A stretch of DNA of 64,000 nucleotides, taken from positions 56,296,001 to 56,360,000 of the forward strand of contig CM097887.1 in the NCBI GenBank assembly GCA_044892525.1, in the 5' to 3' direction. The translations under genes and the position numbers were made by a program. The notes beneath the pieces were generated by a model. It was given only the letters and a program-made list of their open reading frames with translations, did not search any database and was not told the origin of the DNA. This document shows, in pieces, positions 1-64,000 of the stretch. The stretch comes from Schmidtea polychroa. Lineage: Eukaryota. Within the stretch, counting starts at the first letter, position 1. Every line of letters starts with the position of its first letter.

Positions 1-20
1 CACTGACCCTTCAAGCAATT

Positions 21-1549
21 GTGTGCGATGGAACCAATACTAACACCGGAAAAAATAATGGAATAATCAGAAGACTCGAAAAAAGCCTAGGGCGACCTCT
101 ACAATGGCTGATATGCTTGTTGCATGCAAATGAATTGCCATTCAGGAAGTATTTTTCAGTCGTCGATGGTGGAGAAACAAAAGGTCCAAAAACGTCATGT
201 GGTGAAATAGGAAGCGTTCTTGATTTTGATCCAAAAGACAAGCCCGTAGTAGCCTTTATGTCCCTTCCTGGAAAGGTCGTAGATATTAGTGAAAATGTCA
301 AGAAAGAATTGAACACTGATCAATTGTATTTCCTCAGAGTATGCTTGGCAGTCCAGAAGGGTACCACAACAACAAGGATGTCCCTTTTCTACAAATGGCA
401 CAACCAGGAAATTTGAATCACAGTCGCTGGCTAACGAAAGCTAATAGAATTCTGCGACTATATATGTCCGAAACTGCTCCATCTGAACCTCTCATGCGAA
501 TAGTGAAATTTATTGTCAATTTCTATGGACCGTCATGGTTTTTTATAAAGACTCACTCGTCATGCCAAGATGGTGCAAGAAATATTTTTTATATGCTCCA
601 ACTTCTGCAGGATTTGGATCCATCAGACCAAGAAATCATCTTTCCTGTCATTCAGAACAACAATTACTTCTCACATCCAGAAAATATACTCCTAGCTGCT
701 GTTGGTGATGATGATGAAGAAATCAGAAAGTTTGCAACAGAAAAAATCATAACTGCAAGACAAAATTTTCTCCCTTCCGAAGTGATTCGCACTATGGACA
801 AGAATACTATCTTTCTTCAGTCGTCTGCTACATCATATGTTGACATGATTGACTGGACAAAATGTAATTTGACGCCTCCCCCTCTTTTATCTCATATATT
901 GGATCATGAATTGAAGATGAATAAGAAAATTACATTAGAAAAATTTCCCTGTCATTCTCAAGCCGTTGAAAGAGCCATCAAAGATGTTTCTTCTGCCAGT
1001 TGCAAAGTGTTTGGTCACAAGTCCAGACATGGTATGGTACTACTGTGTAAAAAATCAAGGAAGGAATTGCCCAAGGTGCAAAGCAAAGCTGATTTCATGT
1101 GACTTCTTTTTATGCCCTCGCTAATACATTTCTAAACTTTTGGCTGGATGTTTTTAATAAAAAATAATTTCGAAAGTTGATTTTTGTCTTTGAAAAGGAT
1201 AATTCAAATTTGGCCCTTCCTAATCACTGACGTTGTCAGGATATATTTCAATGCGGGATGAGGACACAGAATATACTATCTCAGCCCAAGAGAGTAAATA
1301 ATATACTTATAAGCTCTTAAGAAAGCTACATCTAAATATGGACAAAGGTGCAAAACACATTCCGACACTAGCCAAATTACATTGTTTTCACACTTATGTT
1401 GAACTGCATTTTCGGAGAAAAGTTGGGAGCAGTAAATGTCCATAAATCTAAGTAAAATGGTTTGATTCGATTTTTCTATACCAAAATACAACTTTTTAAC
1501 CATGTTTCCTTTCTTGAACTCAAAATTTATTAACATTCGACCCACCCTA
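21..1549 (+). mobile_element. Degenerate hAT-like (hATm-type) DNA transposon: frameshifted transposase plus right end
   Basis: ORFs 21-416 and 341-1102 join by a frameshift. Motifs CDGTNTNTG, WLICLLHANEL (CxxH), RWLT and CHSQAVER fit an RNase H-fold DDE transposase. The right end reads TTAGGGTGGGTCGAA on the minus strand at about 1535-1550, an hATm-like terminus. The left end lies outside the window. Confidence 0.65.
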
Positions 1550-2714
1550 ACATANNNNNNNNNNNNNNNNNNNNNNNNNNNNNNNNNNNNNNNNNNNNNN
1601 NNNNNNNNNNNNNNNNNNNNNNNNNNNNNNNNNNNNNNNNNNNNNNNNNNNNNNNNNNNNNNNNNNNNNNNNNNNNNNNNNNNNNNNNNNNNNNNNNNNN
1701 NNNNNNNNNNNNNNNNNNNNNNNNNNNNNNNNNNNNNNNNNNNNNNNNNNNNNNNNNNNNNNNNNNNNNNNNNNNNNNNNNNNNNNNNNNNNNNNNNNNN
1801 NNNNNNNNNNNNNCCAACTTAGATAGAGTAATTCACAATTTTCATAAATAACCCTCTCAAGTTGTATACTAGTTGAACTAATAATAGTAGGGTTAATTTA
1901 GATTATATATACTACACTCGAAAATAAAAAATATTTTTAATTATATATTTAAATATATATTTGACTTATAAAGTTATAATTCAAATTTATTTCCTTTTCC
2001 CCTCAAGTTATATGATAGTCGAGGTAGGGCGACGATACCAATCGAACAGTACATCTTATTAATATTATTTATGCTATCATAGGTCTAATATCACTTTGTT
2101 ATTCCAAGTTCATGACTGGGATTATTGGTCTTCTTTTGCTCATTTACCATGGTCCTCATTATTACGAGTAATTGCTTCATTTTAGATGCCAATTTGAGGG
2201 TTATGGTGGAGATACACAGAGGTTCCAGATCGGTCGGGAAATATTAACATGGTAATGATGTTTCGCTGTTAATTCAATCTTGTATAACAATAATTATTCA
2301 GTTGTGGAATATAGATATTTTTTCCATTCATGAACATTTGAATTCTACCTTCCTCAATCTCTGCGATTTAATTCTAGAAATGTATCAAAATCACACAGGA
2401 AACATGAGCAATAATGTTAAGTGGATATTATGTGATGGATATCCTTCGACTGTTAGCAGCAGCCTGATGTTAATAAAAATATAGGCATAAAGGCAGCTAA
2501 TAATCAACTACAACAGAGAAATATTAGTCAAAGCTAAAGAGATTCGTTAGTATGATACGGGTTCCCATTTGAACACAGCTTTAAATAAAACTAATGTTGG
2601 TATATGTGGGGAAGAGGAAATTATTGCACGCATTATCATCTCACACACCCTGCATCATTACTCCGCTCAGATACTCCCCATACATACACAAAATGATCAT
2701 GTACATATTCCCAC

Positions 2715-2848
2715 GCATGAGCCCGTGGTGATGTTCCACGTTGGTGCTGCCCACACGGGTTGGAAAAGGTTAGCAGGTGAGCCTCTGCCTTAAGACTACT
2801 CCTAACCCTTTCTCGGTACGGGTTCTACGGTGCCTTAGAAGGTCTTAC
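2715..2848 (-). ncRNA. Conserved three-hairpin structured RNA, copy 1 (unnamed)
   Basis: H1 CCTTCT/AGAAAGG. H2 GGTTAG-GAGTAGTCTTAAGGCAGAGGCTC-ACCTG-CTAACC. H3 GTGTGGGC-AGCACCAA-CGTGG/CCACG-G-GCTCATGC. The stems covary with the copies at 40568-40705 and 59050-59186. Confidence 0.75.
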
Positions 2849-3134
2849 CCATTGCTTCACACGAAATCCAGTCTGACCCTGGTCCGAAGGGACGACATTT
2901 AAGTTCGTATCATATCTTCAGAAGTACCTTTCACTTAAATAAATCACAGCAATCCATGCATACTAGGGACAAAATCAAAGGATTTGAACAGTTATATTGA
3001 ACAACAAAACCCCAAAGAAATACATTTATCATTAAATAAATAAGCACAAAACATCAACGGGCGTATATAGGATAACGTCACTTCTTCGGGTTTCTTTATG
3101 CTGCACGAAAATATTTGGCCACTGGAAGGGGTCA

Positions 3135-3896
3135 TTACGGAAACCCCTCGCCTTCCGCGATCATCGCGTCGATGTCGACGGGAAATCGGTGGTCGGACAT
3201 ATACTTAATACCTTCTGCTGGAATTATGCGAATGATTTCCTTAGTTGGAATGGAATGGCTGGAGGATATTTCTTTTATGGTAGACTGAGCCACCGATAGG
3301 GACGTCTCGAGAGCAGCCATCGCGTCTCGGCGTTTCTGATTTTTCTCGGCTCGGGTCGGCCGTTTCCGTTTGCGGGACGACGGGTGGTTTTCAGTGTGCG
3401 GGGTGACGACGGGTGCCACCAGAATTGGATCCAAGATGGGGTCGGTAGGTCCACCTACCACAGGTTGAGAACCCGATAAAATTGGAGCTGGGATGGGCGG
3501 TAGGCACGATCCATGCCCTTGGCAGCTCGTAGTAGTTGGTTTGGATACTTGGTGATGAAGAGGGAAAACGTTCATTTTTTCTATGACGGGGAATTCCCGT
3601 ACCCGCTTGGCTAGCTCTGCCTCCGTGTATACCTTGTGGAGGGCTTCTGATTGGGCTTTGATTGTAAGCCGTTGGCATCGGCTTTCCTCCAGCAAGCTAT
3701 CTCTACAATGTTCTAGCCGCAATACTTTACTTCTCTCCTCCTTCATTTGTGGCGGGGAGAACCACGTGCCTTCGTAAAGATCGATTCTTTTCTTGAGAGC
3801 CCCGATGTAGAGGTGAAGCTGCGCGATGTCAGCATTTTTGTCCGCGCAGGAAAAACAAGGACGAAGAATTTTCTCGGTATTGATTGGGGTAGTCAT
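3135..3896 (-). CDS. Family X ORF A (253 aa): CxxC, coiled coil, basic patch; function unknown
   Basis: Intact ORF with an N-terminal ~90 aa clearly homologous to 41000-41749 (shared LRPCFSC, EGTWFSPxQMKE, EHCRD, QSEALHKVY). Confidence 0.75.
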   Translation of the reverse strand: MTTPINTEKILRPCFSCADKNADIAQLHLYIGALKKRIDLYEGTWFSPPQMKEERSKVLRLEHCRDSLLEESRCQRLTIKAQSEALHKVYTEAELAKRVREFPVIEKMNVFPLHHQVSKPTTTSCQGHGSCLPPIPAPILSGSQPVVGGPTDPILDPILVAPVVTPHTENHPSSRKRKRPTRAEKNQKRRDAMAALETSLSVAQSTIKEISSSHSIPTKEIIRIIPAEGIKYMSDHRFPVDIDAMIAEGEGFP

Positions 3897-4587
3897 CTAA
3901 AGATCAAGATATCAAATTTGTTTTTCGCATTTAGTTGATCGACGATCATATTTGTGCCACGCGGGTTCGATCACCCACCTCCCTCATAAAACGAACTAAA
4001 AAAAAATTATCTCACACATACGTTCAACATTCGTCCATAAACTCATGCATACCACAGATCATTCATGATAATTCGCACAAATCTCCCTAACTTATTTGAA
4101 AGAAAATGAGAATAGTCACCTTAAATTTACTCGTCTATGTCAATCTGGTCGATTTTGGTTAAATATATTATTGCCGTCTCGCGATTGTTATTTTAATGGT
4201 ATTAATCTGGTTTATTAAACTACCTAATTATCTTTCTCTGTATTATGTCTCACTCGTTATCAAAAAAATTAGGCATTATTGAATTAATAGAACAAGAAAA
4301 TCCGATTTAGGTTCCTGACCGTATACAAAATCGATCGCTTAAACATTTAATTCGTAATTACTGTTTTCACCCATTATTATTTTCAAGTGTTTGTTTTTAA
4401 ATCGCTGCGATAATGGTTGTCATGACGACGTAGACTAGTGAGTGTGTGTACCATAATATGTTTATCTACTTACATTACGACTGCCGTGTGAAGATGTTAT
4501 ATCACTATACGAAAATTCGGCCTGCTCGTTGGTTTCTACACACACTCTACTATCTCAGGTAAAGCCTATTTCATTATGTAACTATGA

Positions 4588-4739
4588 CGTCATATAGAAC
4601 TCCCCCGATTGGATTTGATGTCGTCTTTGCTGGAACGAATTTCTCTACCGGGTGTGCGTGCATATGTTCGTGTGACGTTATCGATGGGAAGTTCTATTAG
4701 AGTTTTCATGAGTACATGCCTTACGTACGTGGGTGCCTG
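4588..4739 (+). CDS. Family X small ORF B, divergent from ORF A
   Basis: GVRAYVRVTLSMGSSIRV aligns with GVCGYVHVLTFHGNEIRL in 42395-42586. Identical residues often differ at third codon positions. Confidence 0.45.
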
Positions 4740-5602
4740 ATTCGGGAGCTGCATGTGAACTGAAGCTGATTCTCTATTCTCCATGATGTTGTCAACTCAA
4801 GATAATAGCTGTCGACGCGTTTAATGAGCTAATCGCAGTGGATATTATCACGCTATCTTTCCTATCAAGTTCTCGTCGACCCTCTCATTCGGTTAGCTAT
4901 ACTCTGACTGAAATTCATTTGACAATTAGACGATAATGCGGACAGCGCTTTCGCTCATATCCACCGTAAGTGTTCTGATTACTCCTCATGATTTATTTAC
5001 TTTATTTTTCAGAGAAACGACGCTTATCAATAACCCGAGAGTCAATCATTCGGCCTACAATTGCAGTGACAATGGATTCAGCCGCCAACGTCCTGGCGAT
5101 TCAAATCTCAAACAAAAACTTAGAGATAGCCTAAATCTCATTGGAATTTTTCGCACTACTATCCGCGGATGTTCAACCTACTGTGATTCGAAAGCTTAAG
5201 GAGTAACTACTTCTAATTGGAAATTAACCAAAGGTGATCGTGCACAAATAAACAGATTCTCGTCTCACGGTTTCTCCGAAAGATCTCGATGGATTTATTG
5301 TTTGCATCAAAGGCCATAATTTCAGCTTCTCCAAAACAATATTTTCCTATGCCGAACGCAGACATCACTCAGTGACAGAATTTCCCGTGCAGTAGTAATA
5401 TCGTCCGCCGGATGTCCTCACCCCTCCTGACCCACCTAAGGACGGCAATCATCGCTGCCACCATCCCTAGACCGCCAGGAAGGACGATTCGATCTCCTCA
5501 CTCCGTCAATAAAAAAAAAACAAAAAGGTTTTTTGTAATAAATATGATTAAATACATGGTATGGTTTTATAAAATTTATCGTGATAATAAAATTTACTTG
5601 TC

Positions 5603-5616
5603 TGGCGACCACGCCG
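5603..5616 (+). promoter_or_regulatory. PBS-like motif TGGCGACCACGCCG (tRNA-Arg-type, tentative)
   Basis: Identical 14-mer to the PBS at 27974-27987 ahead of the second Gypsy gag, but no gag follows here. Confidence 0.45.
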
Positions 5617-6889
5617 TCTGAGTCTCGAATATGATGCCGCCCCAAAATCATCACGATCGTTCAATTATCTCTATTGCTATAAATCTAACTTCGTCCCGAT
5701 TTTCAATGTCACTTCTAGCCGCCATTCTCGTGGCTTCTTCTACGGATTTATTTGATTTTCCCGCATCATATTGGAGTCCCAGACGACATCGTCGTCAGCA
5801 CCATAGAGAGAGAGAGGAACATCTTTCGAAAATTAAAACATTTATTATACTAAAAGAATTTATTCAATATCGAATTCATAGAAATATTTAATATCATCAT
5901 CATAAAAGGCATTTAAATCAATCACCATACTTACTAAATAATATCCTTCGAGAGTGTCAAAAACTGGTAAATGTTCGATAAATCGTTTTCCTTTTGGTTC
6001 CGCTAGATACTAGTAGTCGATTGTGTTTTCGTTGAATCGTAGTCAAAATGGTGTTCAAGATGCTGTAGAGTAGCGATTAAAAGTGGTAGTCATAATAAAA
6101 CAAAAATTTTTACCTGTAGAGTAGCGATTAAAAGTGGTACTCTACAGATTTTTCCCTTCCGTTATATACTATTCTTCGTCCAATCAGGACGCGCCTTGTT
6201 TGTGATATTTTTTATTTATTATTATTTAGGTGTTTTTATTGAAATGTGTTGGGTTTTAATAACTTTTCCTATTTGTATTAATATTTTTTATTTTAGTATT
6301 TTTTTATTATTTTCCTCCCGTTTTTTCTGCGCGTTTATTGTCATTTTATCGTAATACAATTCTTTTTTTAATTCGCCTATACATTTATTTGAGGATTTCT
6401 ATTTTATTTTCTTAAATTTCTCGTTTATTTCTTACGTTTTTTGTTATTTTATGTTTTTTCCTTTTCCTACCATGTGTGTTGGGTAATTTCACCTTATTTC
6501 GCCTTATGCATTCTATTGTTTTATTAGTTATTTTTATTTCTTTTATATTCTTATTTCTTTTATTGTTATCTGATTTAGTTATTCTTATATTTCTCGTGAT
6601 TTTATTGAAAATTTGTTTTATCCTATTTATTCGTTCTTAGCCCGATTTTCGACACTCTCGAAGTTTAGCCCAACACTAAAAACGTTTTATTGTTACTGAA
6701 AATGATTTGTTTTGAGTCTGTCATTCTGACCAAGAAAGCAAAATCAGATTAATATATTTCCGACTGAACAAAGATAATAAAATTGTTGAAGCAAGTATAA
6801 TAATGCCGATTAAAAAACCTCTAAGTAAGATGTAAATCCTGCGCATTAGTTACGAAAATAATAAAATAACTGGATTTATCACCTAAAAG

Positions 6890-8203
6890 TAGGCCTGTCA
6901 TGAAATATTTGAATAAATCCGGGACATTTTCAAAAATACCGGTTTACAAAAACAAATTAATTTAATTATGAAAAAATATATTTATTAACAATAAGTTCTT
7001 AATTTTGATACTTTTCGTGTGAGTGAATCTTTTCAAGCAACTGAAAGTTTGATTTAATTTTCTTGTAAAACTCACTAGAACTAATTTTTGAGTTATATTG
7101 TAGAGTGATGATCGCATTTACAGTGCTCAAATCGAAACTTCCCTTCTGATCGGCCCATGCTTGATTGATCAATTAAAATAAACGTTCAACTCCCATTGAT
7201 GTTCCTGGGATGCATAAAGCAAATTCAACTAATCTTTCCATATTAGTTAGACGCATTGAATTTTCACGAAAATGAGAAAAGCCCAAAATTTTGCAGCACT
7301 CGCTTTTTCGTCGGCACATGCGAAATTCTCTTCGTTCATAAATATTTGAATTTGATAATACTCATCGAAAAGCAAATCTTGATTTATTATTGCAGAACTT
7401 GCACCGTGTCGTTCTATGATAAAATCAACAGACTTTTCAATTTGCGGCCATTCCGGAGTTTTGTACATACTCATCCATCCAAAATTTTGAGCACCATCCA
7501 ACGATTCCTGCCACTTGTCGAGATATGCAATCAGCTCTTCATAAAATTCTTTAACATTTTCAAAAACAACGCTTTGAGTGTCAACATGCAAGCGGGACAA
7601 TTCTAGAAGGGCTTCTCGAGTGAGATACGCCAATTGAAGACGATTTTTGACTTTTTCCTTGAATAATATCAACTCAAAAGAAATTTCAAATGCAGCAATT
7701 TCCGATCTATCAAACAAAAGCATGGCATCGTTTATCATTTGTATTTGGTTACTCAAGGAAAGGAGCCAAAATTAAATAGCTTTCAAGTGAGAAGTTTTTG
7801 ATGACCAGTGGACATTTTGCCTTGAGTCCTTTGAAATATTCTTTTAATGGATCAAACATTTCAATAAATCGTTGAAGTAAGTTACACCTTCAACAGTCTT
7901 ATTAGGTAATTTTACGATAAATTTTCAGATTTTTCTTGCAAAATATTGAAAATTATACTCTTTTAACAACTTTTTTTGATAACACAGGAAAAACTGAAGG
8001 CAGAGAGTGAAATTTTTTTAAAATTAAACGTTATTTTTATTTTAAATTTTTTTCAAAATTTTCAACATTTTGTTATAAAAAATAATCTGCAAAATATAGT
8101 GAAAAATTTTTTGCACAATTTTCAAAATTCGGACAAATTGTCTTAAACCCAGGACAAATCTCAAAAATCCGGGACAATCCCGGCCAAAAGGCCGGTAGGA
8201 CTA
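6890..8203 (-). mobile_element. Internally deleted hAT transposon
   Basis: TAGGCCTG/TAGGACTA ends with a near-perfect 8-bp TSD (CCTAAAAG 6882-6889, CCTGAAAG 8204-8211) and subterminal CCGGGACA repeats. ORF 7247-7756 is followed by a decayed hAT dimerisation-domain-like segment (VERF...W...N...EFY...KY). Confidence 0.75.
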
Positions 8204-8558
8204 CCTGAAAGGTAATTAATTCTAAAAAATATATAATTCTGAGAATTATTGACTAAAATTCATAATTTTATTAATTCATTAAATTCAAATAAAATATTTC
8301 AATAAAAATTTATTCTAGTTTTGGAGTCCGCCTGAGATTCTAATTGGAATAAATAAATACCTGAATAATTGCAAATTATGAGAATCGTATGCGAAAGTTA
8401 AACACAAGTTGTCGGAAAAATCATTTTGTAAAAATTATCTCAATAGCTGATTATTATTTTTAAATTGTAATGTTATCAATGATAAATAATCTAATAACAA
8501 ATTATATTTATAACATAAAATTCTACAATCTCATTTGTAATCAAAATTAGTATAAATC

Positions 8559-11500
8559 TCATAGTGGAACATTACTAAAAAGATAAGAAACCGATTCCCC
8601 ATTATGAGTTCTTCTAATGGCTTCAGCAAATACCATACTAACATCAATGCACTGAAATTTTTATATGTCAATTACATTTTTGAAATTATTAACATTTTTT
8701 TACTTGAACTTTATTTGATTGTTTCATGACCTTATCTTGATCGATTGTATTTGTTACTACAATTGCTGTAAACTTTGAACTTTCTATACGACTTATTGCT
8801 GGACCAGAGAATATACCATGCGTTCCTACTGCATACACCTCTTTAGCACCAGCTTCAATCAATCTGATTCAAAATTCGTGGAATTAATATTATTATTGTT
8901 ACCCATCAAAAATAACGGAGTTTTTTAGTTTCGATATATTAAAATTGTTTAGTTATTGGGCTGGTGATAATATTTGTAAATTCAATTATTTTACTCTGAC
9001 TCCAATAATTCACAAATTACGAATAAGATAAGCTTTATTAATATTCACAATATATCGTACAAGTTGCAATTACAACCAATTAACTCAAACCCAATTAATT
9101 ACACAGAGCTTATAGCGACACTACGTGAAGAATAGCCCTTCTCGTATAATTTATGCAACAACAACAATAATCACTAGCCGTCAACCACTCAATTACAGGG
9201 TACGTTGATCGATTGTTCTATTTGCTTTGACCACAAATTTACTCACTCCACTACCTCTTTATATTCAATTTTATAAAAGATTCTCGTCACTCTCTCAATC
9301 AATTATTTATTATCAACCAGTTCTCTTCTGCTACTCAGGTTTCACGCTGTTTAATTCTCCTTTCAATTCTCTAAATTTAGCTCTCTTCTAATTAACTCTA
9401 ACTTCTGTGTCTTTCATTTTATAGCTTACCCCATTTGCGGTACTTGAGAAAATTTGTTTTCCATTTTCTTTTATTCTTTGTATTCCCCACTATTACAACA
9501 TTATCTCTGACAGATGTTGTGATATGCCCTGTTTTTTCATTTTCGTGTTGTGCCGGCTTTTCCTAACATTTCGATATCTTTGACAAGCTGTCTAGATACG
9601 GGTTTTCCCATATTTTTGTTTTGACATTCCTCCTTCGTTTGCACTTCTTAATTAACAATGACCTTTGTTTGTATTTCTTGTTTTTCTTTTATTTGATTTA
9701 TCTTTCTCATTTCCATTTCTTTTTACTTCCGTTTTCTTCTCCGAGTTACCTTAGATCGTCCCGTTTGTCATGACGATTTGCCCCCCCCCAGGTAATTTAC
9801 TTAAATATTATACTATTTGCTATTTAGGTATCCTCAACAAAATCCCGGCTGACAATTTATATTTAATTGTATTCAAAACATTATAATTATTATAATTATA
9901 TAATATATAATATATAAGATAACGCCAATCAAACATTCTTTTCACGACATATTTCGACAGTTTTCCTGTCATTAAATTAAGGATTTTAAACAAATTTATT
10001 AATTACATATAAAAAATTTTTCTTTTCAATAATGAATGGTATCAACAAATAGATGGAGTTGCTATGGGTTCTCCTTTAGCACCAACGATGGCTTCAATTT
10101 TTTTAACAAGCTTAGAAAAGAAAATTGCATCTTTCCAAGGTATGAAACCCACTGTTTATAAACGGTATGTGGATGATATTTTTCTTATATTTGAAAATCA
10201 GAGGCATGTTGACCCGTTTTTGCATTATATGAATAATCTACATAAAAACATTGTATTCACATGTGAAACGGAGAAAAAATCACCACTTGCTTTCTTGGAT
10301 CTGTTAATACAACGCAAAGAGAAACACTATGAGACAGAGATTTATAGAAAATCAACTGATATTGGTCTCTATACTTCTTCTGAAAGTTTTTGTGAATTCA
10401 AGTATAAAAGAAATATGGTGAAGGGGTTGATTTATCGTGCATGGTCTTTGTCTTCTACTTTTAAAAATTCAGTAAAAGTGTTGACATATTGGTTGAACTG
10501 TTAATGAAGAACGGTTATTCAAAATCCTTTTTAGTAATTATTATTGGGAACGTGTGATTTGTGAGGCGTTGTTGATAAAATCAATGAATCCGAAAATTAA
10601 TGTGCAGAATGCAGTAAATACTTGTGTTTTGAGTGTTTTTAAATAGGTTTTTTTATATTGTATGTATTGATTGTTGTATTAAATTAAATAATTAATAAAA
10701 ATTTTTAAATTGTTAAATTAAATTATAAATGTTAAAATTTTAAAAAAATAATATATTAATTTAAGTATAATTTTTTTTAAAAATAATTATTGTTTTTATA
10801 AAATAAAAAATTTTTTTATATATAATTAATAAATTTGTTTAAAATCCTTAATTTAATGAGTTATTATATCCCACCTGATGATGACAGGAAAACTGTCGAA
10901 ATATATCGTGAAAAGAATGTTTGATTGGCGTTATCTCATAATTAAATCATTGCCATGTATGTTTAACTATTTATATAATATATAGTATGAAAAATTATTG
11001 ATCAATTTAATTTTTTTAAAAGAGACAGACAGACAACGGAAATTATGATATATGATTAGTTATTATTATATGATTAGTTATTATTATTATTATTATTATT
11101 ATTAAAAAGTCGATTTTTAGCGTTATGTAACACACAATTAGTTAGTAAATGCATATATCCCCCTTACATTATAAGGCCTTAGCCATTTGATATTTCTAAT
11201 AACTCAAGTACCAAATAACTTATCTCATAACTATTTTCATGTAATTTCTTAATTATTTACTTTGGGCCTTTGTATCGATTGTCATCCTTATTTCACTGGT
11301 GCATCTTAACTAATACTTTATCGATCTATGTATCGTACTTATTTGTTTCATTATGTTTTTTGTATATTCTGCTGTTTTCAACTTCAATTTTCTTTATAAT
11401 CCAAACTCTTTCAATTGCTCTTTCAATCTCGTTGCTGAAAACAATATTTGTTTATAGATCTACGAGATACAATTCCTGCTCGAGCATATATCGTATTCTT

Positions 11501-13022
11501 TTGAACTGTCTATCATTCTAGATTTTATAAAAATTATCATTGATATCTTATTGTTCGGAATTATTTTACTTTCTAAATGTTTGTTTGTTGGTTATAAGGA
11601 GAAACTTAAATTTATTAAATGGACTCCTCTGCTGCCGCCCCGCCCCCTCAACAAGTAATTCATATAATTTATTTTCGGTCACAAATACAGGCTGTTGTTT
11701 CTATGGCAATAGGTCAATTTAAGTTCAGCCTAAAATAGGTCATATAGAAAATTTCATAATTAAATCTAAGTGATTTCTAATTTTTATTCATATTTAAAAT
11801 TTAAGAATATGTATGTCACGTGTGCAATTAAATAGGCCAATCAAATTAATGCAATTATCAAGAATGATACGTTCATTGATACGATTAACATATAAATTTA
11901 TATTTGCGAAATATTTATTAAAACACACAAAATTATGCCTTGAAAAGGAATATATCCCATTTAGTTTTTGCTATAAACCATTTTTGCAAATGTATTGAAA
12001 TATCTTGTAAAAGCAAATGAATTTGTAATATTTGTTGAATACTTGCTATTTATTATGTATTTATAACAGATATTAATAATTTATTAATGTTCCATCGTTT
12101 GATTTTGTTTCAAATCAATCATCAATTTGGAATTAAATTAATTATTAATTAAGTAATTTTCTATATTTAACATGAGATTAAAAACAGACTTCTCCGCTGC
12201 CAAACAAATGGTTCCACACGTATCGATCATATCATCCACTAAAATCGCAACGCGATCTCGCACATCTCCAACAAGAACCATACGATCAACTTCGTTGGCT
12301 TTCTTTCTTTCTTTGTGAATTAAAGCAAAATCAACATTTAAATGATCAGCTATAGCTGTAACTCTAAGAAAATTTAAAAAGTTATATATTAATAAACTAT
12401 TAAGCCACCTTTTAGCACCCCCAGCATCAGGACTAACTATAGCACACCGATTCCAATCAGGTATATTATCTTTAATCCACCTAACAACAGCTGGTTCAGC
12501 ATAGAGATTATCTACAGGTATATCAAAAAATCCTTGAATTTGGCTAGCATGCAAATCCATTGTAATAATATGGTTAGCTCCCGCTACAGAAAGCATATTC
12601 GCAACTAATTTTGCTGAAATTGGAGCTCTAGATTTGTCCTAATTATATATATAATAATTAAAATTCCCTGAATTTCAGAACCTTTTTATCTTGTCTTGCA
12701 TATGGAAAACAGGGCATTACTGCTGTTATTCTACTAGCAGATGCATTTTTGCAAGCATTAATCATAATTAGCAGTTCCATCAAATTGTCATTAACCTCTC
12801 CACTTCCAGTCTGGATTATATAGACATCTTCTCCTCTGACTGACTCTCTGATTTCAACACTAAAATATGGTAAATAAAATATAAAAAATATAATTATTAC
12901 CATGTCTCTTCATTACTAAACTTTTTAGAAATTACGTCACCTAATTTTATTCCAATCCTTTCAGAAATCTTTTGAGCAAGACTGGTATTAGATGATCCAG
13001 CAAAAACTTTGATATTAGGCAT
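8559..13022 (-). CDS. PRPS1: Ribose-phosphate pyrophosphokinase, 6 exons: 13022-12901, 12859-12682, 12638-12409, 12363-12190, 8863-8704, 8651-8559
   Basis: The spliced product runs [11 protein letters not shown]...[25 protein letters not shown]...[11 protein letters not shown]...VSPDAGG...[10 protein letters not shown]...[21 protein letters not shown]. All introns are GT-AG and measure 41, 43, 45, 3326 and 52 nt. Confidence 0.95.
8946..9839 (-). mobile_element. Solo LTR (family S), inside PRPS intron 4
   Basis: Minus-strand TGTTGAGG start and ...AACA end, with a 4-bp TSD AAAT (8942-8945, 9840-9843). Homologous to 20748-21653, 36640-37497 and 59371-60365. Confidence 0.75.
9918..10936 (+). mobile_element. 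Penelope-like element fragment: RT flanked by inverted repeats
   Basis: [28 protein letters not shown] and YRKSTD are PLE-type RT motifs (10040-10504). Segment 9918-10000 is an inverted copy of 10830-10936. Confidence 0.75.
10872..10910 (+). ncRNA. Minimal type I hammerhead ribozyme (PLE-associated)
   Basis: CAC-CTGATGA-T-GACAG(GAAAA)CTGTC-GAAA-TATA-TC-GTG: complete catalytic core, 5-bp helix II, rudimentary palindromic helix III, AUC cleavage triplet. Confidence 0.7.
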
Positions 13023-15499
13023 TTAATTTTTATTATTATTAATAAAATTCGAATTTAAATTAAATTTTTATTAGATGCACTTTTTATTTCAAAATTTTAT
13101 CATACTTAATTCATTTAAACACATTGAGTAACAGTAACTATTAAATTAAATTTTCTTTATTTAAGTTATATAATTAAATACACAATCTGATAATTTAAAA
13201 TAAATAATGGAATTTTAAATAAATTAAAGTAGTAAATGATTAAACATAACTAATATAAGAAATTTTTGAGAATAAAGAAAGTCATCAGATATATAAAAGT
13301 TTCATATGACATGCAAGGTGGCCTTGAATGAAATTTGGTTCAAGAAATAATAATTTATTGCAATTTGTTATTTATTACGTTCAGAATAGTAATGAAAACA
13401 TTTCAATTAATAAAAAATAAAATTAACATTTCAAACAAAAAAGTTTATAATCATGACACATATTTTTATTTATTTATGATTGTTTACACAGAAATACTTA
13501 CATTATTATATCAATTCTACATACATGAATTTATCATTTTCTCACATGTTTTATTTTAAATTCATTAATAATGCCATCATAACTTAAACTAATTATATGT
13601 TTTACTTATGGTAATTTTATTCAAAAAATTGATAGAAATAATTTATTATTAACATTTTATTTAAAAATGGAAACGACAGTGGGCCTTGTGCGGTCACACC
13701 GTTTTTTGGGAAATAAAATCGAAAAATATTGGGATTTTTGTATTTAATAAAATATTCAATTATATATTTCAAATTATTTATTTTTACATTTATTGAAATA
13801 ACCTTTATTCTACTCAAACTGTCTATTGATTCGATAATCATGTTCTATATTTGGAAACAACAATTTTAAAAATGGAGAAGATCCTCGCATTTTGTGTTGA
13901 TATTTGTTTAATGCAAAATAGTGCATCTTTCAGCATTTCCAAATTTTCCATTATTTTCCATAATTCTTTATTAACATTTATTTCATTAGATAAGGAACGA
14001 AAATCATTTTCAATTGCTTTTACATCTTATCGAAACAATTTCTCTAATTGCTGATCAAAACTTAAACCCTGTTCAAGATCAGGACTATGGATATGATAAG
14101 TGTGGTGTAAAATATATGGAACAGTCGTTTTCAAAATGTTATAGTTATTATTATATAATCCGTTCGTTATACTTTTTATTTTATCTGAAGTATCACATTT
14201 TGAAGTAGTCTTTGTAAAAGCATATTCTAAAATTTCAACACATTGAAAAAATTTTAGTAAAGAGACAAGTGAAGCAAATCGGTGTTTTTATATCTGCTTC
14301 GTTAGAACCTCTCATAAATTATATATACATTACAAAATTCATTGATTTTGCTTTCAAAAGTCGAATCGTGTTATATTCTGTTTTTATATTAAAGTGCGTA
14401 CTATATTATCGTGCTAATGAGGGGTGAAAAAACTCTTTAAGGTTAGACAATTAGCAGCTGCAGGTATGATTTTTGGGATATTATGATTTTGAAACCAGTA
14501 TTTATACTTATTTTATATTATATAATATTAATAATTTCTCAAAATATTTATAATATTCGACTTTACTATTCTCTATTCAATATAAATGTTTATAATATAA
14601 CTTATATAATTTATTTATAATTATATTTTATTAATAATTTTGATAATTACTAATAGTTTATTAATGAAGTAACATGAGAATGAATTGAATAAGTATTTTA
14701 TTCGATATAAAATTTCCAGTGTGATTGCATTGTCGGTAAATTGCTGTGTCCATTTTTTTTCTTTTTTCGCATTTTAAAATCTTTTCTCTTTAACTATTTC
14801 TCTGAATTTAAACAAATGGTAAAAAACGGTATAATTAAATTGAATATAATACCATGTGTATGCACTACAATTAGTATTTTTTATTGTTACCTTTTGTTCT
14901 TATTTGTTCTTTAATGATACAGAATTAAAAAAAGATTTGCAATTAAAATATATTATTATAAGAATGTCCGATTGTAAATATATTACATAATATGATGCGA
15001 GATTAAAATAAAACTAAATGTATGATATACATGAGTAAATAATTAATAAATTATCACAATTATAAAAAGTTTAGTTTATGATAATTACAATGATAGTAAA
15101 TTTAGATGCACATGGGATATTTTTTGTTTAATTGATGTCACTCATTATTGAATTTTGATCTGAATTGGGAGTTGAGATTGGATTCTGAGATGAACTTTTA
15201 TTTACCTTTGCGTTGATTTACCCTGTATTTATTTATGTCCGTTCTATAGTTGTGAGTCAATATGAAAGTTTCCATGTGTTTCATCTCTATATTCAACATA
15301 ATCATCTATCGAAATTGCAATGATGTCGTCTATTTTCATGTATCATAATTCTATATAAACATATAGAAATATGTCATCAATTATTTCAAATATTTGTCAC
15401 ATTTTTTCTACACCAAATAGAACATCCAATAAAATTTTTCCATGGCTCTTCAATTCTGTACTATTACCACAACTAATCCGTATATTACTCCTAAGAACA

Positions 15500-17147
15500 G
15501 GTTGAATTTGAACAGTGGGTTATTGAACATAGAACCGCAAGTAGAAGCGTCTCTACGGTCTCTATTCGACTCAAAGCCCCTCTTGGTGATTCCGTTTTAT
15601 GAAAAACGTAATCTCTCCATCCTCAAAAGAACTATTATCTCACAGCAACTGCCAAAGGATTACGAAGGAAAGCTGGTCATTTTCCGCACCTACTGCAAGA
15701 ACAAGATCAATGAAAAGAAGATCCGGCCAGAACACATCACTAGCATGGCCGAGGTCCCCCTTACCTTTGATATCCCCGTAAACCGTACTATTGAAAAAAC
15801 AGGGACAAGTACGATATCTATATGTACTACAAGAAATGAGAAGTCATCTTTCACCGTAATTCTCGGTTGCCAGGCTAATGGCCAAAAACTACCACCAATA
15901 GTAATTTTCAAGAGGAAGGCTTTGCCAAAAGAAAAGTTTGCGGTTGGCGTCATTTTAAAGGCTAACTTAAAGGGCTGGATTGACGAGGAGAAGATGAGTG
16001 AGTGGCTGAACGAGGTTTACGTCAGGAGGCCGGATGGCTTTTTCCACAAATCTCCGTCTCTATTGATCTGTGACTCCATTCGGCCCATCTGACCGATGCC
16101 GTCAAAGCCCAAGTGAAGAAAACTAATTCTGTGCTTGTCATCATTCCGGGTGGATTAACGAAAGAACTCCAGCCACTAGATATTGGTGCCAATAGGTCGT
16201 TTAAAGTGAAATTGCGATCTGCGTGGGAGCATTGGATGAGAGAAGGTGAGCACACATTCACCAAGACAGGAAGACAACGCCGGGAAAGTTATGCCTCTAT
16301 CTGCCAGTGGATTGTGGATGCCTGGCCGAAGGTATCAGTCTCCAGTGTCATCCGAGCTTTCAGGAAGGCCGGAATCATCACCGACTAGCTAAGTAACAGC
16401 AACGAGNNNNNNNNNNNNNNNNNNNNNNNNNNNNNNNNNNNNNNNNNNNNNNNNNNNNNNNNNNNNNNNNNNNNNNNNNNNNNNNNNNNNNNNNNNNNNN
16501 NNNNNNNNNNNNNNNNNNNNNNNNNNNNNNNNNNNNNNNNNNNNNNNNNNNNNNNNNNNNNNNNNNNNNNNNNNNNNNNNNNNNNNNNNNNNNNNNNNNN
16601 NNNNNNNNNNNNNNNNNNNNNNNNNNNNNNNNNNNNNNNNNNNNNNNNNNNNNNNNNNNNNNNNNNNNNNNNNNNNNNNNNNNNNNNNNNNNNNNNNNNN
16701 NNNNNNNNNNNNNNNNNNNNNNNNNNNNNNNNNNNNNNNNNNNNNNNNNNNNNNNNNNNNNNNNNNNNNNNNNNNNNNNNNNNNNNNNNNNNNNNNNNNN
16801 NNNNNNNNNNNNNNNNNNNNNNNNNNNNNNNNNNNNNNNNNNNNTTTGATGCCGAAATGGCCCAACTATTAAACTCAGACACTGAAGATGAATAATTTGA
16901 TGGAATTTTGGTAGAGGAATAGAATAAACCAAAAAAGTAAGTGTATTGTTATGCATTTTATGTGTGTAACACTGAACAATGTTCCTTGTTACTGTGAGAG
17001 AGTTGAATAGTGTTGAATAAAGTTTGACTTATCGAAGTTTTGTGTCATTTAATGTGTGCGCCTTATGTATGAAAATAAAACCGTTGGCAGTCGATCAATG
17101 ATATTGCTCCTTATAACATGATGTGCTTTATGGTCCGAAAAATACGG
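15500..17147 (+). mobile_element. pogo-family (Passer/POGK-like) DNA transposon, 5'-truncated and frameshifted
   Basis: CENPB-type HTH remnant (EQWVIEHR...VSTVSIRLKA) and DDE_1 motifs (VPLTFD, GQKLPP, KGW, LLICDS, GGLTKELQPLD). Right TIR ...TGGTCCGAAAAATACGG followed by TA. Confidence 0.85.
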
Positions 17148-17289
17148 TATATAAATAAATTCTTCAAATAAATTTAGTTATTTTTAATTGGAGTCATAAC
17201 TGACCCTTTGTGCTTAATAACCTTATTTTTCTTATCACGTGCAATAGGGTTAAATAATATAACATGTAATGTCAATGTAAATCGTATGC

Positions 17290-17480
17290 TTGGCATCCTA
17301 TTTTACAGATAAGTACAAAAAAAGGAAATGCAATATACGCTATAAAAATGACAATAAAACGCAAAGAGAATTTAAAGAAGAAGATAAAGTTTTGATTAAA
17401 GTAAATGTTAGTTCTAAAAATGAAGATTGTTATTCAGGACGGTTCACATTTACAAATAAAAGACAACGGAAGTTAACAGA
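17290..17480 (+). pseudogene. Possible Gypsy integrase C-terminal remnant
   Basis: REFKEEDKVLIK...YSGRF resembles the FxxGDxVLV...xGPY tail seen at 31120-31230. Confidence 0.3.
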
Positions 17481-17910
17481 TTCTATTATATATTCATGAT
17501 TTCACTTATTAATACAACGATTTTAGTCTTTTAACTCCTTATGATATTTCATCTGAGTAAAGGACTAATAATGTATTTTTACGTGAGCATAAATCCTTTA
17601 AGGTAGTCCATAAACTCTAAGCCCGTCAAAGAATTTACAGCTTACGTGGCCGAACCCGCATTTTACCGACGACCACCTGCCTGTATCCTAGTACAAAAAT
17701 TACCTAGTACCATGTGCCAAGTGCTAAAATCAAGGTAATGATGTTGCGATTGGGATTTATTTAGCCTAGCATATCAAGTGTTTATCTACATTGAAACCAT
17801 GGATATTATTGATAAATGTAAAATGAAAATTCAATATGTGAAACTTCTTTAAATGTTAATATGCAGAAACTCAAAATGTTCGTACCATAAATTGTAGAAA
17901 TAATCTCACT

Positions 17911-18331
17911 CAAGCCCGTCGAGAGGGGGGTGGGCAGGTGGTGCAAATTCCCAGGGGCCGGTTTCGATTTGTTATGCATTTAAATAAAATATTACTGACA
18001 CTTAAGTTGACTTAACTACAATCAGTTTAAAGTTCAAGCATCTGAATTCCATCAAAATAAATTAAACGAACATCAACAAGTAGTTAGATCAACATCGGTA
18101 TCAATATTCAAAAATAAACTAAATAAAGTTTTGAGTTTTTTAATGATGGTTATTAACCATGATTATTGAAACTGAAACCATGCGTGTTATTTGTCTACTA
18201 TAGAACATATCCACGGGCCACTACGACAAATAAAGCGTCATTTGCTATTTTATGCGTTATACTATTAACAATTGTTTAGGGGCCCATGAAATGCTCTGCA
18301 CATAGGTCCGCAATTGCTGTCGGCGGGCCTG
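17911..18331. mobile_element. hAT-type MITE
   Basis: Imperfect 15-bp TIR (CAAGCCCGTCGAGAG / CTGTCGGCGGGCCTG) and GGGGCCC subterminal motifs. No clean TSD. Confidence 0.5.
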
Positions 18332-19310
18332 ATCACTGATAATGGAATTTCTGATAATGGAATTAATAAAATTGCTTTGTTTCGGCTTTTATTAGTTTTA
18401 TTTATTGAAGTATAAGGTTATATGAAATTTATAAATACAATCCAAATACCAGCTGATGCCTCATTGTAAATATCGTAATATTTAATTAGTAATTTTAAGA
18501 TCATTAACTATCTCTAACCCGTGATAAATCACGTGATGTACTGACACAACTTATGATACATGCTATCATGAGATTTTGGTTTGCACCCTTACTATACCGT
18601 TACGTGTCTTTAATAGTATTGCAATACGTAATATACCAATGTCAAAAAAGATTATGGGACAGTAATCATATGTAATGATTTATTAATAAAACAAAACTAT
18701 CAATAATTTTATTATTTAAAATATATAATTTTACTGTAACAAATTACTGATAATATATAAGTAATACATCAATAAAGATAAATTAAATAAAGCCACTACT
18801 TTTATATTAATATATGTTGATTATGAACGTACAAATGTACAGTACATACGTACAATGGTAATTATATAAGTTCATTATTACATTTCTTTATACAAGAAAA
18901 ATAAAAGTTCACACAAACTTCAAAATGTCTTAAAATGGATATTTACATGTCTAATTGTAAGCTTGCAAATAATCAACAATGACGCTTCCATAAAACACTG
19001 TAAAAAATTGACTAATTCAAACATTTCATTTCTCTGAACTTTGTTACAATTGTTTTATCAAATGGCGATTCAAACAAATCAATGAGAAGAATTAAGAGTT
19101 AACTTTAATCAGAAGTAAAGATAAGAAAATGTTACGCTATGAATGACTAAGAGATTCAAGATTCCAATATATAAAACCAACTAACCAATAAACGTGATAT
19201 TCGGTGGCAAAAATGCAACAGTCAAAGTAATTATTGATTTTTTGTAGAAAGTTTTATCCTTTTTATTAAGCAGTGAATCCAAAAATTCTTCAGCAGACTT
19301 TAACATTGAC

Positions 19311-19793
19311 TTGCCGGAAGTAAATTCAATAGAGTTCCATAAATCAAGTTGGAATATGTCTCCTTGGCCAAACACCTTTGGTGTTGATTTCTTAAAAGCG
19401 TACGAAATTGAAAAACTTAAAGAAACAAATGCAGCCAATCAAAATCCTTCCTCGTCAACATTTTCTGAATCGCAAAGCGCAATCACTGATGAATTTCGTA
19501 TTTTTTTTGATTCAATCAAATGTTTTGAAAAGGAAACGTTGCAAAATAATGAAACAGCAAACAGATTAGTGGCGAACACTCTTGAGAAAATTAATAATGA
19601 TAGGATCAATCCATTTGTAAATAATGATTTGTATATGGAAAAGCAAAAGAAAAACAAACCCCTAAATGAAAATGCAATTAAAATAATGGAAGCTTGGTAT
19701 ACGAATAACATCGACTTCCCGTACCCTTCAAATGCAATAAAAAAGAATATGGCCCAAGAAGGAAATATTGGCGTCACACAAGTATGGAATTAA
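19311..19793 (+). CDS. TALE-class homeobox protein (partial gene model)
   Basis: LNENAIKIMEAWYTNNIDFPYPSNAIKKNMAQEGNIGVTQ has the PYP insertion. The frame is probably interrupted by an intron (CAA|GTATGG) in helix 3. The downstream exon and true start were not found. Confidence 0.75.
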   Translation: MPEVNSIEFHKSSWNMSPWPNTFGVDFLKAYEIEKLKETNAANQNPSSSTFSESQSAITDEFRIFFDSIKCFEKETLQNNETANRLVANTLEKINNDRINPFVNNDLYMEKQKKNKPLNENAIKIMEAWYTNNIDFPYPSNAIKKNMAQEGNIGVTQVWN

Positions 19794-20148
19794 TTTAATT
19801 GAATAACAATTTTATATATTTTGGTTTTATTTATTAAAGAAACTGTCCCATTTACTATAAATAGGTTAAGCTGTTAATACCATTCAATTGATGCCTTTTA
19901 GGTAATACTTTATTTAATACATATAAAGGGTTAAAAAGTACATAAAACATTAATTTAAAAACAAATGAAATATCCTTACGTTCCTGAATATAAAACNNNN
20001 NNNNNNNNNNNNNNNNNNNNNNNNNNNNNNNNNNNNNNNNNNNNNNNNNNNNNNNNNNNNNNNNNNNNNNNNNNNNNNNNNNNNNNNNNNNNNNNNNNNN
20101 NNNNNNNNNNNNNNNNNNNNNNNNNNNNNNNNNNNNNNNNNNNNNNNN

Positions 20149-20662
20149 GCTCTATTTTATATATTAAATTTTTTAATCTTAATCCCATTTTTTAAAATTA
20201 ATCCCATATTCTAATAGCACGTGTTTCATATTTTTTCCATGCCAATCCTTAACGGAAAGTCGATTATTCTGACTCAAAGATCGTTTGCAAAATATTTTAA
20301 TGTATCAAAATATCCTTCAAGATCCACTATTTTTCGACTTGTATCAAAGTTTGAAACATCGGGATCTGTTATAAACCTTCCAAAGATAGGACGGCCAAGG
20401 TCTATCAGAATTTCAGATACGATTGAGTCCGTTGAGGATAGTGTTAGACTTCAACCACAAACATCAACAAGGAGACGATCTTCAGAACTTGGGATATCAA
20501 GAACGTCACTAAGAAGACTACTCAAAAATATAATATTTAAAAAATAATATTTTCAATATTTTAATTTTAATTTATTTTATTTTTAAAGCTGTTGGTGTCT
20601 ATATATGTTCTGTCGATAGTTATTAAAGAAATAAAATAGAGCGTTACTTTTGGCCCACCCTG
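20149..20662 (+). mobile_element. Internally deleted Tc1/mariner element (maT/rosa-like; HTH only)
   Basis: PSRSTIFRLVSKFETSGSV...GRPRS...STRRRSSELGISRTSLRRLL is a transposase N-terminus. Right TIR ...GCGTTACTTTTGGCCCACCCTG followed by TA. The left TIR is partly in the gap (GCTCTATTTTAT). Confidence 0.75.
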
Positions 20663-20747
20663 TATATATATTCGTTTCTTTTTAACATCCTCATACTTTG
20701 TGCAGTGCACAGTATGCACATTATAATGTACAAAATTTTCTTTCCTT

Positions 20748-21653
20748 TGTTGAGGATACAAATTTATAAATAAATAAATAGAATTACTTGGGGGGAGATC
20801 GTCATGACAAACAGTAAGATTTATGGGAACTCAGAAAAGAAAAGGGAAGCAAAAAGAAATGAGAAAGAGGAATGAAACAAAAGAAATCAAGCATGAAAAC
20901 GAAAAAAACAAAGGTCAGTACTAATTAATTAGTACAAAAAGGAAATGGAATTTCGAAATCGGGAAAATAGAAAAACAACAATATTCTTATCTCGATAGCT
21001 TGTCAGAGATAACGGGAACAAAACAAAATCAGGCCGGAGCCACAAAAGGGAAAATTAGAAAACATCTCGACAGCTGTCAAAGATAACTAAGTAGCAGGGA
21101 AAAGTTGGGAAATTATGTGGAAAGAAAAAATGGGAAATGGAAGATAAACTCATGTACCACAAAGTGACGAGGTTTACAACGAGGTAGCACAGCAGAAGCA
21201 GGGAGAACTATAGAGAGAACAATTTAGAAAATTAAGAGAACGTGGAAGAATTGTATTTGTGAACAGTTTGGAGAAACCATTGAGAGAACAATTTGGAAGA
21301 AAAATTTGGAAGAAAAATTTGAATAAAACTGAAGCATAGAAACTAAAGAGAAGCAGCCAGAGGTATGTAGTCGATAATAGAGTAAAGTTAGGCGAGTAAG
21401 CCAAGTCAAAATTAAAAAACAACCAGTTAAAATTACCAATTATTACACTCCTCAGTTGTGAGAGATCAAAGTTATACGAGTGTGCTATTCCTCGCCATAG
21501 TGTTGTAATAAGCACGCTACAATAGTTAGCTTGTTGAGTCAATTGTATCATTGTGAAAATATTTGTGATATTCAATAAAGTTTTCAGAGTTAACGGTTGC
21601 TTGTGGGTCAAAAGGAAGAATTTTAATTTTATCACCAACTCAATAACCCAACA
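20748..21653 (+). mobile_element. Solo LTR (family S)
   Basis: TGTTGAGG...CCCAACA with an exact 4-bp TSD CCTT on both sides, an A-rich U3-like half and AATAAA near the end. Confidence 0.85.
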
Positions 21654-21899
21654 CCTTTTTTGAAGCCTTTTTCAATCTTTCTCACTTGGGAACTGAGTCC
21701 TTTTGTACATTCTCCAAAAATAAAGTCTTAAAAATACAAAAAAAATTTTCATCATCCTTTAAGGATCTGAATAAAATATTTTCAAAAAAATATTTTTTTA
21801 ATAAAAAATAAAGTCAGGATTGAGAAGGTTAATCGAAAAACTTTATTTTAATATATTATTCCTATCCTAAAATATTATGACATCTAATATGCATTCGAT

Positions 21900-22920
21900 G
21901 CATTATGAGACCAGTATAAAGAGGAAAGTAATTTTATATGCAAAACAAAATGGAAACAGATTAACTGCAAGAAAGTTTGATGTTGAAGAGACAAATTTTC
22001 GACGATGGCTTAAATTTTAATTTTCAATTTAAAATATAATGTTCCATAGGCATACGAGAAGGAAAATACCCTCAGATAAATATTATTGTTTTACAATTTC
22101 TTAACGATGCCCGGTCTAAATAACCTCCTGTGACTCAACAAATGTTTCAATATAAAGCGAAAGAAGCAGAAAGATTTAACATCAATAATTTCAAAGAATT
22201 TATAGTTTGGTGTTATAAATTTATTTTAATTTATTTTCCTTAAGACGAAGAAGGACATCGATTTATCAAAATCTTCATATTGATTTTTAAGAAAAACTTA
22301 TGAACTATCAAATATGCAAAGAGATAAACTATGGGTACTTCCGTGTTATCTTACCCCCAAAATTAAATTAAAAAAGAACACATAATTATTATATTTATTT
22401 CCTAAATCACAGTTACAAACTCAGCAAATGTTTGTAAAGAGTTTGTAAATGGTCATGCAGGTGGCCAGAAAACCACAATGTCGTTGAGAATAGTGTCGAA
22501 TACATCGGCACTGTTGCTTAGAACACGCTTGCGCCACATAAACTCACATAATCACATAAATCACAGATAGCCTTAATAAATTCATGTTCAATAACGTCAT
22601 CAATAATGTATTCTCTCATTTTTTATATTGTTATTTTAATTGTATTTTATAATTTAATTTTTGGGGGTAAGATAACACGGAAGTACCAAACTATGAAATA
22701 TATAATATTAGTAATGCAGGTGAAACTCACATGTTTTGATGTCATGTAATTATTCAATTAACAGAAAAGGTCAAAAAGAGTAGAAAATATTGACAACAAA
22801 GAATAACGGTTATGCTATGCATTACTGCAGCTGATAGGAAAGTTAGTTTCAAAAAGTGAAATGTTTTCTAATGATGTTATTGTGAGTGCTCCTAAATGGA
22901 TTAATGACAAGTGAATTATT
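21900..22920 (+). pseudogene. Highly decayed pogo-like transposase
   Basis: IKRKVILYAKQNGNRLTARKFDVEETNFRRW (Brinker-like DNA-binding domain) and later NAGETHM and RITVMLCITA fragments. Interrupted by the Merlin MITE. Confidence 0.55.
22334..22687 (-). mobile_element. Merlin-derived MITE (354 bp)
   Basis: Near-perfect TIR of about 35 bp starting GGTACTTCCGTGTTATCTTACCCCCAAAA, and an exact 8-bp TSD AAACTATG. The internal minus strand encodes WRKRVLSNSADVFDTILNDIVVFWP, like a Merlin transposase C-terminus. Confidence 0.8.
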
Positions 22921-24118
22921 GGAAGATTGAATAAATAGCGTTTCGGATTAAATATTTAGAACCTTTCGAAATAATCCTAAGATTCTTGTTTTGTATTCGT
23001 TTAATGGACATCTTACAAATTCAGTAAAAACTAAATTCATAAAAAAGTGTTTACAAGTTAGTTCGCTCCAACCATTGGATCTAGACGTAAACAAAGCATG
23101 TAAAGTATAAATAAGAGTATGAAAAATGGCTATATTGTGATAAACATTCATTCATTAGTACGTGGAAAATCAAGAAAGCTTCTGGCACAAAAGTTGTAAA
23201 TGTATTTCTATTCCGTTAATTTCTAATACCGTTAAAAGCTAGTTATTGTATATCAAATAAACTGGATGGTACCGAATATGATTTTTGCTGGGGAAACAGT
23301 AGCCCTCCAACTGAATGTTCAACAATTAGTCTAACGGATAACATTTTTTTTGTCAAATGACAACAATGTTATTATTAAAATATTAATTGTTATAAACGTA
23401 TTCTTTTCTGTTTACTCACAAATTCTTTTGAATATTCAATGTGTCTTACAATTTTCAGTTAAACTTATTTTTGTAACTACATGAAAGAGCCTAAATTCCT
23501 TTAGCGGACAGTAGGAAAACATACAATGAAAGCCATGAAGTTTTTTTATTCTCTTTGATTCCAATGGAAAAATAAATTACTCGATAATCACTAAAGATAA
23601 TTCCACGTCTTCCACGTTTACATTTGTAAACAAACATCAAACAAAACAAAAATTTAATCAGTACGCATTTCACAATGTAATTCAAAAACCAAATTCAAAA
23701 TTATCTTTACATTTAAGGTTCTAATATTCCATCCAAAATTTAATTTGTTTTAAAATCAGAACTTGTCCAATCAAAATGGCCTTCATAAATTTCTGTTATT
23801 AGATAAATATATTTTATTATCACAGCTAATCATTTGCCTAATAACTAGGTCAATTCATGGTTTGCCAATCGTCGAAACCGAAGTGATAACACAAAACCAA
23901 AAAAGAATCGCAAGCAGCTCCAAGTCCGCCTATACAAATTTGCACAAGAACTTGAAATCAATTCAGAAGGGCGCCTAAAAGCATATGAAATCGCAACGAA
24001 AATGAATAGAATGATTGACGAATATCTTTCATAATTATTATTTATCGATTTATAATATTTAATATCGGTATTTAATAATTAATATTTAAAACCATAGTAA
24101 AATCAAAAATATATTTCA

Positions 24119-24896
24119 CTAATTAATTTCATTATCATCGCTACTACTAGTAGATATTTCAGATAATTTTTGATAAACGTATTCATCTCTGGTATCCATT
24201 CTAATTTTGCCTTCCATCATCCTATTTGTAATTAACCCTCCGTAAAAGAAATTCAATACTCCCAATGTCAGAAATGTATATTTTCCACGATTAATTGCTA
24301 ATTTGACGATGTCATAAAATTTATAATATTCCGTTAACTTTGGTACAGGATATGTTTTCTCGAGTTTTGCTGCTGGGACACAGATAAAAAATGATAGCAA
24401 TAAGGGAACAACAAATCCAAACGTTGCCTAATTTAATTAATAATAAATATCGTAACCAAAATGTAATAGTCATTTTAAATTTTACTTGTAAAACTGAACC
24501 CCGTAATTCCATACATAAGGGACACTTATATAATCCTTCAAGGATGGTAGATGTAATATATTTTTCACCAGCTATTCCATTAAGTATTACTGGGACTAAC
24601 ATTCCACCGAACAGAGTAGTAGGTAATTTTTGATTTTGAAGTTGAAGAAATCTTCTAATATTGAGTATTGTCAATGAACCACTTATTACCGTAAATGCAC
24701 ACATGAGATATGAGCCATTTCGTAGAGCCCATACATCTTCTTGGGGAACCCAATTTAGCATTCTCATTCTACGAATTAAAGAGACATCCAATACATTAAT
24801 TAACTTTCCATTATCTGGAACATCTTCATTTGCAAGTCGATTGACTATAAGACCAAACATTGGATGCATACTTCTTTCCCCCATATTGTCTTTCAT
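24119..24896 (-). CDS. TMEM126A: TMEM126-family mitochondrial membrane protein (exons 24896-24486, 24427-24119)
   Basis: A 58-nt GT-AG intron joins the two ORFs. Four hydrophobic segments and a CPLCMELRGSVLQ|ATFGFVVP...KTYPVP pattern fit invertebrate TMEM126. Confidence 0.65.
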
Positions 24897-27238
24897 GAGA
24901 ATATAATTACTAAAACTAGATATTAAAAATTTTATATATACTTAACTATAAATTTATACTAATTACATAAGTTTAATATATCTAAAATTAATGATTCAGA
25001 ATTTAAATTAAATAAAAATGACTTGTTCAAAATTTCATTACAAAACAAAGGTACATAAAAATATTTTTTTTAAAAAGTGCATTTTCAATTATTTAAAGTG
25101 ACGTGCAGAAACAATATAGTTGAATTTTTAATATGATTATTGCCCATTTTTGTTTCTTGCTTCTAAAGAATTTAANNNNNNNNNNNNNNNNNNNNNNNNN
25201 NNNNNNNNNNNNNNNNNNNNNNNNNNNNNNNNNNNNNNNNNNNNNNNNNNNNNNNNNNNNNNNNNNNNNNNNNNNNNNNNNNNNNNNNNNNNNNNNNNNN
25301 NNNAAGTAAAAACTAGGTGCAAAACGAATCTGAGCTTTTTAATATAGGTTATATTATCTTAAGTTGAACAATAAAACACAAAATAAAATAAGTGGACACA
25401 AAATTAGTAGAAAATTAAATTCATTTTTAAAAGAATGAAGTAAACATGAAATTGTATGCATTTATTAAGAAACAAAGTGAAAGAATTAAGTAGAATAAAT
25501 TATTAATATAGATTGAATTCAAAAATTTTAACAACTGATTAGCGAACCAGCCGAATCCAACCAATTTAACCCATTTAAAATGATGTTAAACATCAAAATG
25601 TAGAAATATTTTATATAATTCGGTAGGATATTTTTGTATTCTGTCAATATAATTCAGATGGATTTACTTGATATAAGAGCAGGAAACCCTATAGCAGATC
25701 GTCTCAAGTAAGTTGACTAAACGAATCTGGTATTACTCTAAAAATGTCTTTTTCTATCATTTTCTTTTCCACTTTAATCTTTGTTTCCTCACTCTTTTCA
25801 CTTAACTTATGGTATTTAACCAGAATAACAATTTTCTTGAGTCGAGAGCTCTGATCCTGTTAATTGAGCAGGATCTATCACGTCCTCGGCATCATTTGCC
25901 TCATCATTTACATAATTTTCCATTGACAAATATGAGAGAAAGTTTTTCTTGTTCGTTCCAGAATTATTATATGAATATCTCAAGAACTGAAAACATAATA
26001 ACAGTGACAAAATTTCTAAATGCGTTTGACGCTCACCGTTGTATTTATGCATGCAACAAGAACAACAATATTTGTTGTTATCACTAAGAATTAACTTTTT
26101 TCAACTCAATTAATTAATAACTTATCAGCAGGTGCTCTTACAGGTTCACGGACTGTCGATAGAAGGCCTGTGTCCAAATTTTATTTAGGTCCCTTTTCCA
26201 ATGATCCCTTGTACCTATGTTTCGGCTCGTATTATGATATCGCCGTTTAATCAACGAAAATTTAAAAATATCACTGCTTAATTTATGAAAATAACTGTCT
26301 AAATACATGAACGGATTTATTAAAAGGAAACCCAGGTTATTCACATTTGTCATTGCTTTTCCTTGGTTGCAACCAGTTTTCGGAGCATCTTAAGCCGTGC
26401 TCATTCAACTTTTCTATGGCGTTTCTTTTCTGGATCAAGGGTCGCAGTTTGAAAATATCGAGCATTTTGGTCGTCACTGGCCGAATTTGTTTAGTCAGTT
26501 CCCGATTGACAATCTTCAAATTTACCTGTGTCTCCATCTGTCAGACTTGTAGCCTGAGCGCTCTTGTGCTGCAGTTGTTGAATTAGCTTCAGACGCTTCT
26601 GCATTTCGATGGGACTAAACCAAGTGCTCTCTACCTCCCGGCACCGTCCTCTGAATTTAATGAGTCGACGTTGCAACTCCGTTACTTATTTCAAGGCGGT
26701 TTTCTTATGGGACTGCAAATTCTCCATTAATTGGATCATTGAAAAGGAAGACAAAACTTTAATTCGTAACGGTATACATCTATCTTGATTAATTCTAAAA
26801 TATAAGGCGTCATATTCCTGATAACTCATCTGTTCCTATTGTTCCCTATCACTGACGGCACCTTAGTCTGACTCTCTTTTCTATTATTATCCAAATCGAG
26901 CCCAACCGTAACGGAGTCCGAATGTTAATTGGCGCTCCGCATTGCCCTGTTTTATTAGGATTTCTGTGCCTGGCACCATCATACCTCAGTCATTCAATGC
27001 CTCACTCGTTCACATCCTTTCCATACACAGACATACACCTCAACATACATTATACACATCAAAGAACCAGAATCTACTACTAATGCTTTTATTAGACGAT
27101 AAAATTCATTATTATTAATAAATCTTTTACAAGAAAATAACTACATCCAATACAGTCACCACAAATATAATATCAGTAACTGAAATCATATCCGGTCTGT
27201 TGTTTTTGTGGGCACCCAGGCTTCTTGGGCGGCTCCTC

Positions 27239-27735
27239 TTAGGTCCACGCGACCGAATTGGGTGTTGCGATGCTGCGCTTCTGGAGCTCCGCCAACTCCC
27301 ATCGCCACTCCTTGTCATGGGAACTCAGGAATTCCCCATCTGTTGTGACAATTAGGTCATTTTCAATGTCACGCTCCACTCGCCGTAGTTTCACGATGGC
27401 CAGATGAACCTCGTTCACCGCCTGTGTTATCGCTTGGTGAGCCGAGTTCAAGGTTGGCTTCCGTTTGAGCACAACCATCGGTTTGATCTCTGCTGCGGGG
27501 TCACGGTCTGGATTCCAACTCTGCGTTGGCTCCATTCGGAACCCGTAATTCCAGGCATGGAACCATGTTTACAGCGCTTCTTTTTGCGGGAATGTAGCCC
27601 TTTGTCGATTGGCTGGTTTCACGTCTTGTTGATTATCCCTTCGTTTCACCTGTAACGCTCGATACTGGCCTGCGGATGACGTTTCAGCTTCCTCCTCCAC
27701 ATGGGTGGGATCTTGTTTTTCCTTCTTCGGCATAT
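27239..27735 (-). pseudogene. Antisense ORF upstream of the second Gypsy (one in-frame stop); unknown
   Basis: MPKKEKQD... continues in frame through one TAA into the track ORF 27239-27535 (coiled-coil-like). GC-richer than the flanks. Confidence 0.4.
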
Positions 27736-27973
27736 TCTGAACAAATCCAGGTAAAAAAAACTTTAACCTCTATTTGTATGTTTAAAAATAAAATTCATAA
27801 TGCCTAGTGATTATGTCTCATTTAGTTAATTCTATCAGTGATGTTCAATAATTTTTGTTTATTAATTATAGTTGGTTTAATAATAGAAAGGACACGTTGG
27901 ATTATTTAAATATTTAAATAAACTTTATATGTTATTTGTTATTTGTTATTATGATTTGTGAAGAAATTGTAAC

Positions 27974-30900
27974 TGGCGACCACGCCGAGAAAATCGAGCC
28001 GATTCATATAGTGACAAGAAATCAGCATAGAAAGATGGTTATGGAATCTTTACCCAATCAGTCAAAAGACATTTTAAACTTTAATGTCAGAAAATTCGAG
28101 GGCCGAAGTACGATAGAAGCAAGGAAATGGATCAAGGATATTGAAGATTGGATGATCCTTAATGATCTAAATTTAGTAAGTATTTTTGATTTGCTATTGT
28201 CTGAAGAGAAAAAGAATTTAAAGACATCTCTACAACAAATGAAAAAGCTCTTGAATGGTTTAATGACACATTTACAAAATAGAAGTCCATTATGGATAAG
28301 ATTTGTGACTTATCATTAGTGAAACAAAATCATGATGAAAGATTCGTAACATTCAACATACGAGTGAAGAAATTTGTTGACGAGGTTTTCGACTGTTGCA
28401 TTTCAAAAGAGAATATTGTTGAAATGATTTTGTGCAACAGAGTTCGGAATGAACGCTTGAAAAAAAATATATCAACGAAGCCAACATCACTGGAGAAGAA
28501 ATCAGAAATTTAGCAAAGGTACATGAAGCACGAGAAGGTTATGATGCAAAAGAACGATTGGAAGAAGTTCAGGCAGTAGCTAAATCAACATATGCAAACG
28601 TCTCTTAAGATAAAGAGATGCAGTGGACTCAAAAATCATCTTTTGATAACAGAATATATTCAAGTCGTCAACCAGAAAAAAGTAATTAATATAGAAATGA
28701 AAGAAACAAAAGACAAATTGATAAAGTGAAACCTGTGGCAGAACAATATAATGAAAGAACAACTAAGGATCGTAGACCACCACCGTTAGCTTCAATGAAA
28801 CATACCGTGAGAAAGGTTTATAATAGACGTTGTGGTTTACCTGAGCCAGCAGAAGAAATAATAATGTTGAGAGAAAAAAATTATAGAAGACCCCCTTGTT
28901 TACATTTCGTCAGTAGGGTCGAGACTGTAGATGAGCATAAAAAACGAAATGTTGTAACGAAGGATGTGATGTTTAAGAAGGATGATGATAGGAAGTGGAG
29001 TGCGATGGAAATAAATGAATTTTGTGTGTTGAAATGCTGTGGGATTCAGGACCTTCAACCAGTATGATGAGTGAAAAATGTTAGAGATTGATTGGCAGTC
29101 CAACATTGATGGAAAGCAGAGTACAGTTGAGTGGAGTATTTTCAAAAGAAGACGAGAAACCTTTCGGAAGTGTAAATATCGTTGTCAGAAAAATTTTATT
29201 GTCAGAAAAATTCATCCAGATTTCATAGGAGGGGCAGACACCATGAGAATATTTGGCATGGAGCTTAAAGAAGTCAATAATATTGATGCCGCATCGGTTA
29301 CTAAGACCAAACACATGAATTAGAGATGCCGGTTTGAAAGTTAATCCTGAGAAATGCGCGTTCTATAAAAGCGTATTAAATTTCATTGGCCATACAGTGA
29401 GTGAAAATGGAATTCAAACAAATAAAACAAAGATTTCAGAAATTGAAAATGCAACCGAACCAAAAAGTGTCAGAGAATTGAGATCATTCTTAAGTTTAAC
29501 GAATTATTATTGACGGTTTATTAAGAATTATTCAATGATTGCAGCATCTTTGTATGTAGCAACAACAGGTAATGATAAAATGATTATTTGAACTGAATAA
29601 TGTAGAAAAAGTTTTATCAATTTTAAAAAACATTTGTGTGAAGCACCAATATTAGAATTTCCAAGGACAGATCAACTATTTATTGTTGATACGGATGCTA
29701 GTTTTTGTGCCATAGGTGCTGTTTTATTTAGGTTAAGGAAGACGGTACTGAAGGAGTTATAGCATATAGTTCAAGACATTTGGCAACACATGAAATGAGA
29801 TATTGTGTTACTAGAAAAGAATTGTTGACACTCTACGAGTTTATTGTACATTTATATATGGAAGAAGATTTGTAGCCAGAACAGATCACAAGGCATTAGT
29901 GTTTATGAACACGAAAAAGAAACCAATAAGCCCACAGTTTCAGACATGGATGGCAAATTTATCTGAATACGATTTTGAGTAACAATATAGGAAGGGAGAA
30001 GAACATGGAAATGCAGATGGTATGTCTCGTTTAAATAATACGTTATGCGGTCATTGCCAAATAAAACAGAAGGACGAAAAAAAAACAAACTGCAGAACTC
30101 GGTACATAAATAGTCTAAAAGGAAGTTCAAACATTATGGAAATTATTAAACAGAAGCAAAACGAAGACAAAATTATTTCAGAAATCATATCATATATTAA
30201 TGGAAATGATGCTCATATATCTTATGAAACAATCAGTAGTAGTATTTTCAAGTATTTAAAAATATTACAGATACAAGACGACGTATTGATGATTAATACA
30301 GATGGGAAAATTGCAGTTGTAGTACCCGACAGGTACGTAAAAACATTGGTAAATTATTTTCATATTGAACTATGCCATCTGGGCATTAAGAAGACCTTAT
30401 GTTATTTAAAAGATTTTTTCTTTTGGCCATCCATGAATCAGAGTATTACTGAATGTATTAATAAATACAAGATCTGTGCTAGTAGAAAGATTGATCAAGG
30501 AAGAACAAAGGAAATCCTATTGCCAATAACAGGAGAATGGTTTTTAGAACAGATAGTAGTGGATATTGCATATATGGAAACAAAAGCAAGTAAGAAATAT
30601 ATGATAGTGATAATAGATCGTTAGGTTAGGTCAGCAACAGGTACACAGGATGAATCAACGATTTTGAATGTCATTCTGAATAATTGGTTATATCGGTTTG
30701 GTAGACCAGAAAGCATTCTTACAGATAGACGAAGAATTTTTGAAAGATCAATGTTTCGTGATTGGATGAAAAAATTTGGCATAAAACAAAAATTTAGTTC
30801 ACCATACCAACATCAATCAAATAGTTTAGCTGAACGAATAATAAGAACAGTTCGCGACATGCTGGCAACATCATTGACAGATATTGGAACAGTGAATAAT

Positions 30901-31240
30901 TGGTGCAAATTGTTTCAAAAGATTGGATTTAGTTTGAATGCTACAGTACAAAACTAGACAAAATTTTCACCTTTTGAAATTGTATATGGTCGGAAGATTA
31001 ATTTGTATTCTAGATTAGGACACATACAAAAAAGCAAAGAAGAAATTGTAGATAAATCAAAAACAAATTTAGAGAAAGCAGCGACAACAATGAAAAATAA
31101 AGATATAGACCAGCGAGGTACTAGAGTGTTCATGGTGGGAGAGGAAGTATTAGTTCGTTTGGAAAGGCATAGACGAAAGAAGAAGGGAATTCAACATGAG
31201 GGACCTTACAAAATTTTACAATTCTTATCACCAAGATAAG
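27974..31240 (+). mobile_element. Degenerate Gypsy/Ty3 internal region (PBS, gag, partial RT, RNase H, integrase)
   Basis: PBS TGGCGACCACGCCG and a gag-like start at 28035. RNase H fragments DTDASF, YCVTRKEL, RTDHKAL and HGNADGMSR. Integrase HIELCHLG...WPSM, ILTD, SNSLAER. Many stops and frameshifts; no LTR pair seen. Confidence 0.85.
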
Positions 31241-31264
31241 TTGAATTACAATTTCCAAACTCAG

Positions 31265-32140
31265 CTGGTGATTACTAATCAAGAAATTGGGACATAGTTT
31301 TAACTATTTCAGCTTTTTAATTCTTTCTTCTACATTCATCTTTCTAAACTCTGGACAAGACCACAAGTCATGGCTATCAGCATATAGAACGCATTTCCAA
31401 GTTTTCAATTTTTTATGTTGTCCTTGAAGATTTCGCCAATTCTCTTTGAAGTGGTTTCCACCGCAATTAAAACATTAGTGCCTTAGACCTATGTTGTGAA
31501 TTTGAAGATCTTTTTGGATTCTTCTCATATTGACCTTTATAAAAATCTGTGCCTTGTTTGATTTCTGATATTAAATTAGCACTCTGAAATATTTTTGCAA
31601 CAAACATTGTAAATTATTGACTTTGTCTTCTCTATTTCCTCTGTAATTCTTTGATGCAATCATTCATTCATCAAACATTGATTCTGTCATTTTCAAAATT
31701 AATTTTTCATAAATTAACCCATGATCCATTTCAGCACATTATCTACGCGTCTTCTAGCTGGACAATCAACGTTCCTATTAAACTAACTAGTAATTTTAAA
31801 TCTCATTTTTCCAGATTTAATTGATCTGAATGCTTTGAAATAATGAAAAAGGTTTCTGTCCACCTGCTCTATATCACTATCATTTAACTCTAAATGTTCA
31901 AGTGAAGCTTCATATGCTTTAGGTGAGTGGCAAAGATTCTCGATCAATTTTAAAGTCTCTACTACCATATGTTGCCGACGATGTTTGCAACTTCTCTTTC
32001 TTTAATCCTTAAGCTTTCTTTTCGAATTTCAAAGAGGTACATTCTTTCAAACTCCCTGAAAACATAGGTATTGTTAGTTTTCATATTTTTTCTTAGGTTG
32101 GAATATATTACGTTTAATTTTTCATGGATGAGGCTTATGA
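31265..32140 (-). pseudogene. BEL/Pao gag relic
   Basis: Minus-strand KCVLYADSHDLWSCPEFRKMNVEERIKK matches the Pao gag zinc-knuckle region. The upstream helical fragments are decayed. Confidence 0.5.
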
Positions 32141-33276
32141 TCATTATTANNNNNNNNNNNNNNNNNNNNNNNNNNNNNNNNNNNNNNNNNNNNNNNNNNN
32201 NNNNNNNNNNNNNNNNNNNNNNNNNNNNNNNNNNNNNNNNNNNNNNNNNNNNNNNNNNNNNNNNNNNNNNNNNNNNNNNNNNNNNNNNNNNNNNNNNNNN
32301 NNNNNNNNNNNNNNNNNNAATAACTATAGTTCATTTTATTTTGTGTATTTTATATCGATTTGCATAATATAATTTTATTTATTACTTCCATGACGAAATA
32401 GTTTTTTTTAAATAATTTGGGATAAATAAAATGATATTTTATCAAATGAATTATATTTTGATTTTACTTAATCTTTTCAAAATGAAAATAAAATAATTGC
32501 CAGTGAATAAATTTTAGAATTATCGCATTTTCATAATATTTAAAATTATTATGCATAAATGATATTTTTAATTATAAATTTTCATTAATTCTCTAATTTT
32601 TCCTATGATCATAAACTTTCATTATGATGATAATGTATTTGAATTATGAGAAATTCCGGAAAACTGACTACAAATTTTTGACAGATTCTTATTATTGGAT
32701 AAAAATAAATGAATATAAATACCTAAAAAGAGAGGTCATTTTCATTAAAATGATTGAAATATTTTTTATGATTTTTGTTTTCAATTTAATTAATAATTCT
32801 ACTGCCCATTCCGAACAAGATTTATGCATGCCACTGATACTTAAAAAGGTTATAGAGTCAATAAAGAATGAGGGTCTCAATGGTAAAAATTTTTATTACA
32901 TTTAAACAAAAATTCAATGAAGTATTTATTAACTTTAAACAATTTTGTAAGTTTTTGGAATCAAATTGAAAAAGAAATACTATGGAGTCCAATGGAACCC
33001 ATCATAATACGGTCAATGTGTTCCAAAAAATGTTATCACTACCAAAAGAAGGTTGTTCTATTCTAGAAAACATTTGTTAGTTAAACCTGGGAAACTATTA
33101 CTGATCTCCATGTTTTACTTAAATTGAATAATCTGAAATATTGGTATCCATTTTTATAAATTTTAAAACAATTAACAAAGTTTTCAGAATTAAATAGGAG
33201 CGAAATTTCAATTTTTTATTTTATTTTATTTTTTATTTTATTGTTCAATGTTTCAGAGATTCCTTTCACCTCATCA

Positions 33277-33513
33277 CAGTGGCGGAATTTCAAATTTCGG
33301 GCCCCCGCGCAATGTAAAATATTTCCACTTAAATTTTCCGGTTAAAGTTTAATACATAGTTATTCACAGCAGCCGCTATTCAATGATAGTTTTATGTTTT
33401 TAGGCAAATATAACTGCGGGAAAAAATTTCAGAAAATGATTGTAAATATTTTTTAGTAATAATTTTGGGCCCCCGCAACGCAGGGTCCTGCGTCCACTGC
33501 GTCCACGCCACTG
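33277..33513. mobile_element. hAT MITE (237 bp)
   Basis: CAGTGGCG/CGCCACTG TIR, exact 8-bp TSD CCTCATCA (33269-33276, 33514-33521) and GGGCCCCC subterminal motifs. Confidence 0.85.
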
Positions 33514-34567
33514 CCTCATCATTCAAAATTATATGATTAACATTTCATTGACCACATTTAATATTACAATAAAAGTTTTAATAAATCGGGNNNNNNNNNN
33601 NNNNNNNNNNNNNNNNNNNNNNNNNNNNNNNNNNNNNNNNNNNNNNNNNNNNNNNNNNNNNNNNNNNNNNNNNNNNNNNNNNNNNNNNNNNNNNNNNNNN
33701 NNNNNNNNNNNNNNNNNNNNNNNNNNNNNNNNNNNNNNNNNNNNNNNNNNNNNNNNNNNNNNNNNNNNNNNNNNNNNNNNNNNNNNNNNAAACTTAGTTA
33801 CTCGATTACTCCCTCTAAGTTAATAATATATAAATTTTTCGAAAAAAACTCAAAACTTAATGACAAGATTCTTTTANNNNNNNNNNNNNNNNNNNNNNNN
33901 NNNNNNNNNNNNNNNNNNNNNNNNNNNNNNNNNNNNNNNNNNNNNNNNNNNNNNNNNNNNNNNNNNNNNNNNNNNNNNNNNNNNNNNNNNNNNNNNNNNN
34001 NNNNNNNNNNNNNNNNNNNNNNNNNNNNNNNNNNNNNNNNNNNNNNNNNNNNNNNNNNNNNNNNNNNNNNNNNNNNNNNNNNNNNNNNNNNNNNNNNNNN
34101 NNNNNNNATTTTAATAAGTATGGAAATATTAATGTTTGCGTCATTTTCTCTACATTTCATATGCATTTACCCGTCGTTATTAATTATTTTTACACGGAAT
34201 TTGAACCATCATAGTATTTTGATCAATTTTTCTAAAGTATAAAACATTAAAATATAAAAATTTTACATTAAATATCTCGTTATAAATATTTTTTTCTGTT
34301 TGAAATTAGGTTTTATTTTGACAGTGATATCAGATAATTATACAAATGTTTTACTGTATATAAAATTTCGCATAAATTCTCCGGAGTCGTAAATAAATAT
34401 TAAAAACTTTTGCTTATTAAAAATTTGCGAAATAAAATGAACAAACATGACATTAGTAATAAAATATAATTAATAATTTTTTGTATCTATATTGGAAGTC
34501 ATGATTATTTATTTTGAAAATGAAAAAATAGAACTGACCCAAATTAATTTTTAATTTTTATTCTCTA

Positions 34568-35690
34568 CAGTCAAACCTCATTAATCCGAAAAATTAGAAA
34601 TCGATTTCCTTTGGGATTGTGAAATTATTCGGATAATGAAGGAATTTAAAATCTATATGATCACCAGATTAATGATGAAATTATTAAGAAAAAGACAAAA
34701 AAAATTATTTATTTAAAAAATCATCTAAAGTTTTTTGTAGTTTTCTTTTGAATGAATTGCTGTAAATCATCTTTGACTTCTTTTAAATTTTTTTACTGTA
34801 TCATTGGTTATTTTTTGAGTAGAGCTGTTTGAAGAAGAACTTGCTTTGATGACAATTTCAATTGCATGGAATAAATTGCTTGGACTTATGCTGTAACTGT
34901 AATCAACCTGACCATCTTCAGCACTAAGTACAATATCTATAACAGTGTATTCTTCTTGACACAGTGCAATGATTCCATCATCATCAATGACTTCTTCCCT
35001 TTGAATCATATCCTCTTAATCCATTATTTGGTCAAGCTCATTCTTGTATATTGCAACATTAAATCCAACCATTTTTTTGTATGGGCTGAAACATCAACAT
35101 CAATCATTGAATTTGCTTCTCCATGGAGAACTTTCAACTTCAGATTAAATCGATTTTTGAATCTATTAAGCCATCCTTTGTGGGTCACCATTATTTAGTT
35201 TTTGTCCAAAATTCCTTTGCTTTTGTAAAGATAATTTCATCAGTCACGTAACCATTCATCACATCCGTTCGAGATATCCATTCGATCAATGCATTCTCAA
35301 GCAGAGAATGAATTTTTGAAGATTCTCCGGAGTAAGTGTTTGAGCTTTCACAATTTTCCCATCTCTCTTTATTTTGCAAAATTTCTGTTAACATAGAAAT
35401 TACTAGGTCCAGGTTTAATTCTCTTCTGATAATTTGAGACAATTCACTCAGCAACATTTTCTTCGACTCCTTTATAGCACAAATGTTTGGCTTTTGACGA
35501 ATTTTAATTTCTGTTCGTTTTCTAGCCATATGGATATTTAATTTAAATATATTAAAATTGTAAACAGGTTTAATATATAAACAACATTAATCCGAAACTT
35601 TTAAAAATTATTAGAAATTTAATTCAAAAAAGAGATCTCCGATTGCGGATCATGAAGTTTCGGATTAATGAATCAAATTTGTCTGGAAAC
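34568..35690 (-). mobile_element. Internally deleted Tigger/Jerky-like pogo element
   Basis: 35191-35529 encodes a CENP-B-type bipartite HTH (LENALIEW...VTDEIIFTKAKEF). End TA|CAGTCAAACCTCATTAATCCGAA, with degenerate complement TTCGGATTAATGA at about 35660. Confidence 0.7.
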
Positions 35691-36299
35691 GTTCGAAAAT
35701 TGAAGAAATAAATAAATTAAAAAATAATAAAAGAAAAAAGAAACTAAACACTTTTTTTATACTTTTAAACAAATCATATATGAAATTAAAATAAAATACC
35801 TTTAATTTATAAATTAATATTATTAAATGAAATATTAACACTAATAAATGAGAAACCCTATATTACATTAAAGCATTTGAGCGTAAATTGACGCTTAGTA
35901 TATCTTTTCAAAATGACTCCAGCAGCGTAATGGTTTAACCTTTAACTGAAAGATTTGGAAAAATGATATGAAAATATTGTTATTGATAAAGACAGTCCTT
36001 AAAATTTGTGTTACGTTGGTAAATTATATTATGATCTAGTCTTATTGAAAATAAATAAAATTTTAAGATTATTTCCTAATTTAATGTCATAAATTAATTG
36101 AAATTTATATTCAGTTAAAACAGCACTAAACCTTATAAAGGTGCATCAACCCAAGCACTTTTTATACTTAGCAAAACTTAATGAACAATATCAGCTATGC
36201 TTGAAACAATATGAAACCTCCTACTTTTGATGTGGATTTTCGTTTAATAATATCCAATAAATATTAAATTCTTTTGATATATTTTATTTATTTGCAAAA

Positions 36300-37800
36300 G
36301 AATATCGAGTTTCGTGCGGGTTTTCTGAGCAATTCTTGTTTTGTTATTATTATAATATGACCGGAACCCTTTGAGAAATACAGGGATTTCGTTACTTAAT
36401 AGTTTGGATCACTGAAATTCGAAAAGTTTTTAATTTTAACATTTACTGAAGCTTTATTTCTAATTCTAAATGAAATGGAATCAAAAAGATTACTATAAAA
36501 ATGATAACAATAAATGAAATGCCACCCTGAAAATTCACTAGGCAAATCAACAACATATTTTAATAAATTCATTACAAGATCTCTTGATTCTCTGGATGAA
36601 ATTTTTACAAAACCTCGATAACCCTGGACCATATAAAACTGTCTAGGATACCTAAATGATAAATAACATAATAAATAAATAAATTACCTGGGGGAAGATC
36701 GCCATGAAAACGGGACGATCTATGGGAACTCAGAAAAGAAAACGTAAGTAAAAAGAAATTAAAAATTAGAAAGATAAATCAAATAAAAGGAAACAAACAA
36801 GAAATTAAAACAAAGGTCATTGTTAATTAAGAAGTACAAATGAAGGTGGAACTTCGAATTCCAGAAAAACAAAATAGGGGAAAAAGCCGTATATTGACAG
36901 CTCGTCAAAGATAGCGAAATTGTCGGGAGAAGGCGGCTTAACAAAAAAGGAAAATGGAAAAATATCTTGATATCTGTCAGAGATAAGGCTGACTAGAGGA
37001 AAAGGAAAATGGAAAACAGAATCTGTCGCCAGTACCACAAATGAAACAGACTATATGAAGCAGAACAGTTGATCGAGAAATCAGAACAAAAATAGAACGA
37101 AATTAGAAACAAAAGTGGAACAAAATTAGAAGCAAAACCGAGAAAACGAGATAAGAAAACGAGAGTGAAAAGGAGAATTAACGTTTGAGAGTTAAAAAGA
37201 AAATCAAAGGGAGAATTAAACAGAGTTCAGAACAAAATGAAACGAGAAATGACGAGAATCTTTTGTAAAATTGAATATAACGTGGAAGTGGAGTAAATAA
37301 ATTAGTTGACGACTAGTGATTATTGTTGTGGTTACAGAAAGGGCTATTCTTCACGTAGTGTCGAAACAAGCTCTGTATGATAAATTGGTTTATAGTTAAT
37401 TGGGTGTAATTGAAATTTGTACAATCCAGTGTGAATATTAATAAAGCTTATCGTGTTCGAGAGTGTTAAATTGTTTCACCAACCCAATAACCCAATAGAA
37501 GTTTCTCAGGGACACATTTATAATGGCAGATTATAAATTTGAAACTTTACCTTTGTAAATATCAAGCTCAGCCTTTTACGTTGTTCAATTAATCCATTTT
37601 TAGCATTTTCTTGAGGAACGCCTATTATTTCATAATGATTTATTTTTTGAATGTCTGCCATTTGTTCACTTTCGCAAAGTTTTAATCGCTAACTCCACTA
37701 ACCATGCAAATGGGCAACTCTGTCATACAACACACCACTTGAAAAGTCACAAAGTTAGGCCGATTCCCCTATTTGAAAGGCGTTTTTATCATTATTTTTT
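36300..37800 (-). pseudogene. Possible piggyBac transposase relic split by a solo LTR
   Basis: Scattered minus-strand fragments in piggyBac order: KTPFK*G...LCDFSSGVLY, KAELDIYKGK, and VMNLL...GWHFIYCYHFYS. Confidence 0.4.
36640..37497 (+). mobile_element. Solo LTR (family S), older copy
   Basis: TGTCTAGGATACC...CCCAATA. Shares blocks with the other copies (GGGGGAAGATCG, GGGCTATTCTTCACGTAGTGTCG). TATA-like at about 37272 and AATAAA at about 37440. TSD not matched. Confidence 0.7.
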
Positions 37801-39281
37801 TTAGAATTATCGTTGGAGTTATATTGCGCCAGTAGGCCATGTCCATTGCACTTTTTTATATACATACTGCAACGCTTATGATTGTATGAAAATTACTTTC
37901 AATTATTTCATTTTCTAGTAGTCAGTACCCAAATCTGAATACAATATTGTTGGGGTTCTTAAATTTAAAATTTCCAAATAATTAAAAAAGGAATATAGAA
38001 ATTTCAAAATCAAGAAATCATCGAAATAAAATTTGAAAAACGGGTCAGGTGTAAATGAGATGATGGGAAAGATCATAGTGAGAATGGATTCATCAGAATA
38101 TGTTCAGAAAGAATCAAAATGGAAGAAAGCGTACAAAAACAGAACCTCATTAATTAATTAACTAATTGAGGTAAACCCAAGTTAAGTAAACAGAAAGAAT
38201 TGTAAACAAAGTGGAAAACCATTATCATGACAACATGTAATTGGATAACAAGAAAAAGGTTATCTCGCAAGAGAGACGCACGGTGGGCCAATTAATTATT
38301 TCTTTCGAAGGAGAAATGATGAAAAAAGCCGCGAGGCAAAGCTTGTTATAGGGAGACGATCTAGTTGAAACGCCATTAATCAATGCGATTATTTCAACTA
38401 CATAAAGGAGCTCAAACTCAGAAAAAATCGGCATTTTACCACAGGTAGGGACGTATAAATGAGGTTGGTTTTCAATGTACCATATTCGGTTTACACGAAA
38501 ATTGTTTATTCCATCTACCCTGAAAGTTATAATGTAATCATTGACATTCGAGTTTGATGAACCATTTTTATATTCTTTCAAGCTGATTAGTTCATCTTTA
38601 TGTGGACATACTATTGAGAAGCGAGATTACTACCTGAAATTAAATTAAACAATTAAATCAAACAAGTCTTCGTATATACTAACATGTCTCTCAACTCAAC
38701 CATTTCTAAATCAGGTATGATTTTTCCAATAAATACGGTATTAGAATTTGTTAGGACTTAAAAATTTGATCATTTTCCCATTTTATTGTCATATTAATAC
38801 CCGCTATCATTGCTTACAATTATACTAAATTGATGTGAGAATCATTTCCTTGTTAGGGCAATCACATAGAATTCTCAACACTGTGTCATTAATCCCCAAT
38901 CATACTCATATCCCAATACAGCAAGTGTCGTAGGAAATCTCTGCTGAACCACTTTAGTAGCTTGTTATCAGATAAGTTTTCTCAACCTCATGTTTTACCT
39001 GAGTAGGGAAATGTCAGCCTTGAAAATTAGAGGTTCAAACTAATGTGTTATAGTAGTAACTACTGATCTCTGAAATTCAATACCAGACCAATGGAAAGAC
39101 CCACATGTCCATCGGGTGTGGCAAGAAGAGGAACTAGACATGCATGATGTCTAGAGCCGTAAAGACGATATAGCACATCAAAAATAGAACCCATGATTTT
39201 TTGAGACTGTTACTATGATCTAAATTCTTAGCTAACTGGTTGTGTAATTTATCAATATTTTGATCGTTTAAAAATTACCTC

Positions 39282-40445
39282 TGTTGGATGATGAAGGTAG
39301 GCACATCACCACATTCAATCTCAACAAGTATTATAGGACTGGGCCCAGAAAATATAGAGTCAATGTGTGCGCTGAAGAGCGTAGGTAAATCAAATAGCTC
39401 AGCAGTCCAATTTCCCAACAATCCAATGCCTCAAACAATAGTAACAACCAACAATTCAATTCCTCAATTCAATTCCTCAAATGATAACAATAACTTTTGT
39501 GTGATAAATCGTATCAAACTTTATTAACATTGATCTGTGTTTTAACTATATTCATTTTTATTCGTGTATAAATTTTTAGTGTATTTTACTTTATTGACAT
39601 TATCAACACTCTGTGCTTTTAACTTTATTTATTTTTATTCATATTTGTATGTAAAATTTTGATTATATTTGATTGTAAATTTTATTGGTAAACACAAAAA
39701 ATAAATATATATATAANNNNNNNNNNNNNNNNNNNNNNNNNNNNNNNNNNNNNNNNNNNNNNNNNNNNNNNNNNNNNNNNNNNNNNNNNNNNNNNNNNNN
39801 NNNNNNNNNNNNNNNNNNNNNNNNNNNNNNNNNNNNNNNNNNNNNNNNNNNNNNNNNNNNNNNNNNNNNNNNNNNNNNNNNNNNNNNNNNNNNNNNNNNN
39901 NNNNNNNNNNNNNNNNNNNNNNNNNNNNNNNNNNNNNNNNNNNNNNNNNNTGGTAATAGTGGTGATAATAGTAATGGTAATAATAATGATAATTTAAGAA
40001 AGTATTAATTAATTAATATAAGTAATTAAAAATATTTGAAATTTAATATCAGTCTGACGAGACTGAAAGAATCTAAAAGAATCTAAAAATGAAATTTAAT
40101 TCAATATCAGTCTGACGAGACTGAATTAAATAACGTATGAAATTTAAAATAATTAATTTATGCAAAAATAATCTACTATTTTAGCGAAAAACTCTTATTC
40201 AAAGGTTAATCCTTAAAATAGCTCAATACCCGAATCAGAACAAAAAGATTCACATCTTGACTAAACATACTAAGGTACAGCACGCACTACACAACATATA
40301 ACAATACACATATATTTTTACAAGCATTTCAGAAGAAGAATTTGAGAAATAATTGTCAAAGCATTGCAAACTTTTATAGAATTGAAATTGCTTATATTTG
40401 GTAATTTTTGATTATAATAAATCTTTATACACATATTTGTTTTTG
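39282..40445 (+). repeat. 5' LTR (main part) of the large Gypsy element
   Basis: Nearly identical to 56228-57385: about 7 substitutions and a 37-bp deletion in the sequenced parts. The last 25 nt of the LTR reappear at 44449-44473 after the insertion and a gap. Confidence 0.85.
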
Positions 40446-40567
40446 CTGGGATATTGCCCGGTTGAATCCAACTATTTCGCTTTAGTCTAAGGGATGGGTG
40501 TCCATCCAGTTACGATAGAGATGACCGTGTCAACCCAGAGCAAAACCCCGCACAACCTACACTCCAA

Positions 40568-40705
40568 CATAGCACCCGTGAACCACTTCACGTTGGTAAT
40601 GTGCTATGCCGGCGAGACGCCAGTAAGCAGGTGAGCCCCTGCCTTAGGACTACTCCTTACTGAGGCCCCGACTTCCTTTCCCTGACGGCCGATGGAAGGA
40701 CTTAC
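40568..40705 (-). ncRNA. Conserved three-hairpin structured RNA, copy 2
   Basis: H1 CCTTCC/GGAAAGG. H2 CAGTAAG-GAGTAGTCCTAAGGCAGGGGCTC-ACCTG-CTTACTG. H3 CATAGCAC-ATTACCAA-CGTGAA/TTCACG-G-GTGCTATG. Confidence 0.75.
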
Positions 40706-40999
40706 GTCTGACCACATCCTCAAACCTCGGATTTCCTTGAATGGGATACAAATCGATCATTGCTTGTTGGACTTTGAAAACGTAACCCTATTCATAGAGT
40801 CTACACCGAGCTAATTGTCAGAATTACAATTAATAAAAGAAACAAGATTTTTAGTCAAAATGGATTTATTTTCACATCAATACAATACACAGAAAACTAT
40901 ATGCAGTATATACAATTTAATAGAAAACGGAGCACGAGATAGGTGGAGATATTCAGTTAGATAATTTTTATACAACAAGATTTTCCTACGGTGGGATTT

Positions 41000-41749
41000 T
41001 CATTTCTCCCATTCCGTGTCAGCTAGAAGTTCATCTAAATCGAAGAACTCGGAGGCGTTTTCCTCCCACGTTACACCGGCGGCGGAGATAATGCGCCCTG
41101 GGATCCCTACGGTTAGATCGACCACGGTGGGATTGCCGTTACGGTTGACTGGGGTGACGGTTGAGGGTGTGCTTTGTTTGACGACTGCCCGTTCTCGTTG
41201 TTTCCGTTTTCTTTCAGCCCGAGATAATTGTCGACGCTTGGGCTTAGAGGAGCTGTTAGTAGTAAGAGGCAGAGTAGAGGTGGAAGCGATGGATGGAATT
41301 GCTCTACTAGTGCCGGTAAAGATCAAGTCGGCTGGCTTGGGCGAGAGCTGAGTCTCTACACACCCTCGGCAAGACTTTTTAGGTGGAGGCGACGACTTTG
41401 AAGACGTGTCGTGGTGAGTTGGGAAGAGCTGGTCGGCTTCATTTATAGGGATCTTCACTATCTTCTTAGTGGTTGCTGCCTGTAAGTAAACTTTGTGCAG
41501 CGCCTCGGACTGCTCCTTTATCAGGCTTCTTTGGGCACGGCTTTCGGAGATCAAAGCGTCCCGACAATGTTCACTACGATAGAGCTTCTTCTGGGTCTCC
41601 TTCATCTGAGCGGGACTGAACCATGTCCCCTCTAGCTCGTCTATTTTCCTTTTGTATTTCCCAATTTGGGTCTGTAGGTCTTTGATTATTGCATTCTTGC
41701 CTGAACAAGAAAAGCAGGGTCTGAGAACGGTTTTTGAATTGGGTAACAT
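41000..41749 (-). CDS. Family X ORF A (249 aa)
   Basis: Intact homolog of 3135-3896. Both proteins end in a similar acidic-hydrophobic motif (FFDLDELLAD vs FPVDIDAMIAE). Confidence 0.75.
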   Translation of the reverse strand: MLPNSKTVLRPCFSCSGKNAIIKDLQTQIGKYKRKIDELEGTWFSPAQMKETQKKLYRSEHCRDALISESRAQRSLIKEQSEALHKVYLQAATTKKIVKIPINEADQLFPTHHDTSSKSSPPPKKSCRGCVETQLSPKPADLIFTGTSRAIPSIASTSTLPLTTNSSSKPKRRQLSRAERKRKQRERAVVKQSTPSTVTPVNRNGNPTVVDLTVGIPGRIISAAGVTWEENASEFFDLDELLADTEWEK

Positions 41750-42394
41750 ATCTGATGGCTATGAAGAAAAGATAGAACTAAATAAGATAAACCGAATTTA
41801 GGAAGTCCCCATCCCGATACAATTCATTATTAACTGTGTTCGATATTTCTACAGGAAGGACGGGGTTAGTTAGTAAGAGGAATTTCCCTACGCCATCGAT
41901 CTTTGTTCCCCCTGGGGTATTTATTTACAAGAAAACCAACCGGCAACATAAGACTTCGCCTAACGAAGGTAATGTATTATTATTAAAAATGACTATCACT
42001 TGTTTATGAGAAATTATTGGTAACAGAATTGTTCGTAAAAAGGATATATAGTATTGAAGAGCCCAAGTTAAAATATATGATTTATAAAAGGAAATTATTT
42101 ATTACTAAAATTTAGTAGATAAAATAGGTAAATCCATTTCAATTAATTATTAACTATAAATATTAAAATTTTTTGAACTTCCAATAATGCGGACTTGAAA
42201 CATTCAATCACCTACTGTCGATTACCTATGGCTAGTGTTGAATCTATTAATGACTAATGAGTTTATCTAGTAGTCGACAAACTAGGACACACCAGGCAAA
42301 CTGTCTCACGGAATTCGGTTGCGGTGAAATTACATACTGCTATCGATAAACTAGAAAACTCTAATGGATGTGACGTGTAGAAAGTTATTTTCGC

Positions 42395-42586
42395 ATGATT
42401 GCGCTTAATCATACTCGCACTACCGCTGCTGGGCATCCACATGTGGATCTTGTTACTATCACTTGCAATATGGGCGTTTGTGGGTATGTGCATGTGCTCA
42501 CATTCCATGGAAATGAAATCCGATTAGCATATTGGGCGGATTTTCAGATGCTACATCACACGGTGTTGGGTTGTCATCTCTCATGA
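42395..42586 (+). CDS. Family X small ORF B (63 aa)
   Basis: Homologous to 4588-4739 (GVxxYVxV...GxxIR). Confidence 0.45.
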   Translation: MIALNHTRTTAAGHPHVDLVTITCNMGVCGYVHVLTFHGNEIRLAYWADFQMLHHTVLGCHLS

Positions 42587-44475
42587 AAATTTGAAATAGA
42601 AAATTCTATCACATCCCTATGGTTGGATATAATTTGCTTCGTAAATGAACTGTTCAACTATTTCAAGACATATTTACCGATCTCAACTCGTGGATATCGA
42701 CCATCTCGGAATTTATGTAATTATGAATTTGCATGCACTGTCTCCTATTCAGGTATATCGAAATTCGTTTCTTTTTATATCATCAAATAAAAGGTATTTG
42801 TGTATTTTGTCTTGTTTTTTCGACGATATATTTCTGACAGCATTGTGTTCTATTGCATAGCTATTCTGCTGCCGAAATAAGGGTGCTAAACTAAATTCAT
42901 TAAGAAAATTGAGCGTAAGTGGTAATTTCGAGATGAGGAATGATCTACAGATAGATGATAATTACTCTACTAACGAAAATAACAGATCTAGACCTATGAT
43001 TGACTAAATTTTCATTTACGAGAAATCATAATTTGAAGAATTATTATGGATATGAAGACTTTAGATCCACTCAGTCACTGTGAATCACTGCTACTACCTT
43101 TGCTATAAATTAGATTTATTTCGCTCCTTCTTCCTAATTATTCTACATGCATTTTGAGTGACCTTCAGCGATTGGACCCGTGGAGAAGCCTTCACATTTC
43201 GGCCCAATCTAGCTGCGTGATTGAAGAACCTCATGTCCACCGGCTGAGCTCCCGAAGGCACCTCACACCATGACATGAAGTTCCTCAACTCCACGTTACT
43301 CGCATCGAATTTTAATATATATTATATTAACTCATAAAATTCTGAACTCATAAAATAAATCATAAAAATTACTGAAAGTTAGAATCATTTATTGTAAAGG
43401 TTTTCTAAAAATAAAATCATTCATCGATCTACATTACATTCATGCCTTCACTCATTTTAAAAAACTTTAAAGGAATCAGATGAAGAGAGTTAAACTAAAA
43501 CTTTAACTATGAATGTTTACCATTACTTTTAACTTTTAACTTTTCAAAAACTAAGTGGCAAAACAAATAAAAGCTCCTTACTATCGTGGCTGAATGTTGG
43601 GCTAAATCGAAATTTGATCTCCTTGAAATAGGTTGGCTTGAGTTCAGATGTTCCTTGAATGATTAGTACTACTGCTGCTGTATGAAATTCGGTTAGTTGT
43701 GATTGTTGTCGTTCTAGTTGTACCTGTGAAGTGCTTGGAATTAACGGTAAGTTTATGATTTTTGTGCTTGTTTATATATAATTTTTTTGATGTGTGCGGA
43801 CCAATCAAAATTGAGTACCGCTTGTTTCTGTTAATTTAATTTAGTTTTCTTGTTTTTTGCTTATTTTCTCTTATTTTCTTTTGTTTTTTCTTATATATTT
43901 TATTTATTTCTTTAATTTCCTTATTATTCATTAAATTTTCCTTACTTTATTCATTGTTCTATCGTCCTATTTTAATTTTTCTTATTTTTATTTTTTGTTT
44001 TAATTCTTGTTTTCTAATTCTTGTTTCTTTTATATTTTTTCCTATTTTATTCTTAATTTATTTATTTTATTTTTCTTTCCTTAACCTCTTGCTCATCTTA
44101 GTTTCCTAATATTTAACATTTTCATTTTTCGANNNNNNNNNNNNNNNNNNNNNNNNNNNNNNNNNNNNNNNNNNNNNNNNNNNNNNNNNNNNNNNNNNNN
44201 NNNNNNNNNNNNNNNNNNNNNNNNNNNNNNNNNNNNNNNNNNNNNNNNNNNNNNNNNNNNNNNNNNNNNNNNNNNNNNNNNNNNNNNNNNNNNNNNNNNN
44301 NNNNNNNNNNNNNNNNNNNNNNNNNNNNNNNNNNNNNNNNNNNNNNNNNNNNNNNNNNNNNNNNNNNNNNNNNNNNNNNNNNNNNNNNNNNNNNNNNNNN
44401 NNNNNNNNNNNNNNNNNNNNNNNNNNNNNNNNNNNNNNNNNNNNNNNNGTTCCCGAATATCGAGACCTCGACATT

Positions 44476-44493
44476 TGGTGCCGCGAACCGGGA
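44476..44493 (+). promoter_or_regulatory. Primer-binding site TGGTGCCGCGAACCGGGA
   Basis: Two nt after the LTR end (...CTCGACA). Complementary to a tRNA ending GGCACCA; from memory it is closest to metazoan tRNA-Phe, with tRNA-His as the alternative. Confidence 0.8.
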
Positions 44494-44715
44494 CTTTAAA
44501 ATCAATTATTGTTATTCACAATTTGGGGGATAGGAATTGAGATCAGAGGGTTATAGTATTTTATATTGGGAAAATATATTTATAATAATAAAATCATCAT
44601 TGATCAATTTTAAATAAATAAATTCAGTTTTTTTTATTTATCAAGCAACTCAAAAGATAAAATAGATAATCAACCCGAAATAATTTATAATTTAAGGAAT
44701 AGAATAGTCTATAGG

Positions 44716-46272
44716 ATGAACAATAATAATAACTTTATTAAAATTTTACCAGTAGAATCATATAGAGGAGAGCCCGAAAAGTTCGACGATTTTTTCACTG
44801 AGATCGCTCAGTATGCAGAAGCTTGTGGTTGGACACCTGATGAGTTAAAAATGAGAATCCCATTATATTTAAAAGGATATGCATTACAAGCATATAACAA
44901 TTTAGAGTGTAAAGGAAATAATTTTGATCAACTCGTAAGATATCTGAGAGCAGAAATAGTAATCGATAGTGATTTACAAAAGATAAATGTTCAAAAGTTT
45001 AGAAACAGATATCAAGGTACTAGAGAATCAGTTGGTGAATATGTATATACGATTACGGAGTTAGCGAAGAAGGCATTTGGTGCAGGCGAGCACACAGCAA
45101 AATTAATTGAGGATCAATTTTGGAACGGAATACAAAAATATTTATATAAAGCATTAATTATGGTAGAATATGGTAATTTAAATGAATTAGTTCATAAAGC
45201 TAAGCGTATAGAAGCAATACAACGAGATAGGTTTAGTTCGCATGTAGATGCAATGGAAATCCAAAAGCCCATAGAGGTAAAATCTGAGTTGGGTAAGTCA
45301 GATGACAACATCCCCTGGGAGGAGATGAAGCAACTATATTTGAACTTTGTAAAAAATAGACGAAGGGTAAGCCCGAGTCCGGATAGAAGTCAATCACCTG
45401 AAAACAGGAGGAGATTTGATAATGTGAGAAACAGAAATTTCGAGAGTAGAAACAATAGAAACACTTTGGATAGAGATAATCGATATGAATATAATAGAAA
45501 TAATTATACGAGAGATAATCGAGTCGAATTTAGTAGAAATAATTTGAGAAATAATAAATATGATAGAAGTAATAGATATGATAAGAGAGATAATACAAAT
45601 GATTTGAGACGTAGACAGACAAGTCCATATAGACAGAATTCATATAGAGAAAGGCGAGGAAGCCCTTATAACAATGATGGCAGAGATAAAGTAAATTTTA
45701 ATGGACAGATTAAATGTTATAATTGCCAAAAATATGGTCACTTAGCTAAAGTATGTAATAATGCGCGAAGCGAATCGCCTAATAAAGTGAGATTTCAAAA
45801 TGAGCCTGAGATAAAACAGATTAATAGTGCTAAGTTGATATCAGCTAATGATGAAATAAACAGTTTGAGAGAAGAATTAAAAGAATTTAAAACTCAATAT
45901 GGGAGACTTATTGAGAGAAAGTTAGAAATGTCATTAAATGAGTTTCAGTGTTTTACCAATGATGTAGATATAGATAATGATGAGTTTCGTGAAGCAAGAG
46001 AAGCGGATGAAAAATTTCTTGCAGAAGCAAATAGATGTAAAGAATTAAAAGAGGAATTGAAAGAGACATTAGAAAAATGGCCTTATGATGATAATGAGAC
46101 ATTACGTATAATAAATAGAGTTCAAGTCGAAGGAATTGACTTAGAATATTTGAGAAATTTGATACCAATAATGGTAAAGAGGCAAAATATGACTAGAGTA
46201 TTTGAATTAGAAATAGAATTGAAAGAAATGATAAAATGTTATGGTGAGTTTGTGAGAAAAAATCAGATTTGA
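44716..46272 (+). CDS. gag: Gag: capsid-like N-terminus, R/N-rich linker, CCHC zinc knuckle, extra helical C-terminus
   Basis: Retrotransposon gag pattern (YRGEP...GW...YLKGYA...RYQGTRESVGEY...FWNGI) and CYNCQKYGHLAKVC at 45715-45756. Confidence 0.9.
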   Translation: MNNNNNFIKILPVESYRGEPEKFDDFFTEIAQYAEACGWTPDELKMRIPLYLKGYALQAYNNLECKGNNFDQLVRYLRAEIVIDSDLQKINVQKFRNRYQGTRESVGEYVYTITELAKKAFGAGEHTAKLIEDQFWNGIQKYLYKALIMVEYGNLNELVHKAKRIEAIQRDRFSSHVDAMEIQKPIEVKSELGKSDDNIPWEEMKQLYLNFVKNRRRVSPSPDRSQSPENRRRFDNVRNRNFESRNNRNTLDRDNRYEYNRNNYTRDNRVEFSRNNLRNNKYDRSNRYDKRDNTNDLRRRQTSPYRQNSYRERRGSPYNNDGRDKVNFNGQIKCYNCQKYGHLAKVCNNARSESPNKVRFQNEPEIKQINSAKLISANDEINSLREELKEFKTQYGRLIERKLEMSLNEFQCFTNDVDIDNDEFREAREADEKFLAEANRCKELKEELKETLEKWPYDDNETLRIINRVQVEGIDLEYLRNLIPIMVKRQNMTRVFELEIELKEMIKCYGEFVRKNQI

Positions 46273-46512
46273 ATATAACTATTGAGGCAAAGGACCTTTT
46301 GAGAACACTTATGCGTAGTACAGGGGTACATGTGTGCACAAAAGTGAATAAAGTGAAACAGATGGCCAGAGGTAATTGGCCCGAAATATTGGGAGATAAC
46401 GATAAAGTGAAACTGTATTTCAACGGGGTAGAAATGATGAATAACGAATATATAATCGACTATGGGGTAAACGTTATCGATAACAATGTTATTTCTGCCG
46501 TAATAGAAAGGC
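46263..46512 (+). CDS. Ubiquitin-like domain
   Basis: TKVNKVKQMA...DKVKLYFNGVEMMNNEYIIDYGV...VISAVIE aligns by eye to ubiquitin TIENVKAKI...[23 protein letters not shown]...TLHLVLR. Confidence 0.6.
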
Positions 46513-46721
46513 AAGAAAGTAAGGAAATTGATACACCAACCCCATCAGTAGAATTGAGTATAAACGACGAAAATGACTATGACAAACTATTTAGATTGTG
46601 GGATGCTTCTTCAGGAGGGGCAACGAAGTCACCAACAGCTAGCGATGAAATCTTTAAACCTATTGACACAAAATAGGATAATTTACATGAGACAATAGAA
46701 AAAATTGCGACACAAGCAAAT

Positions 46722-47369
46722 ATGCAGGATGCAGAGACGATGAAACGAGGTAGAGGAAGGCCTCGAAAATCTGAAATAGCCGAAAAGTCAGATGACAGAA
46801 AGGCAGCAGAGCGTTTAAGAGATATTGCAAATAATATGAGACAAGAAGTTCCAAAAAATCAGGATAATGACAAAGATATACAAATGATAACGGAGTTAGT
46901 TAAAGCAATGAATGTGAGACGGTTTCCGGAAGCAAAACCATCAGCGTTAATAGAAAATATAGTTAAAAAGATTAAATTAATGGAAAAAGAGATTAGAGAA
47001 TCGAGTGCAGAGGAAGCGAATGAAGAGACAGTGTTAAAGATATTATTTACAACAGGAGTCAATCGGGATAAAGTGATTACGGCGATGGCATATTTAATAG
47101 CAAGATACAAAAAACTTTTGCGAATGAATCCAAAGAATCAAATAGAAAATATTGCTAAAATGATATATCATAAACTAAAGGTAGATGCTATGCCATGGAT
47201 AAAATTAAAGGGAGGATGGAAAATACTGTATGATGAGAGCCTAATTGAAAGTGCTAAGGAAAGCGTAGAAGATAATATTAATGTAGAAATAGATGATACG
47301 GAGGAGACAGTAAAAAACCTAGTAAATAAAACAACTATGAGACCAAGTCAAAAAGAAAGAAAGTCGACA
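46722..47369 (+). CDS. AT-hook plus Bcl-2-like domain
   Basis: AT-hook KRGRGRPRK; BH3-like RLRDIANNM; BH1-like ILFTTGVNRDKVIT; BH2 PWIKLKGGWK, in the correct order and spacing. Confidence 0.7.
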
Positions 47370-49230
47370 ATGTCAATAGTAATTATAGTAATAACGTTAT
47401 TGTTAGATCTGATAAAAGCAAATAATGCAATCATAGCGTATGACTGTTAGAATCCTAAGTGGGGACAGAAATATTCATTATTAGATGTAGAAAATTGCCC
47501 AGAGGCTAATCCAACAAAATTAATTGTTGCAGATCCAAAGATTTTTCACATATATCAAGAGTCTGACTTCATTCACACTGAAGCAGGAGAATGTATCGTT
47601 AAATATTCAGAGGAAAGTTTTGTGTGCAATAAAATAGCAAGAACAATATAAACTCCAACATGGGCACCAGAAGCGATAATAATAGCACCAATCGAATGTG
47701 AAAATGCATTTAAAACAAAAAAGATAAAAACGCCGGATGGATTTGAGTTAAATGCTCAGGTAGGAGCACGAGTAAGGCAATTAGTAAATGTCGTTGGATG
47801 GTCATCAACAGGAGGATATTGTGAAGGAGGAACGTATAAAATATGGGGGCATGTGGCAGACAATATTGTAGTGAGACGACAATATTATATTGAATTAAGG
47901 AAATTCAAGGCGTCATTTGATAGTTCATCAAAGAAAATGATGACACATAAGTTCTGCACATTAGATGAGACAAGCTGTGATACAGGCGAGTCAATGATCA
48001 TATACAAAGTAAACAAATACGAATGCCATCTAACTAAACTAAAGACACTGAAATTCAGAACGATACGAGGTAAACAGTTCACGGATGTAGAATCCAAGAA
48101 CATTAAAGACCAAAAACGACGTGCAACGATAATTCAAGAGAGATACACCAACGATATACATGTCAGATTCTGAAACTGAAGCGATGAGATTTGTGGGAAA
48201 AGGTGAAAGTATTAAATGTGGAAAAGCAGTCATACAAACAAATTATGAAGGAATTTATATCAGTGGAAGTAAAATTAAAGAGGCAAAATCGAAAATAGAC
48301 AAATTCGATGACAAGCTAGCGTCATATTTTAATAATAAAATCGACTATTTTTATCATCATCAGTTAGTACAATTGGACAAAGTATACCAAGCAACTATTG
48401 CGAACGATTGTAAACTCAATAGAGAAATATTAAGAACAAAGATGGCGGTTGCAGTCACAAACCCAGATTTAATGGCACCAATTTTATTTGCAGAGAAAGG
48501 GACATTTGCAAGAGTTGTCGCTGAAGTGATACAAACATTTCAGTGTAAAGCGGTTAGTGTATCTTTAGCAACGAATAATAAATGTACAAACGAAAAACCA
48601 GTAGTGTATAAAGGAGAAACTGTATATCTCCAACCAATAACAAGGATATTAACAGATAAAGACTATGTTCCGAGAAAAATTGATAAATGTACAAATCTAT
48701 TAGATCCGTTATACAAAATAAATGATGATATGTGGATTACAATGTCAGATAGAAAGGAAGGGACTAAACCACAAAAACTAGAATTAACTGAACTTGAGAA
48801 AAAGTTAGAATTTCAGGAAGTCAACGAAATGGATAACAATGGGATGTATACGAGAGAGGCGATAGAGAGCGCCAGAAAACATATGTTATTTCCTCATGAA
48901 AAAGAAAAAGTTCTTTCTATTATGGTAAACAAAATTATCGAGAATAGTTATGGAGGGAATTCCAACTTTGATGTATTATTATCAAAAGAGCACTTCAAGA
49001 AAGTTGTGTATAGAGTATTATACAGCATATGGGGATATTTTGCGATTCTCGGAAATACGTTTGCCACTATATTGGGTATATATTATACAGTAGCACTATT
49101 GAAAATGATTTGTTCATCATTAGTTTTGTTAAGACAACTGAGACAAGTTTTTGGTAATTCATATAAAATGATGGCATGTTTATGTCCATTCATAGCCAAA
49201 TATTTGATCACTGCGAAGCACGACAAAGAA
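47370..49230 (+). pseudogene. env: Envelope glycoprotein, class III (herpes gB / chuvirus G-like); two in-frame stops and one frameshift
   Basis: Signal peptide MSIVIIVITLLLDLIKANNA followed by IIAYDC, then GGYCEGGTY, DCKLNREIL, FQCKAV...CTNEKPVVYKGETVYLQPITRIL...C and a C-terminal TM hairpin. Stops at 47448 and 47649; frameshift at about 48140. Confidence 0.75.
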
Positions 49231-49479
49231 ATCAAACGGATGAAAAGTCGAAGGGAAGAGGGTGAAATAATGATCACCAATGAGAAAGATGACGAGGCAA
49301 ACAAATCAGAAAATATTGAGCAACCACATATTGGGTTATATGATAATCAAAGAGAACAATTGACAGAATTGAGAAATAATATTGAAATTAGAATCCCAAG
49401 TGAAAATGGTAATTGTCATTGTGTTCCAAGGAAAACTTATGGATGTTACGGGTTAGAACTTGACGATATATTAGAAGGG

Positions 49480-52400
49480 TTAAATGAAGCAAGGCCTAAA
49501 TTACAAATAGTGATAAATAATAAGATAATAAAGGCATTATGTGACACAGGAGCAGCAGCTTCTATGATTCGTGAAGATCAGTTAACCGAAAATCAAAAGA
49601 AAAATATCGTGAGCACAAGAGATAGAGTAATTTTATTATCATCACATAACATACCATTAAAAGGCGATATCGAATTAACAGTCCACTTTTCAGATCAAGT
49701 GGTTGAACATGTCTTCGAGGTAGTAGCAGAATGTAAATGCGGGTGTGTCCTTGAGATGGACATACTCAAAAAGTTAAAAAACTGTGTAATCGATCTAACG
49801 GATAGTACAGTTAAACGGAAAGCAATATATCAAGACGCAAGATTTACTGAGGTAATTGCATTAGAGACATTCGAACTAGATTATCAAAGTGATCATATAA
49901 TTCCAGTAAAAGTTAATGTTAAAAGTGAGGACACTTTCATTTTCGAGCCTGAAACGGCAATATCACGAAATCATAATGTAATGTTAACAGACGAGTGTGT
50001 AGTTCCAAATAATGGGATAATTCCAATAAGAATCGCGAATTACGAAAGGAATAAAGTAAAAATTCATAAAGGTACAAAATTGGGAAAGTTGTTCAAAGGT
50101 GAATTAGAGCAAACATTTGAAGTATGTGAGATGTCGATAACGAGTGATGTCGGTGAAGGAATGGTCGAACAGAGTAGAGCGAATAATATTAAATTTTATG
50201 ATAAAATTAAAATAAATAATAATTATCTAAACGAAACACAACAACTACAACTACAAATATTACTTGACGAATATAGTGATGTTTTTGCAAGACACGAATT
50301 TGATTTAGGAGATACTGATATTATTAAACATGTAATCGATACGGGGAATGCTAGACCAATAAAACAGAGACCCTATAGTGTACCATATAAAATGAGGGAG
50401 GAAATTAAACGACAAATTAAAGAATTAAAAGAGGCAGGCGTAATAAAACAAAGTTTTTCACAATGGGCATCACCTATTGTGCCAGTTAGAAAGAAAGACG
50501 GGGAAATTCGAATGTGCATTGATTATCGTAAATTAAATGATGTAACAGTAAAAGATTCTTACCCATTCCCGAGAGCACAAGAACAATATGATAAACTTAG
50601 GGATACTAAGTATTTCACAGTAATAGATGCAAATAAAGGTTACATGCAAATTCAAATGGAAGAGGGGGATGCGGAAAAAACTGCTTTTGTAATTGAGGAT
50701 GGTTTATATGAATATACAAGACTACCGTTTGGGTTAACTAATGCGCCAGCAACATTTCAACGTTTAATGAATACAGTATTAGTAGATGTACAGCATTGCG
50801 CAGTATATATGGATGACATATTAAAATCGTCAAAAACATTCGAGGAACACTTAAAAGACATAGCAAATGTATTACAAAGATTGAGAAAAGCGAGAATTAA
50901 AATAAAACCCACTAAATGTAAATGGGCAGAACCTTCAGCATTATTTTTAAGACATATAGTCACAGTAGATGGTATAATACCTAACCCCGATAAAATTGAA
51001 GTAGTTAAAAAATTTCCAGTTCCAAAAACATTACAACAAGTACAGGGGTTTTTAGGTCTCACAGGATATTATCGTAAATTCATACAAGATTATGCAAAAA
51101 TAGCAGCACCACTAATTGAATTAACAAAAGGAGTCAAAACAAAGGGAGAGAGTAAGAGAGTGTTAATAGTACAGGAGATTAACGATAAAATTAACAAGCC
51201 ACAAAAGAAATGGAAAGATGAACATCAAAAAGCTTTTGATCAACTAGAAGAAAAATTAATAACAGCACCGATACTAAGATACCCAGACTTTAAAAAACAG
51301 TTTATTGTCATGACAGACGCCAGCCGGAAGGCTGTAGGGGCAGTCTTAGGACAAGAAGAGGAAAAGGGTAAAGATTATGTAATAGCTTATGCAAGCAAAA
51401 CATTAAAAGGAGCACAGATTAGGTACTCAACAATCGAGAAAGAATGTTATGCTATAGTTTTTGCATTAAAACAATTTAAACCATACATATATGGAACTGA
51501 AGGAGTAATTAGAACAGACCATAAACCATTAGAAGGGTTATGGAAACATAAAGATACATCCAGCAGACTGTTAAAATGGGCAATGAAAATACAAGACATG
51601 CACGTAAAGATTGTATACAAACCAGGCAGAATAAACAGGAATGCAGATGCATTATCACGAATTCCAGAGTTGGGAGCACTAGAAGTTTTTGCATTAGTAA
51701 CTGAAAAACCAATAGAAATATATGAGGAACAAATGAAAGACCCAGAACTCTTCAAAATAAGAGAGGAAATAAAAAAGGGAACTAACCAAAAGTATAAAAT
51801 CTGTAAGAAGTTAATTGTTATTGAGGATTTTAGCGGTAAACAATTAATAGTAGTACCACAAAGATTAAGACAAATTCTTCTAATACAGTATCACGATGGT
51901 GCTCTAGGAGGTCATTTATCAAGTAGGAAAACAGCAAGCAGATTGATGCAAAAATATTACTGGGACGATTTGAAAAAGGATGTTAAGAGATGGTGTAATG
52001 CATGCACAATATGCGCAACTAGAAAAAATACAGGAACAAAGACTAAAGCACCTTTACATCCAATCCCAGCTACAACATCACCAATGGAACTGTGCGCAAT
52101 GGATTTTTTGTGTAAACTACCCACAACAATTAATGGGAATAAGCACATACTAGTTTTTAGCGATTATTTTACCAAATGGGCAGATGCATTTCCCACTAAA
52201 GATGAAACAGCAGAAACAGTAGCCAAATTACTTGTAGAAAAAATAATCTTTAAAATCGGTACACCGAGGAAATTATTAACAGATAAAGGGAAAAACTTCA
52301 TGAGTGAAACTATAAAAAGAGTAGCTAACATATTTAACATGCATAAAATCAACACAACAGCATACCACCCTCAAACTGATGGTTTAGTGGAAAGATTCAA

Positions 52401-52956
52401 TGGGACATTTCTAAGTAGATTAGCCGTGTTTGTGGGAAAAAACCAAAATGATTGGGATGAATACGTTAATCAATGCACATATATTCATAATATCACACCA
52501 AATGAGACAACGGGATATTCACCATATTTTTTAATGTTCTTAAGAGAGCCTGCGACACCGATTGATACAATTTTTGAGCCTCGAGTATCACAATATTTAG
52601 ATGCACCAGATTATGTAACATTAATGCAAGAGAGATTTCAAGAGGTATATAAGATCTCAAATTTAAAAGTTAAATTTAGACAAGAACAGTATAAGGCAGA
52701 TTACGATAAAAATAGCAAACCTCATAATTTTAAAGTGGGAGATAAGGTTAGACTTATGTCTCCACAAGTAGGTAAAGGCAAAACAACTAAATTAGCAAGA
52801 CCATTTAAAGGACCATACGAGATAGTAAAAGTAGTACATGAAAACCTGCATTTACAAAAACATAAAAATGAGGATTCGATAATAGTACATGCTAATAGAT
52901 GCAAATTAGCAGAAACAGAGTTAGTAGAAAAACCACCTCACAAATATGGATTATGA
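49480..52956 (+). CDS. pol: Pol (PR, dUTPase-like linker, RT, RNase H, integrase), in frame with the env C-terminus in ORF 48160-52956
   Basis: ALCDTGA; RMCIDYRKLN, PFGLTNAP and YMDD (50806-50817); TDAS/EKE/TDH/ADALSR; HHCC and D-D35-E (MDF, TDKG, GLVERFN). Confidence 0.95.
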   Translation, partial: LNEARPKLQIVINNKIIKALCDTGAAASMIREDQLTENQKKNIVSTRDRVILLSSHNIPLKGDIELTVHFSDQVVEHVFEVVAECKCGCVLEMDILKKLKNCVIDLTDSTVKRKAIYQDARFTEVIALETFELDYQSDHIIPVKVNVKSEDTFIFEPETAISRNHNVMLTDECVVPNNGIIPIRIANYERNKVKIHKGTKLGKLFKGELEQTFEVCEMSITSDVGEGMVEQSRANNIKFYDKIKINNNYLNETQQLQLQILLDEYSDVFARHEFDLGDTDIIKHVIDTGNARPIKQRPYSVPYKMREEIKRQIKELKEAGVIKQSFSQWASPIVPVRKKDGEIRMCIDYRKLNDVTVKDSYPFPRAQEQYDKLRDTKYFTVIDANKGYMQIQMEEGDAEKTAFVIEDGLYEYTRLPFGLTNAPATFQRLMNTVLVDVQHCAVYMDDILKSSKTFEEHLKDIANVLQRLRKARIKIKPTKCKWAEPSALFLRHIVTVDGIIPNPDKIEVVKKFPVPKTLQQVQGFLGLTGYYRKFIQDYAKIAAPLIELTKGVKTKGESKRVLIVQEINDKINKPQKKWKDEHQKAFDQLEEKLITAPILRYPDFKKQFIVMTDASRKAVGAVLGQEEEKGKDYVIAYASKTLKGAQIRYSTIEKECYAIVFALKQFKPYIYGTEGVIRTDHKPLEGLWKHKDTSSRLLKWAMKIQDMHVKIVYKPGRINRNADALSRIPELGALEVFALVTEKPIEIYEEQMKDPELFKIREEIKKGTNQKYKICKKLIVIEDFSGKQLIVVPQRLRQILLIQYHDGALGGHLSSRKTASRLMQKYYWDDLKKDVKRWCNACTICATRKNTGTKTKAPLHPIPATTSPMELCAMDFLCKLPTTINGNKHILVFSDYFTKWADAFPTKDETAETVAKLLVEKIIFKIGTPRKLLTDKGKNFMSETIKRVANIFNMHKINTTAYHPQTDGLVERFNGTFLSRLAVFVGKNQNDWDEYVNQCTYIHNITPNETTGYSPYFLMFLREPATPIDTIFEPRVSQYLDAPDYVTLMQERFQEVYKISNLKVKFRQEQYKADYDKNSKPHNFKVGDKVRLMSPQVGKGKTTKLARPFKGPYEIVKVVHENLHLQKHKNEDSIIVHANRCKLAETELVEKPPHKYGL

Positions 52957-52971
52957 TCACAAAAAGCACTG

Positions 52972-53802
52972 ATGATGGCAGCGACATTTTTAACAATTAT
53001 AGGGTTGTGTAGATCAACTGAAGTAGAAAATGAGAACATACACTCAGTAGAATACATGGCTGAAGATATTTTAATCAACGTTTCACCGGATAAGATTAAA
53101 GCATATAACTTAAATAAATCACCAATAAGAGACTTGTATCTGGAAACTAGGGACAATATACCCAAACTTATGAAAAAAATTGAAAATAGATCAACTAATG
53201 AATTTGAAAGAGGAGATAATGTTGAATTCAGAGATCTACAACCCAACACTAATTACACACTTTGTGCACAATGGAACACATTAGTTGACACATCACAGAT
53301 AAGGTGCAAAAGGATAAAAACTACTAAAATAAACAGACTTAGAATAAAAAAACCAATAGGGAAAAAGATATCAACAACCAGAAAAACAACTACTGTAGAT
53401 TCAATATCCACACATCCTATATCACAAACAATAACGAATATATATAGGAAAACGACATTTAAAACGGTTAGACAAATATATAAAAAATTAATAATGAAAA
53501 ATCCAAGACAGTCTGATAAGAAACTGATAAAATTACCTACAGGAAAACCGATAGTTATAAATAACTGGAATGAATTACAAGTCTTTCAAAAGAAAGAAAG
53601 TAAACCACAATGGCCTTTTTATGTAATAGCTACAAGTGTAGTATCATTCGCGATTTTAGCAATTGTCACTAGTGTACAAGTTTATAAAAAGTACAAGAGG
53701 AAAAGGCAGCAGTATCGGCACCGACTGGTCAAAGAAGCACCAGGGCATTTTCACTTAGACAAATATATCCCTGGACAATATACTCTGTCCACACTTGTAT
53801 AA
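52972..53802 (+). CDS. Type I membrane protein with an FN3-like segment, in the same frame as pol
   Basis: Signal-like MMAATFLTIIGLCRS, FN3-like VEFRDLQPNTNYTLCAQ, a Thr/Lys-rich stalk, TM WPFYVIATSVVSFAILAIVTSVQVY, then KKYKRKR. Confidence 0.6.
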   Translation: MMAATFLTIIGLCRSTEVENENIHSVEYMAEDILINVSPDKIKAYNLNKSPIRDLYLETRDNIPKLMKKIENRSTNEFERGDNVEFRDLQPNTNYTLCAQWNTLVDTSQIRCKRIKTTKINRLRIKKPIGKKISTTRKTTTVDSISTHPISQTITNIYRKTTFKTVRQIYKKLIMKNPRQSDKKLIKLPTGKPIVINNWNELQVFQKKESKPQWPFYVIATSVVSFAILAIVTSVQVYKKYKRKRQQYRHRLVKEAPGHFHLDKYIPGQYTLSTLV

Positions 53803-54082
53803 TAACTTAAAAAATTTTAATTACGTAAATTGGTCAATGATATATAATAAAAGTATATATATTAATATTTATATAACTGCGTATAAGGTTAAACCTCAAA
53901 TGCGCAACAAGCATAAATATTTATTGTTTGTTTTTAGAATAATAATAAGAAACCTAGTCAGTCAATCGAATCAACCTAATCAAATCGATCTTCCAATAAA
54001 CCAAAGTCAATTCAGTCAATCGAATCAACCCAATAAAAACAATCATCATTCCTACCAAATCAATCTTCAAACAAACAAATCA

Positions 54083-54791
54083 ATGCACCCACATACGTCA
54101 GTTTACATGTATTCTCAAAGAACCAAAGCCCAGCGCAATCCAGAAACTCACAAAATAAAGAAATACGTACCGATGATACATAAACACTACAATAGTTTTT
54201 ATAAAAATCTACAAAATAAGATCAGCACAGACGGCACTCCCATTACTATCAGAAGCTTCCCTAACCAAGTCTGCATTCCAAATGACATGAAAATTGAAAT
54301 CGAAGAAAGGGAACTCCATCTCATCAAATTTAATGAAGCCCGAAGAGTAAAACTCAAAGACCTCATTGGAACATTTGATCAGTTTCCAAATGCAGAAGAA
54401 GCAGTAAGGGAAGGAAAAAAGGTACCACACAGATTACTGTTTCACATCACCAAGACAGAAGTATCAATCTGTCAAGATAGGACACCTTTAATTACCACCA
54501 GCAATTGCACAATAATGTTTAAAACAGTCAAAAACGATCGGAGCGTACCAAATGAATACAATCAACTAATAGTGCAGATGAATAACCTACCATGCGTAAT
54601 CGCAATCGAAATATTGTACATTCCTACCATCCCAAATCCTTTCAGAGAATTAGAAATCATCAAATATACAATTCAAATCCCAAGAGATGCAATTAACAGG
54701 AGAATATCATTCACCCATCAAGACCTATCAATAACAGAACGACATCAGCGTCTCATGTTCGTGGAGGCAAGGCTGATAATGGATATTAACA
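54083..54791 (+). CDS. Element-borne ORF of unknown function; runs into a gap
   Basis: Open frame of more than 230 codons with element-like codon usage. No motif recognised. The track start at 53795 crosses low-complexity AT-rich sequence. Confidence 0.5.
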
Positions 54792-55151
54792 NNNNNNNNN
54801 NNNNNNNNNNNNNNNNNNNNNNNNNNNNNNNNNNNNNNNNNNNNNNNNNNNNNNNNNNNNNNNNNNNNNNNNNNNNNNNNNNNNNNNNNNNNNNNNNNNN
54901 NNNNNNNNNNNNNNNNNNNNNNNNNNNNNNNNNNNNNNNNNNNNNNNNNNNNNNNNNNNNNNNNNNNNNNNNNNNNNNNNNNNNNNNNNNNNNNNNNNNN
55001 NNNNNNNNNNNNNNNNNNNNNNNNNNNNNNNNNNNNNNNNNNNNNNNNNNNNNNNNNNNNNNNNNNNNNNNNNNNNNNNNNNNNNNNNNNNNNNNNNNNN
55101 NNNNNNNNNNNNNNNNNNNNNNNNNNNNNNNNNNNNNNNNNNNNNNNNNTA

Positions 55152-55580
55152 GTATACGACAAGAAAATCACACCTTGGACAAAAGTACTGCACTATTACC
55201 CTGAAAAAACGGAATCCAATAAAGAAAATATCATTGGTAATGAGGACGAATATCATGCACTCATCGAGATTCAAAAATTATTATGCGGGAAAATAATAGT
55301 GGGATATGAAATCATAGATAAATTAAAAGCCCTAACCTTGTATCTAGACAATGTGATGGGGGTAAAAGAAATGGCAAATGATGCATTCTTGACATCATTT
55401 GTAAAGAACGTAGCTCCTCACAAAATCAAGCTGTCAAACCTGGCCTACCAAGTTATCAAACACCACAAAAGGTGGTACAAAGACAAGGCGATAAACGCAA
55501 ATATTGAAAAGACCTGAACCCATCTCGGCGAGACACACAACAGCGATCCTGAAAGTCATCTATGACATAGTCGAAACACA
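55152..55580 (+). pseudogene. REXO4/ISG20-like DEDDh exonuclease domain, catalytically degenerate
   Basis: VYDKKITPWTKVLHY...IQKLLCGKIIVGYEIIDKLKAL...KLSNLAYQVI, then after a frame change IYDIVETQWE. This parallels REXO4 VYDKYVKP...AEMLKGRILVGHALHNDLKVL...SLRLLSEKIL...LYVMVKKEWE as I recall it. Confidence 0.6.
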
Positions 55581-56334
55581 GTGGGAAGAAGTAGTAAAAT
55601 GGAATGTAGCATCAGAATACCCACTGTCAGGAAGTACAGCAGCAGAAAATCCACAATCAACAGAGACAAGAGAAGATGATCTGTTCATGGAAGAGGAGGA
55701 CATGTATATCGAACCCTCGCAATTCGAGCTAAAATATCGCAGAGATGGAACTCGAAGAACTTTCGAAAATGAGTTAGAAGATAGCGACGATGACCTCATA
55801 TTCATCTCAGAAGAAAGGAGACAGGAACCTGTGCAAACAGTTAAACTCGAACCACGGGAACCACAAAGTCAATCAATGATAACAGAATGCGATTTAGACT
55901 CAGACGAACAGTACTTCTCACTAGAAGAACAAAACAGTGGAGAAGAAGAAGATGCAATGAGTGTCGATGAATCGGAAGAAGAACTGGGGCCTGAACCAGA
56001 TATAAACATAGAGGAGCCTCATTTTATAATAGAAAAAGAAAAGCAACAGATCACAGAAAAGGAATTGACTCGTCATTTCGGGAGACGAATAAACGAGGGC
56101 GATATCCTAAACATAGCATTGGGCAAAGGGTTCAACCGAACAAAAATGCTCATCCAGGATTGCGAGATAGAAATAGTAAAAAGTATTAGAGATAATGCGG
56201 ACATTATCTTAACGGCCCAGGGAGGAATGTTGGATGATGAAGGTAGGCACATCACCACATTCAATCTCAACAAGTATTATAGGACTGGGCCCAGAAAATA
56301 TAGAGTCAATGTGTGCGCTGAAGAGCGTAGGTAA
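55504..56334 (+). CDS. Acidic ORF with an unknown C-terminal domain, ending inside the 3' LTR
   Basis: 276-aa track ORF with D/E-rich tracts. It crosses the PPT and terminates 107 nt into the LTR. Confidence 0.55.
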   Translation: MKRPEPISARHTTAILKVIYDIVETQWEEVVKWNVASEYPLSGSTAAENPQSTETREDDLFMEEEDMYIEPSQFELKYRRDGTRRTFENELEDSDDDLIFISEERRQEPVQTVKLEPREPQSQSMITECDLDSDEQYFSLEEQNSGEEEDAMSVDESEEELGPEPDINIEEPHFIIEKEKQQITEKELTRHFGRRINEGDILNIALGKGFNRTKMLIQDCEIEIVKSIRDNADIILTAQGGMLDDEGRHITTFNLNKYYRTGPRKYRVNVCAEERR

Positions 56335-57456
56335 ATCAAATAGCTCAGCAGTCCAATTTCCCAACAATCCAATGCCTCAAACAATAGTAACAACCAACAA
56401 TTCAATTCCTCAATTCAATTCCTCAAATGATAACAATAACTTTTGTGTGATAAATCGTATCAAACTTTATTAACATTGATCTGTGTTTTAACTATATTCA
56501 TTTTTATTCGTGTATAAATTTTTAGTGTATTTTACTTTATTGACATTATCAACACTCTGTGCTTTTAACTTTATTTATTTTTATTCATATTTGTATGTAA
56601 AATTTTGATTATATTTGATTGTAAATTTTATTGGTAAACACAAAAAATAAATATATATATATAANNNNNNNNNNNNNNNNNNNNNNNNNNNNNNNNNNNN
56701 NNNNNNNNNNNNNNNNNNNNNNNNNNNNNNNNNNNNNNNNNNNNNNNNNNNNNNNNNNNNNNNNNNNNNNNNNNNNNNNNNNNNNNNNNNNNNNNNNNNN
56801 NNNNNNNNNNNNNNNNNNNNNNNNNNNNNNNNNNNNNNNNNNNNNNNNNNNNNNNNTGGTAATAGTGGTGATAATAGTAATGGTAATAATAATGATAATT
56901 TAAGAAAGTATTAATTAATTAATATAAGTAATTAAAAATATTTGAAATTTAATGTCAGTCTGACGAGACTGAAAGAATCTAAAAGAATCTAAAAATGAAA
57001 TTTAATTCAATATCAGTCTGACGAGACTGAATTAAATAACGTATGAAATTTAAAATAATTAATTTATGCAAAAATAATCTACTATATAAACGACTCACAA
57101 AGTCAGTGTAGTGGCCCAAAATTTTAGCGAAAAACTCTTATTCAAAGGTTAATCCTTAGAATAACTCAATACCCGAATCAGAACAAAAAGATTCACATCT
57201 TGACTAAACATACTAAGGTACAGCACGCACTACACAACATAAAACAATACACATATATTTTTACAAGCATTTCAGAAGAAGAATTTGAGAAATAATTGTC
57301 AAAGCATTGCAAAGTCTTATAGACTTGAAATTGCTTATATTTGGTAATTTTTGATTATAATAAATCTTTATACACATATTTGTTTTGTTTTGATATATAT
57401 ATATATATATATAGGAACCAGTAAGTTGAGTGTTCCCGAATATCGAGACCTCAACA
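56228..57456 (+). repeat. 3' LTR of the large Gypsy element
   Basis: TGTTGGA start directly after the PPT and ...CTCAACA end. TATATAAA at 57083, TCAGT at 57103 and AATAAA at about 57359. Confidence 0.85.
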
Positions 57457-57749
57457 CCTAATAAATTCCTGTAAAGTGTGATTCCTATCTGATATTCCGT
57501 CTATATTTGTATATGTCTATGTCTATGTGTATATGTACGTGTATGTGTGTAATATCAAATGTGATTGCCAGGACTCAATGTGTTATACGATTGTAAAATT
57601 AATTGAGGTGGGTAATGTGAAACGATTCAAAAAATACAAATTAATTAAAAATAAATAAATAATTTAGTAGCTATGTGGGAAAACCTAGCTAATGGAAAAT
57701 CCAGGATGTCTCAAAATCAAGGAATAATTACATAAAAAAATTTAAAAAT

Positions 57750-59250
57750 TGTTGGGCTGAAACAGAGAACTGAGAGTTTGTTTTAATCGATCGAAAATAC
57801 CTAACACAAAAACCGCAAAGTTGAAAAAATTTATGATCAAGGTTTAATATAAAATAAGTCACATCACACATTAAGAATCAATAAACCCCTTATAATAGAA
57901 TAAAGAGATAAATAAATTTAACAGAAAAATTCAACACTTAAAAAATTTTCGATAGAAAAATAATAAAATGTAAAATAGAATTATTTGAAAATTATTTAAA
58001 CGATATAAAAATTAAATCGTCTAAATAATAAAATTAGTTAGCATTAGGTAAATTGTATAATTTATAGAATTAAATGGTTAGAATTATGTAACTTATTAAA
58101 TTTAAAGAATAAAAGTGTTTAAATTAATAGAAATTAAAATAACTCGAATTATTTAAATTATAAAATTTATAAAATTAAATTATTACAATTAATAAAAAAT
58201 TAAATAATTAATTAATGTATGCAAAATTAATTCAAAATTTCTCGCACTCTGATTGGATAGAGTGGCAGAGAATGCATGAAGGCGCATTCAAAATCAGTAT
58301 AAATACTGATTACAAATTGTTTGAAAAAACTTTTTTTCAACATCACAACTTAATTTGCAGACAGTAAAGCTCTCAGTTTTCGATTTTATGCCAACGTGGA
58401 TTTGGTAATTTATTTTTTATTGTTATTGTAATTTTTACGAAATGATTTAATTTAATAAATTTTACATGCAATTAATTTTTTAGTTAAATTTTCTTTTGTT
58501 GCCCTTTTTAATTGTTTAATTTCATTTAGTTTTAAGTTTTAAATAATAATTTTTATTCGGTTCAACTTTTGCGTTAATTAATTTTGAATAATAGTTATAG
58601 TGGAACTGGAATCCAGTAGGCCACAGCATTAAGGGACACTAGTTGTTCCTATTTGCGAGTAGGTCGGCTGGCTTTTCAGATTCACACGGATTGATCAGAC
58701 CATAACGAGGAGGCTTCTCCCCTGGTCCGTCTCTGTAAATATTTTCTAGTCGGAAATAGGTTAGGACTAAGAATACAGGCAGATCCCTGCTCAAATTTTT
58801 TGATGGACAATTTAAGTATTATGACAAGTGTGGATTAACTTGGAAATAAGGGCCGATCCATGCTCAAATTTTTTGCGAGATAGGTTAAATATTCATAAAT
58901 ATCAAGAAAAATACCTAGCAACCTTTATTAATAGAAAAATAAGGGCGCATCCCTGCACAAAATTTTGAAAGGAAACAATAGAAAACATCTAGAAATGAGG
59001 ACCATAGCCGAATGAGATAGAAAAGTAGAAATAGGAAATGATCGATGACGTAAGACCTTCTATCGGCCGTCTAGAACCCGAAGAGAAAATACAATGGGGA
59101 GTAGTTTTAGCAATAGAGCTCACCTGTTCATTGTTTTTTCGCCTTTGTGTACAGTACCAACATGGTCGTCACCATGGGTACACAAACGGTTTAAAGTACA
59201 ATAGTCATGGAGGTGCGTAGGAAAGAGTCGAGTAAATACCTATGATTACC
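57750..59250 (+). mobile_element. Family X copy 3: short, apparently non-coding derivative
   Basis: TGTTGGGCTGAAAC start, A-rich tract, CTGATTGG (~58251), TATAAATA, unit end CGATTTTATGCCAACG (58396), and the hairpin module at 59050-59186. No ORF A. Confidence 0.6.
59050..59186 (+). ncRNA. Conserved three-hairpin structured RNA, copy 3
   Basis: GTAAGACCTTCTA leader. H2 CAATGGG-GAGTAGT...AGCTC-ACCTG-TTCATTG. H3 TTTGTGTAC-AGTACCAA-CATGG/CCATG-G-GTACACAAA. Confidence 0.75.
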
Positions 59251-59370
59251 CCTAACGTATTTAAAATTTAAAATGACACACCCCTAAGTAACCAACAAAA
59301 TGGAGAGCTTCTTTGGTTAAGACGAAAAGTCACCGAATAAATTATTAATTATGTTCGCGAGATGTCACCG

Positions 59371-60365
59371 GGTCGGGTTATTGGGTTTTCAGGGAAATTT
59401 AAAAGTTACCAATCAAATATCTGACTCCAAACCGTGCTTTATTTAATCCATAAAAAATAACAATTCTAAGGCAATATAAATCTTTATTGATTATCACAGT
59501 TGATTACACGACTTATAACAACACGATCGATTCATTACTCATGTAGGCAATTATACGAGCTTATTACAACACTACGTGAAGAATAGTTCCCAGTGCATAA
59601 ATCCAAAATACTCTAATAATCACTAATCGCTGATTTCACTCAACAAATGGGTAAATCGGTTTCGATTGTCCTTTTGCTTTGACCTGACTTTATTAGATAT
59701 ACTCTGATTCTTTTATTTCAATTCAAATTTCGTCACACCGTTCAATTAAATTATCTCGATATCGGTTCTCCACAATATCACGTCACTTATTCAAATTAAC
59801 TCTTCTATTACCTTCAACACTTTCAATCCAATTCAAATTCTCCACTTTAATTTTTTAATATCGCGCAATTTTCCTATTCCAATTTTAACACCACTTCACT
59901 TCTGATTTATTTAAGATGACTTTTGCTTTTATAGTTCACCATCGTCCGGCACTCATGATAATTCGTTTTCCCATTCCTGTTGTCATTTTCCATCTTCTTT
60001 TTTCAATCCCATGTTACCCTTGACAGTTCGGGATAATTTGTCATTTTCTCCCATTTCTGCTTCTGCCATTTCCCACACTTTCCCCAGGCCCACGTTACCT
60101 CTGAAAGTTCGAAGATGCCGATTTTGTTTTCATGTTTTATTTTTGTTTTCCAATTTTGGAATTCCTTTTTGTTTTCTTGCACTTATTAATTATATGTGAC
60201 TTTTCTCCGCTTTATTGTTGAATTTCTTTCGTTTTCTTATTACTTCCTCATTTCACAATTTTTTCCTTTCTGTTTTCTTCAAGTTTCAGAAATTATTCGT
60301 ATCGGTTTTCCACCAAGTTGTTCTAATTATTTATAATATTATTTACTATTTAGGTATTCTCAACA
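59371..60365 (-). mobile_element. Solo LTR (family S), diverged copy
   Basis: Shares GGTTATTGGG, GAGCTTAT...CACTACGTGAAGAATAG and the terminal TTTAGGTATTCTCAACA with 8946-9839. Confidence 0.65.
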
Positions 60366-62706
60366 AATTATTGATTATCAGTAGATAACGAGGAGGAGAA
60401 AACCTTATATAAGAATGCTCAAATTTCAGTTAAAAGACCAGCTGGTCGATGGAAAATTAATTCAAGAGATTTTGATATAAGTAGAAAAATAAAAAAAAAT
60501 TGAGAAAAGACAATTATCAAGGGAAACAAAGAGGTCAGATCAATCAGAGATTTAGTATTATAATAAAATTGTTAACTGAACCGAACTATAAACGTACCAG
60601 AGAACCCGACTGTCCGAGGAGTTAACTACCTTATCGTTTGAGAGAAAAGTGCAGATAAGTTTGACAAATTGTGTGATTATTAAGTGTATTCAAATAAAAT
60701 GAATTTATTGTCTTGATTTTTTTATTGATTTATAAAATGAAGTACGAGGAGTCAGATCATATCACCGACTAACCAATGATAACCCAACAAAATACTTTTT
60801 ACAGACGCTAACCTTATTTCTTTTTCTTCCGCAATTTCTTGTTATCTTTGTAAAAACCGTCAGTAAATCTGATTAAGATTCATGATCACTTCACCGATAA
60901 ATTATATATAGGTGCTTGTTCGATTTGTAATAGTTCAATTCATATGATATATGAATGGTTTTTCATAACTTCCTAAAATATCTAAAATATCCCTAGACTC
61001 ATATAGAATCAATAAAATTAAAACAAATAAGACACATATAAAGTTTATGGTTTGTATTTTATTTTCATTAATGATAGAACCAATCTATTCTTTAAAATAA
61101 TTCCAAAATTCAGAAAACATTCGATAAAATTCCAGAACAATCAAAGAAAAATAACATTCCAAAAATCATACACAATTAAACTCGGTACTCACGTCTACAA
61201 TCTAGAAAGAACATGTCTACACACAGAGTCTAGTAATCAGAATTAACCAATTTGTTTTAATATATTAATATTTAATTTCAGTTAGTAGGCGATTTGATGC
61301 AGTGGAGTTTAGTAACCTAATTAGGTAAAGCAAAAAAAAAGTAAAAAAAAAGCGGAGTTCGATCTGAAATTGTGTGAGAATTGTGATTAACCAACAGTGT
61401 GATTAATTGTTGAGAGTTGTGAATTGTTATAAAACAAATATACGTTGGGAGTTTGTATTTATTGATTTTGGAACACGTGGAGTCAGAGTGACCAAAGGTT
61501 GATTTTGATATCATAAAACCCAACACTTGTAAAAACAATAGTTTCCTATTGTATAACATTGGACCAAGTTTCTGATAAATATTGTGAAAAGATAAAACAC
61601 ATTTTAGCCTCTGCATATCCAAATCTAAGCAAGAATCTAAAGAGTAAATATCATCTGGGAAGTAGTCACAAAAATGCTTCGTTTATGCTCTTAACATTGC
61701 AAATGGGTACCTTGAGTGTATTTTGGAATGTTAAAGGAATCTTGAAGATTAATCTTTCCAGTGGTGACATAAACTCAGGGCACTACACCACCTTGATTGT
61801 TGAAGTCAGGCCTATACGACGCGAGCCACGAAATAAGAACCTTTATTTGATCCATGGAAACTTTCAAATTAATTCTTCTTGTCGAAAAAAGAAAGTATTA
61901 GTCAAATGTGGGTTTGTAAAGATGGACCATTTGCTATACAACCTAGATCGTGCATCTAGTAATTTTAGGTTTCTAAATTATGCGAAGAATGATTTTAAAG
62001 ATAAAATATTAGAATCAAAGCATGATTTAAAGGGAAATGTAAATATATTTCTTTCATAGAAGGGACAAGAATTTGCCGAAGCGGCTTTCAAATCAATAGT
62101 AGACTGTAGGAGACAATGCATCAACCTATGCTACCAATGAAATTTTTGAACAAGTTATTCGAGTGTAAATTATGTTGAAAAATAAATCCTACATATCTGT
62201 ATTGTTGATAATAAAGAATTTGTTTCAATTGACATTATTATTTCTATGCAAGTCCAAGGACCCTTTATACCTTAACATGTACTTTGCGAACCTTCTATTG
62301 ACTCAAACTTTACCTGTGGCTTTTGATCTATCTTCACGAATTCTATTTTTTTACCTTGACTATAGATGCTTATTTACCAGCTGACTTCTTTAATCTATAA
62401 TCAACTGAACTTTTTAAAAATTTTAAAAATAAATATAAAGATAAATTTGACTTAAAATTAATGCAAAGGAGAATTAAAAATTTTTGACATTACGAATTTT
62501 TTAATGGTTTTAGAATATCTTTGATTATGATATATATAAAATATATTACTAAATTATCATTTTATTTATATATGCTATTTTTAATTTAAAAAAGAAAAAA
62601 TTTAAATAAATACTGATTCAAATATTAAAAATTATTTTAATATTAACAATATATTGAAGAAATACTATTTTCACTGAGAAATTTAGAGCTTTTTAAAACT
62701 TCTTAA

Positions 62707-63066
62707 ATGTTTAACTCTCTCAGTAAAAGGTTTAAAGTCGAGCAACCTCAACCTAAACCTCAAGATAATCAAGAAATGGAAGGATTTATTTGTCCTATGT
62801 GCATGGCAAAATTTTCGTCACCAGATTTGGTTCAAAAACATTTTGATGATACTCATAATGATATAGATGTTAAAGAAAATGATAAATCTATTAAACCTAA
62901 TATTTTATCTCCTGCAACTGAACGCAAAGAAAGTATTCAAAATATACAGGAAAATTTTAATGACCTTAAACAATCATTGGATGAAGAAATATGGTTTAAT
63001 AAAGAATTACAGAAAGAATGTGAAAGATTGAATAAATTATTACTGGAAAAGGAAGAAGAAAAGAAT
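62707..63066 (+). CDS. EEA1: Early endosome antigen 1-like, first coding exon
   Basis: EGFICPMCMAKFSSPDLVQKHFDDTH (C2H2 finger) followed by DLKQSLDEEIWFNKELQKE, matching the EEA1 N-terminus (EGFICPQC... and DLQASLKEEKWYSEELKKE). Probable GT donor at about 63067. Confidence 0.75.
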
Positions 63067-64000
63067 GTTAGTTTATTTTTATATTTATTTATGTATTGAA
63101 ATTATAAGATTATTTTTATATTTTAAATCTAAGATTTCCAATATTGGATATTTTAAATAATTACAAAATTTCTAACATGTGATTTATCCTGGTTATATAT
63201 CATAAAAATCCAGATAAGATTGAAAGCTGGAAATAAAGCCGACATATAATTATTATTATCATTATTATTTTTTATAGATGTATGGATTTCGGGGCTTGAA
63301 ATTCCCTAGGAATACCCAAAGGGGATGGAGGGGGTTTTGGCTTCCCCAATGAGCGAAGCTACATACTGACTTATTAGTCCATTTCTTATTGCTAATTGTA
63401 TATGTTGGATTTGAAATACACGTAAGACAATGTCAACTAAATATTCTTTGTTTTCCATTATTGATTCTCTGTGTATCAATGTCTCATAATGTCCATTCAT
63501 TTTCGCGGTTATCTTTAATGAAATCTCTAGTGGGAGTCGTTATATAGTTTTCCCGACTCCACAGAACTGTAATCAATACCAATGAAATATGCGAATCAAC
63601 TAAATAATAAGTATTATGAAGAAAAACGATGTCAGAAGTGAAATTAGACCTCTTGACAAGCGTATGAATGCAAACAAATATCTGTCTAAACCAGAAACTG
63701 TAACTCTACTTAGTACCATGTACTCCTGAGTTCTTTTCTAGCAGTTAATTTCTGTAGAAAGCTTGTTAGTAGGTAGTTAGTAGGCCACAGCAGCACGAAC
63801 AACAGATATTTTGAAAAACACCGAGACATTAAGGTAATAATTTTAAATTAAGTAAATTAAACTAAATTATTATAAGAACTTTTTTCAATTTTCACCACTG
63901 ATATGACATTGAATTTATTAAAAAGCTTTTTGATATCTTTAATGATTCATAGCCAAGTTTTTATAATAAATACAATGTAAAGTAAATTAATGTAAAATTT

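Follow-up and report, generated by a model that had tools for sequence, protein, structure and literature searches.

Does the 18.2-kb span at 39282..57456 of the window (the whole 64,000-nucleotide stretch of Schmidtea polychroa DNA analysed here) hold one giant enveloped Gypsy element with a new set of virus-like cargo, as a sequence-only reading of the locus had proposed? We found that the span consists of a Gypsy element of about 14 kb and an unrelated solo LTR of about 3.75 kb, which has split the element's 5' LTR (Table 1). The marks of Ty3/Gypsy elements (Metaviridae) are present, namely TG...CA LTR ends, a tRNA primer-binding site (PBS), a polypurine tract (PPT), a short target-site duplication (TSD) and the protease, reverse transcriptase, RNase H and integrase (PR-RT-RH-IN) order with a GPY/F integrase. 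The paired LTRs, PBS and PPT of the earlier reading were all borne out: alignment of the LTRs starting at 39282 and 56228 gave 920 identical bases out of 927 aligned unmasked ones, plus one 37-nt indel, and the PBS match to tRNA-Phe was complete. The internal region (44474-56227) measures 11.75 kb, in agreement with the earlier estimate of about 11.7 kb of coding sequence. The word "giant" was inflated, since the true LTR length is about 1.05-1.2 kb and the bases from 40444 belong to the nested solo LTR. The family TSD is 4 bp, and a perfect one was present in at least 10 of the 20 sister copies examined.

Relatives of the nested LTR are 3.7-3.9 kb long with TG...CA ends, and the four with both ends clean have a 4-bp TSD. 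Its far end in the window lies under N, position 44132 being the last visible matched base. No Pfam family was found for its 252-codon ORF. A search for the parent element returned two matches to the LTR end followed by TGG, and no matching gag-pol was found in eight downstream stretches. An early reading of the locus, with a 5.2-kb 5' LTR and a deleted 3' LTR, was ruled out by the sister copies.

Table 1. Positions in the window of the features of the element and of the LTR nested in it.
Feature	Position	Strand	Basis and remarks
Left target-site bases, CCTC	39278..39281		right side (57457-57460) CCTA, 3/4 match
5' LTR, first part, begins TGTTG	39282..40443	+	LTR alignment
Nested solo LTR (~3.75 kb), different family, foreign to the element	40444..44132		dispersed repeat
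252-codon ORF within nested LTR	41000..41758	-	70-85% amino acid conservation in relatives
3' end of 5' LTR, ending GACA (3' LTR: AACA)	44449..44473	+	LTR alignment, PBS check
PBS, tRNA-Phe(GAA)	44476..44493	+	18/18 to 3' end of same genome's tRNA-Phe(GAA) plus CCA
Gag, one CCHC knuckle (45709-45756)	44716..46272	+	ORF, Pfam
SUMO/ubiquitin-like domain	46269..46520	+	weak Pfam; dN/dS 0.25; stop at 46674 afterwards
Weak AT-hook	46743-46772	+	E=0.06; just upstream of Bcl-2-like domain
Bcl-2-like domain	46800..47230	+	Pfam; dN/dS 0.11
Hydrophobic segment	47370..47429	+	hydropathy scan, alignment
Class III (gB/chuvirus-type) fusion glycoprotein (Env), TM near 49069	47430..49150	+	Pfam
Aspartic protease, DTG at 49543	49486..49788	+	Pfam
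PR-RT spacer, conserved	49843..50100	+	dN/dS 0.08; place of Burro's dUTPase-like domain
Reverse transcriptase (YMDD at 50806) and RNase H	50485..51597	+	Pfam
Integrase (HHCC, core, GPY)	51853..52930	+	Pfam; stop 52954 in window copy
Second predicted type I membrane protein, last in polyprotein	52957..53802	+	hydropathy, alignment, fold model
Candidate splice acceptor for ORF2, T-rich tract plus TTAG	53931..53937	+	present in 5/5 subfamilies examined
ORF2	54083..56334	+	fold model, HMM search, alignment
PPT	56219..56227	+	directly before 3' LTR start
3' LTR, 1,229 bp, TGTTG...CAACA	56228..57456	+	LTR alignment

The Bcl-2 segment has at least 150 matches in the genome, and 11 of the 150 among the matches listed lie in stop-free frames of 3,050 or more codons. 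Twenty copies, picked with a bias toward long frames, were fetched, and eight of them carry such a frame. An LTR pair was recovered in 17 of the 20, at 99.5% identity or more in 15. Alignment from gag through the membrane protein gave one or two collinear blocks at 93% identity or more in 17 copies; the other three, from divergent subfamilies, showed 69-82% identity with the order unchanged. One long-frame sister copy contains all the Pfam domains in order. The polyprotein reads Gag, SUMO-like, Bcl-2-like, class III Env, PR, RT, RH, IN and second membrane protein, and the same domain order occurs in six polyproteins from other data sets. The dN/dS values between subfamilies (0.03-0.30 across all parts of ORF1) indicate purifying selection. 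The family is young, high-copy and recently spread. The recurrence of the order, a check named in the sequence-only reading, held in all 20 fetched copies. A chimeric assembly, or a stack of nested insertions, is hardly credible as the origin of the arrangement. The span does contain N-runs and one genuine nested solo LTR, and the contig carries another, nearly identical locus; but the order is repeated in the six polyproteins elsewhere and in all 20 copies, where it comes with single open frames, LTR pairs and TSDs, and the sister copies refute a chimera for the internal region.

The window copy itself is decayed. Three stops (TAG at 46674, TAG at 47448 and TAA at 47649) lie in one frame, and a single TGA at 52954 interrupts the frame at 48133-53802, in full agreement with the earlier reading. 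This copy also departs from the polyprotein frame near 46250-46270, at the end of Gag. It is broken and cannot encode the polyprotein. Of the "one or two very long polyproteins" proposed for the ancestor, the long polyprotein stands and the second does not, the sister copies having a single frame of about 3,050 codons.

The domain inventory was upheld, as a set of fold labels, by Pfam, by structure and by comparison with sister copies, at a strength that differs between domains. The SUMO/ubiquitin-like (UBL) domain matched Rad60-SLD at E=0.006, below the Pfam cut-off, and 5 of 5 aligned members matched at E<=1; no PDB sequence match was found for the UBL alignment, and the C-terminal diglycine is absent. 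The weak fold match survives, and "ubiquitin-pathway" becomes a fold label only. Support for the Bcl-2-like domain is moderate (Pfam E=1e-6, just below the curated cut-off; Bcl-xL E=0.002). Its BH1 and BH2 regions can be aligned to Bcl-xL and BH2 is retained. The BH1 motif NWGR reads NRDK in the window, and its W-G-R is replaced (NRDK or NGDR) in all five aligned copies. The Gly and Arg of BH1 are needed for BH3 binding in Bcl-xL. Because this groove motif is altered, the fold of the earlier call holds and its "anti-apoptotic" label is unproven. The hydrophobic segment that follows may serve both as tail anchor of the Bcl-2-like domain and as signal peptide of Env. The domain could still be a true BH3-binding inhibitor of apoptosis, of benefit to the host in the way reported for the IAP of Burro1. 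The alignment to Bcl-xL, the C-terminal membrane anchor and the low dN/dS of the domain would fit, as would the report, relayed in the portion of PMC13465017 covered, that the BIR-RING protein of Burro1 protects stem cells; but the loss of W-G-R in every aligned copy and the absence of a BIR-RING ORF from the window's element make this possibility a doubtful one.

The call of a gB-like Env was a strong one. The Pfam family Monjiviricetes_fusion was matched at E=1.7e-67 in the window and at 4.9e-89 in a sister copy, whose Env spans positions 4-636 of the 653 of the profile. The cargo had also been likened to that of large DNA viruses; no such link was found, the Env family being a fusion protein of Monjiviricetes, which are negative-strand RNA viruses. 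In the window copy Env is broken by the stops at 47448 and 47649 and by a frame change near 48130-48170. The Env region of the one sister copy scanned has neither an N-glycosylation sequon nor an R-x-K/R-R furin site, an unusual state for a viral glycoprotein on the luminal side. From its position, the PR-RT spacer may be the counterpart of the dUTPase-like domain of Burro; no Pfam dUTPase match was obtained for it in the window or in a sister copy.

The second predicted membrane protein comprises a signal-like segment, an Ig/FN3-like beta sandwich (~53040-53325), a Thr-rich stalk, a transmembrane segment (~53611-53685) and a basic tail with a Y-x-x-hydrophobic motif. Its dN/dS is 0.19-0.30. 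The best structural matches of the sandwich were an adaptin ear (Z 7.2) and a cytokine-receptor FN3 domain (Z 7.0), so that FN3 stays under Z 8 with the adaptin ear tied for first place; the Atlas score for FN3 was 0.90, with 148 shared features. The alignment of this protein gave no Pfam and no useful PDB sequence match. The "FN3 membrane protein" of the earlier reading is thus retained as an Ig/FN3-like sandwich, which may be FN3 proper or another Ig-like fold.

ORF2 contains a cupin/2OG-oxygenase-type jelly roll (~54150-54635), an ISG20-like exonuclease fold (~54750-55600) and an acidic region, and its C-terminus extends through the PPT into the LTR. In the window it is broken by about 310 extra bases (under N) and by frame changes. 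The ORF2 model (pLDDT 90.7, pTM 0.88) matched ISG20 with Z 17.7 (rmsd 2.6, 161 aligned); for prolyl-4-hydroxylase-type jelly rolls the match was at Z 11.2 (rmsd 3.5, 152 aligned). The jelly roll is a double-stranded beta-helix, which matched AlkB homologues as well as prolyl hydroxylases at Z 9-11, and cupins were also matched. No piece of ORF2, from the window or from a sister copy, had a Pfam match. A full HMM search returned 96 matches to the two-domain family, against one homologue by a word-indexed search, and family members elsewhere accompany Gag- and TRAF-bearing elements; among viral contigs, 57 pattern matches yielded no confirmed relative. The DEDDh set is incomplete, the ExoI Glu, the ExoII acid and the ExoIII His being replaced in 5 of 5 subfamily representatives, whereas many outside homologues retain them. 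The HxD/E...H iron motif was not found either: no aligned HxD/E is present in the N-domain over 42 rows, and four of the five rows from the family itself lack it altogether. In the 6 of 20 subfamily pairs with unsaturated dS, dN/dS was 0.06-0.29, indicating purifying selection. The exonuclease fold of the earlier reading is strong, and its "nuclease" is a fold label, the catalytic set being incomplete. The model suggests that ORF2 is likely a disabled RNA-trimming enzyme that would bind RNA instead of cutting it.

How ORF2 is expressed admits two answers. It may extend the polyprotein through frameshifting or read-through, with no spliced RNA involved. In subfamilies A and B (777 and 722 codons) no stop interrupts its frame from within the end of ORF1 through the AT-rich spacer, and the same holds over most of that stretch in the window copy; in three copies of another subfamily ORF2 is joined in frame to upstream ORF1 sequence, so splicing may be dispensable for ORF2. 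However, stops fill the spacer in all frames in the most divergent copy, and the T-rich TTAG site is nevertheless kept in all five subfamilies, which leaves an extension unlikely. Four contig sets, presumed only to be RNA, showed no joint at the candidate acceptor on a sister copy, a result with no bearing either way. We thus retain a spliced RNA as the likely source of ORF2.

Taken as a whole, the locus is very probably a decayed copy of a young Burro-clade Gypsy element of about 14 kb, whose one-frame polyprotein would likely be threaded through the ER and cut into the parts of an enveloped particle, with ORF2 likely spliced and predicted to be a non-cutting RNA binder. The hydropathy scan detected three strong membrane segments at the expected places, and a fourth was read from the alignment. 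These four segments would alternate in topology, so that Gag-UBL-Bcl-2 would be cytosolic, Env luminal, PR-RT-RH-IN cytosolic, the beta sandwich luminal and the tail cytosolic. Cleavage by signal peptidase and by the element's own protease would free the parts. The Bcl-2-like domain, probably a protein-binding modulator, would remain anchored in the membrane through the Env signal peptide, the second membrane protein may act as attachment partner of the fusogen, and ORF2 would bind and shield or escort the element RNA. With one frame for all three, Gag, Env and Pol come out at equal levels, and no route to excess Gag was found.

Env and the second membrane protein might instead anchor assembly on the ER or other membranes of a purely intracellular element that releases no infectious particle. 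The absence of sequons and of a furin motif from the Env scanned, the existence of a multi-copy derivative without env and pol, and the parts of PMC6431247 and PMC13524379 covered, which describe no extracellular stage, are consistent with this. Yet Env is as constrained as RT (dN/dS 0.03-0.07 versus 0.06) over the whole fusion-protein profile, as fits a working fusogen, and we regard the intracellular alternative as rather improbable. Going beyond the enveloped-particle reading, we propose as a speculation, unlikely to be right, that the Burro clade consists of true enveloped flatworm viruses with a two-protein entry machine (class III fusogen and Ig-like attachment protein from the same polyprotein) and a clade-wide jelly-roll/ISG20-like protein, which would be an active nuclease in some lineages and here a dead RNA-binding decoy shielding the element RNA from host decay or piRNA processing. 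If true, this would be a retroelement-encoded silencing antagonist built from an antiviral-nuclease fold. ORF2 defines a two-domain protein family that has switched from intact to dead nuclease, and it is a direct candidate antagonist of RNA defence in an animal with stem cells that rely on piRNA control. As a compact and recently active Burro relative, the element is simpler than the 30-kb ones for studying how one polyprotein yields capsid, envelope and enzymes, and the reported aid of the Burro1 IAP to regeneration makes the Bcl-2-like domain the obvious next cargo of interest.

The phylogeny suggested as a check by the sequence-only reading groups the family with a Burro1-type element of the same genome. 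In the RT-RH tree (FastTree, 130 of 131 rows, one dropped for coverage, without named reference clades), it falls within a 21-row clade (99 SH-like) with three Burro1-type copies and six Env-bearing polyproteins. Recognition of the Burro1-type element rested on its domain set and involved no comparison with the sequence of the published one; it is 46-47% identical to the family over RT-RH. MATH, ankyrin and BIR domains are present in another element of this genome.

The cargo had been held to be unknown from any described metavirus, but its order is already published for planarian Burro. In the part of their article covered, Arkhipova and Yushenova 2019 (PMC6431247) describe Burro/GYPSM1 polyproteins (Jurka 2007 and Grohme 2018, as cited there) with Gag, a Ubi2/SUMO-like domain (PF11976), BCL2, Env and Pol; the Env is mononegavirus-like and is placed in frame after gag and before pol, and PR and RT are separated by a dUTPase-like domain. 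With these the window's element shares the single polyprotein, Gag, the SUMO-like (PF11976) and BCL2 domains in the same order before Env (both below Pfam cut-offs here), the mononegavirus-type Env between gag and pol, a conserved PR-RT spacer and 3' accessory ORFs. The headline claim of a novel cargo set therefore adds little. The differences lie in size (about 14 kb, 1.1-kb LTRs and ~3,050 codons here; Burro exceeds 30 kb and has 4,873 codons) and in content: unlike Burro1/GYPSM1, the element has no MATH, ankyrin, TRAF or BIR-RING domain in its polyprotein or ORF2, and one zinc knuckle. Distinctness was judged against Burro1, and identity with one of Burro-2, -3 and -4, which lie outside the comparison, is possible. 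A tblastn search of the Burro1-type stretches fetched found no match to ORF2 or to the second membrane protein. Neither was found in the literature searched, and both appear new, although Grohme 2018, Lee et al. 2026 or their supplements may describe the 3' cargo of this family.

A closer relative is Smed_errantivirus_3 of Schmidtea mediterranea, listed in the parts of Chary and Hayashi 2026 (PMC13524379) covered as a GAG-ENV-POL errantivirus of HSV/gB type, with three intact copies and no PBS in the supplement. Its gag-env-pol order is the same, and 99 of 114 Env residues, compared by eye over this Env stretch only, are identical to the window; the remaining five Smed entries share 31-38% identity with it in the table of that article. 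The main text, as far as covered, does not mention exonuclease, fibronectin, ubiquitin, accessory or apoptosis. On sequence grounds the window holds a broken copy from a different subfamily of the Smed_errantivirus_3 family. For ORF2, the nearest parallel is offered by the rotifer LTR retrotransposons Juno and Vesta, whose DEDD-type exonuclease ORF3s (Rodriguez et al. 2017, PMC5408684, in the part covered) are likewise DnaQ-like and lie at the 3' end of a Gypsy element. Those are of DEDDy/RNase D type with catalytic residues kept, whereas ORF2 is of DEDDh/ISG20 type, has lost these residues and is fused to a jelly roll. With ISG20/ISG20L2 it shares the fold at about 20% identity, and it differs in being encoded by a retroelement. 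In keeping the DEDD fold and losing the catalytic residues, it resembles Maelstrom and EXD1, both named in the same part of PMC5408684, and Exuperantia, a structure match; by this likeness of fold and residue loss, ORF2 may join these three proteins as an inactive DEDD-fold RNA binder.

The retroelement has paired LTRs, a primer binding site and a polypurine tract (see table). The sequence-only reading had called it giant, but the native element measures about 14 kb, the span of 18.2 kb being due to the interruption of its 5' LTR. The stretch starting at 40444 is a dispersed repeat of its own, with 66 matches; its relatives show TG...CA ends, a length of 3.7-3.9 kb, 4-bp TSDs and an antisense ORF, and it is therefore a solo LTR of another family. 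The two LTR copies of the element itself are identical at 920 of 927 aligned unmasked bases and differ by one 37-nt indel. Six of the seven mismatches lie within the 266 bases adjoining this indel (40178-40443 versus 57121-57386), and the first 434 bases show no difference. This clustering is a hint of template switching or gene conversion, not of age. Genes for tRNA-Phe occur in tandem arrays with a period of about 255 bp (fetched stretches L151-L153).

Features of the window
Feature	Position	Remarks
LTR element	39282-57456	paired LTRs, PBS, PPT
Nested solo LTR	40444-44132	
Related solo-LTR copy	~2595-6583	ORF 3138-3896, - strand
PBS	44476-44493	18/18 bases match tRNA-Phe of the same genome
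PPT	directly before 3' LTR	

The antisense ORF of the solo LTRs is conserved (250-275 codons) and found no match in Pfam. A short N-terminal motif of it has weak matches (E~1e-4) within the LTRs of the Burro1-type element described below, and the solo LTRs may belong to another giant family bearing an Env. Several such antisense ORFs, together with an RT and a weak Env match, occur in a decayed region (L135-L138). The DNA flanking the element (12141-12638 (-), 62707-63096 (+), 10013-10501 (+), 27837-31247 and 3-1099) contains sequences whose translations resemble exons of a phosphoribosyl-pyrophosphate synthetase and of an endosomal protein with C2H2 fingers, a fragment of a non-LTR-type RT, parts of another Gypsy element and a transposase-like fragment.

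The window copy is broken, as had been noted, by stops at 46674, 47448 and 47649 in one frame and at 52954 in another; its frame also changes near 46260, 48150 and 55500. Searching the genome (781 Mb, four large contigs) with the Bcl-2 segment gave at least 150 matches, 11 of them in stop-free frames of at least 3,050 codons. Among 20 fetched copies, picked with a bias toward long frames, eight have such a frame and all keep the same domain order. In one sister copy Pfam identified Gag, Bcl-2, Env, PR, RT, RH and IN within a single frame ending in the second membrane protein. A chimeric assembly is therefore ruled out, and the very long product predicted from the sequence, then as one or two polyproteins, is a single one. 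An LTR pair was obtained for 17 of the 20 copies (at least 99.5% identity in 15), with 4-bp TSDs; LTR length was 1.05-1.15 kb, reaching 1.45 kb in the most divergent copy.

The window copy has a mosaic structure: up to about 53950 it shares 94-97% identity with one subfamily, and from there on 95-97% with another. Near the spacer between ORF1 and ORF2 (53050-54250), subfamilies exchange their 3' modules, namely membrane protein, ORF2 and LTR; they have gag-pol in common at 93-95% and differ by 20-30% in LTR and ORF2. A second locus 48 Mb away on the same contig (L031, L051, L070; G000:C3 near 8.09-8.11 Mb) matches at 99.9-100% and has in common with the window copy its stops, a portion of the nested LTR and 6.7 kb of DNA on the 3' side; it is a segmental duplication or an uncollapsed haplotype and not independent support. 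Two copies lie in tandem with one common LTR, 12,563 bp apart (L032, L033, L089). L144:2-3817 and three or more similar matches represent a multi-copy deletion derivative without env and pol, in which Gag-UBL-Bcl-2 and ORF2 form a single frame of up to 1,673 codons; possibly, it is a non-autonomous element that has retained just the capsid and the cargo for host interaction.

In the window, Pfam detected in order a CCHC knuckle, Rad60-SLD (E=0.006), Bcl-2 (E=1e-6), a Monjiviricetes fusion glycoprotein (E=1.7e-67), protease, RT, RNase H and integrase. Comparison between subfamilies shows purifying selection on every part of ORF1, dN/dS being 0.03-0.14 in Gag, Bcl-2, Env and Pol, 0.25 in the UBL and 0.19-0.30 in the second membrane protein. 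These values are rough, most dS estimates being close to 1 or higher (0.46-2.1). The Bcl-2-like domain aligns with Bcl-xL across BH1-BH2 (E=0.002), and its BH1 NWGR is changed in all five copies aligned. The UBL gives a weak Rad60-SLD match in five of five members and lacks a diglycine end. The C-terminal piece of ORF1 opens with a signal-like segment, followed by a beta sandwich, a stalk rich in Thr, a TM segment and a basic tail. Its model (pLDDT 80.6) matches FN3 and other Ig-like domains (Z up to 7.2; Atlas score for FN3 0.90), so that the proposed FN3 membrane protein is FN3-like, but FN3 proper is not proven.

For ORF2, Atlas points to an ISG20-type exonuclease, and a PDB profile search retrieved ISG20L2 (E=4.7e-5). 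The model built from a 42-row alignment (pLDDT 90.7) falls into two domains. The one at residues 221-400 matches ISG20 (Z 17.7, rmsd 2.6, 161 aligned), the one at residues 22-182 the double-stranded beta helices of prolyl-4-hydroxylase and AlkB type (Z up to 11.2). The exonuclease assignment thus holds for the fold but not for the catalytic set, since all five subfamily representatives have other residues in place of the ExoI Glu, the ExoII acid and the ExoIII His. The jelly roll shows no aligned HxD/E in the same alignment, and on sequence neither predicted active site is complete. ORF2 nevertheless evolves under constraint: where dS could be computed, in 6 of 20 pairs, dN/dS lies at 0.06-0.29. 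Among 1.84 billion proteins searched, 96 relatives turned up, and many of these keep the whole catalytic set; D, E, H and D are common to 20 picked as intact. One relative, at four metagenome loci that are not independent (same data-set prefix), adjoins TRAF-like ORFs in two and in one lies upstream of a Gag 28% identical to that of the element. ORF2 is most likely a predicted non-catalytic RNA binder made from spliced RNA; the rival explanation is a frameshift fusion. A T-rich TTAG precedes ORF2 in five of five subfamilies.

In an element with retrotransposon signals, a single selected frame of fixed domain order and recent spread, the hydrophobic segments would give a self-consistent topology: Gag-UBL-Bcl-2 cytosolic, Env luminal, Pol cytosolic, beta sandwich luminal and tail cytosolic. 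The parts would be cut free by signal peptidase together with the protease of the element; the Bcl-2-like domain would have the Env signal peptide as its anchor, and attachment may be the role of the second membrane protein. Neither a sequon nor a furin motif appeared in the Env region scanned, which counts against an enveloped particle, as does the lack, in that reading, of any explanation for the making of excess Gag.

A larger element in the same genome combines MATH, Env, Pol, ankyrin, TRAF and BIR-RING, as published for Burro1; this Burro1-type element is 30-44% identical to ours in Env and 46-47% in RT-RH. In six polyproteins of other data sets, the same Env stands ahead of a protease, with RT-RH-IN in five and also Bcl-2 in one. 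Two aspartic-protease domains each occur in the related Env-bearing polyproteins P0106, P0108, P0109 and P0110. In an RT-RH tree of 130 rows, drawn without named reference clades, the element family, the Burro1-type copies and the six proteins form one 21-row clade (99 SH-like).

Neither the jelly-roll/dead-ISG20 ORF2 nor the second membrane protein was found described in the literature searched, exclusive of Grohme 2018. Burro has Gag, a SUMO-like PF11976 domain, BCL2, an in-frame mononegavirus-like Env and a dUTPase-like domain (PMC6431247). Other papers describe GAG-ENV-POL elements in flatworms, nematodes and bryozoans (PMC13524379) and exonuclease ORF3s in rotifer elements (PMC5408684), and relay second-hand that the IAP of Burro1 protects stem cells (PMC13465017). 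Among the elements listed in PMC13524379 is Smed_errantivirus_3, of Schmidtea mediterranea, whose Env stretch is identical to that of the window at 99 of 114 positions, counted by eye. The element is real and young, a compact Burro-clade member whose family is already in print through its Env, and what appears new is its 3' cargo.

Follow-up and report, generated by a model that had tools for sequence, protein, structure and literature searches.

Probable solo LTRs with a conserved open reading frame and structured RNA in Schmidtea polychroa

Four diverged sequences, here called family X, lie within a 64,000-nt stretch of Schmidtea polychroa DNA (the window; contig CM097887.1 of assembly GCA_044892525.1, positions 56,296,001 to 56,360,000). 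They constitute a real mobile family that has been mobile recently, lacks a reverse transcriptase (RT) and carries a conserved, structured end. We consider its copies likely to be solo LTRs of a Gypsy-type (Metaviridae) element not otherwise seen in the window, and as a mobile unit the family is then probably ordinary. The unusual part is the content of the LTR, which combines an RNA structure without an Rfam match with an unannotated, selected protein family. The original prediction, a satellite-like non-autonomous retroelement mobilized in trans, is probably wrong, given that the whole TG...CA unit has its own 4-bp duplication.

Extent and ends of the units

Each copy of family X is one TG...CA segment of 1.5-4.1 kb (Table 1). 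The short inverted ends (a terminal inverted repeat of ~6 bp) are present at both ends of copies 1 and 3 and at the single visible end of copy 2, and the outer far terminus is of the LTR type (...CCAACA or ...CCAGCA). A 4-bp target duplication surrounds the whole unit in both copies with two visible ends, CTAA for copy 1 and AAAT for copy 3, where the chance of such a duplication is ~0.7-0.8% per site; that of copy 2 lies beyond sight, its promoter-side end being inside an assembly gap (44133-44448). The far end, originally described as having no second repeat, does have LTR-like features, and the suggestion that the copies are 3' halves of larger elements is contradicted by copies 1 and 3, each of which is flanked by its duplication on both sides.

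Table 1. Features of family X and its surroundings in the window
Feature	Positions	Strand	Remarks
Copy 1	2595..6675	-	4081 bp, complete, CTAA duplication
H1-H3, copy 1	2722-2858	-	
ORF A, copy 1	3135-3896	-	
Long hairpin, copy 1	5395-5490	-	
Insert in copy 1 only	5603..5819	+	antisense to ORF A; unexplained
Inner repeat, copy 1	5946-5970	-	
TATA, copy 1	6162-6168	-	
Copy 4	26119..26750	-	decayed relic: H1/H2 remnant and broken ORF A; ends not found
Host Gypsy	39282..57456	+	Burro-like order gag, Bcl-2, mononegavirus-type fusion protein, pol
Copy 2, visible part of unit (putative solo LTR)	40444..44132	-	host LTR identity stops at 40443
3' terminus, copy 2	40444..40450	-	...CCCAGCA, integrase-type short inverted repeat
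H3 short hairpin, copy 2	40577..40592	-	5 pairs, 2 compensatory
H2 long stem-loop, copy 2	40614..40669	-	21 pairs, 9 compensatory
H1, copy 2	40679..40708	-	possible pseudoknot (drawn by eye)
AATAAA after ORF A	40865..40870	-	copy 2 only; no exact match there in copy 1
ORF A, copy 2	41000..41749	-	249 aa; predicted coiled-coil N-terminal domain, disordered linker, Arg/Lys-rich helix
Putative pyrimidine tract and AG acceptor, copy 2	41750..41790	-	just 5' of ORF A start codon; inferred from sequence
Long hairpin (~80 nt), copy 2	43205..43300	-	in putative intron
Putative splice donor GTAAGG, copy 2	43576..43581	-	just 3' of inner repeat
Inner repeat, copy 2	43595..43617	-	inverted copy of outer terminus; first taken as the end of an LTR-like unit
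TATA box, copy 2	43772-43778	-	
TGATTGG/CCAAT box, copy 2	43801-43807	-	
A-rich U3-like tract, copy 2	43810..44132	-	63% A
Copy 3	57750..59297	+	1548 bp, complete, AAAT duplication, no ORF A
Inner repeat, copy 3	58367-58396	+	
Long hairpin, copy 3	58600-58685	+	
H1-H3, copy 3	59040-59178	+	

The single polarity first noticed in three copies, from a promoter end through an internal region to the hairpins H1-H3, was borne out by leave-one-out nhmmer, which recovered each left-out copy (E 4e-11, 1.1e-12 and 7.8e-15). So was the end of the unit ~120 nt after H3, found at 119-131 nt in all three. The copies differ 2.6-fold in length, and most of their internal DNA is without alignment; tblastx among the internal regions gave nothing below E 0.25, and no direct repeat was detected inside any copy at blastn level. 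Copy 4 was recognized by tblastn (E 6e-5) and a profile (E 3e-4), with its H1 remnant alone reaching E 0.37, and its ORF A is broken by in-frame stops.

Copy 2 cleanly interrupts the 5' LTR of a Gypsy element, as originally described, with its start corrected from 40446 to 40444; the host LTR is broken exactly after 40443 and the insert begins TG. The reported divergence of ~1% between the host LTRs was confirmed (8 mismatches in 952 aligned bases, or 0.84%, plus a 37-bp deletion and a 2-bp indel). The host reading frame is broken at several places within 46272-48173, and its own target duplication matches in only three of four bases. About 45 bp of host LTR must also fall within the gap that follows copy 2. 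This gap might hide an assembly artefact in which two near-identical 4-kb LTRs of a young full-length element, chiefly at copy 2, were collapsed. The scaffold is indeed gapped (11 N runs), and the gap sits exactly at the promoter-side end of copy 2, where an internal region would follow. However, the assembly runs unbroken across the two junctions of copies 1 and 3, which have duplications, and the gap is sized at just 316 bp, so that we regard such a collapse as highly improbable.

The promoter features originally noted recur in all three copies, namely an A-rich tract (49-63% A), TGATTGG and TATA. The CCAAC(A/G) sequence that had been taken as the right end of an LTR-like unit is rather an internal inverted copy of the outer terminus, and that "LTR-like unit" is only the promoter end of the larger unit. 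Had it been an independent solo LTR, as was considered with the original prediction, it should have its own duplication, and none was found in copies 1 or 3. In copy 2 the inner repeat includes a 12-nt exact match to the outer end of copy 1 (2 of 500 shuffles scored as high). It was found in all three copies, ending in CA in copy 2 only and in CG in copy 3, with the terminal 12 nt absent in copy 1, and it did not appear in the host LTR or in any of the three LTRs tested from another family (family Y). A GTAA(G/T) sequence lies within ~20 nt 3' of the repeat in all three copies, a regularity noticed post hoc.

Elements of the DIRS1 type have long inverted ends, an internal region complementary to both ends and no target duplication. 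Such an element was ruled out, as duplications are present and the inner repeat matches the 5' end only (the 3' end was compared by eye). It is extremely improbable that family X is a DNA transposon of the Ginger type that is non-autonomous and moves by cut and paste. According to PMC2836005, Ginger elements share the TGT ends and 4-bp duplications but have terminal inverted repeats of 40-270 bp and CCGG/CCGT or RTATAY targets, whereas family X has ~6-bp repeats and CTAA/AAAT targets.

ORF A and the RNA structures

The report that ORF A is intact in two copies was upheld: it is open in copies 1 and 2, whose proteins are 37% identical (E 3e-46), while copy 3 is without any ORF A. The identities by codon position over the first 112 codons (0.60/0.71/0.33; dN 0.44, dS saturated) indicate that ORF A is under purifying selection. 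TTTAG directly precedes its ATG in copy 1. TATA is followed by AATAAA and a T-rich stretch in all three copies, but AATAAA is frequent in such AT-rich DNA.

The product is a basic, probably RNA-binding protein for which a coiled coil and a basic helix (residues 177-192) are predicted. Of 17 sequences, 11 have a 16-residue window with at least nine K/R, namely both ORF A copies and nine of the 15 relatives; the helix could be no more than a nuclear localization signal. The 15 relatives, all unnamed library sequences, include none with gag, RT or integrase, and 12 are fused to unrelated Pfam domains, which points to a dispersed repeat that was read as an exon. With 12 of 15 ORF A matches joined to unrelated gene models, family X corrupts gene annotation.

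One relative had a sub-threshold match to the Pfam REV family (E 0.0013, 19.1 bits; threshold 22 bits). Both ORF A copies matched no Pfam family, and no Pfam match better than E 0.024 was obtained for six further small ORFs within or close to the copies. None of the 503 candidates (lengths 136-436 only) scored in a word-index search, and Foldseek against viral models returned no match at E up to 0.001. ORF A showed no similarity to one host accessory ORF, and its profile matched none of the other segments among 2587 six-frame segments. The sole PDB sequence match, the NFIL3 bZIP (E 0.042), was rejected because the coiled coil of ORF A precedes, and is far from, the basic stretch.

Folded one sequence at a time, H1-H3 show no exceptional stability (z -1.15 to -1.79); support for them comes from covariation, which rests on three sequences, the same ones that defined the structure. 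Within the 64 kb, the covariance model likewise matches only the three copies on which it was trained. H1, drawn by eye as a possible pseudoknot, has two crossing helices (compensatory pairs 3/4 and 1/5) and contains an invariant donor-like GTAAG, and H2 holds an invariant G-G mismatch and a 1x3 (U/CAC) internal loop. The long hairpin of copy 2 is the most stable among 2408 strand-windows (z -5.86; 0 of 200 shuffles). Both it and the covarying H1-H3 are kept on the same strand in all three copies, and all structures fold better on the promoter strand. Rfam gave no match at gathering thresholds across the whole window, with only chance matches in copy 2 (E 1.6 and 2.9), and ARAGORN predicted no gene. 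A crude pattern scan for hammerhead, HDV-like and twister ribozymes revealed no pattern common to the copies, with CUGANGA in one of six strands.

Origin of the units

As solo LTRs, the copies would derive from a full-length element inserted by integrase, which would account for the TG...CA ends and for the 4-bp duplications seen in copies 1 and 3. Recombination between two long LTRs would then have removed the primer-binding site (PBS), gag-pol and polypurine tract (PPT). The LTR would be unusually long, with ORF A as an accessory gene. A CCAAT/TATA promoter after the A-rich U3 would start a short first exon; judging from the motifs, its splice donor would lie behind the inner repeat and the matching acceptor immediately 5' of ORF A. 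The selected product would be a coiled-coil protein located in the nucleus and binding nucleic acids. The unspliced RNA would carry the long hairpin and H1-H3 as cis signals, kept even in copy 3 without ORF A, and the inner repeat could pair with the start of U3 to loop the genomic RNA. Given this LTR reading, we tentatively propose, as a possibility open to considerable doubt, that ORF A regulates the element's own RNA via one of the structures, in export, splicing or packaging.

Because a solo LTR has neither a second repeat nor a PBS, their absence requires no new mechanism. The earlier statement that no PBS follows the unit and that RT is lacking was substantiated: PBS and PPT were absent at all five visible flanks, and tblastn with host gag/pol gave no match at E up to 1. 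Family X fits the LTR hallmarks given in PMC3601003 in its ends and in its candidate TATA and AATAAA signals, and LTRs of 1.9-6.5 kb are described for Ogre (PMC6431247). Ordinary solo LTRs are common in this window, and a neighboring one of another family (906 bp, 20748-21653, CCTT duplication) has the same duplication length and TGTTG...CAACA ends. Against the solo-LTR reading, the start site would lie ~1.0-3.5 kb from the end, a distance well above the ~350 nt of the host LTR and difficult to copy into strong-stop DNA. The 2.6-fold length spread, an inner repeat missing from the host and family-Y LTRs tested, the incomplete duplication of the host and the lack of a leucine export-signal pattern in ORF A of copy 2 also speak against it. 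No paired family X repeats surround gag-pol in the window, and the search for linked pol genes placed none of the four copies before a PBS and gag in sense orientation. Family X may already be catalogued in the Burro literature (Grohme 2018; Lee 2026) or in Repbase.

A satellite-like element moving as a single TG...CA unit with the RT and integrase of another element seems quite unlikely to us. In such an element, processing or priming of the RNA would fall to H1 or H2, and the inner repeat would assist in restoring the terminus. This is consistent with four diverged copies in 64 kb, none joined to gag-pol in sense; with a family-specific inner repeat in all three copies; with a tightly conserved H1 that may be a pseudoknot; and with a copy 2 that is recent yet without internal region. 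On the other hand, a TATA-started transcript leaves out ~550 nt of promoter, which it could not regain because it lacks terminal redundancy. The missing PBS and PPT, the negative ribozyme and Rfam searches and the frequency of ordinary solo LTRs in the window also count against it. Near the copy 2 start site, inspection by eye found no complement for Tf1-style self-priming.

Retrozymes, TRIMs and LARDs are RT-less, have structured RNA and are mobilized by Gypsy enzymes, and they possess two LTRs with PBS and PPT. Family X shares the lack of RT and the structured RNA, but has no paired LTRs and no shared hammerhead. Assignment to any of the three was rejected, as no pair of direct repeats enclosing a PBS and PPT was detected at blastn level and no hammerhead was shared in the pattern scan or matched in Rfam.

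The sole PBS neighbors of family X are antisense to it: copy 4 lies before the decayed Gypsy at 27974, whose 14-nt PBS recurs at the start of the copy 1 insert (the only two matches with up to 3 mismatches in the window). The insert ends in a purine run and is not flanked by similar sequences. The copies might thus be solo LTRs of opposite polarity, with gag-pol antisense to ORF A and ORF A an antisense gene with its own promoter, as in HBZ and Retand. In favor of this arrangement, the decayed gag-pol (27974-31260) has both the copy 4 relic and another antisense ORF immediately before its PBS, copy 1 contains the same PBS antisense to ORF A, and an invariant CAG/GTGAGC donor occurs on that strand in all three copies; antisense ORFs are described as common in Retand (PMC11963269). 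It is nonetheless very unlikely. An A-rich composition (47% A), as on the ORF A strand of family X, is seen in the U3 segment of the host and, at the inferred polarity of family Y, in the 5' half of that family's LTR; the RNA structures favor the ORF A strand. Antisense insertion of family X into another LTR is documented by copy 2 and could account for the position of copy 4.

Comparison with known elements

Taken as solo LTRs, the units resemble the animal Ty3/Gypsy solo LTRs described in PMC3601003, with TG...CA ends, a 4-bp duplication, candidate TATA and AATAAA signals and no PBS, PPT or enzymes. They differ in being 1.5-4.1 kb long, in carrying a selected 250-aa ORF, in repeating the 5' end internally in inverted form and in extending 1-3.5 kb past the TATA box. 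The giant planarian Gypsy element Burro and plant Ogre, as described, have accessory ORFs and, in Ogre, long LTRs like those of family X (PMC6431247). The order Bcl-2, mononegavirus-type env, pol in the host element is of Burro type. The extra ORFs of Burro and Ogre are placed in the internal region, not within the LTR (PMC6431247), and no link of family X to pol was seen in the window.

Rev, Rex, Rem and Rej, as presented in PMC3856414, are small basic proteins beside structured RNA, as is ORF A, which is putatively spliced like them; the Rev-type proteins listed there are from vertebrate retrovirus genera only. ORF A shows no homology to them beyond Arg-richness and no Pfam match. A loose, unspecific leucine export-signal pattern is absent from its copy 2 version and present in the other five of six sequences scanned. 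It is unlikely, in our analysis, that this invertebrate Gypsy-type LTR holds a complete Rev/Rex-like module, that is, a spliced gene for an Arg-rich RNA-binding protein plus its RNA target, which could be the intronic long hairpin or H2. If it did, each solo LTR would be a dispersed regulator that could reach copies without the ORF, copy 3 among them, in trans. Should ORF A govern export or splicing via the structures, a control logic listed for complex vertebrate retroviruses alone would be present in an invertebrate Gypsy lineage in a small, testable form.

Retand TRP28, Grande gene 23 and HTLV-1 HBZ are antisense accessory ORFs that, like ORF A, are conserved and probably regulatory (PMC11963269). 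In that account they lie between pol and the 3' LTR, whereas ORF A lies between integrase-type ends.

Integrase-type ends and the solo-LTR reading

The original prediction proposed defining the termini and target duplications of family X, the mobile family present as copies 1 to 4. Copies 1 and 3 proved to have integrase-type ends flanked by target duplications (see table). Random 4-mer pairs at the copies' spacings match by chance in 0.68% and 0.78% of cases, odds to be read with the fact that choosing the unit ends by motif left some freedom. Ends of this type, together with a CCTT duplication, also mark a 906-bp solo LTR of family Y, a separate LTR family. Copy 2 lies in the 5′ LTR of the host Gypsy, where host identity stops at 40443 and the insert opens with TG at 40444; the gap on its far side must contain a further stretch of the host LTR, about 45 bp long. 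Because it interrupts this LTR, copy 2 inserted later than the host itself integrated. It was predicted to end about 120 nt past H3 of the folded RNA (H1-H3) near the unit's 3′ end, in agreement with measured distances of 127, 131, and 119 nt in three copies.

The end of an LTR-like unit had also been taken as an element boundary. This site is the inner repeat, an internal inverted copy of the outer terminus. Among 500 shuffles, none scored as high for copies 1 or 3; for copy 2 the count was 2 against the end of copy 1 and 44, not significant, against that of copy 3. Its terminal CA is kept in copy 2 only and no target duplication accompanies it. Therefore, the inner repeat is not an integrase end. 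No inner repeat of this sort is present in the host LTR or in the three family-Y LTRs checked.

Whole-unit ends, duplications, and missing PBS, PPT, and gag-pol are properties of solo LTRs, by the hallmarks in PMC3601003. The predicted lack of a PBS holds, with neither PBS nor PPT at any of five visible flanks, and a search for linked pol within the copies, using host gag and pol as queries, gave no matches. The solo state would have arisen by LTR-LTR recombination. The mobility puzzle largely dissolves, and the LTR's cargo is the part worth following up. Against the solo-LTR reading, the parent element is not seen in the window, a distance of 1.0-3.5 kb between start site and end fits poorly with strong-stop DNA, and copy 4 (a decayed relic) and copy 1's insert link family X to an oppositely oriented PBS. 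The gene might instead occupy a long U3, and the true start might lie near H1, but inspection by eye reveals no TATA there. Collapse of a full-length element could also account for copy 2.

ORF A and the associated RNA structures

ORF A, the family X gene, is 37% identical between copies 1 and 2. Across 112 codons, the three codon positions show identities of 0.60/0.71/0.33 and synonymous sites are saturated, which indicates that the protein has evolved under selection. A two-sequence profile searched against 1.84 billion representatives recovered 15 relatives (E 5.7e-13 to 1.6e-4), none carrying gag, RT, or integrase and 12 joined to unrelated protein domains such as transporter, actin, and phosphatase. 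These fusions presumably reflect a gene predictor splicing a repeat-borne exon into host genes, an account that agrees with the splice acceptor immediately 5′ of the ORF A start codon in copies 1 and 2. AlphaFold predicts confident helices at residues 16-39 and 46-98, a basic helix at 177-192, and a disordered remainder (mean pLDDT 66.6, pTM 0.39); fold and PDB comparisons yielded nothing significant. A basic stretch (at least nine K/R within 16 residues) occurs in 11 of 17 sequences.

H1-H3 are homologous among copies (leave-one-out E 4e-11 or better), and their structure is conserved on one strand, folding at -35.8 kcal/mol on the promoter strand versus -23.4 on the opposite strand. Single sequences are not out of the ordinary in stability. 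Compensatory changes affect 14 of 33 consensus pairs (slid controls, at most 5; shuffles, 0 of 500), although the structure was derived from the same three sequences, making this covariation supportive rather than a probability. An invariant G-G mismatch and a 1x3 loop give H2 the look of a protein-binding site, with similarity to both RRE stem IIB and C-loops. H1 may form a pseudoknot.

A long hairpin, absent from the original prediction, lies on the same strand in all three copies, about 200-450 nt beyond the inner repeat, and copy 1's is unrelated in sequence to the others. Its z values are -4.06, -5.86, and -4.29 in copies 1, 2, and 3; among 2408 strand-windows, copy 2's hairpin ranks first in stability, copy 1's second, and copy 3's seventh. 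Elsewhere, z values of -4 or below occur in about ten windows, whose energies are much weaker. Rfam has no match for the family X structures.

We propose that a short first exon, with its donor just 3′ of the inner repeat (a putative site spotted post hoc in 3/3 copies), would be spliced to ORF A, while in unspliced RNA the long hairpin would be retained along with H1-H3, both acting as cis signals. Copy 3 keeps both structures and has lost ORF A, as such a cis/trans split predicts. By analogy, the arrangement resembles Rev-type control as outlined in PMC3856414. However, the leucine export pattern was not found in copy 2's ORF A, and the basic helix may do no more than direct localization. 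A transcriptional or anti-silencing role would be equally plausible. A listing-level literature search, covering sources other than the primary Burro papers and Repbase and with its exact-phrase part carrying little weight, turned up neither an accessory gene inside an LTR nor a Rev-like protein for an invertebrate Gypsy.

The host Gypsy and neighboring repeats

Repeats abound in the window, a gapped, AT-rich stretch of animal DNA that also holds a few host genes with introns. Between gag and pol, the host Gypsy carries a Bcl-2 match (E 1e-6, sub-threshold) followed by a mononegavirus-type fusion protein, the domain order of planarian Burro elements as given in PMC6431247. A planarian source of the DNA is thereby plausible; the PRPS search supports placement among animals only. 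The description of this host as young calls for caution: its LTRs differ at only 8 of 952 aligned bases, but these mismatches are unevenly spread (0/435, 7/493, 1/24), the reading frame is broken at several places (46272-48173), and the target duplication agrees at three of four bases. Because 37 bp including the TATA box are missing from the 5′ LTR (40177/40178 versus 57084-57120), the promoter of this element has probably been lost.

Features of the window, with host gene pieces paired to coordinates in the order PRPS, KN-type homeobox, TMEM126-like, zinc-finger coiled-coil
Feature	Position	Strand	Description
Family X copy 1	2595-6675	-	TGTTGG start, CCAACA end; 4-bp duplication CTAA
Segment in copy 1	5603-5819	+	PBS through to purine run
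Family Y solo LTR	8953-9838	-	
Inverted-arm element	9905-10947		Arms ~130-150 nt enclosing non-LTR-type RT fragment
PRPS pieces	12138-13024	-	Host gene; short introns
DDE transposase remnant	15433-16388		
AT-rich 100-mer	17501-17600		Strong folding, z -6.3
KN-type homeobox	19248-19793	+	Host gene piece
Family Y solo LTR	20748-21653	+	Copy with CCTT
MITE-like element	22334-22687		354 bp; 52-nt inverted ends
TMEM126-like ORF	24321-24941	-	Host gene piece
ORF B	27239-27733	-	~165 codons; one in-frame stop; splice acceptor upstream
Decayed Gypsy	27974-31260	+	PBS and gag-pol fragments
Family Y solo LTR	36640-37495	+	
Host Gypsy	39282-57456	+	18-kb element; gag, Bcl-2 match, Monjiviricetes-type fusion protein, protease, RT, RNase H, integrase
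Three unannotated ORFs	52957-56334		3′ of host pol; one enters 3′ LTR
Family X copy 3	57750-59297	+	TGTTGG start, CCAACA end; 4-bp duplication AAAT
Copy 3 interior	58772-58986	+	Three degenerate 49-nt repeats
Family Y solo LTR	59478-60360	-	
Zinc-finger coiled-coil ORF	62707-63099	+	Host gene piece

The four family Y solo LTRs, each ~0.9 kb, are diverged. ORF B has neither ORF A similarity nor a Pfam match and is antisense to the decayed Gypsy immediately downstream, whose PBS we take to be of the tRNA-Arg type and for which no second LTR was found. The segment in copy 1, where no duplication is seen, is like the interior of a miniature LTR element minus its LTRs. The inverted-arm element is possibly Penelope-like.

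Follow-up and report, generated by a model that had tools for sequence, protein, structure and literature searches.

A Ty3/gypsy-like planarian element family with a predicted class III envelope in frame between Gag and Pol

RESULTS

A decayed copy of a Gag-Env-Pol element

The window (the whole stretch of Schmidtea polychroa DNA that was analyzed, 64,000 nucleotides) probably contains a decayed member of a young, high-copy Ty3/gypsy family. In the open copies of this family, Gag, a class III envelope (Env), and Pol share one frame, and Pol is likely carried as the cytoplasmic tail of Env, from which the protease (PR) of the element likely releases it. The data directly support the single frame with its succession of domains, a class III fold in the Env model, purifying selection on env, and conservation of an open linker between Env and PR; the placement of Pol on the cytoplasmic tail of Env is the best reading that we infer.

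The whole element lies at 39282-57456 and has LTRs, a primer-binding-site-like stretch, and a purine tract (Table 1). Its 5' LTR, interrupted by another insertion, is a direct repeat of 56228-57386 (434 nt at 100% identity and 530 nt at 91.7% with a gap). As the original prediction had claimed, the C-terminal part of env runs without a stop into PR, reverse transcriptase (RT), RNase H (RH), and integrase (IN); a stop-free frame of 1,607 aa at 48133-52956 contained, in this order, the Pfam domains Monjiviricetes_fusion (E = 1.7e-67), RVP, RVT_1, RT_RNaseH, Integrase_H2C2, and rve. The N-terminal part of env was found in upstream pieces at 47370-48173 (Pfam E = 1.6e-6 for 47652-48170). The ORF originally delimited here, 48160-52956, was right in its first Met (48160) and its open frame, but neither of its ends is a natural gene limit. 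The window copy carries stops at 46674, 47448, 47649, and 52954, and its reading frame shifts near both 46250-46270 and 48135-48170; its gag ends at 46272 through a copy-specific frameshift, and its env ectodomain is interrupted by the stops at 47448 and 47649 and by the second frameshift. Among the 40 loci compared, the stops and the 48135-48170 frameshift were present only in the window copy and a near-identical twin (G000:C3:8.09 Mb), and both ends of the ORF are thus accidents of the copy. In open copies, the frame begins at Gag and runs beyond IN into a second membrane protein.

The twin (G000:C3:8088080-8104658, loci L059, L039, and L060) matched window positions 41275-58054 at 99.6-100% identity, with all lesions and the right flank included; it arose either by segmental duplication in recent times or as a duplicate made in the assembly. 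The damage to the window copy and the near-identical twin elsewhere on the contig could suggest that the in-frame fusion itself arose by chance in this copy or was created by the assembly. However, the fusion was seen in dozens of independently inserted copies whose flanks differ, and it recurs in a second family and among database proteins; an accident is already refuted by these, and we give it practically no weight.

Other features of the window were also recorded. The insertion in the 5' LTR (40444-44400) carries a minus-strand ORF of 252 aa (41000-41758) that resembles, by eye, the ORF at 3135-3896, and the window therefore appears to hold a second copy of another mobile element. Exon pieces at 12138-12638 on the minus strand likely belong to a host gene and presumably resemble ribose-phosphate pyrophosphokinase. 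No tRNA gene was found within the 64-kb window.

Table 1. Parts of the window copy and the evidence for each (window coordinates)
Feature	Position	Strand	Evidence or remark
5' LTR (TGT...ACA)	39282..44473	+	Split by unrelated insertion, 40444 to about 44400
Primer-binding-site-like stretch (TGG...)	44476..44493	+	Identical letters after 5' LTR in 10/10 copies
gag, CCHC knuckle at 45715-45756	44716..46272	+	zf-CCHC, E = 3.3e-4
SUMO/ubiquitin-like domain, weak	46278..46514	+	PF11976, E = 0.006; E = 0.0028 in open copy
Bcl-2-like domain	46806..47219	+	PF00452, E = 1e-6, 29.6 bits vs cut-off 31.4
env internal signal peptide, predicted	47370..47429	+	Hydropathy peak 1.96 immediately 5' of IIAYDC motif
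Class III (gB/chuvirus G-like) env ectodomain, predicted, 14 Cys	47430..49020	+	PF24664, E = 8.9e-89 (open copy); model; fold matches
Membrane-proximal region and single TM helix, predicted	49021..49125	+	Hydropathy
Amphipathic Cys-Pro helix, likely cytosolic, membrane-associated	49159..49215	+	Hydropathy 1.01-1.58, 1-2 charged residues
env tail/linker to protease	49216..49536	+	Sequence variable, frame open
pol: protease (DTG, 49537-49554), RT (YMDD, 50806), RNase H, integrase with GPY/F motif	49537..52953	+	
Post-integrase membrane protein (signal, FN3-like ectodomain, TM, basic tail)	52957..53802	+	
Second ORF, broken and partly N, weak ISG20-like exonuclease stretch	53837..56334	+	
3' LTR, purine tract 5' of LTR	56228..57456	+	Direct repeat

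A young and abundant family

We compared 20 sister copies, chosen mostly for long frames. Eight of these had a single frame of 3,051-3,090 aa that encodes Gag, a SUMO-like domain, a Bcl-2-like domain, Env, PR, RT, RH, IN, and the second membrane protein, in an element of about 14 kb. The PF11976 (SUMO-like) scores were under the Pfam cut-off, and the Bcl-2-like domain had a dN/dS of 0.14. Between PR and RT, where Burro elements (see Discussion) have a dUTPase-like domain, no dUTPase was matched at E up to 5 in a search with Pfam alone. When the genome was searched with an env-to-PR query, 112 matches were obtained, 84 of which span the whole query; 68 of these 84 were stop-free, and the other 16 had a single stop, which was TGA, TAA, or TAG. 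Copy counts from this search are lower bounds, 105 of 2,293 candidates having been scored. The LTR pairs were 99.7-100% identical in eight of nine copies and 97.9% identical in one. Target duplications of 4 bp were detected in all four copies in which both flanks were readable, and the flanks of the window copy agree at three of four bases. The family is young and abundant.

The hallmarks of Ty3/gypsy elements were present, namely LTRs, the primer-binding-site-like stretch, the purine tract, a short target-site duplication, the order PR-RT-RH-IN, a gypsy-type RNase H, and a GPY/F tail on IN. From these domains and the closeness to Smed_errantivirus_3 described below, the family would be placed in Ty3/gypsy (Metaviridae). 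A second ORF was open over 699-777 aa in 5 of 10 copies and matched the ISG20 exonuclease (1wlj) weakly (phmmer E = 5.7e-4; window 53837-56334; L056:189-2342). Some of its acidic catalytic positions look replaced by eye, so the exonuclease may be inactive. At L023/L044 (G000:C2:60.02-60.03 Mb), a primer-binding site and gag lie directly 3' of a 3' LTR, indicating a tandem element with a shared LTR.

Conservation of the Env-protease fusion

Env had been predicted to lie between Gag and PR, fused in frame to Pol, and both the order and the fusion were kept in open copies, in the second family, and in all eight long database relatives. The stretch from the TM helix to PR was unbroken in the 20 best loci, 18 by a motif test and 2 by the tblastn frame. 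No conserved stop separated env from PR in these loci, and the single stops among the env-to-PR matches were of all three kinds. These counts are biased toward intact copies, as the searches order their hits by score.

Other elements with env before PR were also sought and were found both in the genome and among database proteins. The second family (G000, loci L061-L090; 38% Env identity) is a high-copy family with env before the protease and open frames of up to 3,334-3,361 aa. Its stretch from TM to PR was open in 25 of 30 loci, the exceptions being one stop, two frame changes between env and PR, and two loci without a protease motif. In the eight long database relatives (36-41% identity), env is followed by an aspartic protease within one protein, as it is in 8 of 11 further long hits. 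The long hits P0017, P0023, and P0024 and the shorter hits P0010-P0013 contain env without a downstream protease and may be fragments. In the database relatives P0002, P0003, P0004, P0006, P0015, P0018, and P0022, at least two aspartic-protease-like domains follow env, some of them also lying after IN.

We then compared evolutionary constraint along the frame. Relative to a 78%-identical subfamily, dN/dS was 0.02 for the env ectodomain, 0.02 for the TM region, 0.06 for RT/RH, and 0.03 for IN; env is under strong purifying selection. The Env tail and linker had 53% amino acid identity to the sister subfamily, compared with 88% for the ectodomain, and the frame nevertheless stays open. Three candidate slippery heptamers were detected in 47300-49600, none of them at the Env-PR linker.

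A Gag-Pol fusion is the usual retroviral means of packaging Pol. Such a fusion would be restored if splicing or shortening gave an RNA without env, with the full frame left for Env only, and one AG with a pyrimidine-rich upstream stretch does lie within the linker, at 49429. This is, however, a single weak acceptor candidate in a linker that is 66% purine, and the linker remains open in frame despite its divergence in sequence, with the fusion kept in eight of eight long relatives. Joints were also inspected in contigs of four runs, three of them RNA only by guess: none of the 15 joints inspected, out of 29, skipped env, and as all 15 came from the fourth run, which is of uncertain kind, they speak neither for nor against splicing. 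We regard an env-skipping RNA as a rather improbable source of Pol and favor translation of Pol behind Env in the full frame.

Class III fold of Env

The original prediction had assigned Env to class III (gB/chuvirus G-like), and this was borne out by the match to PF24664, which Env of an open copy covers over nearly its whole length, by a structural model, and by fold matches to gB and chu-like G. The ectodomain model, built from a natural open copy with a 120-sequence alignment, had a pLDDT of 92.3, a pTM of 0.76, and a central helix of 48 residues; prediction from the single sequence gave a pLDDT of 33. All 38 PDB fold matches listed for the model were herpesvirus gB (best E = 1.8e-13, TM 0.47), and the best BFVD matches were chu-like virus G (E = 1.9e-38, TMq up to 0.77). 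At the sequence level, phmmer with the ectodomain gave no meaningful match in the PDB, and a profile search against the PDB recovered gB weakly (best E = 0.0018). The predicted class III assignment stands. The ectodomain of the open copy contains no N-glycosylation sequon in 521 residues, and relatives have one or two; such a lack is odd for a luminal protein and counts against a luminal ectodomain.

It is also conceivable that Env is a passenger, i.e., that the element replicates intracellularly and that the envelope is conserved but is a non-infectious or host-useful module. In its favor, the element is known here from its sequence alone, and a Burro1 element reportedly helps planarian stem cells to survive through an IAP region (Lee et al. 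2026, as related in a passage of PMC13465017). Against this, the constraint on Env matches that on RT and IN (dN/dS 0.02), its 14 Cys are retained in nine of nine long proteins, and its model is that of a complete class III ectodomain. We consider a passenger role very unlikely.

Membrane topology and a proposed assembly route

Topology was called from hydropathy only. Four segments of the open polyprotein are likely to enter the membrane, namely an internal signal before IAYDC, the Env TM, a signal after IN, and a final TM, and an additional hydrophobic peak lies inside the protease fold. All nine long proteins compared had a hydrophobic stretch ahead of Env, and in eight of them it peaked at 1.5 or above. 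The hydropathy of the Env TM was 1.79-2.42 in all 14 proteins scored, and that of the stretch after it was 1.01-1.58, with one or two charged residues and a proline. The latter is likely an amphipathic cytosolic helix. A TM hairpin, as originally predicted, was rejected on hydropathy, with one strong helix followed by this weaker stretch, and on topology parity, as it would leave Pol luminal and reverse the orientation of the signal after IN. The positive-inside rule was uninformative, with K/R on both sides of the Env TM.

The signal and TM after IN were found in six of the eight Pol-bearing relatives; P0006 is without them, and P0026 ends within IN. The post-integrase protein matched fn3 weakly (E = 0.12), and a short FN3-like motif was recognized by eye in five of seven regions. 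BLAST among the seven regions gave a strong link only between P0002 and P0004. A search among longer proteins found no homologue, which is weak evidence. The dN/dS of this protein was 0.30-0.38, compared with 0.02-0.04 for env. With its architecture kept and its sequence fast-changing, it is a candidate second entry protein.

Under the favored reading, one polyprotein would pass through the ER membrane four times. An internal signal peptide would direct the Env ectodomain to the ER lumen, and signal peptidase would cut before IAYDC, leaving Gag-SUMO-Bcl-2 anchored on the cytosolic face. The single Env TM helix would bring the chain back to the cytosolic side, where PR-RT-RH-IN would lie and where PR would release Pol from the Env tail by a putative cleavage. 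A second internal signal after IN would export the small surface protein, which would be terminated by its own TM. The four crossings would alternate, with Gag and Pol remaining cytosolic. Gag, Env, and Pol would initially be made at 1:1:1, and an excess of any one would require turnover or extra Gag RNA.

With Env placed between Gag and Pol, its release by signal peptidase would prevent the packaging of Pol as Gag-Pol. A tentative extension, which we think possible but would not bet on, is that the polymerase is packaged via the envelope and not via Gag: signal peptidase would sever Gag from Env-Pol, and Pol would be tethered between the Env tail and the fast-evolving post-integrase surface protein, the latter acting as the attachment partner of the gB-like fusogen. 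If true, the elements would assemble by such a route and enter cells with two glycoproteins. Neither envelope-borne packaging of Pol nor such an entry system was found in the literature searched, the scope of which stopped short of Grohme 2018, Sacco 2022, and Lee 2026.

DISCUSSION

The layout described here was implied to be novel in the original prediction. It has in fact been published for planarian Burro elements (PMC6431247, Burro section) and for GAG-ENV-POL elements with gB-type env (PMC13524379, main text), so the gene order adds little as a discovery. What remains of interest is how Pol is packaged and what role the post-integrase membrane protein plays. With a compact, young, high-copy planarian family, the Pol-packaging question can be put to the test on endogenous RNA and protein.

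Chuvirus (Monjiviricetes) G and herpesvirus gB share PF24664 and the fold with the planarian Env, at identities of about 20% and 12%, respectively. In those viruses the glycoprotein is a stand-alone gene product with a short tail, whereas the planarian Env is an internal part of a retroelement polyprotein. The nematode NERVs belong to a different phylum from the planarian element. They are reportedly elements with a continuous gag-env-pro-pol ORF. Their ENV and POL are described as being in flipped order (Sacco et al. 2022, as cited in the main text of PMC13524379).

Among planarian elements, Burro was presented by Arkhipova and Yushenova (2019) as "the first case" of an in-frame env between gag and pol (PMC6431247, Burro section). 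According to that section, Burro and GYPSM1 are giant gypsy-like LTR retrotransposons of >30 kb, with a 4,873-5,140-aa ORF for a polyprotein of Gag, a SUMO-like domain (PF11976), a BCL2-like domain, Env, and PR-RT-RH-IN; the Env matches mononegavirus glycoproteins, and MATH, BIR, ankyrin, or midasin-like domains are carried. The in-frame order Gag-SUMO-like-BCL2-like-Env-Pol is also found here, with the SUMO-like and Bcl-2 scores under the Pfam cut-offs. By contrast, the window family is about 14 kb with an ORF of ~3,050 aa and has no Pfam matches to MATH, BIR, ankyrin, or midasin-like cargo, and the Burro section makes no mention of a post-integrase membrane protein. The window element works like Burro and is not classed as Burro.

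Elements of the order GAG-ENV-POL whose env is of the gB type were reported by Chary and Hayashi (2026) from nematodes, bryozoans, and flatworms, and six of them come from Schmidtea mediterranea (PMC13524379, main text). In that text, a word search for polyprotein, Bcl-2, fibronectin, exonuclease, splic, and frameshift gave no hits. The features of their GAG-ENV-POL HSV/gB-type errantiviruses, namely a gB-type class III env, env between gag and pol, and intact multi-copy elements, were also found here, the first of them by prediction. Smed_errantivirus_3 is the closest comparison: PMC13524379 lists an HSV/gB-type env and an AlphaFold structure for it and gives GAG-ENV-POL as the order in flatworm errantiviruses, and its env row there shares 205 of 246 residues (83%, counted by eye) with the open copy P0001. 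Three copies are given for S. mediterranea in the same source, compared with at least 84 full-length env matches here. The in-frame Gag-Env-Pol layout is thus real and already published for planarian elements, and the window family is a compact new member.

What the first reader, a model, noticed from the sequence alone, without database searches (positions are those of the whole stretch)
59050..59186. Unnamed three-hairpin RNA conserved by covariation in three dispersed copies (also 2715-2848 and 40568-40705)
Seen: the lower stems of H2 and H3 differ almost completely in sequence between copies yet always pair (GGTTAG/CTAACC, CAGTAAG/CTTACTG, CAATGGG/TTCATTG; GTGTGGGC/GCTCATGC, CATAGCAC/GTGCTATG, TTTGTGTAC/GTACACAAA). 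The unpaired parts are conserved: GAGTAGT, a 5-nt ACCTG bulge, an 8-nt AxxACCAA bulge opposite a single G, and a GTAAG(A/T)CCTTC leader. G-U pairs form only on the ORF A sense strand, which indicates an RNA-level function. It does not fit the hammerhead, twister, pistol or HDV cores as I recall them. Inferred: a cis-acting replication, packaging or priming signal (H3 has the stem-bulge-stem topology of hepadnaviral epsilon) or a new ribozyme class.
Basis: partly seen in the sequence, partly recalled or inferred. Interest (0 to 1): 0.88.

Follow-up and report, generated by a model that had tools for sequence, protein, structure and literature searches.

The report
Conserved three-hairpin RNA after unknown ORF
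A 147-base RNA fold of three hairpins, kept by compensating base changes in three very diverged copies, lies about 285 bases behind an undescribed coiled-coil, arginine-rich gene of a dispersed repeat family in an AT-rich animal genome. It matches no catalogued RNA family and is most likely a protein-docking signal on that gene's transcript.

Summary
Three copies (59045-59191 +, 40562-40710 -, 2709-2853 -) share one fold: a short H1 and two long hairpins, H2 and H3. 97.7% of pair cells are paired and 21 of 44 pairs show compensatory changes; register-shifted controls give 1-5. There are 17 G.U cells against 2 A.C cells, and the consensus energy is -51.5 versus -35.0 kcal/mol, so the folded strand is the ORF A sense strand. 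Nothing outside the module aligns between copies, and third codon positions of the neighbouring ORF are saturated, so the conservation reflects selection. A covariance model finds only these three copies plus one decayed remnant (26103-26177 -).

Rfam 15 gives no match. In two copies the module lies 281-289 nt behind an intact ~250-aa ORF (38% identical); a third, broken ORF copy precedes the remnant. The ORF has no Pfam family. It is predicted as a helical hairpin, a disordered linker and a basic helix. Its only relatives are chimeric gene models from one poorly sampled lineage, which suggests a repeat family.

Best reading: a cis-acting protein-recognition element of this ORF-plus-RNA unit. 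The function is inferred, not shown. The ribozyme and epsilon-like readings are neither supported nor excluded. It is a new RNA family of a known general kind.

The parts
59045..59191 (+). Module copy E3. H1 59047-71, linker 59072-84, H2 59085-59140, H3 59142-89. No ORF A upstream.
   Evidence: CM 157.4 bits. Helix bounds. hmmsearch finds no ORF A remnant nearby.
40562..40710 (-). Module copy E2. H1 40684-40708, linker 40670-83, H2 40614-69, H3 40564-40612.
   Evidence: CM 143.6 bits. Helix bounds.
2709..2853 (-). Module copy E1. H1 2828-51, linker 2816-27, H2 2761-2815, H3 2711-59.
   Evidence: CM 137.8 bits. Helix bounds.
26103..26177 (-). Decayed module remnant E4. H1 is still recognisable with a different but still pairing stem. 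One internal deletion, and the 3' part is lost.
   Evidence: Sequence read, alignment. CM gives only 6.8 bits, E 3.5. It lies behind the ORF A remnant on the same strand.
41000..41749 (-). ORF A, copy E2, intact, 249 aa. Predicted helical hairpin (residues 13-40 and 46-98), disordered middle, basic helix 177-191.
   Evidence: No Pfam family. GC3 0.54.
3135..3896 (-). ORF A, copy E1, intact, 253 aa, 38% identical to E2.
   Evidence: Codon-position identity 0.61/0.71/0.34 over the first 100 codons.
26494..26685 (-). ORF A remnant E4, broken. About 40 N-terminal codons are still recognisable, it is cut by at least one stop, and the rest can no longer be aligned.
   Evidence: hmmsearch E 1.8e-5. 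tblastn E 3.8e-4.
2854..3134 (-). Spacer between the ORF A stop and the module, E1. 281 nt, AT-rich, no sequence conservation.
40711..40999 (-). Spacer between the ORF A stop and the module, E2. 289 nt, AT-rich, no sequence conservation. Contains AATAAA and ATTAAA strings.

Best explanation
The module is a functional, strand-specific RNA structure that belongs to a two-part genetic unit: ORF A, then about 285 nt of unconserved spacer, then the module. The unit is a dispersed, repeat-like (transposon- or virus-derived) family in an AT-rich animal genome.

The RNA most likely acts in cis on the unit's own transcript as a docking site for a protein. The variable, compensating stems hold invariant internal loops and bulges in a fixed geometry. 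These are the H2 G/AG/U...CAC/CU/G loop region and the H3 8-nt bulge opposite a single G.

The prime candidate binder is the arginine-rich basic helix of ORF A itself. ORF A's N-terminal helical hairpin could multimerise on the RNA, giving a ribonucleoprotein used for export, stabilisation or packaging of the unit's RNA.

Shown: the fold, its covariation, the strand, and the linkage to ORF A.
Inferred: that ORF and module share one transcript, that a protein binds the module, and that this protein is ORF A.
For: Fold and covariation:
- 97.7% of cells paired and 21/44 compensatory pairs, against 1-5 in slid controls.
- 17 compensatory pairs on a structure-blind alignment.

Strand:
- 17 G.U versus 2 A.C cells.
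- -51.5 versus -35.0 kcal/mol.

Selection:
- Flanks and spacer do not align.
- ORF A third codon positions are only 30-34% identical, which is saturation. Positions 1 and 2 are 61% and 71% identical.
- The module has stops in every frame in two of the three copies, so its conservation is not protein coding.

Linkage:
- The module lies on the same strand, 281 and 289 nt behind the stop of ORF A in E1 and E2.
- A decayed ORF A plus decayed module sit in the same order in E4.

ORF A:
- Confident helical hairpin (pLDDT >90) and a basic helix.
- Relatives carry long arginine runs; one of them also has a weak Pfam REV match (E 0.0013, below cut-off).
- Relatives occur only as chimeric gene models fused to at least 10 unrelated host domains, and none is fused to a reverse transcriptase. 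This is the signature of a dispersed repeat that is not the first ORF of a LINE.

Conservation pattern:
- Conservation is concentrated in invariant internal loops and bulges, while most stem pairs vary with compensating changes. This is the reverse of a microRNA precursor and is typical of protein-binding RNA sites.
Against: - There are only three full copies, all from one window. No relatives' DNA could be reached.
- Copy E3 keeps a perfect module without any ORF A, so the RNA can persist alone.
- No consistent polyadenylation signal follows the module. In E2, AATAAA and ATTAAA strings lie between ORF and module, so a shared transcript is unproven.
- The basic region could be only a nuclear localisation signal.
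- Unit ends, target-site duplications and terminal repeats were not found, so mobility itself is inferred.
Confidence: 0.5

Rival explanations
1. The module is a 3'-end recognition structure for a reverse transcriptase supplied in trans. This is how R2 and the 'stringent' LINEs recognise a 3' UTR fold. The ORF A unit would then be a non-autonomous retroelement, and copy E3 a 5'-truncated copy.
For: - E3 keeps only the 3' module, as 5' truncation would produce.
- Conservation stops sharply right after H3.
- RT-bearing elements are present in the window.
Against: - No poly(A) or microsatellite tail and no target-site duplication follows any copy.
- No RT-bearing element in the window carries a similar 3' end; the CM finds nothing else.
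- None of about 20 ORF A relatives is fused to an RT.
- Rfam's R2 element model does not match.
Confidence: 0.15
2. The fold regulates use of a 5' splice site. An invariant GUAAG sits in the 5' strand and internal loop of H1, so the module would be the start of an intron, or a U1-binding site, in the unit's transcript.
For: - GTAAG(A/T) is invariant in the three full copies and partly sequestered in H1.
- H1 covaries in copy E1, and the E4 remnant keeps a pairing H1 stem with different bases.
Against: - No conserved acceptor or downstream exon.
- The decayed copy has lost GTAAG.
- Five fixed bases are weak evidence.
- H2 and H3 would remain unexplained.
Confidence: 0.1
3. The module is a self-cleaving ribozyme of a new class. 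Two helices with invariant internal loops would dock on each other, processing the unit's RNA just behind the ORF.
For: - Invariant nucleotides sit in loops and junctions between covarying helices.
- An ORF followed by a structured element on the same strand resembles the layout of delta-type agents (from general knowledge).
Against: - No Rfam ribozyme model matches at E<=10.
- No pseudoknot or tertiary pairing with convincing covariation was found. The best is a 4-bp H1-loop/linker pairing that is sterically doubtful.
- The unit is not rod-like: MFE z-scores are +0.35 and -0.7 for 1.5 kb.
- This evidence weighs against the reading but does not exclude it.
Confidence: 0.07
4. The module is a stand-alone small RNA gene family (snRNA-, snoRNA- or spliced-leader-like) that merely lies near ORF A.
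For: - Size of about 147 nt, three hairpins, GU after a short 5' segment, sharp boundaries.
- E3 stands without an ORF.
Against: - No Rfam hit.
- The sequence upstream of GUAAG is not conserved, so there is no leader exon.
- The U-rich stretch between H2 and H3 covaries as a stem rather than being a fixed single-stranded site.
- The order and distance to ORF A are conserved in E1 and E2, and the order in E4.
Confidence: 0.06
5. The conserved block is really the 5' leader (packaging hairpins plus major splice donor) of LTR retroelements, read on the other strand. In E2 it lies 118 nt inside a 5' LTR. The complement of the invariant H2 3' strand reads as a 5' splice-site string.
For: - Position of E2 next to the LTR at 39280-40443.
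- E4 lies 1.25 kb upstream of, and antisense to, a degraded gag-pol.
- A CAGGTGAGC string is present on the complement of all copies.
Against: - 17 G.U pairs become A.C mismatches on that strand, and the fold loses 16 kcal/mol.
- E1 has no LTR, gag or pol nearby.
- ORF A GC3 is 0.54 against 0.24-0.28 for the LTR element's genes, so ORF A does not look like a native gene of that element.
Confidence: 0.05
6. The module is an epsilon-like protein-priming signal. The H3 bulge would template a short primer that is moved to a matching acceptor.
For: - H3 has a stem / 8-nt bulge / stem / loop topology with an invariant bulge core.
- ACCAAC recurs 143 and 135 nt downstream in E1 and E3.
Against: - The unit has no polymerase or terminal-protein gene.
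- The module lies behind the ORF, not in a terminal redundancy.
- The Rfam epsilon models do not match.
- E2 lacks the downstream repeat, and the surrounding sequence is not significantly similar (p 0.07-0.68).
Confidence: 0.02

Closest known systems
Rev/RRE, Rex/RxRE and Rec/RcRE pairs of complex retroviruses (arginine-rich protein plus structured response element)
   Same: - A small protein with a helical-hairpin N-terminal part and an arginine-rich helix.
- A multi-hairpin RNA with invariant internal loops in covarying stems, encoded in the same unit.
- One relative gives a weak Pfam REV match over its arginine run.
   Different: - No sequence or fold homology was detected.
- The element is about 147 nt, not 250-350 nt.
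- It lies on the strand opposite to the gag-pol of the only LTR element that contains it.
- A nuclear export signal was not tested.
- This is a resemblance in how it may work, not membership.
R2 3' UTR element and the 3' stem-loops of 'stringent' LINEs and their SINE partners
   Same: - Secondary structure conserved with little sequence identity.
- Located behind the coding region.
- Conservation ends abruptly at the 3' side.
- One copy consists of the 3' part only.
   Different: - No RT in the unit.
- No tail or target-site duplication.
- No Rfam R2 match.
- No partner element with the same fold in the window.
Hepadnaviral epsilon
   Same: Stem-bulge-stem-loop topology of H3 with an invariant bulge.
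   Different: - The bulge is 8 nt opposite a single G.
- No polymerase gene and no terminal redundancy.
- Located 3' of an ORF.
- The Rfam epsilon models are silent.
- H1 and H2 have no counterpart.
Delta-type agents (coiled-coil, arginine-rich antigen ORF followed on the same strand by a self-cleaving RNA)
   Same: - The ORF architecture: N-terminal coiled-coil or helical hairpin plus basic RNA-binding region.
- A structured RNA a short way behind the ORF on the same strand.
   Different: - No rod-like self-complementarity.
- No HDV-type or hammerhead ribozyme match.
- No homology of ORF A to any solved or viral predicted structure.
- The copies are DNA copies in a genome.
Constitutive transport elements of simple retroviruses and IAP-type elements
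   Same: - Cis-acting 3' RNA of about 150 nt.
- Conserved internal loops in an extended stem bind a host export factor.
   Different: - No internal two-fold repeat of the loop sequence.
- Three separate hairpins rather than one long one.
- Not testable by sequence here.

Membership tests
Any Rfam 15 family (including hammerhead, twister, twister-sister, pistol, hatchet, HDV-like, hairpin and VS ribozymes, R2 element, SECIS, SL RNAs, snRNAs) | Score at or above the family's gathering threshold | tested here: not met
   0 matches in the whole window. At E<=10 around each copy there are only scattered snoRNA, miRNA or frameshift-model hits of 14-20 bits, different for each copy.
Hepadnaviral epsilon | Match to the curated epsilon covariance models | tested here: not met
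   No hit at E<=10.
Hepadnaviral epsilon | A reverse transcriptase with terminal-protein domain encoded by the same element | tested here: not met
   Only ORF A is conserved between units. No Pfam domain in neighbouring ORFs of E1 or E2.
Hepadnaviral epsilon | Bulge sequence repeated at an acceptor site | tested here: inconclusive
   ACCAAC recurs 143 and 135 nt downstream in E1 and E3 but not in E2. The flanks are not significantly similar.
Delta-type (kolmiovirid-like) agents | Rod-like, highly self-complementary unit | tested here: not met
   1.5-kb units fold no better than shuffles, z +0.35 and -0.7. No long inverted repeats.
Delta-type (kolmiovirid-like) agents | HDV-like or hammerhead ribozyme next to the antigen ORF | tested here: not met
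   No Rfam ribozyme hit.
Rev/RRE-type regulator pairs | Arginine-rich RNA-binding helix in a small element-encoded protein | tested here: met
   Basic helix 177-191 in the model. Arginine runs in relatives.
Rev/RRE-type regulator pairs | Homology to Rev, Rex or Rec proteins | tested here: not met
   No Pfam hit for the window's ORF A. One relative scores 19.1 bits against REV, below the cut-off of 22. No PDB or viral-fold match.
Rev/RRE-type regulator pairs | Protein binds the RNA element and drives export of unspliced RNA | not testable with these tools
   Needs binding or structural data.
LINE/R2-type 3' recognition element | Lies at the extreme 3' end, followed by a tail and target-site duplication, and shared with an RT-encoding partner | tested here: not met
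   No tail or duplication. No other CM hit in the window. No RT fusion among relatives.
Spliced-leader RNA | Conserved leader exon 5' of the GU, and a fixed single-stranded Sm-type site between hairpins | tested here: not met
   The sequence upstream of GUAAG is not conserved. The U-rich stretch covaries as a stem.
microRNA precursor | Conserved stem arms, variable loop | tested here: not met
   The opposite pattern is seen: stems vary, loops and bulges are invariant.

The most novel reading that the evidence does not exclude
ORF A and the module form a previously unknown protein-RNA pair of an invertebrate virus-like or mobile unit. One version is an arginine-rich, multimerising protein that recognises its own three-hairpin response or packaging element, a Rev/RRE-like or minimal Gag/psi-like system outside the retroviruses. 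The other is that the module is a new class of self-cleaving RNA sitting behind a delta-antigen-like ORF.
Probability: 0.2. Interest if true: 0.8.

Novelty: new variant of a known kind. Interest (0 to 1): 0.5.

Why it matters
This is a cleanly delimited RNA fold. It has very strong covariation for only three sequences, an unambiguous strand and no catalogued family. It is tied to a protein family that is itself undescribed.

If the pair proves to be a self-recognising protein-RNA system, it would extend the Rev/RRE or Gag/psi logic to a new, compact unit in invertebrates. It would also give a small, tractable model of arginine-rich-motif recognition.

If the module proves catalytic, it would be a new ribozyme class.

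At minimum it is a candidate new Rfam family and a marker for annotating this repeat family in a poorly sampled animal lineage.

Tried and rejected
1. Known RNA families. Rfam was run at gathering score on the window and at E<=10 around each copy. Nothing consistent was found.

2. More copies from elsewhere.
- The H2-apex pattern gave 0 hits in IMG/VR and 17 in metagenomes. All were chance-level and matched only the seeded 28-37 nt.
- The H3 pattern gave 66 IMG/VR loci, again only seeded partial matches.
- Four ORF A sequences (the window's copy E2 and three relatives) were looked up by exact sequence and none is on record with DNA.

3. ORF A identity. Pfam, PHROGs, PDB sequence search, an AlphaFold model and Foldseek against PDB and viral structures gave only generic helical hairpins.

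4. Unit ends. No LTRs, TIRs or convincing target-site duplications were found. The shared 10-12-mers are at chance level.

5. Long-range pairing of the invariant loops with the rest of the unit: none.

6. Pseudoknots: only one doubtful 4-bp candidate.

7. Rod-like folding: rejected.

8. Coding explanation for the module: rejected.

9. ORF A as a native antisense gene of the 18-kb LTR element: made unlikely by codon composition, but not excluded.

10. Host identification. The one host-gene search returned a single unnamed 75%-identical protein.

11. Literature searches for a described equivalent found nothing relevant.

Full report
OBSERVATION

Copy E3 is on the + strand. Copies E1 and E2 are on the - strand.

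A structure-blind MAFFT alignment folded with RNAalifold gives three elements:
- a short H1: 4 + 3 bp around a 7-nt loop, with the invariant GUAAG in its 5' strand and internal loop;
- a long H2: about 21 bp in three segments;
- H3: an 11-bp lower stem, an 8-nt 5' bulge opposite a single G, a 5-bp upper stem and a 6-7-nt loop.

That fold has 44 pairs, and 17 of them show compensatory double changes.

A covariance model built from the three copies scores them 138-157 bits. It scores nothing else in 64 kb above 12 bits with filters off.

On the model alignment, 97.7% of pair cells are standard pairs and 21 of 44 pairs carry changes on both sides. 0 of 500 shuffles reach any of the five measures. 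Sliding the 3' partners by 1-3 columns gives 40-46% pairing and 1-5 compensatory pairs. An alignment fitted to the model leans towards the structure, but the blind alignment already gave 17 compensatory pairs.

STRAND AND SELECTION

Of the paired cells, 17 are G.U and only 2 are A.C, the combination that would become G.U on the other strand. The consensus fold is -51.5 kcal/mol on the ORF A sense strand and -35.0 on the complement. The folded molecule is therefore the ORF A-sense strand, almost certainly as RNA.

Between copies, nothing outside the module and the neighbouring ORF aligns. This holds at DNA level with 7-nt words, in six-frame comparison, and in direct alignments of the spacer and of 400 nt downstream. 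Local alignment scores of the downstream flanks are at shuffle level.

Third codon positions of the ORF are 30-34% identical, which is saturation. Positions 1 and 2 are 61% and 71% identical over the first 100 codons. Neutral sequence has therefore been randomised between these copies, and both the fold and the ORF have been kept by selection.

The module has stop codons in every frame on both strands in E1 and E2, so coding does not explain it.

CONTEXT

In E1 and E2 an intact ORF of 253 and 249 aa lies on the module's strand. The two ORFs are 38% identical (E 4e-50). Each ends 281 or 289 nt before the module. The spacer is AT-rich and unalignable, yet almost the same length in both.

A profile of the ORF finds a third, broken copy at 26494-26685 (-). 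About 320 nt behind it on the same strand lies a decayed module remnant. The remnant retains H1 with a different but still pairing stem, and part of the H2 3' strand.

Copy E3 has no recognisable ORF A.

ORF A has no Pfam, PHROG or PDB relative. A search of 1.84 billion representatives found 15 relatives, and a word-indexed profile search added three new ones among its seven hits. All are single UniParc entries in which the ORF A domain is fused to unrelated host domains. These include an SNF transporter, subtilase, CRAL-TRIO, GDC-P, L21, actin, PTP, ankyrin, MCM and a hAT transposase. These are typical automatic gene models that have swallowed a dispersed repeat. None is fused to a reverse transcriptase.

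The family shares a GTW.SPE turn and an ESR.QR..I..QS helix. Most relatives also carry an arginine run, and two carry a PPPY motif.

The AlphaFold model predicts the following:
- a confident helical hairpin, residues 13-40 and 46-98, pLDDT >90;
- a disordered Pro/Ser/Thr-rich middle;
- a basic helix, residues 177-191;
- a disordered acidic-hydrophobic tail.

Foldseek finds only generic helical hairpins.

RELATION TO THE LTR ELEMENT

E2 (module plus ORF A) lies inside an 18-kb LTR element. The direct repeats are at 39280-40443 and 56226-57386, with a purine tract before the 3' repeat. The element carries the following:
- gag with a zinc knuckle;
- a Bcl-2-like ORF;
- a class III fusion glycoprotein domain (Pfam Monjiviricetes_fusion, 2.8e-66) in the same reading frame as PR-RT-RNaseH-IN;
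- three further ORFs.

E2 is on the opposite strand, and its module ends 118 nt from the 5' repeat. E4 likewise lies antisense, 1.25 kb upstream of a degraded gag-pol. E1 has no LTR, gag or pol nearby.

ORF A has GC 0.50-0.51 and GC3 0.54. The LTR element's gag, Bcl-2-like, env-pol and first downstream ORF have GC3 0.24-0.28 (its last ORF 0.39), and the host exons have GC3 0.23-0.24. ORF A therefore does not look like a long-resident native gene of that element.

I read E2 as a separate unit lodged in the element's leader. An integral antisense gene is not excluded.

The spacer is as AT-rich as the host. The GC excess is thus confined to the ORF and the fold.

WHAT IT IS NOT

- Rfam 15 gives nothing at gathering score. 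At E<=10 it gives nothing consistent across the copies.
- It is not a microRNA-type hairpin, because stems vary and loops are fixed.
- It is not a spliced-leader RNA. There is no conserved leader, and the U-rich stretch covaries as a stem.
- It is not rod-like: 1.5-kb units fold no better than shuffles.
- It has no RT partner.
- No long-range complement of the invariant loops exists in the units.
- Only one sterically doubtful 4-bp pseudoknot candidate appears.

MECHANISM

The anatomy consists of variable, compensating stems that present invariant asymmetric loops and bulges. This is what protein-binding RNA sites look like. The nearest plausible binder is the arginine-rich helix of the co-inherited ORF A, whose helical hairpin could multimerise.

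I therefore favour a cis-acting docking element for export, stabilisation or packaging of the unit's RNA. My confidence by level:
- about 0.95 that the fold is real and selected;
- about 0.9 for the strand;
- about 0.8 for the linkage to ORF A;
- about 0.3 that ORF A itself is the binder.

Rivals, in order of weight:
- an RT-recognition 3' element (E3 as a 5'-truncated copy);
- a splice-site-regulating fold around GUAAG;
- a new ribozyme;
- a separate small RNA gene;
- an LTR-element leader read on the other strand;
- an epsilon-like priming signal.

LIMITS

- There are three sequences from one window, and no access to relatives' DNA.
- Pattern scans of IMG/VR and metagenomes returned only seeded, chance-level partial matches.
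- The host is unidentified. Its nearest TMEM126-like protein is 75% identical and unnamed.
- One paper reports the GAG-ENV-POL order with a class III envelope for Nematoda, Bryozoa and Platyhelminthes (PMC13524379). This is only a hint at the lineage.
Noticed in passing
window 39280-57386: An 18-kb LTR retroelement with direct repeats at 39280-40443 and 56226-57386 and GAG-ENV-POL order. It carries a zinc-knuckle gag (44716-46272). A class III fusion glycoprotein domain (Pfam Monjiviricetes_fusion, 2.8e-66) sits in one 1598-aa ORF with PR-RT-RNaseH-IN (48160-52956). Three more unannotated ORFs follow (52972-56334), the last running into the 3' repeat. PMC13524379 reports this layout for Nematoda, Bryozoa and Platyhelminthes.
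   Followed up: partly
window 46722-47450 (+): A 242-aa ORF inside that LTR element, between gag and env-pol, matches Pfam Bcl-2 (E 9.5e-7, 29.7 bits, just under the 31.4 cut-off). A PDB sequence search finds nothing. A retroelement-borne apoptosis-regulator homologue would be unusual.
   Followed up: partly
window 3135-3896 and 41000-41749 versus other ORFs: ORF A has GC3 0.54 in both saturated-diverged copies. Host exons and most ORFs of the LTR element have GC3 0.23-0.28. The spacer between ORF A and the module is host-like AT-rich. Either synonymous sites are constrained or the unit has a foreign (viral or horizontally acquired) history.
   Followed up: partly
window 2601-2607 and 59291-59296: The H3 bulge core ACCAAC recurs 143 nt (E1) and 135 nt (E3) downstream of the bulge on the same strand. 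Both are preceded by a CCCC run about 6 nt upstream. It is absent in E2, where the LTR begins 118 nt after the module. The surrounding similarity is not significant.
   Followed up: yes
module copies, both strands: Two invariant stretches read as 5' splice-site strings. One is GTAAG(A/T) at H1 on the ORF A strand. The other is the complement of the H2 3' strand (CAGGTGAGC) on the opposite strand, which in E2 is the gag-pol sense strand just inside the 5' LTR.
   Followed up: partly
window 27936-31239 (+): A degraded Ty3/gypsy-type gag-pol (integrase zinc-binding domain, E 9.5e-12; 24-34% identical to the large element's pol). It is broken by at least seven interruptions; stops and frameshifts were not told apart. 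No LTRs are detectable.
   Followed up: partly
window 58772-58986: Three loosely tandem copies of a 49-nt unit (63-78% identical, spacing 73-93 nt) lie directly upstream of module copy E3. They are absent from the other copies.
   Followed up: no
window 39717-39950 and 56665-56856: Both LTR copies carry an N run at the same relative position. The part before it is 100% identical between the repeats and the part after it is 92% identical. This suggests masking, assembly collapse or gene conversion.
   Followed up: no
window 8689-12596 (-), 24321-24896 (-), 19311-19793 (+), 10064-10504 (+), 15442-16092 (+), 21-1102 (+): Host-like exons: PRPP synthetase, a TMEM126-like protein, a TALE homeobox. 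They are interspersed with an RT fragment that apparently lies between two PRPP-synthetase exons, a DDE_1 transposase fragment, and transposase-like ORFs without a Pfam match. A further repeat family lies at 9020-9841, 36645-37459 and 20746-21014.
   Followed up: no
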